Shown here: in pieces, positions 1 to 64,000 of the stretch
How the letters are laid out: each line of letters opens with the position of its first letter
Position numbering within the stretch: the stretch's first letter is position 1
DNA from: Gammaproteobacteria bacterium
GTDB lineage: Bacteria > Pseudomonadota > Gammaproteobacteria > JAURND01
Length of the DNA stretch: 64,000 nucleotides
Assembly (NCBI GenBank): GCA_035546635.1
Contig: DASZWJ010000019.1
Location: forward strand, 37,386 to 101,385
Reading direction: 5' to 3'
Notes under the pieces: model-generated
What the model was told of the DNA's origin: nothing
Seen by the model: the letters and a program-made list of their open reading frames with translations, nothing else
Database searches by the model: none
Translations under genes and position numbers: made by a program

Positions 1-1203
1 GTTATCATTTTCGTTGGTGAATGGAAAGATTTTTTTGGGTTACCCATTCATCTGCCGCTGGATATGCCCTTTTATCAGAAATTATGGATGCTGATAAAAG
101 CTCTGCCGCATTTTGATTGGGCTACTACGGCGTTAGCTGCTCTCAGTGTGTTATTAGTTCTCTTCTCTCCTAAATTACTCAAGCGAGTCCCAAGCCCACT
201 TATCGCTATGGTGGTGACTACAGCACTACAAGCTATTTTTCATTTTCAAAATGTCAACACGCTAGGAAAAGCCTTTGGCGGGATTCCACATCATCTTCCG
301 CATTTTACTTTACCTGACCTAACACGCATGCATACCAATTTAATCTGGCCGGCGTTTACTATCGCGTTATTGGGTGCGATTGAATCATTATTGTCTGCAG
401 CTGCAGCTGATAGTATGGCTAATACTCGACACGATTCGAACCAGGAATTAATAGGCCAAGGATTGGCTAATATTATTGCACCGTTGTTTGGTGGATTCGC
501 TGCAACCGGTGCTATTGCGCGAACCGCAACCAATATCCGTAACGGCGGTAACTGCCCTTTGGCAGCGATTATCCATGCCATGGTGCTGATATTGGTGTTG
601 GTGTTACTGGCGCCATTAGCCAGTGATATTCCGTTATGTACTTTAGCAGCAATCCTATTTGTCGTTGCTTATAACATGAGCGACATCCCGCATTTTGCAC
701 ACATTGTTCGACGCGCACCGCTTGCGGATGTCATGATCTTATTGGTTACCTTTTTATTGACTGTGTTGACCAATTTGGTGATTGCCGTCAATTTGGGTGT
801 CCTGCTTGCTATGATCTTTTTTATTCGCCGCATGCATCAATTTGTCGATGTAGAACTAACCACCGGCAACGCAATACAACTTTCAGAAGACATTCTCATC
901 TATACGATTCAAGGACCTGTCTTTTTTGGGGTAGCAGAAAAGGTTGAACATGCATTAGCGGTAACGCATACTGATCCTGAAATAGTCATTTTTCGTCTTA
1001 AAAACATGCCTTTCATAGACATGACGGGTTTAGAAACATTTGATGAAATCGTCCAGAAATATCACCAGCGTGGTATTAAAGTATATCTATGTGAAGCAAA
1101 TGCCCGAGTTAGTCGTAAATTAGCGAATATTAGTTTATTGCGCTGGGTGGAGGAAAAAAAGATTTTTGACTCTATGGAAGAAATCATTTCTCAAGCGCTT
1201 TAA
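1..1203 (+). CDS. SulP-family anion permease, C-terminal part with STAS domain (5' end outside window)
   Basis: The frame is open from nt 1 (VIIFVGEWKDFFGLPIHLPLD...). It shows SulP transmembrane segments (GGFAATGAIARTATN) and a C-terminal STAS-like domain. Confidence 0.75.
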   Translation, partial: VIIFVGEWKDFFGLPIHLPLDMPFYQKLWMLIKALPHFDWATTALAALSVLLVLFSPKLLKRVPSPLIAMVVTTALQAIFHFQNVNTLGKAFGGIPHHLPHFTLPDLTRMHTNLIWPAFTIALLGAIESLLSAAAADSMANTRHDSNQELIGQGLANIIAPLFGGFAATGAIARTATNIRNGGNCPLAAIIHAMVLILVLVLLAPLASDIPLCTLAAILFVVAYNMSDIPHFAHIVRRAPLADVMILLVTFLLTVLTNLVIAVNLGVLLAMIFFIRRMHQFVDVELTTGNAIQLSEDILIYTIQGPVFFGVAEKVEHALAVTHTDPEIVIFRLKNMPFIDMTGLETFDEIVQKYHQRGIKVYLCEANARVSRKLANISLLRWVEEKKIFDSMEEIISQAL

Positions 1204-1356
1204 GTATAATTGTTGTGCATTCCCTTCGCGGGATTAATATATTATTTATTCAAAAATAAATTCTCCAATGTTTATATCAGCAGAAATACTAAGTTGCGGA
1301 ATTCAAGGTAATTCTTATATCTGGTACTACGAACTTGAGAGTTCCCCTATCAAAGC

Positions 1357-1794
1357 TTAATTCATGGCATTTTCTAAGTTTGCAATCACTTTTTTTAACA
1401 GTAGATGCAGCGTCTCTTGCTCGTTTTTTGTAAATCCTTCAGTTCCAATTTTATTAATCTTCAAAGCACAGGCGATAACATCATTTTGTAATTGTTGCGC
1501 CTTTGGAGTTAGAAATATTTTAATTGCGCGACGATCAGTCGTGCTGCGAACACGCGTGATTAAATTGTCTCTTTCCATTCTGTCGAGGGTTCTAACAGCA
1601 GCTGGCTGTTCAATGCCAATTTTGCGGCATAATTCAGCTTGGGTCTGTTCATTCTTGTCCCATAATTGTACTAAAAAAGGGGTGTAGGCGTGGGTAATAC
1701 CGCGTTTTTTTAGCCATTGATTAGACAGGCGCACAAATAAAGCACTGGTTTTTTTAGTCAGGGCGGAAGTGCTGATATTGGGATTATAACGCAT
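1357..1794 (-). CDS. MarR-family transcriptional regulator
   Basis: 145 aa with a winged-helix MarR signature (IGIEQPAAVRTLDRMERDNLITRVRSTTDRRAIKIFLTPKA). Confidence 0.8.
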   Translation of the reverse strand: MRYNPNISTSALTKKTSALFVRLSNQWLKKRGITHAYTPFLVQLWDKNEQTQAELCRKIGIEQPAAVRTLDRMERDNLITRVRSTTDRRAIKIFLTPKAQQLQNDVIACALKINKIGTEGFTKNEQETLHLLLKKVIANLENAMN

Positions 1795-1894
1795 AAAGAC
1801 ACTCCTATTGCTGAAGCAGATTTATCTTGACTAAAATGAATAACATGTTATATAATAACTTATTAATCATGAGTATAACTAATACTTAAAGCAT

Positions 1895-3103
1895 ATGAAA
1901 GATTGTCAATTTAATAAAAGATCAATAATCCTTATGTGTTTCGCGATGGCGGCACTTACCCAGGCGGCATTAGTACTTTATACGCCAGCATTTTTACAAA
2001 TTGCCGCACAATTTCAAATCTCAAGCAGTCAGGTTAGATTTACTTTAGCAGCTTATTTATTAGGCTTTGGGTTAGCACAGTTACCTTATGGTATTTTATC
2101 TGACCATTATGGAAGAAAAAAGCTTATCATCATAGGCTTGGTTATATTTTCACTTGGCTGTATTTTGAGTCTTTTGGCGCATTCCTATGTGGAATTATTG
2201 TCTTCTAGGATTATTCAGGGTGTTGGTGCGGGCTCTTGTATGACGTTGAGTCGTGCTATTATGCGAGATTGTTTCACGGGTAGCGATTATGTTAAAGGAA
2301 TTACTTATTTATCTTCAGGATTCGCTTTCGGTTTAGGTATTACGCCAGTGATTGGTGGGCACTTATTAGATTATTTCTCCTGGCGATCTGAATTTGTATT
2401 TTTATTGATCTGTGGCCTGCTGCTATTGACCAGCGTTTGGACATTTCTTCCAGAAACGGTTAAATTACAATCTATCAAATTACCTACCAAAGTTTTTTTT
2501 CAACAAACAGTTAGACCTTTAATTTCTGTACTAAAATCAAAAGGCTTTGCTTGTTATCTGGTTGGGGGTGTCGCCGCTTATGGTGTCATTATCACTTATA
2601 ACACTATGGCACCTTTTTTATTGCAAAAAACGCTAGCCATTAGTTCAGCCCAATTTGGTTGGTTAACGTTGATTGTGGCGGCTACTTATTACTTAGCTAC
2701 TTCATTCAATCGGTATTTTCTTAAGTTTGTTAGTGTTGAAAACCTATTAAGAATCGGCTTGGCATTGATTTTTTTAGCTGGTATCAGTTTGTTGTTAAGC
2801 AAAATTTATTTCAATGTCATTAATGTTTATGTGATTTTGATTCCGATGTTGTTTGCAACCTTTGGGCAAGCTCTAATTTGGTCAATCAGCATAGCATTTG
2901 CTTTGAAAGATTTATCACATATTGCGGGAACAGCTTCGGCGTTGTTTAGCTCTCTACAGATGTTATTGTCTGCTTTATTATCGGCAATTATTGCTGTGCC
3001 AGCGGAACAAGATCAAATTCCGATGGCTGTGGTGGTCATTTTTTTAGCGATAATATCCTGGGTAAGTTTCCGATTTGTAAAATTACCAAAATCAAAGAGG
3101 TAA
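1895..3103 (+). CDS. MFS transporter (DHA1/Bcr-CflA-like drug efflux)
   Basis: 402 aa, 12 predicted TM segments, with an MFS motif (GILSDHYGRKKLIIIG). Confidence 0.8.
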   Translation: MKDCQFNKRSIILMCFAMAALTQAALVLYTPAFLQIAAQFQISSSQVRFTLAAYLLGFGLAQLPYGILSDHYGRKKLIIIGLVIFSLGCILSLLAHSYVELLSSRIIQGVGAGSCMTLSRAIMRDCFTGSDYVKGITYLSSGFAFGLGITPVIGGHLLDYFSWRSEFVFLLICGLLLLTSVWTFLPETVKLQSIKLPTKVFFQQTVRPLISVLKSKGFACYLVGGVAAYGVIITYNTMAPFLLQKTLAISSAQFGWLTLIVAATYYLATSFNRYFLKFVSVENLLRIGLALIFLAGISLLLSKIYFNVINVYVILIPMLFATFGQALIWSISIAFALKDLSHIAGTASALFSSLQMLLSALLSAIIAVPAEQDQIPMAVVVIFLAIISWVSFRFVKLPKSKR

Positions 3104-3107
3104 AAAT

Positions 3108-3473
3108 ATGTATACTGAAAAATTATTTTCTTACGGTACTTTGCGTCAGGAGTCGGTGCAGCTGGAAAAATTTAGACGAAAATTGGACGGTATGGCAGAT
3201 ACTTTAAAAGGGTTTAGTTTATCTATGGTTGAAATTAAAGATCCACAAGTGGTGGCGATTAGCGGGCAGGCTTCGCATCCAATTCTTAATTATACGGGTA
3301 ATGCTACCGATCATATTGAAGGAATGGTATTTGATGTAACCGCAGAGGAATTGAAACAAGCAGACGCCTATGAAACTAAAGATTACCGCCGTGTCAGTGT
3401 GCAGCTTACTTCAGGGTTGACTGCTTGGGTATATGTAAATGCGAATTCTCCGGTCAACTTCGACTCTGTTTAA
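3108..3473 (+). CDS. gamma-glutamylcyclotransferase-like (AIG2/GGCT family) protein
   Basis: 121 aa with an N-terminal YGTL motif (LFSYGTLRQ) typical of GGCT/AIG2. The RBS AAGAGG precedes it. Confidence 0.6.
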   Translation: MYTEKLFSYGTLRQESVQLEKFRRKLDGMADTLKGFSLSMVEIKDPQVVAISGQASHPILNYTGNATDHIEGMVFDVTAEELKQADAYETKDYRRVSVQLTSGLTAWVYVNANSPVNFDSV

Positions 3474-4386
3474 ACAGTTTAAACGCCTCCATAGTTGCTG
3501 CAAAACTAGCAGGCACGGCATATTGATTAATAAAACCATGAACCATTCCCGATGCTTCATGAAGTAAAACAACATTGCCTGCTTCCTGTAGCTTTTTCGC
3601 ATAAGCAAAACCTTCATCACGCAAAGGATCGCATTCGGCTGGGATAATGACAGCCGGCGGTAATCCCGCTAAATTATCGATCTTCATCGGATAAGTAGGG
3701 AAAGCTGCAGGTTTATTTTGGCTGCGAAAATGTTGGTCGAACCATTGCATACCTGCGGTAGTCAGTGAATAACCTTGGGCATATTGATTGTAAGAATTAC
3801 GTGAGAGATCGTTATCCACCCAGGGATAAAACAACCACTGCCCATCAATTTTCGGTCCTTTTCGATCTCGTGATAAGATGCTAACCATAGTGGCTAAATG
3901 AGCGCCAGCACTGTCACCGACCACTATGATATGTTTATCATCGAGATCCAATTTTTTCCGTTGTGTTGCTACCCATTCTAGTGCTGCATAACCATCTTCT
4001 ATTGGGGTTGGAAATGGATATTCCGGTGCAAGACGATAATCCACGGATACAATGTTTGCTCCTAACTCCGCACACATCCAGCGACAGAAAACATCATAAG
4101 CTTGTAGATTGCTGAGCACATAACCACCGCCATGATAAAAAATAATGGTGGCATCAAAGCTGGTAGTGGAGGGTTGATAAACCCGTAGTGTTATTTGTTG
4201 TCCCGATTCGCGTGGTAGAGAGTGATCGTAGGTTTTTACATCTGGAATTGGTTGCGGGAATTTGCGTAAACTAGCGTAATAATCTGATTGTGCACGCGCT
4301 TCTGCTACGGTTAGTCCCGACACTTCTTTCCAACCAGATGCATACAGTTGGTCCAGCATCTGTTGAATTTGTGGGTGTAATGGCAT
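3454..4386 (-). CDS. alpha/beta hydrolase, HSL-type esterase/lipase (Aes-like)
   Basis: HGGGY oxyanion motif (IIFYHGGGYV) and GDSAG nucleophile elbow (VVGDSAGAHL). Confidence 0.85.
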   Translation of the reverse strand: MPLHPQIQQMLDQLYASGWKEVSGLTVAEARAQSDYYASLRKFPQPIPDVKTYDHSLPRESGQQITLRVYQPSTTSFDATIIFYHGGGYVLSNLQAYDVFCRWMCAELGANIVSVDYRLAPEYPFPTPIEDGYAALEWVATQRKKLDLDDKHIIVVGDSAGAHLATMVSILSRDRKGPKIDGQWLFYPWVDNDLSRNSYNQYAQGYSLTTAGMQWFDQHFRSQNKPAAFPTYPMKIDNLAGLPPAVIIPAECDPLRDEGFAYAKKLQEAGNVVLLHEASGMVHGFINQYAVPASFAATMEAFKLFKQSRS

Positions 4387-4628
4387 AAGTTTTTTCTCAA
4401 ATAAAAAATGGATTATGAAAGCGTGCAGCGTATCTTTAAATATTATAATTTCAATTGAAATTTATCTGTTGTCAATTTACCAGATAATATCGATAAACTC
4501 CAGTAACTTGCTATGAAATAAAATTTCTTCAAATTATTTTTTTAATAGTTAAATCCTAAGTTTTGTTTTTGGCTGGGTTGATGATATTATTCAAAGCCAC
4601 AAAACAGGTTGCAATTTGGAATAATACT

Positions 4629-5450
4629 ATGATTAATATTCAATCGCTAAAATTGATTTACGGCACTGCATGGAAAGGTGCTAAAACTACAGGACTTGTC
4701 AAGCAAGCCGTTGCAGCTGGGTTTTTTGCAATCGATACGGCCAATCAACCTAAGCATTACTCAGAATCACTAGTGGGTGAAGCCTTGTTGCAATTGCAAG
4801 CCACGGGTGTTCATCGTCAGCAATTATTTTTGCAAACTAAATTTACACCGGTGGATGGGCATGATGAAAATATTCCTTATAATCCATCCGAAGACTACAC
4901 CACGCAAGTCCTCACTTCATTCCATAGTTCGTTAAAGCATTTGCATACTGATTATCTGGACTCCTATTTATTGCATGGTCCTTATGTCGCAGTTGGACTC
5001 AGTGATGCAGATTGGCAAGTTTGGCAAGCCATAGAATCATTATATGATTCTGGTCAAGCTAAATTAATTGGCGTTAGCAATGTGAATATTAAGCAGCTGG
5101 AGTTATTAACTAATCATGCTCGAATAAAGCCTATGGTAGTGCAAAATCGCTGTTTTGCTAGTTATGGATGGGATAAGCAAGTTAGGGAGTTTTGTTGTGC
5201 CAATGATATTATTTATCAAGGATTTTCGTTGTTAACTGCTAATTTACCCGTATTAGAAAGTGCGGCTGTGTCAAACCTTGCAAATCATTACAATAAAACT
5301 CCTGCGCAAGTTATATTTAGATTCGCTCAACAACTTGGAATCCTTCCCTTAACAGGCACTACCGATTTGCAACATATGCGCGAAGATTTACACCTCGATA
5401 ATTTTACATTGACGGAAGAAGATAAAATGATGATTGGGAAATTGAGTTGA
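4629..5450 (+). CDS. aldo/keto reductase family oxidoreductase
   Basis: AKR motifs IDTANQPKHYSESLVGEAL and LIYGTAWKG. The ORF is open from 4563, but the ATG at 4629 (MINIQS) is the likely start. Confidence 0.7.
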   Translation: MINIQSLKLIYGTAWKGAKTTGLVKQAVAAGFFAIDTANQPKHYSESLVGEALLQLQATGVHRQQLFLQTKFTPVDGHDENIPYNPSEDYTTQVLTSFHSSLKHLHTDYLDSYLLHGPYVAVGLSDADWQVWQAIESLYDSGQAKLIGVSNVNIKQLELLTNHARIKPMVVQNRCFASYGWDKQVREFCCANDIIYQGFSLLTANLPVLESAAVSNLANHYNKTPAQVIFRFAQQLGILPLTGTTDLQHMREDLHLDNFTLTEEDKMMIGKLS

Positions 5451-5497
5451 TTTTTTTCTGTCTATGTCAGTGAAGCCTTAGAGATTTAGGTGCAAAT

Positions 5498-7105
5498 ATG
5501 CCAAAAAATCTGAAAAATTTTTGGGTTTCCTTATTTTTCCTAATCGGAATATTCTTGCCCAATGCTTATTCCGCAGTTGATGCACAACAACAGGAAGTTA
5601 AAGCCAATTCTTTGCTGGCGCAACATACTCCGGTATTAAATTATATTCAAAAGACCTGGCCTACTTTAACTCGTTCACATGCACAATTATTACAAGCAGC
5701 AATTGATCCTAAATTAATTCCCTCTCCGCAAAAATGGATCGTATATATACCGACGCAGGAATCTTTAAGCAGAATTTCTACTGAATTAAAAACACAAATG
5801 TCTTCTGATGATTTTCAGAAAATTGTCCTTAAGAAATTACCCGCTGATATCAATCATGTTCCTCCTGGTTTACTTTATTTGCCTTACCCTTATGTGGTTC
5901 CGGGCGGGATGTTTAATGAAATGTATGGTTGGGACAGTTATTTTATCATTTTAGGATTATTAAAATCTCAACAAATCACGTTGGCTAAAAATATAGTGGA
6001 TAATTTTATTTATGAGATAATTTTTTATGGAAAAATATTGAATTCCAATCGGACATTTCATTTAGAAAGATCACAACCGCCGTTGTTAACTGAAATGATT
6101 TTGGCGGTTTATGATAAAACTCAGGATAAAAATTGGCTAAAATCTACTTTGCCGGCAATTGAAAAATTTTATACTTACTGGATAACCCCACCGCATTTAA
6201 TTTCTGAATTAGGTTTATCACGTTATTATGCTGAGGGCAAAGGTCCCGCGTATGAAGTGACTATGCCGGATAAATTGACGGGCAAACTATTTTATAATGA
6301 GGTGAAAAATTATTACCGTCAATATCCTGTATCCGACTACGATGTCAACTTATATTATAATAAAGAGAAAAATCAATTAACCGAGTTTTATTATATTAAC
6401 GATCGAACATTGAGAGAGTCAGGGTTTGATTTAACAGGACAATATGGGGCTTTCGGTGCGATGATTACAGATTATGCTCCAGTGACGCTTAATTCTTTGT
6501 TGTACAAAATGGAAGTAGACACCCAAAAAATTTACACTCTTTTAGGAGATTTAAACCAAGCGCAAATATGGCAACAAAGAGCGAAAAAACGCGCAGCGCT
6601 GATGAATCGCTATCTGTGGGATAATATGACAGGTTATTATTTTGATTATAATTTTAAAACCAAACAAACTAGGCCTTATATTGACGCCAGTACTTTTTAT
6701 CCGTTATGGGCAGGTGTTGCTTCTTCTGAACAAGCCAAGCGGATCGTAGAGAATTTACCTGCATTAGAGACGCATTGTGGTGTGGTTACGAGCCGTTATG
6801 TCACGCATATGCAGTGGGATGCACCTTATGGTTGGGCGCCTTTACAGTACTTTGCTGTCACGGGACTTGCCAATTATGGATATGATAACGATGCGCGCCG
6901 GATTGCACAGAAGTGGAATCATCTAATTGATGAAGATTTTGCTAAGCATGGAAAGATTGTAGAAAAGTATGACTTGTATCGTTGTAGCTCAGAGTTAACC
7001 ATTCGCTACGGTTATTCCAGCAATGAGGCAGGATTTGGCTGGACAAATGGTGTCTATTTGTTTTTTAGGGATTTTTTGAATCCAGGCCGAGACCAGCTAC
7101 AGTAA
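5498..7105 (+). CDS. treA: periplasmic trehalase (GH37)
   Basis: Signal peptide, then trehalase signature 1 (PGGMFNEMYGWDSYF) and signature 2 (QWDAPYGWAPLQ). Confidence 0.9.
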   Translation: MPKNLKNFWVSLFFLIGIFLPNAYSAVDAQQQEVKANSLLAQHTPVLNYIQKTWPTLTRSHAQLLQAAIDPKLIPSPQKWIVYIPTQESLSRISTELKTQMSSDDFQKIVLKKLPADINHVPPGLLYLPYPYVVPGGMFNEMYGWDSYFIILGLLKSQQITLAKNIVDNFIYEIIFYGKILNSNRTFHLERSQPPLLTEMILAVYDKTQDKNWLKSTLPAIEKFYTYWITPPHLISELGLSRYYAEGKGPAYEVTMPDKLTGKLFYNEVKNYYRQYPVSDYDVNLYYNKEKNQLTEFYYINDRTLRESGFDLTGQYGAFGAMITDYAPVTLNSLLYKMEVDTQKIYTLLGDLNQAQIWQQRAKKRAALMNRYLWDNMTGYYFDYNFKTKQTRPYIDASTFYPLWAGVASSEQAKRIVENLPALETHCGVVTSRYVTHMQWDAPYGWAPLQYFAVTGLANYGYDNDARRIAQKWNHLIDEDFAKHGKIVEKYDLYRCSSELTIRYGYSSNEAGFGWTNGVYLFFRDFLNPGRDQLQ

Positions 7106-7142
7106 ACTAATTGTTGTGTTAAGCGCCAATTAGTTATACTAT

Positions 7143-8348
7143 ATGGATACGAATTTAAATTCGGTAAATTATATGTATCAACGAATTCTGCAAATCAATC
7201 TTCCCGCAAGGCAATCCACCTTCTTATGGGGAGCAAGGCAAACCGGAAAATCTTCCTTCCTTAAAAATCATTATCCTGATTCAGTCTATTATGACTTATT
7301 AGATACTCATCGCATGCTACAATTCCTCAGGTCACCGTATTTGTTAAGAGAAGAAATATTAAGCCTAGATAAAAAAAAACTAAAACAGCCTATTATTATT
7401 GATGAAATACAAAAAGTTCCTGAATTACTCAATGAAGTGCATTGGCTAATAGAAAACAAGTACGCTCAATTTATTCTATGTGGATCAAGTGCGCGAAAGT
7501 TAAAAACCCAAAGCACTAATTTGCTAGGTGGCAGAGCCTGGCAATATCATTTTTACCCCTTGGTGTTTCCCGAAATACCCGATTTTGATTTATTAAAAGC
7601 ATTACAACAAGGACTAATCCCCAATCACTATTTAGCCGATCCATCCTTTATCAATGACCATTTACAAGCTTATATCGATATTTATCTTACGGATGAAATC
7701 CGCAACGAAGGTTTAGTCAGGAATCTCGCTGGTTTTGCACGATTTCTTGATGTCGCCGGCATGTGCAATGGGGAAATTATTAATGTCAGCAATATAGCTC
7801 GGGATTGTGGGGTTGATCGACATACTGCGCAAGGATTTTATCAAATTCTGGTAGATACCTTATTAGGATACTTTATTTATCCGTATCGCCAAAAAATTAA
7901 ACGCGACATTATTGTGGCCGCACCAAAATTTTATTTATTTGATGTGGGTGTAGCAAATTATCTAGCACGTCAAACTTTAACCGACTTAAAAGGGACAGTG
8001 GCTGGAAAAAGCTTTGAACATTATATTTTTATGGAATTAATGGCCTATTTGAAATTAAAGCGCATGCGTATCGATATAGCTTATTGGCGTACGAAAACTG
8101 GTTTAGAGGTAGATTTTATTTTAGGAAAAGCTGATGTTGCTATTGAAGTTAAAATTAGCGAGCAAGTACATCAGGAAGATTTAAAAGGGTTAATTGCTTT
8201 TTGTGAAGAATATCCAAAAGCTAAAGCTTATGTTGTTTCTCAGGATAAAAAGACTAGGTTGCTTCAAATAAATGACAACCTCAATATTAACATCATGCCG
8301 TGGAAAATTTTCTTAAATGAATTATGGCAAGGTAGGATTATTTCTTAA
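7143..8348 (+). CDS. AAA-family ATPase (DUF4143-type ATP-binding protein)
   Basis: Walker A (GARQTGKSSFL) and Walker B (IIIDEIQ). The architecture is common for this orphan ATPase family. Confidence 0.7.
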   Translation: MDTNLNSVNYMYQRILQINLPARQSTFLWGARQTGKSSFLKNHYPDSVYYDLLDTHRMLQFLRSPYLLREEILSLDKKKLKQPIIIDEIQKVPELLNEVHWLIENKYAQFILCGSSARKLKTQSTNLLGGRAWQYHFYPLVFPEIPDFDLLKALQQGLIPNHYLADPSFINDHLQAYIDIYLTDEIRNEGLVRNLAGFARFLDVAGMCNGEIINVSNIARDCGVDRHTAQGFYQILVDTLLGYFIYPYRQKIKRDIIVAAPKFYLFDVGVANYLARQTLTDLKGTVAGKSFEHYIFMELMAYLKLKRMRIDIAYWRTKTGLEVDFILGKADVAIEVKISEQVHQEDLKGLIAFCEEYPKAKAYVVSQDKKTRLLQINDNLNINIMPWKIFLNELWQGRIIS

Positions 8349-8539
8349 GTTTATAAGACTTTGATGTTTTTATATTGCATTGTGTGTCTATCTTTTCAGG
8401 GCTAAGTATCCATCCAGTCATTTAATTTGAAAAAATACCTATCCAGTGTTACGATTGCGGTTTGGCTAATTTTTAAACAATTGGTGCGCTCCCACTCATC
8501 AGGGTTATCTTCCACTTTCCATATGCTGGAGACCTAAAA

Positions 8540-10183
8540 ATGGATGAAACATCTGTAACACTGAATCCCACCGCGGTCATCTCTACCGGGCAGGCAGAGG
8601 CTGATGCTACTGGACTGAAACGCTCGATTGGCTTGGTGCAATTAACTTTTATTGGTATCAGCTCTATTATCGGCTCAGGTTGGTTATTTGGTGCCTATCA
8701 TAGCGCAAAGATTGCAGGTCCAGCCGCATTGCTATCTTGGATGATCGGCGCTTTCGCCTTATTGTTAATTGCCCTTACCGTCGCTGAGGTAGGCACCCGT
8801 TTTGCTCAGTCTGGTGGTATCGCGCGCTATTTGGAATATACCCATGGCTCCTTAACCGGTTTTTTGAGCGGGTGGGTTAACTGGTTAGGCATTGTGGCGG
8901 CTATTCCGACTGAAGCGGCTGCTTCGGTGCAATATTTAAGTTCTATCCATGGGTTTAAAAATTTATTTGACGCTGGAACTGGCAGTATGAGCACCACCGG
9001 CTTGTCGGTAGCCAGTGTTTTGATGTTGGTGTATTTTTTTCTTAACTATTGGACATTGCAGTTATTCCTGCGTTCCATGACAGTGGTCACTATTTTTAAA
9101 TTGATTGTGCCCCTTTTGTCAGCCGGTGCGATTATATGGGCTGGATTCCAGCCGGGTAATTTTGGCAATAATTGGCAGACTTTTGCGCCGAATGGAATAG
9201 ATTCAGTATTTATCGCGGTGGCTGCTGGCGGAATTATTTTTGCATTCAATGGTTTTCAGTCTATTGTGAATTTTGCAGGGGAAGCGAAAAATCCACACCG
9301 TAATATACCGATTGCTTTAGTTTCTTCTATTCTAATTTGTCTATTAATTTATTTAGTGTTACAAGCTGGATTTATAGGAGCTTTAAATGGGCAAGATATG
9401 GCGCATGGCTGGCAGGGTCTGAATTTTAATTCTCCGTTTGTACAATTGGCGCTGAGTTTTAATCTCAACTTGATCGCTTTGTTGCTTTATATTGATGCTG
9501 TGGTTTCACCTTCAGGTACAGGTATTACTTATATGGGTTCGACTGCGCGAATGTTATTTGGTATGCAACGTTGTGGTTATATGCCGGAAGCATTTGGTCA
9601 ATTGCATCCTAAGTACGCTATTCCGCGTAATGCCTTGTGGGTGAGTCTGATTTTGGGATTTGTTTTTTTATGGATATTTCGTGGCTGGGGACATTTGGCC
9701 AGTGTTATTTCTATTTTGCATACTATTTCGTATGTCGCAGGGCCGATGGCGGTAGTCGGTTTGCGGCGTATTGCACCATCCTGGCGTAGCCCCTGTCAGA
9801 TACCTGGGATGCGTGTCATTGCCTTTGTTGCCTTTATAATTATGTCGCTGATTATTTTCTGGTCACGCTGGCCTTTAAACGGACAAGTGTTGTTTGTGAT
9901 CTTTGCGGGGTTGTTTATTTATCTCTTTTACCAATTTAAAAATGGTTTAACTGGCATTAGTCAACATCTGAAAAGCGGTTGTTGGTTGGTTGCTTATTTA
10001 TTGGTTATGGCGTTGTTATCTTGGTTGGGTAGCACTAATTTTGGTGGTATCAATTTTTTAAAAGCGCCGTTTGATCAGTTAATGGTAGTGGCGGCGGCTG
10101 GGGTATTTTATTTCTGGGGTGCAAGGAGCGCTTGGAATACGCCGTTATTGCAGCAGTTTCGTCAGAATGGCCAGATGCTTTAG
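8540..10183 (+). CDS. APC-superfamily amino acid permease
   Basis: 547 aa, ~12-14 TM helices, with APC-like motifs (FIGISSIIGSGWLFG). Confidence 0.8.
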   Translation: MDETSVTLNPTAVISTGQAEADATGLKRSIGLVQLTFIGISSIIGSGWLFGAYHSAKIAGPAALLSWMIGAFALLLIALTVAEVGTRFAQSGGIARYLEYTHGSLTGFLSGWVNWLGIVAAIPTEAAASVQYLSSIHGFKNLFDAGTGSMSTTGLSVASVLMLVYFFLNYWTLQLFLRSMTVVTIFKLIVPLLSAGAIIWAGFQPGNFGNNWQTFAPNGIDSVFIAVAAGGIIFAFNGFQSIVNFAGEAKNPHRNIPIALVSSILICLLIYLVLQAGFIGALNGQDMAHGWQGLNFNSPFVQLALSFNLNLIALLLYIDAVVSPSGTGITYMGSTARMLFGMQRCGYMPEAFGQLHPKYAIPRNALWVSLILGFVFLWIFRGWGHLASVISILHTISYVAGPMAVVGLRRIAPSWRSPCQIPGMRVIAFVAFIIMSLIIFWSRWPLNGQVLFVIFAGLFIYLFYQFKNGLTGISQHLKSGCWLVAYLLVMALLSWLGSTNFGGINFLKAPFDQLMVVAAAGVFYFWGARSAWNTPLLQQFRQNGQML

Positions 10184-10190
10184 GCTATGA

Positions 10191-10218
10191 ATCTCCCCCC
10201 TTTTTCAAGGGGGCGAGA
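10191..10218. repeat. CCCCTTTTTCAAGGGGG hairpin (family member between convergent permease and ohr)
   Basis: ATCTCCCCCCTTTTTCAAGGGGGCGAGA. Similar copies at 20932 and 40435. Confidence 0.6.
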
Positions 10219-10238
10219 ACAGAATTTATTTGCCAGAC

Positions 10239-10664
10239 TTATAATACAGTCAAGCGCACTTCAATATTGCCACGAGTTGCATTGGAATATGGACATACCT
10301 GATGCGCCTTTTCTACTAGCATTTTAGCTTTTTCATGGTCTATCCCTGGTAAAGAAATTTGCAACTCAGCATTCAGCGCGAATGCATCCGAAACTGGACC
10401 AATGCCTATGATGGCGGTGATCTTGGCATCATGCGGAACGGCAATTTTTTCTTTTCCAGCAACCAATTTTAAGGCGCTGAGAAAACAGGCTGAATATCCT
10501 GCAGCAAAAAGCTGTTCTGGATTAGTGGCGCCGCCGGTGCCGCCTAGCTCTTTTTGTACCGCTAATTTAACATCTAGGATGCCATCGGAAGAAGTGGCGT
10601 GTCCATCTCGGCCTCCAGTTGTGGTAACTGTCGCCTGGTAAAGAACTTTTTCGGGTTTCATCAT
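10239..10664 (-). CDS. ohr: organic hydroperoxide resistance protein Ohr (OsmC/Ohr family)
   Basis: Ohr motifs ACFLSALKLVAG and CPYSNATRGNIEV. The start is chosen at the ATGATG preceded by AAGGAG (the ORF is open to 10706). Confidence 0.85.
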   Translation of the reverse strand: MMKPEKVLYQATVTTTGGRDGHATSSDGILDVKLAVQKELGGTGGATNPEQLFAAGYSACFLSALKLVAGKEKIAVPHDAKITAIIGIGPVSDAFALNAELQISLPGIDHEKAKMLVEKAHQVCPYSNATRGNIEVRLTVL

Positions 10665-10732
10665 AATCAATCTCCTTATTGTATGAAGTTCATTCGAGTA
10701 TATCATATGCCGTAGTCAATGTTGTGAATAAG

Positions 10733-10763
10733 ACAGTCATTCTTTGCGGCGGAAGGAATGACC
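10733..10763. repeat. GTCATCCT...AGGATGAC-family palindromic repeat
   Basis: ACAGTCATTCTTTGCGGCGGAAGGAATGACCAT. Confidence 0.6.
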
Positions 10764-10784
10764 ATCTAGTTCTTTCATTTGCGC

Positions 10785-20931: not shown

Positions 20932-20965
20932 TCACCCCCTTTTTCACAGGGGGTGACCCTTTTTA
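20932..20965 (+). terminator. rho-independent terminator hairpin (member of the CCCCTTTTTCAxGGGGG family)
   Basis: A 9-bp stem (TCACCCCCT / AGGGGGTGA) followed by CCCTTTTT. Confidence 0.6.
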
Positions 20966-21886
20966 AGTTTTATGCAATTCTAGCCGCAACAATCCATGCT
21001 CATTTTGTTCTGGCTGTAACCAGCGAACTCCGCCAACAGTATTCATGGCATTAGGATGCCCCATCCACGGTTCAATGCAAATAAAAGGCTGCTCAATCGG
21101 AGTGTAAATCTGAATATACGGAAATAAATCAGGATCTTCGACGCCGCCTGCTGTCATTTCAATGATGTCTCCATTGGGAAAGATCAGCCGAGTAGTTTTA
21201 TCAATGCCTAATTGGGTTAAGCGTTCATTAATATCAGCAGTTATTGTAGTGGGTACAGCGTATAAATCTCTTTCGCCCACTAAATCAGTTAAGGTTTCAT
21301 TATAAGCCAGGCATTTAATAGGGTGAAAGTCTAGAATCACTTTTTCCTTGCCTTGATTAAATGCGGGTGTCGAAAAATACGGGTGAAATCCCGCGTAATA
21401 GGGCATGGGTTTGTCGCTGCGATTAGTGTAGGTTTGGGCGCATAACAAAACGCCGGATTCGATGGTATAGTCTAGCTCTAAAGTAAAATGAAATGGATAA
21501 ACAATCCTTGTTTCTGCATTATCTTCTAGGATTAAAATAATCCGCTTATCGGTATACTCAGCAACCTGCCAAGGGAGTCGCCAAGCAAATCCATGTATGG
21601 GTAATTGGTAATGATGACCATCATAAAAGTAATATCCCTCTTTGCCATAACGTTCTAGTCGGCCACAGGTTGGAAAACAAAAAGGCCAGCCGCCGGTTAA
21701 GCGTGTGAAGTCAGAGTCCCAAAAATATTCGTGCTGAAACAGTAATTCCCGTGGACCCGAATTGCCAGGCATGATAATAGATGAAGCCATGCCGCCGCGT
21801 TCAGGAATAAATGTGGCTTGAGTCGAGCCATCAGGTGAACTGATACTATAGCTTTTACCGATAGGGGTGGTTTTTATTTGAGGCAT
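20963..21886 (-). CDS. aldose 1-epimerase (galactose mutarotase-like) family protein
   Basis: About 307 aa with a mutarotase-like beta-sandwich signature (FHPYF, HGF). Start set at MPQIKT after an AAGGA RBS; the ORF is open to 21916. Confidence 0.55.
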   Translation of the reverse strand: MPQIKTTPIGKSYSISSPDGSTQATFIPERGGMASSIIMPGNSGPRELLFQHEYFWDSDFTRLTGGWPFCFPTCGRLERYGKEGYYFYDGHHYQLPIHGFAWRLPWQVAEYTDKRIILILEDNAETRIVYPFHFTLELDYTIESGVLLCAQTYTNRSDKPMPYYAGFHPYFSTPAFNQGKEKVILDFHPIKCLAYNETLTDLVGERDLYAVPTTITADINERLTQLGIDKTTRLIFPNGDIIEMTAGGVEDPDLFPYIQIYTPIEQPFICIEPWMGHPNAMNTVGGVRWLQPEQNEHGLLRLELHKT

Positions 21887-21932
21887 TTTAGATTTATCCT
21901 TGTGAGATTTTCGCAAGTATTTACTTCTAAGT

Positions 21933-21965
21933 TTTCATCCTGAGCGTAAGAGAAGGATGACAGCT
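21933..21965. repeat. GTCATCCTGAGCG...AAGGATGAC palindromic repeat
   Basis: TTTCATCCTGAGCGTAAGAGAAGGATGACAG, located just upstream of the ilv promoter. Confidence 0.7.
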
Positions 21966-21972
21966 TTTGCGG

Positions 21973-22001
21973 TTGACATTGGTAGCCTATAACTTTAAGA
22001 T
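21973..22001 (+). promoter_or_regulatory. sigma70-like promoter of the ilv leader/operon
   Basis: TTGACA (21973-21978), a 17-nt spacer, then TAAGAT (21996-22001), about 40 nt upstream of the leader ATG. Confidence 0.5.
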
Positions 22002-22038
22002 ACCAAGATTATATACTTCAAATAAATTAGAGTACAAA

Positions 22039-22134
22039 ATGTCTTCATATAAAAACATAGCCATTCGCATTTTTAACCTTATTATCGTGGTGATTCTTAG
22101 TCGCGAGGTGCGGGGCTGTGTCTTGAAACGATAG
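22039..22134 (+). CDS. ilv operon leader peptide (Ile/Val/Leu-rich)
   Basis: 31 aa, MSSYKNIAIRIFNLIIVVILSREVRGCVLKR. The central block has 6 Ile, 2 Val and 2 Leu, and the 31-aa peptide has 3 Val and 4 Leu in total. It sits immediately upstream of the attenuator and ilvB. Confidence 0.75.
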   Translation: MSSYKNIAIRIFNLIIVVILSREVRGCVLKR

Positions 22135-22154
22135 ACGAACAGCAGGGTAAAAGA

Positions 22155-22190
22155 CCCCGCACCTCTTCCAGAGATGCGGGGTTTTTTTTT
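22155..22190 (+). terminator. ilv attenuator (rho-independent terminator)
   Basis: CCCCGCA...TGCGGGG stem followed by a T9 run. Leader segment GAGGTGCGGGG (22105-22115) is perfectly complementary to CCCCGCACCTC (22155-22165), giving a mutually exclusive antiterminator. Confidence 0.8.
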
Positions 22191-22221
22191 GAGCAGAATT
22201 TTTTTTAGTAAGGTGGATCTT

Positions 22222-23919
22222 ATGCAAATGACAGGTGCACAAGCTCTGTTGCAATGCTTATTGCATGAAGGAGTTGACCTTCTATTTGGTTATCCCGGCG
22301 GGGCTATCATGCCCACTTATGATGCTTTGTATGATGTGCGTTCGGAGTTGCGTCATATTCTAGTGCGCCATGAACAAGGTGCAGCGCATGCAGCGCAAGG
22401 TTACGCACGGGTAACAGGTAAGACGGGAGTATGTTTGGTAACTTCTGGGCCGGGAGCCACTAATTTAATTACTGGTATCACCGATGCTATGCTGGATTCT
22501 ACCCCGATTGTTTGTATCACTGGGCAGGTAGCCAGCTCCTTTTTGGGCACTGACGCTTTTCAGGAAGCAGATATTATTGGTATGTCATTGCCCGTCACCA
22601 AATGGAATTATCAAATTACTGATGCAGAAGAAATTCCAAAAGTAGTGGCTAAGGCATTTTATATTGCCCGCCATGGCCGACCCGGTCCGGTACTGATAGA
22701 TATCACGAAAGATGCACAATTTGGTCCATTAAATTTTTCCTATCAAAAATACATACCTGTCGATCCTCCGGTTCATCATCAACCACTTTCACAACAATCA
22801 TTAATTAAAGCAGCTGAGTTAATTAATCAATCGCATCGCCCATATATTTTAGCGGGGCAGGGAGTTTTATTAGCACATGCTGAACAAGAGCTACTAGATT
22901 TTGCAGTGAAAGCCAATATACCGGTTGCTTGTACTTTATTAGGATTGTCGTCATTTCCCATGGATCATCCATTGTATGCGGGAATGCTAGGAATGCATGG
23001 CAATTATGGGTCTAATTTATTAACAAATGAAGCCGATGTCATTATTGCAGTGGGAATGCGTTTTGATGATAGAGTCACGGGTAATTTGGCTAATTATGCC
23101 AAACAAGCCAAAATTATCCATATTGATATTGATCCCGCGGAGATCAATAAAAATGTCCAAGTTGAAGTGGGACTGTTGGCGGATGCTGGATATGCGCTAA
23201 GAGAATTAATGCCTTATTTAGATGGTCAACGCAGCCAGGATTTACATGAAGCTTGGGTAAATCAATTTAAAGAATGTTATCAAACTGAATATGACCAGGT
23301 CATCGTTCATGAAATTCACCCTGATGGTAAAAACATCAAAATGGCAGAAGTCATTCATGAACTATCCAATAAAACAGAAGGTAAAGCCATTTTAGTCACA
23401 GATGTAGGCCAGCATCAAATGGTGGCCGCACGTTATTATCGGTTTATGCAGCATAATTCTTTAGTGACTTCAGGTGGGCTTGGCACCATGGGTTTTGCCT
23501 TGCCAGCGGCAGTGGGCGCCAAACTCGGCGATCCTAACCGGCACGTGATTGCAATTATTGGTGATGGCGGCTTTCAAATGAATATACAAGAACTGGGTGT
23601 TATCTCACAAGAAAACTTGCCAGTGAAAATTATCATACTGAATAATGGCCATTTGGGTATGGTGCGGCAATGGCAGGAATTATTTTTTGAACAACGCTAT
23701 TCATTTGTACAGTTGAAAAATCCTGATTTTATAAAAATTGCTGAGGGTTATGCGATTTCTGGCTGTAGAGTGAAAGACAGTGCTGAATTTCGTTCCGCAC
23801 TGGATACGATGTTAAATTTTGATGGGCCGTATTTGTTAGAAGTGGTTGTGGAAATGGAAGAAAACATTTTCCCTATGGTGCCATCGGGTTGTGGTGTCGG
23901 AGAAGTCCGATTATCTTAA
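22222..23919 (+). CDS. ilvB: acetolactate synthase large subunit (biosynthetic AHAS)
   Basis: ThDP-binding motif (IGDGGFQMN) and FAD-binding middle domain. RBS AAGGTGG precedes it. Confidence 0.95.
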
Positions 23920-23932
23920 GAGGTATGTTTAA

Positions 23933-24190
23933 ATGCAATATATTTATGCAATTTCAGTAGTCACTGAAAATACTTTGCGGGTTTTGCAACGTTTAGCGGG
24001 TATATTTGCGCGTTATCGCTTGAATATTGAACAGATGAATGTCTTTGAAACCGGCAATCGGGGGACTTCGTATTTTAATATTATTGTGCACAGTAATGCT
24101 AAAACCGCAGATCGCGTGATAAAACAGCTGGAAAAAATTTTTGAATTGAAAGAGGTTAAGATAGTCAGTCAGATACCATTGTCATCTTGA
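23933..24190 (+). CDS. ilvN: acetolactate synthase small (regulatory) subunit, short ACT-only form
   Basis: 85-aa ACT domain (ISVVTENTLRVLQRLAGIFARYRLNIEQMNV). Confidence 0.85.
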   Translation: MQYIYAISVVTENTLRVLQRLAGIFARYRLNIEQMNVFETGNRGTSYFNIIVHSNAKTADRVIKQLEKIFELKEVKIVSQIPLSS

Positions 24191-24198
24191 TTCAACCC

Positions 24199-24300
24199 CA
24201 CTCGTCGTTCCGGCATGGATGCCGGGATCCATGTCGCATGGAAAGCGAAACTTTAACTTCCCTGTCAACTGGATTCCGGTATCCATGCCGGGACGACGTA
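24199..24300. repeat. MITE-like element family A, copy 1 (inside the ilv operon between ilvN and ilvC)
   Basis: ~100 bp with ~28-bp terminal inverted repeats CGTCGTTCCGGCATGGATGCCGGGATCC / GGATTCCGGTATCCATGCCGGGACGACG. The core GGAAAGCGAAACTTTAACTTCCCTGTCAACTGGAT is nearly identical to the copy at 41193-41291. Confidence 0.85.
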
Positions 24301-24346
24301 CCAGGGGTACAGCGTTTATTCCCAATAAAACCATAGGAGTTAATTT

Positions 24347-25417
24347 ATGCCAACCATGCAATTTGGTAGTGTTTCTGAAAAAGTAATCACCCGTGAAGAA
24401 TTTCCATTAACTAAAGCTAAAGAAGTATTAAAAGACGAAGTGATTGCTATTATTGGCTATGGCGTACAAGGCCCTGCTCAAGCGCTCAATTTAAGAGATA
24501 GTGGATTTAAAGTAATCATTGGTCAAAGGCAGAATAGCCCTTCTTGGCAACAGGCTATTAAAGATGGCTGGATTCCAGATAAAGATTTATTTAGTATTGA
24601 AGAGGCTTGTGAAAAGGCGACTTTTATTTGTTATCTCTTGTCTGATGCGGCGCAGATTCAAGTATGGCCGACGGTGAAAAAATATTTGACTCCAGGAAAA
24701 ACCCTTTATTTTTCTCATGGTTTTGCTGTGACTTACCATGACCAAACTCAAGTATTACCTCCTAAAGACGTGGATGTCATATTAGTAGCACCTAAAGGTT
24801 CTGGCCGTAGTGTGCGCCGATTATTTTTAGACGGCAAAGGTATTAATTCCAGTTATGCGGTTTTCCAAGATGCTACAGGCAAGGCTGAACAAAAGGCATT
24901 GGCATTTGGCATTGGTGTAGGTTCTGGATACCTATTTCAAACTGATTTTAAGAAAGAAGTTTACAGTGATTTATTCGGAGAACGTGGTGTGTTGATGGGC
25001 GCTTTGGCCGGAGTCATCAAGGCACAATATGAGGTGTTGCGCAAAAATGGTCATTCTCCCACTGAAGCGTTTAATGAAACCGTAGAAGAGCTGACACAAA
25101 GTTTGGTGCCGCTGGTCGGTGAAAATGGCATGGATTGGATGTATGCCAATTGTTCTGCTACTGCACAGCGTGGGGCATTAGATTGGTTGCCAAAATTTCA
25201 GCAGGCGGTATTACCGGTTTTTGAAGCACTTTATAAAAGTGTGGCCGATGGTAGTGAAACGGCGCGGGTGATTGAAGCGAATGGTCAGGCAAATTATAAA
25301 GAAAAATTAAATAAAGAACTTGAGCAAATGCGCAATGAGGAGCTCTGGCAAGTAGGCGCTAAGGTTAGGGCGCTGCGACCGGAGTCGGAGAGTAAGAAAA
25401 GTACTATTACCTCATAA
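24347..25417 (+). CDS. ilvC: ketol-acid reductoisomerase (class I, short form)
   Basis: NADPH Rossmann motif (IAIIGYGVQGPAQALNLRDSG). Length is 356 aa. RBS AGGAG precedes it. Confidence 0.95.
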   Translation: MPTMQFGSVSEKVITREEFPLTKAKEVLKDEVIAIIGYGVQGPAQALNLRDSGFKVIIGQRQNSPSWQQAIKDGWIPDKDLFSIEEACEKATFICYLLSDAAQIQVWPTVKKYLTPGKTLYFSHGFAVTYHDQTQVLPPKDVDVILVAPKGSGRSVRRLFLDGKGINSSYAVFQDATGKAEQKALAFGIGVGSGYLFQTDFKKEVYSDLFGERGVLMGALAGVIKAQYEVLRKNGHSPTEAFNETVEELTQSLVPLVGENGMDWMYANCSATAQRGALDWLPKFQQAVLPVFEALYKSVADGSETARVIEANGQANYKEKLNKELEQMRNEELWQVGAKVRALRPESESKKSTITS

Positions 25418-25435
25418 ATAAGGAGATATTATATT

Positions 25436-25461
25436 TCCTTCTCCCACAAGGGGAGAAGGAT
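25436..25461 (+). promoter_or_regulatory. intercistronic stem-loop after ilvC (no T-run)
   Basis: Hairpin with 9-bp arms (CCTTCTCCC / GGGAGAAGG) around an ACAAG loop. It is related to the CTCCCACAAGG palindromes of the 35.7-kb element. Confidence 0.5.
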
Positions 25462-25488
25462 ATCTGCAAGTAACAAACGGATCACATC

Positions 25489-27285
25489 ATGTATCAACTT
25501 TTAGATTTTGCCACTAAAAAACCAGTAACTCCACGCGGTTTAGTATTCACCGGCGAAGACTCTCCCTGGGAAGTAGTCATGGACATTGCTGCGATTAAAA
25601 AGCAGCTCAATCTGGATTACTTTAAAATCGCTCCACCAGGATTGTCGAAATATTTGCCTTTTATGCCGATTCAGCAAAGTGCTGAATTTATTTCTTTGCG
25701 TGAAACGGCCACGCCGCTTATAAAAAGTAAAACCATAGGTAAATTATTAGGTTTAGATTTATATTTCAAAGTTGAGGGAAAAAATACCACCGGTTCATTT
25801 AAAGATCGGGGCTCGGCGGTGGATATTTCTGTCGCGCGCGAATTTGGCGCAAGTAGTATTATTTTAGCTTCAACAGGTAATATGGCTGCTTCCTGCGCTT
25901 GTTATGCAGCCGCAGCAAAAATTCCATGCTTTATTTTGGTGCCAGAAGGTGTTGCGGTAGCCAAGTTGGCACAGGTGATTGCTTTTGGCGGACGTATTGT
26001 GCAAATCAAAGGTCATTATAATGACGCAGCACGTCTAGCGGAATCTCTTGCCGAAAAAATGGGATTTTATTTGGCGGGGGATTACGCTTATCGTGTTGAA
26101 GGACAAAAAACCGCCGCCTTTGAAATTATTGACCAATTATTTTTTCAGCCACCTGATCTGGTGGTCGTTCCCATTGGTTGTGGCACTAATATTACCGCCT
26201 ATAAAAAAGGCTTTAGTGAATATCGAGAGTTGGGTTTAATCGATAAAATACCACAATTGATGGGCGTAGAAGCTGAAGGTGCGGCGGCGGTGGTCAATAG
26301 TTTTGAAAAGCATGTCACGACTATTCAACCATTGGAAAGCGCTAATACCATTGCTACGGCTATCGCTGTGCCCAATCCTTTAGATGGCATAAAAGCTTTA
26401 GATGCGATTTATTCAACCGGTGGCAGTGCAGTGGCTGTTAGTGACCAGGAAATTTTACAAGCACAATATTTGTTATCAACTGAAGAAGGCTTGTTTGTTG
26501 AAAGTGCTGCTGCAGCTACCGTTGCCGCATTGCTTAAAGCGGGTCGCCAGCAAAAACTTGTTTCTGGCAAGGTAGTCTGCGTTTTAACTGGTGATGGGCT
26601 TAAAGATGCGAATGTGGTGTTAAAAGCCGCAATTAAACCGCCAACTATTTACCCGGATGAAAAAGCTTTTCTTTCGTTATATCAGAATAATTTCTTCAAA
26701 GGCAAGAGCATGATTTTTGTGGATAAAAATCAAGTGCTGTTTGCATCCGAACCGAGTATTTCCCAAATCAAAGAACAACTCGCTTTGCTGTTTGAGGCAG
26801 ATTATTCAGAAGAATATTTACTGAAAATTAAATCCATTCTTGGAAAATTTTTGCAAAAAGGTAAGGCGGTTACCGTTTCGGATTTTCAAGATTGCATACA
26901 AGATGCTTTAGAAACACCACAAAATAAACCGCAAGAAACCTTTGCGGTGGTAGATTTTGAAGTGACTACAGGCAAAGACCGTGCATCTGTAGCTTCGGTA
27001 ACGATAAAAATTGACGATAAAGAGCATAAAGCTACTGCTCAAGGGGTAGGTCCAGTAGATGCCGTGATTAGCGCTTTGACACATGCCTGTGCCGAAAGAA
27101 TTGTTTTTACTCTAACAGATTATAAAGTAGATATCCGCAGCCAAGGTGTTGATGCAGTGGTTTATGTGGAATTAAAGTTGGCCAAAGATCATTTTTATTC
27201 TTTGGGTCGAGGAACTTCACCGGATATTATTCAGGCTTCTATTGAGGCATTTGAAGAGGCGTATAATGGTTTTGTGGTAGCTTAA
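25489..27285 (+). CDS. threonine-synthase-like PLP enzyme fused to a C-terminal LeuA_dimer (IPMS/citramalate-synthase allosteric) domain
   Basis: Residues ~60-400 match short-type ThrC (GKNTTGSFKDRGSAV, RVEGQKTAAFEI, GCGTNITAY, TIATAIAV, TGDGLKD). Residues ~480-598 match the LeuA C-terminal regulatory domain (AQGVGPVDAV, SQGVDAVVYVEL, GRGTSPDIIQASIEAFEEAYN). An alternative start at 25579 (MDIAAIK, after GGGAAG) is possible. Confidence 0.85.
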   Translation: MYQLLDFATKKPVTPRGLVFTGEDSPWEVVMDIAAIKKQLNLDYFKIAPPGLSKYLPFMPIQQSAEFISLRETATPLIKSKTIGKLLGLDLYFKVEGKNTTGSFKDRGSAVDISVAREFGASSIILASTGNMAASCACYAAAAKIPCFILVPEGVAVAKLAQVIAFGGRIVQIKGHYNDAARLAESLAEKMGFYLAGDYAYRVEGQKTAAFEIIDQLFFQPPDLVVVPIGCGTNITAYKKGFSEYRELGLIDKIPQLMGVEAEGAAAVVNSFEKHVTTIQPLESANTIATAIAVPNPLDGIKALDAIYSTGGSAVAVSDQEILQAQYLLSTEEGLFVESAAAATVAALLKAGRQQKLVSGKVVCVLTGDGLKDANVVLKAAIKPPTIYPDEKAFLSLYQNNFFKGKSMIFVDKNQVLFASEPSISQIKEQLALLFEADYSEEYLLKIKSILGKFLQKGKAVTVSDFQDCIQDALETPQNKPQETFAVVDFEVTTGKDRASVASVTIKIDDKEHKATAQGVGPVDAVISALTHACAERIVFTLTDYKVDIRSQGVDAVVYVELKLAKDHFYSLGRGTSPDIIQASIEAFEEAYNGFVVA

Positions 27286-27332
27286 ATAATGAGAATGAAA
27301 ATTCTAAATCTTTTAAAAATAATACATTCACT

Positions 27333-28283
27333 ATGATATCCAAAATCGAAAAAACATTTCCGCTAGTGATTATTGTTGTGTCTGCACTGGCTATCTTTTC
27401 TCCCGAATTATTTCTTTGGATAAAACCCCATATCCCCATGTTTTTAGGCATAGTCATGTTCTCAATAGGCTTAACTCTGGAAACAGGTGATTTTGTTAAG
27501 GTGTTTAGTCTACGCTGGCAAATCGCAGCATTAGCAATACTTAAATATCTTATCATGCCGATTTTAGCTTATCTTATTGCCGTAGTATTTGGTCTATCGC
27601 AAACGGATTTTATGGGTTTGATAATCATTAGCGCTTGTCCTGGCGGCACTGCTGCGGCTGTCATGTCTTATTTATCCAAATCAAATGTTGTGTTGACTGT
27701 GGTACTCACATTGTTAACAACCTTATTGTCTCCCATTGTCACACCTATCATTATTTATGTATTTTTGCATAAATATGTACCCATCCCATTAACACAGATT
27801 GCCAGCACGATATTTTGGATTGTCTTATTTCCGTTATTTGACGGCTTAGTTTTAAGAAGATTATTGGGTAAAAAAGTCGAGGCGATCAAACCGGTTTTGC
27901 CTTTGGTATCCATGACAGCGATAACCTTATTGATCGCGTGTATAGTAGCAATGAATCACCAAAACATCCTGGCTTTACCATTTCTGGCAGGATTTGCCGT
28001 TCTAACAGACAATCTTTTGGGATTGACTATTGGTTACAGCATTGCCAAAAAACTCTTTGGTTTTAATGCTAAAAATTGCCGTTCAGTGGCCTTTGAATTT
28101 GGTATTTTGGATACAGGCATGGCGGTAGTCTTGGCAACTAAATTTTTTGGAGTTGCCACAGCACTTTGTGGTGCCTTGTTCAGTGCAATTCAGAATGTGA
28201 CTGGCGCGTGTTTGGTCAGAGTATTGCAAAGTGATAGCCAGCATCTAAATATACGGAGGAAAGATCATGAGGCAACTCAATAA
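27333..28283 (+). CDS. bile acid:sodium symporter (BASS/SBF) family transporter
   Basis: 316 aa with ~9-10 TM segments and the BASS fold ([14 protein letters not shown]). It overlaps the ilvD start by 17 nt. Confidence 0.7.
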
Positions 28284-29949
28284 ATATAGCGCGCATATTA
28301 CCCAACCCCGTTCGCAGGGTGCATCGCAAGCGATGTTATACGCAACTGGTTTGACGGAAACTGATCTGAATAAACCTCAAGTTGGCATAGCCAGCATGTG
28401 GTATGAAGGCAACCCCTGCAATATGCACCTGCAGGATTTAGCCAATATTGTCAAACAAGGGGTACAGGCAGCGGATATGGTGGGTATGCGTTTTAATACC
28501 ATTGGTGTGAGCGATGGTATCTCCATGGGTACGGAAGGCATGCGTTTTTCACTGCAATCACGTGATCTCATTGCTGATTCAATTGAAACGGTAATGAGTG
28601 CGCAGTGGTATGATGGATTGATTACCTTGCCAGGCTGTGACAAAAACATGCCGGGTTGTTTGATTGCTATGGGACGTTTAAACCGTCCGAGTCTGATGAT
28701 ATATGGCGGTACTATTAAAGCAGGTAAATTGGGTAAAGAATCACTGGATATTGTTTCTGCCTTTCAATGTTATGGTGAATATTTAAGTGGCAGAATCGAT
28801 GATAATCAGCGTAAAGCCATTATTCAACACGCTTGCCCAGGTGCTGGTGCCTGTGGCGGAATGTATACCGCGAATACCATGGCTTGCGCCATTGAAGCCT
28901 TAGGAATGAGTCTACCTTACAGCTCCTCTATGCCGGCCATCTCCGCCGAAAAACATCAGGAATGTCTGACAGCAGGTGCCGCAATGCGTTTACTGCTAGA
29001 ACGTGATATCAAACCGCGAGATATCATGACACGTAAAGCGTTTGAAAATGCTGTGGTATTAGTGATTGCTCTGGGCGGTTCCACCAATGCCGTTTTACAC
29101 TTGATTGCAATGGCGCGCACCGTCGATGTGTCGCTAACGTTGGATGATTTTCAGACCATCAGTGCACGTACCCCGCTGTTGGCGGATTTTAAACCCAGTG
29201 GTCATTTTGAAATGGAAGATTTGCACCAATATGGCGGTACTCCGGCGGTGATGAAAATGCTGCTGGAAGCGGGATACTTACATGGTGATTGTTTAACGGT
29301 GACGGGTAAAACCCTGGCTGAAAATTTAGCATCACTACCTGGGTTATCTAAAGGACAGCCAATTATTCACTCGTTAGATCACCCGCTGAAATCAACGGGA
29401 CATTTGAGAATTTTATATGGCAATCTTGCAGAAAAAGGCGCTGTGGCTAAAATTACCGGTAAGGAAGGATTACGTTTCAGCGGCCCCGCCCGAGTATTTG
29501 ACTCAGAAGATGATATGGTTCATGCTCTTGAAGAAAAAAAGATTAATAAAGGCGATGTGGTGGTCATCCGTTACTGTGGTCCTAAAGGCGGTCCTGGTAT
29601 GCCAGAAATGTTGAAGCCTACTTCGGCGATTATGGGGGCAGGTTTAGGCAAAGATGTGGCCTTGATTACAGATGGTCGTTTTTCCGGTGGTTCGCACGGA
29701 TTTATTGTTGGCCATATCTGTCCTGAAGCTCAGGTAGGCGGTGTGATTGCCCTGATTCAAGAGGGCGATCGTATTGAAATTGACGCTGAAAATAATACCT
29801 TAACCGTGGATGTGAGTGAGGCGGAATTAAATGCACGGCGTGCCAAGTGGGTGATGCCGTCTTATAAAGTGACGCAGGGCACTTTGTATAAATATATTAA
29901 GAATGTTGCATCAGCCCAATTAGGCTGTGTCACTGATGAAAATGTATAG
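28267..29949 (+). CDS. ilvD: dihydroxy-acid dehydratase
   Basis: IlvD/EDD motifs ([33 protein letters not shown]). Confidence 0.95.
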
Positions 29950-29958
29950 GAGAAATGC

Positions 29959-30861
29959 ATGCAAACAACTGAATCTATCTGGTTCAATGGCAAAATGGTT
30001 CCCTGGGATGAGGCGAAAGTTCATGTGCTGACCCATAGCTTACATTATGGTGGTGGTGCATTTGAAGGCATACGCTTCTATAAAACCCCTAAAGGTACAG
30101 CGATTTTTAAATTGAAAGAGCACATTAAGCGCTTATTATATTCAGCCGGTGCGTTAAAAATGTCTTTACCTTATTCCCAAAAAGATATTGAAGCTGCGGC
30201 CATTGAAGTCGTGCGGATTAATAAATTGGAAGAAGGATATATTCGACCAATTATCTTTTTTGGCTATGGCAAAATGGGCGTCAATCCCGTGGGCAGTCCT
30301 GTCGATATTGCGATTGCTTGTTGGCCTTGGGGCGCTTATTTGCCGCATGATGCAGTCGATATTAAAACCAGCGAATTTATTCGTATTCATCCAGACTCCA
30401 CGATAGTAGATGCGAAACTAACCGGACATTATTTAAATGGTATTTTGGCGTCACTTGCCATACAGGGTACGCATTACCATGAGGTATTATTTTTGGATAG
30501 CGAAGATTTTATTTCCGAAGGTGGCGGTGAGAATTTTTTCATTGTTAAAGATGGCGTGTTGTACACCCCGCAGTTGGGTACGATCTTAGCTGGTATCACA
30601 CGAGAAACCATTATGCAGCTCGCTCAAGATATGGGTATAAAAGTAGTGCAGAAAAATATTACCCTGGATGAAGCTTATGCAGCGGATGAGGCATTTTTTA
30701 CGGGTACGGCTGCAGAAGTGACGGCAATTCGTTCTATTGATGACAAAGCAATCGGTGCGGTGCAACCAGGTTCGGTGACGACGCGGATCAAAACGGCTTA
30801 TATGGATTTGGTACATGGTGGGAATCCTAAATATGCGGAAAGTTTGACTTATGTTAAGTGA
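29959..30861 (+). CDS. ilvE: branched-chain amino acid aminotransferase (class IV)
   Basis: Fold-type IV motifs (LHYGGGAFEGIRFY, EGGGENFFIV). Confidence 0.9.
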   Translation: MQTTESIWFNGKMVPWDEAKVHVLTHSLHYGGGAFEGIRFYKTPKGTAIFKLKEHIKRLLYSAGALKMSLPYSQKDIEAAAIEVVRINKLEEGYIRPIIFFGYGKMGVNPVGSPVDIAIACWPWGAYLPHDAVDIKTSEFIRIHPDSTIVDAKLTGHYLNGILASLAIQGTHYHEVLFLDSEDFISEGGGENFFIVKDGVLYTPQLGTILAGITRETIMQLAQDMGIKVVQKNITLDEAYAADEAFFTGTAAEVTAIRSIDDKAIGAVQPGSVTTRIKTAYMDLVHGGNPKYAESLTYVK

Positions 30862-30896
30862 AGAGCCGCTGTCATTATCTTAGGAAAAAAGTAACG

Positions 30897-48625: not shown

Positions 48626-50193
48626 TGCAGTCAAGAGAACAAATAATGAGTCAAAGTAAAAGCCTATTCCGCTCCACCACTATGGTTTCTGGAATTACTT
48701 CCATTTCACGCATTTTAGGATTTTTGCGCGATATGTTGATTGCGCAATTGTTTGGTGCGGTGCCGGCGATCGATGCTTTTTACGTGGCTTTTCGGATACC
48801 GAATTTCATGCGCGGTCTATTTGCTGAAGGTGCGTTCGCACAAGCGTTTGTGCCAGTTTTGTCGGAGTACCGTCAGCAACGCAGCTTTGAAGAAGTGCGT
48901 CAGTTTATTAGTCGCATGCAGGGTAGTTTAGGTTTAGTGTTACTGTTAGTGGTCATGCTGGCTGTGATTTTTACTCCCTGGTTAACGCGCATATTTGCAC
49001 CGGGTTTTGTGCATGATCCCAATCGCTTTCACTTAGCGACGCACATGTTGCGTATCACCTTTCCCTATTTAATGTTGATCTCTTTAACGGCTTTTTATGG
49101 TTCAGTATTAAATAGCTATGGCATGTTTGGCGTACCAGCATTTACCCCGGTGTTATTAAACTTGGTTATGATTATTGCTGCAGTGTGGATGGCGCCGCAT
49201 TTTCATGAGCCGGTAGTTGCTTTGGCTGTAGGCGTATTGATTGCTGGGATAATGCAGTTTTTATTTCAACTGCCTTTTCTAAAATACCGTGGCTTATTTG
49301 TTTGGCCGACCCTCCACTGGCATGATGAAGGGGTAAGAAGGGTGATTAAACTGTTAATTCCTGCGCTGTTTGGGGTTTCTGTGGCGCAGATTAGCTTATT
49401 GGTCGATACCTTATTTGCTTCTTTTTTACCGGCTGGTAGCATCACCTGGTTGTATTATTCAGATCGTTTAACTTATTTTCCTTTAGGTATTTTTGGTGTG
49501 GCTTTAGCGACGGTGGTATTGCCACATTTGTCTCGTAATCATGCAGATAAATCCGCCCAAGAATTTTCTATCGTGTTAGATTGGGCATTACGTTGTGTAC
49601 TGGTCATAGCCATCCCGGCAGGGATAGGCCTGTTTATGTTAGCAAAACCGCTATTTACTACCTTATTTCAGTATGGTCGCTTTAATCCATATGATGTGTT
49701 TATGGCCGGCCGGAGTCTCCGTGCTTATGCATTTGGATTGCCGGCATTTATGTTGGTTAAAGTATTGGCGTCTGGATTTTATTCACAACAGGATATAAAA
49801 ACCCCAGTGCGCGTTGCGGTAATTGCTTTGATAGCGAATATGCTGCTTAACTTTATTTTGATATGGCCTTTGGCACATGCAGGATTGGCATTGGCAACTT
49901 CATTATCTTCAAGTTTGAATGCCGGGCTTTTAGCTTGGTATTTAATCAGACGTAAAGCGTTTCAATTGCAAAAGGGTTGGGGCGTTTATTTATTGCGGCT
50001 ATTTATAGCTAGTTTCGTCACTTGGGCTGTATTGACTTGGTTAACCCCGCAGTTAGGTGTCTGGATACATTGGAGTTGGCATCAAAGAGTGCTCTATCTA
50101 TTGTTTTTAATTTTTGCATCGATGGCTGCGTATTTTATTACTTTAAGAGTGGTGGGTGTGCGCTTAAGAGATTTTCGTGTGGTGACGAAATAA
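48625..50193 (+). CDS. murJ: lipid II flippase MurJ (MviN)
   Basis: 14 TM helices and MurJ N-terminal motif (GITSISRILGFLRDMLIAQLFGA). TAATG overlap with the upstream gene. Confidence 0.9.
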   Translation: MQSREQIMSQSKSLFRSTTMVSGITSISRILGFLRDMLIAQLFGAVPAIDAFYVAFRIPNFMRGLFAEGAFAQAFVPVLSEYRQQRSFEEVRQFISRMQGSLGLVLLLVVMLAVIFTPWLTRIFAPGFVHDPNRFHLATHMLRITFPYLMLISLTAFYGSVLNSYGMFGVPAFTPVLLNLVMIIAAVWMAPHFHEPVVALAVGVLIAGIMQFLFQLPFLKYRGLFVWPTLHWHDEGVRRVIKLLIPALFGVSVAQISLLVDTLFASFLPAGSITWLYYSDRLTYFPLGIFGVALATVVLPHLSRNHADKSAQEFSIVLDWALRCVLVIAIPAGIGLFMLAKPLFTTLFQYGRFNPYDVFMAGRSLRAYAFGLPAFMLVKVLASGFYSQQDIKTPVRVAVIALIANMLLNFILIWPLAHAGLALATSLSSSLNAGLLAWYLIRRKAFQLQKGWGVYLLRLFIASFVTWAVLTWLTPQLGVWIHWSWHQRVLYLLFLIFASMAAYFITLRVVGVRLRDFRVVTK

Positions 50194-50239
50194 GGTCTAA
50201 AGAATAGAAAGAAAATATTAAAGACTGGAGAATATATTT

Positions 50240-51169
50240 TTGTTGAAACTTATTCGTGGGATCTACAACCTGCCTGAAACTTTTCCGCGTTGTGTCCTTA
50301 CCATAGGCAATTTTGATGGTGTACATATCGGCCATCAACAACTTCTAAAACAGCTGCAGCAAAAAGCCCGCGAGATGGGGTTGCCTACCTTGGTAATCAC
50401 CTTTGAGCCGCAACCGAATGAGTTTTTTAAGCCACAAGATGCTCCACCCCGTCTAATGCGATTACATGAAAAAATAAGAGTGTTGAATACTTTAGGCGTC
50501 GATTATGTATTATGTCTGCGTTTTGATCCCTTATTGGCGCGCCTTTCTGCTGAGGATTTTGTGCATACCTTGCTCATCGATAAATTAAATGCTGCTTATG
50601 TGTTAGTAGGGGATGATTTTCATTTTGGTTATAAACGTGGTGGTGATATCAGATTATTAAAACAGATGGGTGAGCGTTTAGGTTTTTTAGCTGAGCAAAT
50701 GCCTACGTATGTCTTCAAGGGAGAGCGGGTTAGTAGTTCACGTGTGCGTCAAGCCTTGGAACAGGGAAGGCTTGATGTAGCACAGCAATTATTAAACCGC
50801 CATTATGGGATTTCCGGTAAAGTAGCGCATGGTGACAAACGTGGACGTATGCTCGGCTTCCCTACGGCTAATGTATTTTTGCATCGCAAGGCTGTGTCAC
50901 TTTCTGGGATTTATGCGGTCATAACCCATGGTGTTTTGCCACATCCAGTTAAAGGCGTTGCTTATGTTGGCAATCGTCCCACCATCGATGGGGGTGGTCG
51001 GAGTTTGCTTGAAGTACATTTGTTCGATTTTAACCAGGAAATTTATGGGCGGCATATTTATGTGGAGTTTTTGCATAAATTACGAGACGATAAAAAATTT
51101 GATTCGGTGGAATTAATGCAACAGCAGATTTTAATAGATGCAAAACAGGCTCGGGAGTATTTCGGATGA
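50240..51169 (+). CDS. ribF: bifunctional riboflavin kinase / FMN adenylyltransferase
   Basis: FAD-synthetase motif (TIGNFDGVHIGHQ) and riboflavin-kinase C-terminal motif (GFPTANV). TTG start. Confidence 0.9.
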   Translation: MLKLIRGIYNLPETFPRCVLTIGNFDGVHIGHQQLLKQLQQKAREMGLPTLVITFEPQPNEFFKPQDAPPRLMRLHEKIRVLNTLGVDYVLCLRFDPLLARLSAEDFVHTLLIDKLNAAYVLVGDDFHFGYKRGGDIRLLKQMGERLGFLAEQMPTYVFKGERVSSSRVRQALEQGRLDVAQQLLNRHYGISGKVAHGDKRGRMLGFPTANVFLHRKAVSLSGIYAVITHGVLPHPVKGVAYVGNRPTIDGGGRSLLEVHLFDFNQEIYGRHIYVEFLHKLRDDKKFDSVELMQQQILIDAKQAREYFG

Positions 51170-52122
51170 AAGGTGTTTCAGATAAAACTAAGGCTGCCAT
51201 TTGTTTAACTTTTTGTGTTGTTTCATGGGCATCCGCTTTTGTGGGTATTCGCATAGGGCTTAAAGGATATAGTCCTGGCAGTGTGGCTTTACTGCGTTAT
51301 TTAATTGCATCAATGGGTATGTTGTTTTTATATTTGTTTTTTTCTAAACGCGATAAGCCAGCTTTAAAAGATATGCCGCTGATTTTTTTTACCGGTGTCG
51401 TTGGGTTTGGAATTTATAACATCGCGTTAAACTATGGTGAAATAACCGTCTCTTCTGGCATAACAGGGTTTATTATCAGTCAGATGCCGGTTATCGTCAC
51501 ATTATTAGCACCGTTGTTATTGAAAGAAAAAATTGCTAAAAGTGCTTGGGTTGGATTAGGGGTGAGTGTGGTTGGCGTGGGTTTAATTGCCATTGCACAT
51601 CGAGGCGATGGCAGCGGAAGCAGTTTGCAGGGTAATCTGGATCTTGGCATTTGGTATTTAATCATCGCAGTTTTTTGCGGTGCTATTTATGCGGTGTGCA
51701 ATAAAATTCTAACACCTAAATATCATCCCATTGAATTGACCGCCTATACTATGTGGAGCGGTACTTTCATATTGTTATTCTATACACCCACGTTATGGAC
51801 AGAGGTTAAAACAGTGTCTATGAGTGCTACGTTGGCATGTGTTTATTTAGGTGCATTTCCTGGGTTTATTGGCTATTTAGCTTGGAGTTATGCGCTAAGG
51901 TATATGCCAGCTTCGCGCGCTTCAAATTATTTATTCTTGATGCCACTGGTGGCGACTGGTTTGGGGTGGTTGTTATTGGGTGAGGTGCCTAAATTATTGG
52001 CACTTTGTGGTGGTGTTGTGGCTTTGGTGGGAGCAATCATTGCAACCCAATACAAGGGTAAAGGATATAAAAAAACGCAAGATATGAATTATATTTTAAA
52101 CAGGCAAGCACCCCATGAATGA
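51166..52122 (+). CDS. DMT-superfamily (EamA-like) transporter
   Basis: 10 TM segments with two EamA repeats. ATGA-coupled to ribF and overlaps thrA by 8 nt. Confidence 0.75.
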   Translation: MKGVSDKTKAAICLTFCVVSWASAFVGIRIGLKGYSPGSVALLRYLIASMGMLFLYLFFSKRDKPALKDMPLIFFTGVVGFGIYNIALNYGEITVSSGITGFIISQMPVIVTLLAPLLLKEKIAKSAWVGLGVSVVGVGLIAIAHRGDGSGSSLQGNLDLGIWYLIIAVFCGAIYAVCNKILTPKYHPIELTAYTMWSGTFILLFYTPTLWTEVKTVSMSATLACVYLGAFPGFIGYLAWSYALRYMPASRASNYLFLMPLVATGLGWLLLGEVPKLLALCGGVVALVGAIIATQYKGKGYKKTQDMNYILNRQAPHE

Positions 52123-54574
52123 AATCTCCAATCCCATAGAAGTCCATAAATTTGGTGGCAGTAGTTTAGCAACGGCAGCGCATTTTCGTGCTGTGCAAAA
52201 TATTGTGCGCGGCAATCGAACGGCTATTGTTGTATCCGCAAGCGCCGGTATCACTAATCAATTGCAGGCATTGTTAAATTTGGCCTGCCAGCAGCAGGCA
52301 TATCACGAAAAATTAGCGGACATAAAACAGTTTCAACACGACATCATCCAGCATTTGCTCGATGCTGACCCACAATGCCAAGAGATGGTGAGTATAATCA
52401 ACAGTGACTGCGACGCGATAGCAAACCTCTTGCGTACCACGCAACTACTAGGCAGCTATAATACGCAAGTGCAAGATAAGGTATTGGGTTATGGCGAGTT
52501 ATGGTCAGCACAAATCCTGGCAGCATTATTAAACCGTGAAGCCGCTACGTTATTTATCGATGCATCTAAAATATTAATTACTTATCGCAAACACAAGCAA
52601 CAATATATTGACTGGGAGCATAGTCAGCAGCTGCTAGATCCATTATTGCAGTCTGCAGATTTTCAACATTTAGTGATTACTGGATTTATCGCCACTAATG
52701 CAGAACACCAGTTTGTTACCTTAGGGCGCAATGGTAGTGATTATTCTGCAGCTATATTTGCGCGTCTATTGCATGCAGAAAAGCTGATTATCTGGACTGA
52801 TGTCGATGGAATTTACAGTGCAGATCCTAATAAAGTTCGTTCTGCATTTCCTTTGCCGGAACTCTCGTATGAAGAAGCTTTAGAGCTTGCTTATTTTGGT
52901 GCGAAAGTGATTCATCCGCAGACCATATTTCCAGCTATCAATAATAATATTCCCATTTATGTAAAACACAGTGGAAACCCTTTAGCACCTGGAACTAAAA
53001 TCTCAGCAAAATGCCAGACTACTGACTATTTAGTAAAAGGTTTAAGCTGTATTGATGATGTCGCTTTGATCAATATAGAAGGCTCAGGCATGGTTGGGGT
53101 TTCAGGTACGGCAACTCGCGTGTTTCAAGTGTTATACCAGGGAGGCATTTCAGTTATTCTGATTTCTCAGGCTAGTTCTGAACATTCTATTTGCTTTGCA
53201 GTTAAGCAAGATCAGGCGAATCAGGCACAGGAGTTTCTGCAGGAACAGTTTCAGTTTGAAATTGGCCAGCAATTAATTAAAGGGATTACTATCGATAAAA
53301 ATTGTTCAGTTTTAGCGGTAGTTGGCGATGGTATGGTCGGTCACCAGGGGGTGGCAGGTAAATTATTCAATACGCTGACCAAGGCGAATGTCAATATCAA
53401 AGCGGTAGCGCAAGGATCATCAGAGCGCAATATCTCTGTTGTAGTGGAACGTCTCGATATTTATAAAGCGCTACGTGCGGTGCATTCCGGTTTTTATTTG
53501 TCGAGCAAAACATTATCTATTGGTTTAATTGGTCCAGGTCAGGTTGGAGCGACGTTATTGCAGCAAATAGCTGATACCGCCCCCCAGTTACAGCACAAGC
53601 GTAAAGTTAATTTACAGGTGCGCGGTATTATCGATTCTAAAAAAATGTTATTGGCGGATAGCAATATTGATCTGAAGCAATGGCAATCACAACGTGATAG
53701 TGTAGCCACAACCGCGAATATGGAAGATTTTATCAATCATATTGCTGCGGATGATATGCCGCATGCGGTCATTATCGATTGCACAGCGAGCGCAAAGATT
53801 GCTGATCTCTATCCGCATTTTATTGCTCGCGGCCTACATATTATTACTCCTAATAAGCGTGCTAACTCAGGAAATTTTAGTTTTTATCAGGAATTGCATG
53901 CTTTTGCGCAACAAAAAAATCGTTTTTATTTATATGAGACAACGGTTTGTGCGGGTTTGCCGGTTATTAAAACCTTGCAAGATATTGTTGCTACTGGTGA
54001 TGAAGTATTGAGTATTCAAGGAGTAGTGTCGGGGACACTCAGTTATATATTTAGTCAGCTTGGCATGGGACAAAAATTTTCCTCCATCGTACGTGAAGCT
54101 AAGCGGCAGGGTTATACGGAACCTGATCCGCGTGATGACTTATCTGGAATGGATGTGGCGCGCAAATTTGTGTGTTTGGCGCGGGAGTTGGGGCATAACT
54201 CGACTTTAGAAAGCTTGTCTATTACTAGCCTGGTTCCTGCGCCATTGCAACAGGTGAGTGCTGAAGAATTCTTGGAGCGTCTGCCTGAGTTTGATGAGCA
54301 AATACATGCATCATTGGAGCCTATGTTAGCGCGGGGAGAAAAGCCGCATTATGTGGGTACCATAGATGCTAATGGTAGTATTCATATTGCAATTGCAGGA
54401 TTTGGTCAAAATCATCCGTTTAGCCGTTTGCAGGGCACTGATAATATGCTGATTTTTACGACACGGCGTTATCAACCACAGTCTTTGGTGATACAAGGTC
54501 CAGGTGCCGGTACTGAGGTGACGGCAGCGGGGATTTTTGCGGATTTACTGCGATTGGTTACGGCTTTAGATTAA
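52115..54574 (+). CDS. thrA: bifunctional aspartate kinase / homoserine dehydrogenase
   Basis: N-terminal aspartokinase (KFGGSSLA), two ACT domains and C-terminal HSDH (GLIGPGQVGATLL). Confidence 0.95.
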   Translation: MNEISNPIEVHKFGGSSLATAAHFRAVQNIVRGNRTAIVVSASAGITNQLQALLNLACQQQAYHEKLADIKQFQHDIIQHLLDADPQCQEMVSIINSDCDAIANLLRTTQLLGSYNTQVQDKVLGYGELWSAQILAALLNREAATLFIDASKILITYRKHKQQYIDWEHSQQLLDPLLQSADFQHLVITGFIATNAEHQFVTLGRNGSDYSAAIFARLLHAEKLIIWTDVDGIYSADPNKVRSAFPLPELSYEEALELAYFGAKVIHPQTIFPAINNNIPIYVKHSGNPLAPGTKISAKCQTTDYLVKGLSCIDDVALINIEGSGMVGVSGTATRVFQVLYQGGISVILISQASSEHSICFAVKQDQANQAQEFLQEQFQFEIGQQLIKGITIDKNCSVLAVVGDGMVGHQGVAGKLFNTLTKANVNIKAVAQGSSERNISVVVERLDIYKALRAVHSGFYLSSKTLSIGLIGPGQVGATLLQQIADTAPQLQHKRKVNLQVRGIIDSKKMLLADSNIDLKQWQSQRDSVATTANMEDFINHIAADDMPHAVIIDCTASAKIADLYPHFIARGLHIITPNKRANSGNFSFYQELHAFAQQKNRFYLYETTVCAGLPVIKTLQDIVATGDEVLSIQGVVSGTLSYIFSQLGMGQKFSSIVREAKRQGYTEPDPRDDLSGMDVARKFVCLARELGHNSTLESLSITSLVPAPLQQVSAEEFLERLPEFDEQIHASLEPMLARGEKPHYVGTIDANGSIHIAIAGFGQNHPFSRLQGTDNMLIFTTRRYQPQSLVIQGPGAGTEVTAAGIFADLLRLVTALD

Positions 54575-54584
54575 GAGAATAAAT

Positions 54585-55514
54585 ATGCATGATTTACAAA
54601 CTGTCACTGCCTATGCGCCTGCAACTTGCGGCAATGTGATTGTTGGTTTTGATATTTTAGGGTTAGCTATCTCAAATGTTGGTGACAAAGTCACATTGAC
54701 GCGTCGTCAAGATAGCGCTTTAGTCATTACACATATTTCTGGCATAGATTCTCTACCGACTGATCCCAAGCAAAATATTGCTTCAGCGGTGATAGCGCAG
54801 TTATTGGCCGATCTCAATCTCAATTGGGGCTTTGATATTGAGTTACATAAAGGGATTCCTTTAAGCTCAGGTTTGGGTGGTTCTGCGGCATCGGCAGCCG
54901 CTGCATTGATGGCTTTGAATCAGTTTTTGCCTACACCGTTATCACTCACGCAGTTGGCGCATTATGCTATGTTGGGAGAAGCTTTATGCAGCGGTCAGGC
55001 ACACCCTGATAATATTGTGCCGGCATTGTATGGTGGTATTACGTTAATTACAGAGCAGAATCCGATTCAGGTCGTGTCGCTGCCTATTCCTGATATTGTT
55101 TGTGTGTTAGTGCATCCGCATTTGGAATTAACCACGCGCAAAGCACGTAGTATTTTAGCTGCTAGCGTACCGTTGCATGCCCATTGTGTGCAATCTGCTT
55201 ATCTCGCTGGTTTTATTAGTGCGCTCTATCAAAAGGATTTAAACTTAATAGCACAATCCTTGCGAGACGTCATCATAGAACCGCAACGTGAGCAATTAGT
55301 ACCTGGTTTTTCTGCTGTTAAAAAGGCGGCATTGGCGAAAGGAGCATTAGGTGCGTCTTTATCAGGTTCAGGTCCAACCGTGTTGGCGTTTGCGCGTGAC
55401 GCAATGCAAGCAGAACAAGTAGGACTAGCTATGCAGGCGGCATTTGCTAAATGTGGTATTACTAGTAATATATATTTATCGCCGATAAGTCAGCAGGGGG
55501 CGTATGTGATGTGA
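54585..55514 (+). CDS. thrB: homoserine kinase
   Basis: GHMP kinase motif (PLSSGLGGSAASAAAA). Confidence 0.9.
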   Translation: MHDLQTVTAYAPATCGNVIVGFDILGLAISNVGDKVTLTRRQDSALVITHISGIDSLPTDPKQNIASAVIAQLLADLNLNWGFDIELHKGIPLSSGLGGSAASAAAALMALNQFLPTPLSLTQLAHYAMLGEALCSGQAHPDNIVPALYGGITLITEQNPIQVVSLPIPDIVCVLVHPHLELTTRKARSILAASVPLHAHCVQSAYLAGFISALYQKDLNLIAQSLRDVIIEPQREQLVPGFSAVKKAALAKGALGASLSGSGPTVLAFARDAMQAEQVGLAMQAAFAKCGITSNIYLSPISQQGAYVM

Positions 55515-55548
55515 TTAAATTCATATAAAGAAATAAGGAGCAAGTTTC

Positions 55549-56823
55549 ATGCAATTTCATAGCACTGAAAATCAACAACCCCACTATGATTTTATATCAG
55601 CCGTGTTAAGTGGATTAGCAAAAGATGGTGGGTTATATGTCCCTGATGCATTTCCAAAACTCCAGCTTGATACATTTTCTCTATCTTCCTACCCTGAGTT
55701 TGCCAGCCAATTATTAAAACATTTTATAAGCGCACCACTGCAAAATGATTTGCAAGTCATGTGTCAACAAGCTTTTAACTTTGCAGTACCTAATACGCAA
55801 ATAAACGCAAATACCTGGATGTTAGAATTATTTCATGGGCCGACTTTATCATTTAAAGATTTTGGTGCCCGTTTTCTAGCCCAATGTATGGCGCGTATTC
55901 CTACAAATAAACCATTAACAATTTTAGTCGCCACTTCCGGTGATACCGGTTCTGCAGTTGCCAGTGCATTTTTTCAACAGCATCCAACACGAGTCATTGT
56001 ACTTTTTCCACGTGGAAAAATTTCTTTAAGACAACAGCAACAAATCACTTGCTGGCAGGACAATATATTGGCGGTTGCTGTGGAGGGTGCATTTGATGAT
56101 TGTCAACGTATAGTTAAAACAGCATTTAGCGATTCGAGCTGGCAAAGTAAATATCAGCTGAGTACTGCCAACAGCATTAACATCGCCCGTCTTTTGCCAC
56201 AAATTGTTTATTATGCCTATACCAGTTTACAGTTTCAGCAGCAAAAGGGTCAGAGTGTAGGTTTTATTGTGCCATCAGGCAATTTGGGCAATGTCACGGC
56301 AGCCTATTGGGCGAAACAGCTTGGATTTCCACTGCGTGAAATTGTGATTGCAACTAATGCTAATCGCCCGCTCACACATTATCTGGAAACAGGTAAATAC
56401 CAACCTTTCCCGACGCAAGCTACGCTTGCTAATGCAATGGATGTGGGTAATCCCAGTAATTTTGCGCGATTAAAGGATTTATTCCCAGACTTTACTGATT
56501 TTAAATCTCAGGTGCACGCAATACGTGTTGATGATGAGGGAATTAAACAGGCAATTACTCAGGCTTATCAAAAAGAACAAGTGCTGATCTGTCCGCATAC
56601 CGCAACTGCCTATTATGCACGTCAGCAGTTGAATGATAAACCGTGGATTATTGTAGCAACGGCTCATCCATGCAAATTTGAAAATGTGATTGAACCCATT
56701 ATTAGCAAACCGTTACCACCTGCGCCAGAGCTGATGGCGTTATTGAAACGTCAGCAGAAATTTGAAACGATCCTTCCTGAGTTGTCGGCATTAACTAAAG
56801 TGGCCGATAAATATTTTTCATAA
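55549..56823 (+). CDS. thrC: threonine synthase (long type)
   Basis: FHGPTLSFKDFGARFLAQ (compare E. coli FAFKDFGGRFMAQ). 424 aa. Confidence 0.9.
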   Translation: MQFHSTENQQPHYDFISAVLSGLAKDGGLYVPDAFPKLQLDTFSLSSYPEFASQLLKHFISAPLQNDLQVMCQQAFNFAVPNTQINANTWMLELFHGPTLSFKDFGARFLAQCMARIPTNKPLTILVATSGDTGSAVASAFFQQHPTRVIVLFPRGKISLRQQQQITCWQDNILAVAVEGAFDDCQRIVKTAFSDSSWQSKYQLSTANSINIARLLPQIVYYAYTSLQFQQQKGQSVGFIVPSGNLGNVTAAYWAKQLGFPLREIVIATNANRPLTHYLETGKYQPFPTQATLANAMDVGNPSNFARLKDLFPDFTDFKSQVHAIRVDDEGIKQAITQAYQKEQVLICPHTATAYYARQQLNDKPWIIVATAHPCKFENVIEPIISKPLPPAPELMALLKRQQKFETILPELSALTKVADKYFS

Positions 56824-56959
56824 CTACTCTCCTCTTAAACTTCACGTGTGCTTAATTCTGTTTTTATTAGGAAACACTCTGTTTATTTTTTATGCCTTCT
56901 CAATTTTTGCTGATAAATTATAATAAAAGCATTGTAAAAAATGAGATGAGGTATGAAAA

Positions 56960-57589
56960 ATGCAATTTAAAATGTTTCAAAATAAATTTAAGAATGATAA
57001 AGATTCCAAAGATATTACATTCGTTTTGTCAGCTAAGTCAGCTTATGATCGTTTAATTAATCTTATTAATCGTGCATACTGTCCATTGGTGCGTGAAGAG
57101 GAGGAAACCCTAGCGTTTTGGTCTATATCTGAAAATGTAGATTCATTTCTTAGTCAACGCCCTTGTTTATATTTACCCAAAAAAACGGATGTCATAAATG
57201 ACCACCAAAAAGAAAGATTAATCGATTTTTTGAAAGGGGCATTTTTACTATCAACATTAGCTTCAGCTGAAGATGGGTGTGTCGCTTTGCAAGGCATGAT
57301 TCAGCGCTTTCTTGCCTGGGGTAATAGTGATTTCCATCAAGTTTTAGCTGAGGCGATTACTCAAGATTTATTTCGACTTAAAACTGCAGCAGAAGAAAAA
57401 AAACTAGAAAGCAGAGGTCTTGAAAAAGAAGAGACGGTATGTTTGGAAGGAGATTTCTCCCGAAGCGCTAAAAAAGTTCAACAGCAATTAATGAGAACTT
57501 CGCAGAGTTTTCTTGCAAGAGAGCAAAATAGACAAGATTTCATGCGTTTTGCTAACACGAGTAGACTTCGAGCAATAGGAATTACCTAA
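56960..57589 (+). CDS. hypothetical protein (209 aa)
   Basis: ORF with an AT-rich upstream region and no recognisable domain. It is the first gene of the small insert between thrC and dnaJ. Confidence 0.5.
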   Translation: MQFKMFQNKFKNDKDSKDITFVLSAKSAYDRLINLINRAYCPLVREEEETLAFWSISENVDSFLSQRPCLYLPKKTDVINDHQKERLIDFLKGAFLLSTLASAEDGCVALQGMIQRFLAWGNSDFHQVLAEAITQDLFRLKTAAEEKKLESRGLEKEETVCLEGDFSRSAKKVQQQLMRTSQSFLAREQNRQDFMRFANTSRLRAIGIT

Positions 57590-57784
57590 ATAATTATATA
57601 AAAATATGGTTACATCTATTGATTCGATTATGGAAAATTCTCTCTGTAACAGAAGACTGAGTTAATTAATTTAACATAACTGAACTACCTTTTCAAAGAA
57701 GGAGAGTAGCTATAATTTAGTTAAATACGGTATTGACAGCAATATCAAACCCAACCATGATGGCTCGCAAATAGGATTATTTCA

Positions 57785-58762
57785 ATGCCAGCCATCAAAA
57801 ATAGAAAAATTCAAAAAATTTCACTTTCTCATACTAATCCACATGATAGTTTTTTTGCGCAATCATTATCAGACTTAACTATCGCTAGAGATTTTTTAGA
57901 ACAGTATCTGCCAAAACCATTGCTAGAATCATTGGATTTAACAACGCTAGAAATTTGTAAAGATCGTATTGTGGATGGCAAGCTGCGTTCTTCTTATACA
58001 GATGTCGTTTATCGAATAAAGCTGAAAGAGGGTTCTCAAACTGCCTATATTATTAATTTAATTGAACATCAATCAACACCACGAGCTGATATGCCAGTGC
58101 GAGTTTTGCTTTATGAGAGTGGTCTAATTAAAAATCATTGGGATAATCATAAAGAAGTTCCTCTAGTCTATTCAACGGTTTTTTATAATGGTAAGGAAGC
58201 CTGGTATTATCCTACTCATCTTAAAGCGATGATTAATGCGCCACCTGATTTAATTGATCGTTATGCTTTCCAACCTTTTCAGTTAATACAATTGAATCAT
58301 ATTCCTGATGAAGTATTAAAAGAACATTTATGGTCTGGATTGGTGAGCCTTGCTATGAAGCATATCTATGACCGAGATATACTACCTATTTTGAAAGAAT
58401 TAATGGATATGTTACAGCAAGCAGAGCAATATGGTAGGCAGGACATTCCTTTGAAAATATTATATTATTTTGCTGTGGCGAATGAAGTATCTGATTCAGA
58501 TGCATTCAATGAGCTGATTAATTCGCATTTGTCCTATCAAATAGGGGAGAGTCTTATGACGTTAGTAGAGCAGTATCGCCAGAAAGGTAGAGTAGAGGGT
58601 ATAGCTGAAGGGAGAGTGAAAGGTATAGCGCAGGGTAGAGAAGAAGGAAAAAATGAAACTATCTTGAAGATGGTAAGTACTATGCTAAAACAGGGTTATA
58701 GTTCTGAAGCCATTGCTAAAATTACTGGTTTAACTATTGAGGAAATACATTCAATAACTTAA
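57785..58762 (+). CDS. Rpn-family (YhgA-like, PD-(D/E)xK) recombination-promoting nuclease / putative transposase
   Basis: The N-terminal ~280 aa are collinear with the Rpn/YhgA family. The C-terminus carries G-rich repeats (GRVEGIAEGRVKGIAQGREEG). Confidence 0.7.
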   Translation: MPAIKNRKIQKISLSHTNPHDSFFAQSLSDLTIARDFLEQYLPKPLLESLDLTTLEICKDRIVDGKLRSSYTDVVYRIKLKEGSQTAYIINLIEHQSTPRADMPVRVLLYESGLIKNHWDNHKEVPLVYSTVFYNGKEAWYYPTHLKAMINAPPDLIDRYAFQPFQLIQLNHIPDEVLKEHLWSGLVSLAMKHIYDRDILPILKELMDMLQQAEQYGRQDIPLKILYYFAVANEVSDSDAFNELINSHLSYQIGESLMTLVEQYRQKGRVEGIAEGRVKGIAQGREEGKNETILKMVSTMLKQGYSSEAIAKITGLTIEEIHSIT

Positions 58763-58799
58763 TTATTTTCATTTATCCCTTAAGATCGGAGAATTACTT

Positions 58800-59033
58800 G
58801 TGACTTTAGTAGAGCAATATTACCAGAAAGGGTTTTTAGAAGGATTTAAAGAAGAGCTTAGAAAAATTATACCAAAAGTTATAGCAGAAGCTAGGGAACC
58901 AGGAAAAAATGAAACTATCTTGAAGATAGCACATAATCTGCTAAAGGAAAATTTTAGTCCTGAAGTCGTTGCTAAAGCGACGGCTTTGACTATTGAGAAA
59001 ATATCTCTGAAAATATCTCTTCTGGTAGATTAA
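58800..59033 (+). pseudogene. duplicated C-terminal fragment of the Rpn-family gene
   Basis: 77 aa collinear with the C-terminus of the preceding gene (MTLVEQYYQKG...GKNETILKIAHNLLK vs LMTLVEQYRQKG...GKNETILKMVSTMLK). Confidence 0.6.
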
Positions 59034-59092
59034 ACTGTAAGATTGAACGAAAATATTTCCTCAATCAGTTGAGATCAAAAAAACCTAGTCAT

Positions 59093-64000: not shown

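Follow-up and report, generated by a model that had tools for sequence, protein, structure and literature searches.

The region upstream of ilvB in the window, the whole 64,000-nucleotide stretch of DNA that we analyzed, very probably encodes a ribosome-mediated (leader-peptide) transcription attenuator controlling the ilvBNC-...-ilvDE operon. An earlier note on this DNA had proposed a textbook attenuator of this kind in front of ilvB, and the layout, the codon run, the predicted helices, and their conservation supported the proposal; its dependence on tRNA charging we infer. The elements of the leader all sit 32 nt upstream of ilvB (22222-23919), each at, or at most one base away from, its previously noted position.

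A sigma-70-like promoter on the plus strand (21973-22001) precedes the leader, as the earlier note had described. Its -35 box TTGACA (21973-21978) and -10 box TAAGAT (21996-22001) are separated by a 17-nt spacer and match 10 of the 12 consensus positions. When 18 kb were scanned (21900-39900), this site attained the joint best score, and the gap upstream of ilvB holds no second promoter-like site of such a score. Transcription is predicted to start around 22008, about 30 nt 5' of the leader open reading frame (ORF). The gene upstream, encoding an aldose-epimerase-like protein (20963-21916), lies divergently on the minus strand, so the plus-strand terminator found here cannot end another gene.

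Between the promoter-like site and ilvB lies one short ORF that could be translated. It comprises 31 codons followed by TAG (22039-22134, plus strand; ATG at 22039, stop codon at 22132) and would give the peptide MSSYKNIAIRIFNLIIVVILSREVRGCVLKR. The Shine-Dalgarno-like GAG ahead of its ATG (22030-22032) is weak. Six Ile, four Val, and three Leu codons account for 13 of the 31 codons, and seven of them are consecutive, forming the regulatory codon run CTT ATT ATC GTG GTG ATT CTT (L I I V V I L) at 22078-22098 on the plus strand; more Ile codons start at 22057, 22063, and 22069. With all six frames counted, no other of the 520 ATG-started ORFs of 15-60 amino acids (aa) in the window has an I/L/V run of at least seven residues, and when the ORF body was shuffled 20000 times, such a run arose 14 times. 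This ORF and its codon run had been pointed out before, as had their absence from the ORF track: gene callers indeed miss the 31-codon ORF, and every Rfam model misses the RNA.

The leader ends in an intrinsic terminator (22153-22190, plus strand), in which a hairpin (22155-22181) is followed by nine T residues (T9; 22182-22190). The stem, CCCCGCA / C.A mismatch / CUCU-UCC-AGAG / UGCGGGG, is made of 7 bp, the mismatch, and 4 bp with a UCC loop. ViennaRNA gave -20.3 kcal/mol for the hairpin (z = -5.5), and none of 200 shuffles was as stable, in agreement with the GC stem and T9 terminator recognized earlier. A simple terminator scanner passed over the hairpin at 22155-22181 because it needs an uninterrupted stem, and this stem has an internal mismatch; ViennaRNA and the consensus fold of ten homologues recovered it. 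A second T run (22199-22206), T8 in the window and T7 at the equivalent place in the relatives L203 and L204, sits 8-10 nt past the T9 tract and before the ribosome-binding site (RBS) of ilvB. This RBS, AAGGTGGA, occupies 22210-22217, and the ilvB ATG is at 22222. Translational control of ilvB was considered as well and rejected, as the RBS lies 29 nt past the end of the hairpin and is clear of it.

The alternative 1:2, 2:3, and 3:4 pairings suspected earlier were recovered by RNA folding as three mutually exclusive helices, predicted at about -22, -29, and -20 kcal/mol, respectively. Segment 3 (CCCCGCACCUC; 22155-22165, plus strand) serves the antiterminator as its 3' strand and the terminator as its 5' arm, and these two structures are mutually exclusive because the segment is common to both. 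Segment 2 (22102-22122, plus strand) can pair either with segment 1 or, via its core GAGGUGCGGGG (22105-22115), with segment 3. At the DNA level, GAGGTGCGGGG (22105-22115) and CCCCGCACCTC (22155-22165) are exact reverse complements over 11 bp, which confirms the perfect complementarity noticed previously between the leader codons and the 5' arm of the terminator. The 2:3 antiterminator hairpin is predicted at -29.4 kcal/mol (z = -4.8).

Segment 1 (22054-22090, plus strand), the 5' strand of the anti-antiterminator, has three parts, ACAUAGCC, UCGCAUU, and UCGUG, which pair with GGCUGUGU, a GGUGCGG-type sequence, and CGCGA, respectively. RNAduplex gave -23.4 kcal/mol for this pairing (22054-22090 : 22102-22122). 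As a hairpin, 1:2 reached -22.1 kcal/mol (z = -2.4), a modest excess over shuffles, 3 of 200 of which were as stable. The 1:2 helix spans the regulatory codons, which overlap its 5' strand. The minimum free energy (MFE) structure of the whole leader (22030-22195) consists of a long interrupted 1:2 helix and the terminator (z = -4.4).

To represent translation, we modeled the ribosome as an unpaired footprint of 30 nt centered on each codon in turn. With the transcript extending to just before the 3' arm of the terminator, the 11-bp antiterminator formed when the A site was on codons 1-17, a range that takes in I7, I9, and I11 as well as L14, I15, I16, and V17, and segment 2 was masked when the ribosome was on codons 22-30. 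The MFE structure of the full-length transcript always kept the terminator, as in classical attenuators; the choice between the helices would therefore be made kinetically, in line with the classical model. Once the ribosome has reached the stop codon, segment 2 is newly exposed behind it, and naive thermodynamics still permits 2:3 pairing. We take 2:3 pairing across the ribosome at this position to be probably excluded, by steric reasoning and the re-formation of 1:2 rather than by calculation; about 30 of the 39 nucleotides in the loop would lie inside the ribosome, and segment 1 would again be free to pair with segment 2.

The arrangement suggests the following course of events. Transcription would start about 30 nt upstream of the 31-codon leader ORF. 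When charged Ile-, Val-, and Leu-tRNAs are ample, the ribosome would pass segment 2 and reach the stop codon at 22132, where segment 2 would either lie under the ribosome or be left behind it and pair again with segment 1. Segment 3 would then pair with segment 4, and RNA polymerase would terminate at T9 (22182-22190) before ilvB. When charged tRNA is scarce, the ribosome would stall on the Ile codons at 22057-22071 or on the run at 22078-22098 and cover segment 1, and the core of segment 2 would pair with segment 3 once the latter is transcribed. Formation of 2:3 would block the terminator and let transcription run into ilvB. Without any translation, 1:2 and 3:4 would both form, resulting in termination. 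Leader translation, kinetic coupling, and the response to tRNA charging, like the start of transcription, we infer from the sequence.

An IlvB identical to that of the window occurs in two Logan assemblies. Relatives were sought in a large protein collection, where IlvB matches had 86, 85, 80, 75, and 73-70% identity, and ten contigs were fetched. Directly upstream of ilvB, seven of the ten (L203, L204, L206, L208, L209, L210, and L211) carry a homologous leader and terminator. With L001, a contig from GTDB that also has a homologous leader, there are eight such relatives, whose IlvB is 62-86% identical to that of the window. L212 has a divergent version of the leader, and the leader is absent upstream of ilvB in L205 and L207. 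Less similar I/L/V leaders with terminators are found ahead of ilvB in L002, L004, L008, L039, and L047. The nearest IlvB among GTDB representatives, with 57-64% identity, are mostly from Bacteroidota, where ilvB comes without such a leader. Other IlvB matches, at 66-67%, include Legionella brunensis (66%) and a Rhabdochlamydia metagenome-assembled genome (MAG). The ilvB phylogeny may depart from the species tree. Ahead of the leader, the neighboring genes vary from one locus to another among the relatives, and the element therefore travels with ilvB. L203 and L204 have a TTGACA-17-TAAAAT promoter at the equivalent place, and L206, L209, L210, and L211 have a TTGACA box.

Two of these contigs have further differences downstream. 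An alpha-acetolactate decarboxylase gene follows ilvBNC in L204 (5909-6698). At 4538-6399 of L205, one of the contigs without the leader, ilvBN is followed by a gene for an ankyrin-repeat protein with a faint T4SS_AnkD hit and not by ilvC; this neighbor hints at a host-associated, Legionellales-like lineage.

Every homologue of the leader ORF retains the start, the stop, and an almost pure I/L/V run, within which codons swap inside the class, apart from one Ala. Runs in the window and its relatives read, for example, LIIVVIL, LIVVVIL, IIIAIII, VLVVILI, LVLVVLII, LIVVVLII, IIIVVVI, and LLLVVVII. Such a run, kept while its codons change, argues for selection on the class of codon. The segment-2 sequence GAGGTGCGG encodes E-V-R in the window, L203, and L204 (E-M-R in L206), and lies one base out of this frame in L208-L211 and L001, where it encodes R-C-G. 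Conservation of the segment-2 nucleotides in differing frames argues for selection on the RNA and not on the peptide.

The pairing was also assessed in an ungapped alignment (A2) of the three pairing segments from 12 loci, which was built because the MAFFT alignment (A1) had slid the window row by 1-2 bases at the terminator. As A2 was anchored by hand on the proposed pairing, it is biased toward the structure under test. In A2, 86.4% of the antiterminator positions were paired across the 12 sequences, and 4 of the 11 pairs had changed on both sides, figures that are indicative only, given 12 sequences with most pairs invariant. Compensatory examples are G-C to A-U in L206 and L210 and U-A to C-G in L004. 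Sliding the partners by 1-3 columns lowered the antiterminator pairing to 34-53%, and none of 500 shuffles matched the observed pairing or covariation score, although relatedness by itself can lift sequences above shuffles in the absence of structure. The lower stem of the terminator was 97.6% paired in A2, with two compensatory pairs. RNAalifold on the plain MAFFT alignment recovered the terminator in all ten sequences, together with a small hairpin between the Val codons and the 5' flank of segment 2. Duplexes resembling 1:2, of -15 to -25 kcal/mol, were found in eight relatives, and in six relatives the transcript cut before the 3' arm folded into 2:3 even without a ribosome.

Database searches placed the element in no catalogued family. 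Over the whole window, only a tRNA reached its Rfam gathering score. At a permissive threshold (E ≤ 10), Rfam gave 21 matches, none with E < 0.04 and none to a T-box or riboswitch. The best sub-threshold matches were Leu_leader (RF00512; 18.5 bits against a gathering score of 50) and Thr_leader (RF00506; 18.6 against 55). These families have the layout of a leader ORF region, a GC stem, and a U tract in common with the element, which, scoring below gathering, is a member of neither; the Thr_leader match spans the terminator hairpin only. A blastn search (word size 11) with the leader against 5,426 E. coli genomes returned no match at E ≤ 1. In metagenomes, the pattern AGGTGCGGGG N{25,55} CCCCGCACCT was found at 120 loci, all of them generic self-complementary hairpins and none adjoining ilvB, and is too unspecific for the leader.

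We considered whether something other than a ribosome-sensing attenuator could account for these observations. One alternative is that the ORF, lying beside ilvB by chance, specifies a small hydrophobic peptide of the membrane or a toxin and has a promoter and a terminator of its own, which would fit the 14-residue hydrophobic core IAIRIFNLIIVVIL and the terminator that follows it. Across the relatives, however, the ORF stays linked to ilvB and to no upstream neighbor. Its run is almost exclusively I, L, and V, whereas a transmembrane helix would tolerate F, A, M, G, and W too. Moreover, the C-terminal peptide is not conserved and its frame shifts among relatives while the nucleotides are kept, and a free-standing gene would have no need for leader codons perfectly complementary to the terminator arm. 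We therefore give hardly any credence to this explanation. Scarcely less improbable is a constitutive partial terminator or a hairpin stabilizing the 5' untranslated region, in which nothing switches and the complementarity is a by-product of the GC-rich palindromic repeats of this genome. Long GC-rich inverted repeats do occupy several gaps of the window (for instance, 24203-24298 and 43618-43747), and the metagenome scan brought up hairpins of the AGGTGCGGGG...CCCCGCACCT type at many unrelated places. Against this, the leader segments are not copies of the other repeats in the window, and both the 1:2/2:3/3:4 complementarity and the I/L/V ORF are conserved, with compensatory changes, where IlvB is 62-86% identical.

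The helices could also belong to a real switch with a non-ribosomal sensor, such as an RNA-binding protein, uncharged tRNA in a T-box-like manner, or a small molecule bound by a riboswitch, the ORF being incidental. Alternative helices alone do not name their sensor, and in the similar-looking ilvB leader of Streptomyces coelicolor, substitutions of the regulatory codons were without effect (PMC1262725). We nonetheless judge such a sensor unlikely here. Rfam yielded no family below E = 0.04, T-boxes and riboswitches included, and the relatives have no conserved unpaired core resembling an aptamer; what is conserved is the pairing segments and, in every homologue, an ORF with the run, start, and stop. 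Furthermore, the overlap of the run with segment 1 falls at the very place at which a stalled ribosome would act. The ribosome-mediated attenuator thus remains our preferred reading.

Control of this kind has well-studied counterparts. The ilvBN leader of E. coli is rich in Val and Leu and is not known to contain Ile, and ilvB is additionally dependent on cAMP-CRP in that organism. The present leader resembles E. coli ivbL in its position upstream of ilvB, its logic, and its intrinsic terminator with an alternative antiterminator, and is dominated by Ile and Val; it differs from ivbL in peptide and in DNA, where blastn detects no similarity. The two are near-equal in size, with 32 aa and 11 branched-chain amino acid (BCAA) codons in the E. 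coli ilvBN leader (PMC6123439) and 31 aa and 13 codons here. The ilvGMEDA leader of E. coli encodes a 32-aa peptide with 15 BCAA (PMC6123439). Like the element described here, this leader (ilvL) of E. coli and Salmonella mixes Ile, Val, and Leu codons for multivalent control and precedes an operon with ilvD and ilvE, but the first gene and the operon order are different and there is no sequence similarity. In E. coli, ribosome-mediated attenuation of ilvBN, ilvGMEDA, and leu is well established, and BCAA leaders are predicted widely in Gram-negatives (PMC6123439, with reference to Friden et al. 1982 and Vitreschak et al. 2004).

Outside the Gram-negatives, I/L/V leaders with terminators have been described ahead of ilvB in Actinobacteria and Firmicutes (PMC1262725, PMC10272879, PMC11857589, PMC5794164). 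The three-hairpin attenuator of Corynebacterium ilvBNC, the ilvB-II upstream ORF, and the ilv-leu attenuator of S. aureus have in common with our element a short I/L/V-rich ORF and a terminator upstream of ilvB. They nevertheless belong to independent lineages with unrelated sequences, and some actinobacterial ilvB leaders depart from classical attenuation (PMC1262725). The control proposed here is thus of an ordinary, well-understood type, and by its sequence the element is an independent family, uncatalogued in Rfam, from an uncultured gammaproteobacterial lineage.

The first gene under the proposed control is ilvB (22222-23919, plus strand), which encodes the large subunit of acetolactate synthase (TIGR00118, 722 bits; cutoff 538). 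It is followed by ilvN, ilvC, a gene for a PALP+LeuA_dimer protein, an SBF-family transporter gene, ilvD, and ilvE, and then by aroA, aroK, aroFGH, aroB, and a gene for a solute-binding protein; after a gap of 257 nt come aroC, tyrA, and an aminotransferase gene. The absence of leu genes from the cluster agrees with the prevalence of Ile (6) and Val (4) codons in the leader. From the SBF transporter to the solute-binding protein (27333-35649, plus strand), the reading frames overlap or nearly abut, with gaps of at most 9 nt. This spacing suggests that 27333-35649 may be transcribed as one unit downstream of the BCAA leader, in which genes for branched-chain and for aromatic amino acids would be joined.

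Two further observations concern products of the operon. The small subunit of acetolactate synthase, encoded by ilvN (23933-24190, plus strand), has 85 aa and a single ACT domain, and its TIGR00119 score (42 bits) is below the cutoff of 56.9. A short ilvN is kept in all relatives, with 85-88 aa but 111 aa in L209. The PALP+LeuA_dimer gene (25489-27285, plus strand), within the ilv operon, encodes a 598-aa fusion of a ThrC-like, PLP-dependent PALP domain (residues 68-368), scoring above the TIGR00260 cutoff for threonine synthase, with a LeuA_dimer domain (residues 461-594). The same architecture likewise follows ilvC in L206 and L207, and a literature search for this fusion found nothing specific. 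From its domains, the fusion may be a feedback-regulated supplier of 2-oxobutyrate in place of IlvA.

The 156-nt gap between ilvN and ilvC contains a GC-rich inverted repeat (24203-24298) that has 41-nt arms, folds at a predicted -75.8 kcal/mol (z = -8.6), and lacks a T tract. A REP/MITE-like element is one possibility; another is a hairpin that processes or stabilizes the mRNA inside the operon. Other long GC-rich inverted repeats lie in intergenic gaps at 19584-19707, 35677-35866, 41164-41319, and 43585-43777 of the window, which has 41% GC. The arms at 41164-41319 have the motif GTCGTCCC/GGGACGAC in common with the ilvN-ilvC element. One of the repeats in these intergenic gaps has perfect 30-nt arms, TGTCATTCCCGCGCAGGCGGGAACCCATCC, which we take to resemble the REP/RS3-type palindromic repeats of proteobacteria.

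The finding leaves the understanding of attenuation itself unchanged, and what is mildly new is that aromatic-pathway genes may be co-transcribed behind a leader that would sense BCAA supply. It is conceivable, though we hold it to be doubtful, that the element represents a conserved ilvB-leader RNA family absent from Rfam, present in uncultured, Legionellales-like gammaproteobacterial MAGs and a few other lineages (L001), which heads here an ilvB-to-aro unit (22222-35649) with ilvD-ilvE running gapless into aroA-aroK-aroFGH-aroB, so that the charging of Ile-, Val-, and Leu-tRNA would also gate the aromatic genes. A new family model could be built from the ten aligned homologues. Many host-associated Legionellales, which are related to these organisms, are BCAA auxotrophs. 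The leader points to an uncultured gammaproteobacterial lineage that would exert an enterobacterial-style, ribosome-sensing control over its BCAA pathway, and co-transcription of the aro genes, if it occurs, would link two amino-acid pathways through the leader.

What the first reader, a model, noticed from the sequence alone, without database searches (positions are those of the whole stretch)
25489..27285. Threonine-synthase-like enzyme fused to a LeuA-type allosteric domain sits where ilvA would be expected in the ilv operon
The 598-aa product has a complete short-type ThrC PLP fold (GSFKDRG Lys motif, RVEGQKTAAFEI, TGDGLKD). After a ~60-aa linker comes a C-terminal domain matching the LeuA_dimer regulatory domain of 2-isopropylmalate/citramalate synthases (GVGPVDAV...GRGTSPDIIQASIEAFEEAYN). 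That domain binds Leu or Ile for feedback inhibition. The gene lies between ilvC and ilvD, and no canonical threonine dehydratase (IlvA) is present in the window. A canonical long-type thrC sits 30 kb away in thrABC. Threonine synthases are known to release 2-oxobutanoate as a side product. A plausible hypothesis is therefore a BCAA-feedback-regulated ThrC paralog repurposed to supply 2-oxobutanoate for isoleucine synthesis, from threonine or directly from O-phosphohomoserine. I cannot tie this domain architecture to any characterised protein from memory.
Basis: partly seen in the sequence, partly recalled or inferred. Interest (0 to 1): 0.85.

Follow-up and report, generated by a model that had tools for sequence, protein, structure and literature searches.

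The report
ThrC-derived, isoleucine-regulated threonine deaminase candidate
A gene auto-annotated as threonine synthase is most likely an uncharacterised stand-in for threonine deaminase (IlvA), the first enzyme of isoleucine synthesis, built from a remodelled threonine-synthase core fused to the feedback-sensing domain normally found on leucine/citramalate synthases.

Summary
ORF 25489-27285 (+) encodes 598 aa with a PALP/ThrC-type domain (E 2.5e-69) and a LeuA_dimer domain (E 8.3e-27). It lies in an ilvB-ilvN-ilvC-X-transporter-ilvD-ilvE operon. Canonical thrABC lies 25 kb downstream, and the window has no IlvA, CimA, LeuA or RidA.

New findings:
- At least 228 homologous clusters carry the fusion, in Gammaproteobacteria (Legionellales, Fangia, Cysteiniphilum), Bdellovibrionales and many Patescibacteria.
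- 11 of 12 sampled contexts are ilv/leu clusters, two with RidA adjacent. None has IlvA nearby.
- Four of the five residues that I recall as holding the phosphate in genuine ThrC are replaced (T88M, N154G, S155D plus a loop deletion, N188C). All 30 aligned fusions share the first three.
- Stand-alone archaeal relatives share these changes. In Nanohaloarchaea they sit beside an ADP-forming acyl-CoA synthetase.
- The only solved structure the regulatory domain matches is the isoleucine-specific domain of Leptospira citramalate synthase, with four of five recalled selectivity residues conserved.
- An Ile-rich leader attenuator precedes the operon.

Best reading: an isoleucine-inhibited threonine ammonia-lyase derived from ThrC, replacing IlvA. 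No paper describes it, and databases call it threonine synthase. There is no biochemical evidence, and absence of ilvA genome-wide was not testable.

The parts
25489..27285 (+). Whole gene: 598-aa ThrC-like PLP domain fused to a LeuA/CimA-type regulatory domain (deposited as HVV68243.1, 'threonine synthase', Gammaproteobacteria MAG)
25489..26628 (+). Catalytic part, aa 1-380: an N-terminal beta-hairpin extension followed by a fold-type II PLP domain. About 40-50% identical to short-type ThrC structures (2ZSJ, 6CGQ, 2D1F, 1UIM).
25801..25803 (+). K105, the PLP Schiff-base lysine in the SFKDRG motif. Equivalent to K61 of Thermus ThrC.
   Evidence: alignment; invariant
25882..25884 (+). M132 in STGNMAAS, replacing T88 of ThrC (STGNT). 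I recall T88 as a phosphate ligand.
   Evidence: M in all 54 GDY-clade sequences, T in all 13 canonical ThrCs
26077..26094 (+). Loop G197-D198-Y199-A200-Y201-R202. It replaces ThrC's N154-S155-x-N157-P-x-R160 and is one residue shorter. R202 (= R160) is kept.
   Evidence: G-D-Y invariant in the clade, N-S in all canonical ThrCs
26179..26181 (+). C231 in PIGCGTN, replacing N188 of ThrC (VGNAGN)
   Evidence: C/V/M/Y/F in most fusions; N kept in most stand-alone relatives
26629..26868 (+). Linker subdomain, aa 381-460, predicted to be mostly helical and folded. Conserved family-specific residues include F394, L397, Y398, F403, F418, P422, K457 and G458.
   Evidence: NCBIfam LeuA models begin aligning at about aa 415-437
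26869..27270 (+). LeuA_dimer (PF08502) regulatory domain, aa 461-594. Six strands and two helices in the model.
27043..27063 (+). GVGPVDA effector loop, aa 519-525. Aligns with GDGGYDA (Tyr430/Asp431) of Leptospira citramalate synthase. Other aligned pocket residues are L542, Y545, I549 and V558.
   Evidence: conservation
21973..22001 (+). Best sigma-70-like promoter match of the region (TTGACA-17-TAAGAT), upstream of the leader ORF
   Evidence: a consensus match only
22039..22134 (+). Leader peptide ORF, 31 codons: MSSYKNIAIRIFNLIIVVILSREVRGCVLKR (6 Ile, 4 Val, 3 Leu)
   Evidence: read from the sequence; same frame and stop as the ORF 21967..22134
22150..22195 (+). Attenuator terminator: GC-rich hairpin followed by a run of nine U. 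The upstream segment 22105-22116 (GAGGUGCGGGGC) can pair with 22156-22166 as an alternative.
   Evidence: MFE -40.6 kcal/mol, z -2.2; sequence
22174..23919 (+). ilvB, acetolactate synthase large subunit. The listed ORF start overlaps the terminator, so the real start is probably a few codons downstream.
   Evidence: TIGR00118, 722 bits
23933..24190 (+). ilvN-like short regulatory subunit (ACT domain only, 85 aa)
24347..25417 (+). ilvC, ketol-acid reductoisomerase
27333..28283 (+). BASS-family transporter (PanS-like), overlapping the ilvD start. Specific to this lineage's operon.
   Evidence: absent at this position in L001, L003 and L015
28267..29949 (+). ilvD, dihydroxy-acid dehydratase
29959..30861 (+). 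ilvE, branched-chain aminotransferase
52115..56823 (+). Canonical thrA-thrB-thrC. The long-type ThrC at 55549-56823 keeps T, N, S, R and N at the phosphate-site positions.

Best explanation
The gene most likely encodes a feedback-regulated L-threonine ammonia-lyase (deaminase) that supplies 2-oxobutanoate for isoleucine synthesis. It does the job of IlvA but is built from different parts.

The catalytic half descends from short-type threonine synthase. That enzyme already runs the threonine <-> PLP-aminocrotonate step and has a weak threonine-dehydratase side activity. In this clade the pocket that holds the substrate/product phosphate in ThrC has been rebuilt: T88M, N154G, S155D, a one-residue loop deletion, and in most fusions N188C.

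Inferred mechanism: without bound phosphate the enzyme can no longer take O-phosphohomoserine or add water back to the aminocrotonate intermediate. Threonine is therefore dehydrated, possibly with Asp198 acting as acid/base in place of the phosphate. 2-Aminocrotonate is released and hydrolyses to 2-oxobutanoate plus ammonia, either spontaneously or with RidA.

The C-terminal half is the allosteric module of LeuA/CimA. By analogy it dimerises and binds the pathway end product, most probably isoleucine, at the dimer interface. Through the helical linker this would lower catalytic activity.

What is shown and what is inferred:
- Shown: the domain identities, the active-site substitutions and their conservation, the operon context and its conservation, and the similarity of the regulatory pocket.
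- Inferred: substrate, product, effector and direction of regulation.
For: 1. Architecture. PALP plus LeuA_dimer score far above threshold. The AF2 model is confident (pLDDT 86, pTM 0.78), with a folded linker and a six-strand/two-helix C-domain.

2. Context. The gene lies in an ilv operon here and in ilv/leu clusters in 11 of 12 loci:
- Gammaproteobacteria MAG L001, Fangia L003, L010 and Legionellales L015
- Bdellovibrionales L002
- Patescibacteria L007, L008, L011, L016 and a Woesebacteria contig
. None of these loci encodes an IlvA-type protein.

3. RidA. RidA (PF01042), known as the partner that hydrolyses the enamine/imine released by threonine dehydratase, lies immediately upstream in L007 and within the cluster in L008.

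4. Active site. The 1UIM numbering derived maps T88, N154, S155, R160 and N188 onto M132, G197, D198, R202 and C231. In one search all 54 clade members show M/G/D with the deletion. All 12 canonical short ThrCs and the window's own long ThrC keep T, N, S and R, and 11 of those 13 keep N188. From memory of Omi 2003 and Murakawa 2011, these residues bind the phosphate, and Thermus ThrC without phosphate yields only 2-ketobutyrate.

5. Precedent. B. subtilis short-type ThrC has threonine-dehydratase activity that rescues ilvA mutants when hom-thrCB is derepressed (PMC8226366; bioRxiv 10.64898/2026.09.15.751699). Microcystis ThrC deaminates threonine (PMC12172450).

6. Relatives. Stand-alone relatives with the same substitutions sit next to both subunits of an ADP-forming acyl-CoA synthetase in two Nanohaloarchaea. 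That is a 2-oxoacid catabolic context.

7. Regulatory domain. The profile hits only 3F6G/3F6H, the L-isoleucine-specific CimA domain (PMC13381585). Of the nine pocket positions I recall, six or seven match LiCMS, against three for a LeuA-like protein encoded next to a fusion gene.

8. Operon control. A leader peptide with 6 Ile, 4 Val and 3 Leu plus a terminator precedes the operon.

9. A second, canonical thrC lies in thrABC in the same window.
Against: - There are no biochemical or genetic data for any member of the clade.
- Absence of ilvA/tdcB/cimA from the rest of the genome could not be tested. Only 64 kb of this genome and about 20 kb per related locus were visible.
- The roles of T88, N154, S155, R160 and N188, and the LiCMS pocket residue list, come from memory. 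The papers could not be retrieved.
- R202, the equivalent of the phosphate-binding R160, is invariant, so an anionic group on the substrate is not excluded.
- One Patescibacteria cluster (L008) also encodes a LeuA/CimA-like synthase. If that is a citramalate synthase, it could supply 2-oxobutanoate by itself.
- One Burkholderiales MAG carries the gene outside any ilv cluster.
- NCBIfam LeuA models score the C-terminal part better than any CimA model in the listed hits, so the argument for Ile as effector rests on a few pocket residues.
- Tree support for the clade is modest (40/100).
Confidence: 0.6

Rival explanations
1. O-phosphohomoserine gamma-lyase (deaminating). The enzyme takes O-phosphohomoserine, eliminates phosphate as ThrC does, then releases aminocrotonate as 2-oxobutanoate instead of hydrating it. 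This would create an isoleucine branch that bypasses free threonine, feedback-regulated through the C-terminal domain.
For: ThrC chemistry passes through exactly this intermediate. From memory, mammalian THNSL2 is a ThrC homolog that degrades O-phosphohomoserine to 2-ketobutyrate (Donini 2006, cited in PMC2748086). R202, the equivalent of phosphate-binding R160, is invariant. This genome has thrB and so makes the substrate. The ilv context and the RidA neighbours fit equally well.
Against: Four of the five positions I recall as phosphate ligands are replaced. One replacement is an invariant acidic residue (D198) that should repel phosphate. Stand-alone relatives occur in Nanohaloarchaea beside catabolic acyl-CoA synthetase genes, where a biosynthetic intermediate such as O-phosphohomoserine is an unlikely substrate.
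Confidence: 0.12
2. A different PLP reaction that serves branched-chain amino-acid metabolism. Examples are a serine or other hydroxy/substituted amino-acid deaminase, elimination from O-acyl-homoserine, or a racemase/epimerase. The BCAA-sensing domain would tune that reaction rather than threonine deamination.
For: Fold-type II PLP enzymes switch reaction type easily. Serine racemases, aspartate racemase and serine dehydratases are the next structural neighbours. The rebuilt pocket (M132, G197, D198, Y199, C231) has no characterised counterpart. R202 could bind a carboxylate leaving group such as succinate.
Against: The conserved ilv clusters contain every isoleucine/valine step except the 2-oxobutanoate-forming one, and this gene is the only candidate for it. 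RidA adjacency points to an enamine-releasing eliminase. The parent enzyme already deaminates threonine.
Confidence: 0.15
3. A genuine second threonine synthase whose activity is tuned by branched-chain amino acids. This is the database annotation taken at face value.
For: It passes the TIGR00260 thrC threshold (225 against 167 bits). All sources name it threonine synthase. It is 39-41% identical to ThrC structures in the Foldseek alignments, and visibly higher over the core in the HMMER alignments.
Against: It fails every specific ThrC equivalog cutoff (best NF006050, 260 against 303). It lacks four of the five phosphate-site residues that are conserved in both ThrC classes. A canonical thrC sits in thrABC in the same window. 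The gene is embedded in ilv operons, never with hom or thrB, in 12 loci.
Confidence: 0.05

Closest known systems
Short-type (class I) threonine synthase, e.g. Thermus thermophilus 1UIM/1V7C, B. subtilis 6CGQ/6NMX, Aquifex 2ZSJ, M. tuberculosis 2D1F
   Same: Same fold and clear common ancestry (E 1e-66 to 1e-75, TM-score 0.84-0.87 on the target). The PLP lysine motif SFKDRG, the R.EGQKT motif and the GLKD motif are all retained. The parent enzyme has a documented threonine-dehydratase side activity.
   Different: T88M, N154G, S155D, a one-residue loop deletion and N188C at the positions that hold phosphate in ThrC. A 220-aa C-terminal linker plus regulatory domain has been added. The gene lies in an ilv operon rather than a thr operon.
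Biosynthetic threonine dehydratase IlvA (EC 4.3.1.19; PALP plus one or two ACT-like Thr_dehydrat_C domains)
   Same: Proposed same reaction, same operon position and same logic: a catalytic fold-type II PLP domain with a C-terminal end-product-sensing domain. There is also a parallel with TdcB versus IlvA, in that stand-alone (probably catabolic) and regulated (biosynthetic) forms both exist.
   Different: Only distant homology within the PALP superfamily (TIGR01127 123 bits against a cutoff of 379; about 21-23% identity to 1TDJ, 9D2Q and 2GN0). The regulatory module is LeuA_dimer rather than ACT-like.
Regulatory domain of Leptospira interrogans citramalate synthase (CimA/LiCMS; PDB 3F6G/3F6H) and of LeuA
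   Same: PF08502 homology and the same six-strand/two-helix layout. The G-x-G-x-x-D-A loop is conserved, as are L451, Y454, I458 and V468. In CimA the domain is a portable L-isoleucine-specific sensor (PMC13381585). Like CimA, the fusion would control an entry step to 2-oxobutanoate.
   Different: It is attached to a PLP enzyme rather than to the HMGL-like TIM barrel. Tyr430 is replaced by Val. The effector has not been tested.
Mammalian THNSL2 and the 'moonlighting' ThrC of Microcystis
   Same: Both are ThrC homologs that produce 2-ketobutyrate rather than, or in addition to, threonine (citation; PMC12172450).
   Different: Neither carries a LeuA-type domain or sits in an ilv operon. The Microcystis enzyme is still mainly a threonine synthase. 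From memory, THNSL2 acts on the phosphorylated substrate.

Membership tests
Threonine synthase (EC 4.2.3.1; TIGR00260, short-type) | Fold-type II PLP domain with the Schiff-base lysine in the SFKDRG motif | tested here: met
   PALP E 2.5e-69. K105 aligns with K61 of 1UIM.
Threonine synthase (EC 4.2.3.1; TIGR00260, short-type) | Scores above curated family thresholds | tested here: inconclusive
   It passes the broad TIGR00260 model (225 against 167 bits). It fails all specific equivalogs: NF006050 260 against 303, NF004170 226 against 421, and others. The same pattern holds for other clade members.
Threonine synthase (EC 4.2.3.1; TIGR00260, short-type) | Substrate/product phosphate pocket: T88, N154, S155, R160, N188 in Thermus numbering (roles recalled from Omi 2003 and Murakawa 2011) | tested here: not met
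   The residues are M132, G197, D198, R202 and C231, with a one-residue deletion. M/G/D plus the deletion are invariant in 54 clade members. All 13 canonical ThrCs, including this genome's own, keep T, N, S and R, and 11 of them keep N188.
Threonine synthase (EC 4.2.3.1; TIGR00260, short-type) | Converts O-phosphohomoserine to threonine; linked to hom/thrB | not testable with these tools
   Activity cannot be assayed here. On context, the gene is in ilv clusters in 11 of 12 loci and never next to thrB or hom, and a separate thrABC exists in the window.
Biosynthetic threonine dehydratase IlvA (TIGR01124/TIGR01127; PF00291 + PF00585) | Sequence membership in the IlvA/TdcB subfamily | tested here: not met
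   TIGR01127 scores 123.5 against 378.75, NF006674 67 against 577 and NF006390 98 against 421.
Biosynthetic threonine dehydratase IlvA (TIGR01124/TIGR01127; PF00291 + PF00585) | C-terminal ACT-like regulatory domain (Thr_dehydrat_C) | tested here: not met
   There is no such Pfam hit even at E up to 1. LeuA_dimer is present instead.
Biosynthetic threonine dehydratase IlvA (TIGR01124/TIGR01127; PF00291 + PF00585) | Encoded with ilv genes; produces 2-oxobutanoate from threonine; inhibited by isoleucine | tested here: inconclusive
   The operon criterion is met. Activity and inhibition cannot be tested here.
LeuA/CimA allosteric domain (PF08502) | Pfam match above the gathering threshold, with the expected fold | tested here: met
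   94.1 bits against 24.9. The family profile hits 3F6G at E 4.7e-13. The AF2 model shows six strands and two helices at pLDDT of about 70-89.
LeuA/CimA allosteric domain (PF08502) | Conserved effector-binding loop and pocket | tested here: met
   G519, G521 and D524 are invariant, and P522, V523 and A525 invariant or nearly so. L542, Y545, I549 and V558 align with LiCMS L451, Y454, I458 and V468. The list of pocket residues is recalled from Zhang 2009.
LeuA/CimA allosteric domain (PF08502) | Attached to an HMGL-like Claisen-condensing catalytic domain | tested here: not met
   There is no HMGL-like hit. The N-terminal partner is PALP.
LeuA/CimA allosteric domain (PF08502) | Binds Leu or Ile and inhibits the catalytic domain | not testable with these tools
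   This needs binding and kinetic assays.
Cysteate synthase (TIGR03844; ThrC-derived) | Score above the family cutoff | tested here: not met
   74 bits against 325 for the query. The model is absent from the hits at E up to 1e-40 for the archaeal stand-alone relatives P0155 and P0173.

The most novel reading that the evidence does not exclude
The whole 'GDY' clade is a previously unrecognised class of threonine (or serine) ammonia-lyases that evolved from threonine synthase by replacing the phosphate pocket with a protein carboxylate, Asp198. It comprises stand-alone archaeal and bacterial forms as well as the LeuA-domain fusions. The fused form would be the sole isoleucine-feedback-controlled source of 2-oxobutanoate in Legionellales-like Gammaproteobacteria, Fangia/Cysteiniphilum, some Bdellovibrionota and many Patescibacteria. 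If so, hundreds of 'threonine synthase' annotations are wrong, and isoleucine auxotrophy predicted from a missing ilvA is also wrong for these lineages.
Probability: 0.45. Interest if true: 0.8.

Novelty: new variant of a known kind. Interest (0 to 1): 0.72.

Why it matters
If correct, this is a non-orthologous replacement of IlvA, the textbook allosteric enzyme. It would have been assembled by specialising a side activity of threonine synthase and borrowing the feedback sensor of LeuA/CimA. Three consequences follow.
- It would close an isoleucine-pathway gap in several poorly studied lineages, including host-associated Gammaproteobacteria and Patescibacteria. It would also correct a systematic misannotation ('threonine synthase') that misleads metabolic reconstruction and auxotrophy prediction.
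- It gives a natural example of the PF08502 sensor working on an unrelated catalytic fold. That is relevant to allostery engineering and biosensor design.
- It offers a clean test of the 'product-assisted catalysis' model of ThrC: remove the phosphate site and the enzyme should become a deaminase.

Tried and rejected
- A single-sequence phmmer of the C-terminal 204 aa against PDB found nothing. A 20-sequence profile was needed to reach 3F6G.
- I spent the only genome-contig scan on a single-protein query, which returned just two loci. A genome-wide search for ilvA in carrier genomes was therefore impossible. Contexts came from 12 encoding-contig look-ups instead.
- Papers giving the ThrC phosphate-site residues and the LiCMS pocket could not be retrieved by DOI or PMC id. 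Text searches on residue names returned only unrelated papers. Those residue roles are therefore marked as recalled from memory.
- Ten literature searches found no description of the fusion or the clade.
- Rfam at gathering thresholds finds no known leader or riboswitch in the operon, only a tRNA at 39852-39923.
- Cysteate synthase was considered for the clade and rejected on score.
- The Methanocella conradii stand-alone homolog has an uninformative neighbourhood.
- A first Biopython bootstrap run timed out. The numpy rerun gives only modest support: 40/100 for clade monophyly and 13/100 for all fusions as one group. A single origin of the fusion is therefore suggested, not shown.
- The pattern scan for promoters and terminators found no more sites than in shuffled sequence, so the operon structure rests on gene spacing and overlaps.
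Full report
**1. The observation**

Pfam assigns PALP to aa 68-368 (E 2.5e-69) and LeuA_dimer (PF08502) to aa 461-594 (E 8.3e-27). NCBIfam places the N-terminal part closest to threonine synthases. It clears the broad TIGR00260 cutoff (225 against 167 bits) but misses every specific equivalog, the best being NF006050 at 260 against 303. The C-terminal part aligns with 2-isopropylmalate synthase models from about aa 415-437 onward. The protein is deposited as HVV68243.1, 'threonine synthase', from a Gammaproteobacteria MAG.

**2. The surroundings**

The operon reads ilvB (22174-23919), a short ACT-only ilvN (23933-24190), ilvC (24347-25417), the gene, a BASS/PanS-like transporter (27333-28283), ilvD (28267-29949) and ilvE (29959-30861). 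It then runs straight into aroA, aroK, aroG, aroB and further aromatic-pathway genes. Gaps are short or the genes overlap, and no convincing terminator separates them.

Upstream of ilvB there is a promoter-like site (21973-22001). It is followed by a 31-codon leader ORF (22039-22134) encoding MSSYKNIAIRIFNLIIVVILSREVRGCVLKR, with 6 Ile, 4 Val and 3 Leu. A strong hairpin with a run of nine U follows (22150-22195; MFE -40.6 kcal/mol, z -2.2). From memory, an Ile-rich leader is the pattern of the E. coli ilvGMEDA operon, which contains ilvA, and not of the Ile-free ilvBN leader.

Canonical thrA, thrB and long-type thrC lie at 52115-56823. All ORFs of 150 aa or more and several smaller ones were scanned. 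None is an IlvA/TdcB-type dehydratase, a CimA/LeuA synthase or a RidA, and tblastn with RidA and LeuA queries agrees.

**3. The architecture is a widespread family**

All 120 best hits to the full protein (59-85% identity) carry both Pfam domains. All named ones are called threonine synthase. They come from Legionellales, Francisellaceae, Fangia hongkongensis, Cysteiniphilum litorale, Facilibium subflavum and a Burkholderiales MAG.

An exhaustive search of 50%-identity representatives finds about 15 further full-length two-domain representatives, down to 37% identity. A search seeded with the closest stand-alone relative shows 108 more fusion clusters, mainly in Patescibacteria: Woesebacteria, Dojkabacteria, Peregrinibacteria and Gracilibacteria. 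A Bdellovibrionales MAG also has it. That gives at least 228 clusters at 90% identity.

**4. Genomic context is conserved**

| Locus | Lineage | Gene order (X = fusion) |
|---|---|---|
| window | Gammaproteobacteria MAG | ilvB-N-C-X-transporter-ilvD-ilvE |
| L001 | Gammaproteobacteria MAG | ilvB-N-C-X-ilvD |
| L002 | Bdellovibrionales MAG | ilvB-N-C-X |
| L003/L004 | Fangia | ilvB-N-X-ilvD |
| L010 | unnamed, 1.16-Mb contig | leuB-D-C / ilvB-N-C-X |
| L015 | Legionellales MAG | ilvB-N-C-X-ilvD |
| no DNA held | Woesebacteria | ilvB-N-ilvD-aminotransferase-ilvC-X |
| L008 | Patescibacteria | leuA-like, leuB, leuCD / X-ilvE-ilvD-ilvB-ilvC-RidA |
| L011 | unnamed (genes resemble L016) | X-ilvE-ilvC-ilvB |
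| L016 | Gracilibacteria | X-ilvE |
| L007 | Peregrinibacteria | leuB-like, PAP2-like gene, RidA, X |
| L005 | Burkholderiales MAG | alone, near a LysR regulator |

So 11 of 12 contexts are branched-chain amino-acid clusters. None contains an IlvA-type gene. RidA is adjacent or in the cluster twice. From established knowledge, RidA hydrolyses the 2-aminocrotonate/2-iminobutanoate released by threonine dehydratase. Within these clusters every isoleucine/valine step is represented except the one that forms 2-oxobutanoate.

**5. The catalytic domain is a ThrC with its phosphate pocket removed**

The domain aligns end to end with short-type ThrC structures: 2ZSJ, 6CGQ/6NMX, 2D1F and 1UIM, at E 1e-66 to 1e-75 and Foldseek TM-scores of 0.84-0.87 on the target.

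The 1UIM alignment fixes the numbering: K61 = K105, T88 = M132, N154-S155 = G197-D198 with one residue deleted from the NSxNPxR loop, R160 = R202 and N188 = C231. I recall T88, N154, S155, R160 and N188 as the residues that hold the substrate/product phosphate in Thermus ThrC (Omi et al. 2003). I also recall that, without phosphate, that enzyme converts its aminocrotonate intermediate only to 2-ketobutyrate (Murakawa et al. 2011). I could not retrieve either paper.

The sequence data show independently that these positions matter to ThrC. In a 67-sequence alignment:
- All 12 canonical short ThrCs and the window's own distantly related long ThrC keep T, N, S and R, and 11 of the 13 keep N188.
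- All 54 members of the clade containing the fusion have M, G and D plus the deletion.
- N188 is kept in most stand-alone members but is C, V, M, Y or F in most fusions.

An invariant aspartate where a phosphate-binding serine used to be argues against a phosphorylated substrate.

**6. The remodelled core predates the fusion**

Many stand-alone proteins of 350-440 aa share STGNM and GDY..R.EG.K. NCBIfam has no dedicated model for them: they pass only TIGR00260. One subgroup is archaeal, from Nanohaloarchaea, Aenigmatarchaeota and Methanocella.

In two divergent Nanohaloarchaea the gene lies beside both subunits of an ADP-forming acyl-CoA synthetase. From general knowledge, that is the ATP-yielding end of 2-oxoacid fermentation. 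This fits a catabolic deaminase better than a biosynthetic enzyme.

A neighbour-joining tree places the whole clade as one group nested in short ThrCs. The fusions lie on its bacterial branch with a few stand-alone sequences interspersed. Support is modest: 40/100 for the clade and 13/100 for all fusions as one group.

The picture parallels TdcB versus IlvA: an unregulated catabolic form and a regulated biosynthetic form.

**7. The regulatory half**

The AF2 model (44-sequence alignment; pLDDT 86, pTM 0.78) shows a folded helical linker at about aa 391-475 and a C-domain of six strands and two helices.

A profile of linker plus C-domain from 20 diverse members hits a single solved structure, 3F6G/3F6H (E 4.7e-13). 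PMC13381585 identifies 3F6G as the PF08502 domain of CimA. It shows that the isolated domain responds to L-isoleucine and not to valine or leucine. Its K463/T464 numbering fixes the PDB chain offset at +389.

At the positions I recall from Zhang et al. 2009 as setting Ile-over-Leu selectivity (Y430, L451, Y454, I458, V468), the fusion family has V, L, Y, I, V. D431 and P493 are also conserved. A LeuA-like protein encoded next to a fusion gene matches only three of the nine pocket positions. Isoleucine is therefore the most likely effector, but this rests on few residues and on memory.

**8. How it most likely works**

Threonine binds as the external aldimine. The beta-hydroxyl is eliminated, possibly with D198 or Y199 taking the acid/base role that phosphate plays in ThrC; this is inference. 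2-Aminocrotonate is released and hydrolyses to 2-oxobutanoate and ammonia, helped by RidA where it is present. AHAS, IlvC, IlvD and IlvE, encoded alongside, then carry 2-oxobutanoate to isoleucine.

The C-terminal domains of a dimer would bind isoleucine and, through the linker, reduce activity, as in LeuA and CimA. Transcription of the operon is additionally attenuated by Ile/Val/Leu-tRNA charging.

Precedent that this evolutionary route is short: B. subtilis short-type ThrC has a threonine-dehydratase side activity that rescues ilvA mutants when hom-thrCB is derepressed. Microcystis ThrC deaminates threonine in vitro.

**9. Rivals**

- Direct O-phosphohomoserine gamma-lyase, as in THNSL2. 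This is disfavoured by the lost phosphate ligands and the acidic D198, but the invariant R202 keeps it alive.
- Another PLP reaction linked to BCAA metabolism. This cannot be excluded without assays.
- A genuine regulated ThrC. This is unlikely given the active site, the separate thrABC and the context.

**10. Comparison with known systems, and novelty**

It works like IlvA but fails IlvA membership on both score and regulatory domain. It descends from ThrC but fails the phosphate-site criterion. Its regulatory domain is a true PF08502 member on a foreign catalytic partner.

No solved structure covers more than the N-terminal half (TM-score normalised to the query at most 0.57). No curated family model separates the clade. 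Ten full-text searches found no description of it.

I rate it a new variant of a known kind: a feedback-regulated first enzyme of isoleucine synthesis, assembled from different parts.

**Main caveats:** there is no biochemistry, genome-wide absence of ilvA was not tested, and two sets of residue roles come from memory.

Noticed in passing
window 21973-22195: A classical transcription attenuator lies upstream of ilvB. It has a promoter-like site, a 31-codon leader ORF rich in Ile, Val and Leu (MSSYKNIAIRIFNLIIVVILSREVRGCVLKR), and a GC hairpin followed by nine U. Rfam has no family matching it. The ilvB ORF start as listed (22174) lies inside the terminator, so the true start is probably downstream.
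   Followed up: partly
window 27333-28283: A BASS-family transporter lies between the fusion gene and ilvD and overlaps the ilvD start. Its best NCBIfam match is the ketopantoate/pantoate/pantothenate transporter PanS, but below cutoff. It is absent at this position in related operons (L001, L003, L015). It could move a 2-oxo or 2-hydroxy acid linked to the pathway.
   Followed up: partly
window 25436-25461: A perfect 10-bp inverted repeat (TCCTTCTCCC-ACAA-GGGGAGAAGG) lies in the 71-nt gap between ilvC and the fusion gene. It has no U-tract, so it is not a standard terminator. It may be an mRNA stability or processing element.
   Followed up: no
window 29959-39188: The ilv operon runs without an obvious break into aromatic amino-acid genes. 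These are aroA (overlapping the ilvE stop), aroK, a DAHP synthase, aroB, an SBP_bac_3 protein, aroC, a short prephenate-dehydrogenase-like protein and a class I/II aminotransferase. This is an unusual combined BCAA and aromatic super-operon.
   Followed up: no
window 23933-24190: The acetolactate synthase small subunit is only 85 aa. It has the ACT domain alone and lacks the ALS_ss_C domain. The Legionellales (L015) and Fangia (L003) loci share this short form, whereas L010 and the Woesebacteria contig have the full-length form.
   Followed up: no
window 39852-44691: A tRNA gene at 39852-39923 is followed by a small island. It holds two paralogous proteins of about 290 aa that combine a nucleotidyltransferase and a HEPN domain (41821-42702 and 43816-44691, minus strand), with a PIN-domain gene between them (42862-43248). 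The content resembles toxin-antitoxin or defence systems.
   Followed up: no
window 10785-14303 (-) and 45077-48625 (+): Two very large ORFs. One is a 1172-aa protein with ankyrin repeats, typical of effectors in host-associated Legionellales-like bacteria. The other is a 1182-aa protein whose only Pfam hit is a central Pyr_redox_2 segment.
   Followed up: no
L012/L013 9165-11229 and L014 9931-11939: In Nanohaloarchaea the stand-alone ThrC-like gene of the same clade lies next to the beta and alpha subunits of an ADP-forming acyl-CoA synthetase. This suggests a threonine/serine to 2-oxoacid to acyl-CoA to ATP route in these reduced DPANN archaea.
   Followed up: partly
L008 3996-5606: The Patescibacteria cluster carrying the fusion also encodes a 536-aa HMGL-like plus LeuA_dimer synthase whose effector-pocket residues differ from both LiCMS and the fusion. 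Whether it is LeuA or a citramalate synthase is unresolved, and it bears on how that organism makes 2-oxobutanoate.
   Followed up: partly
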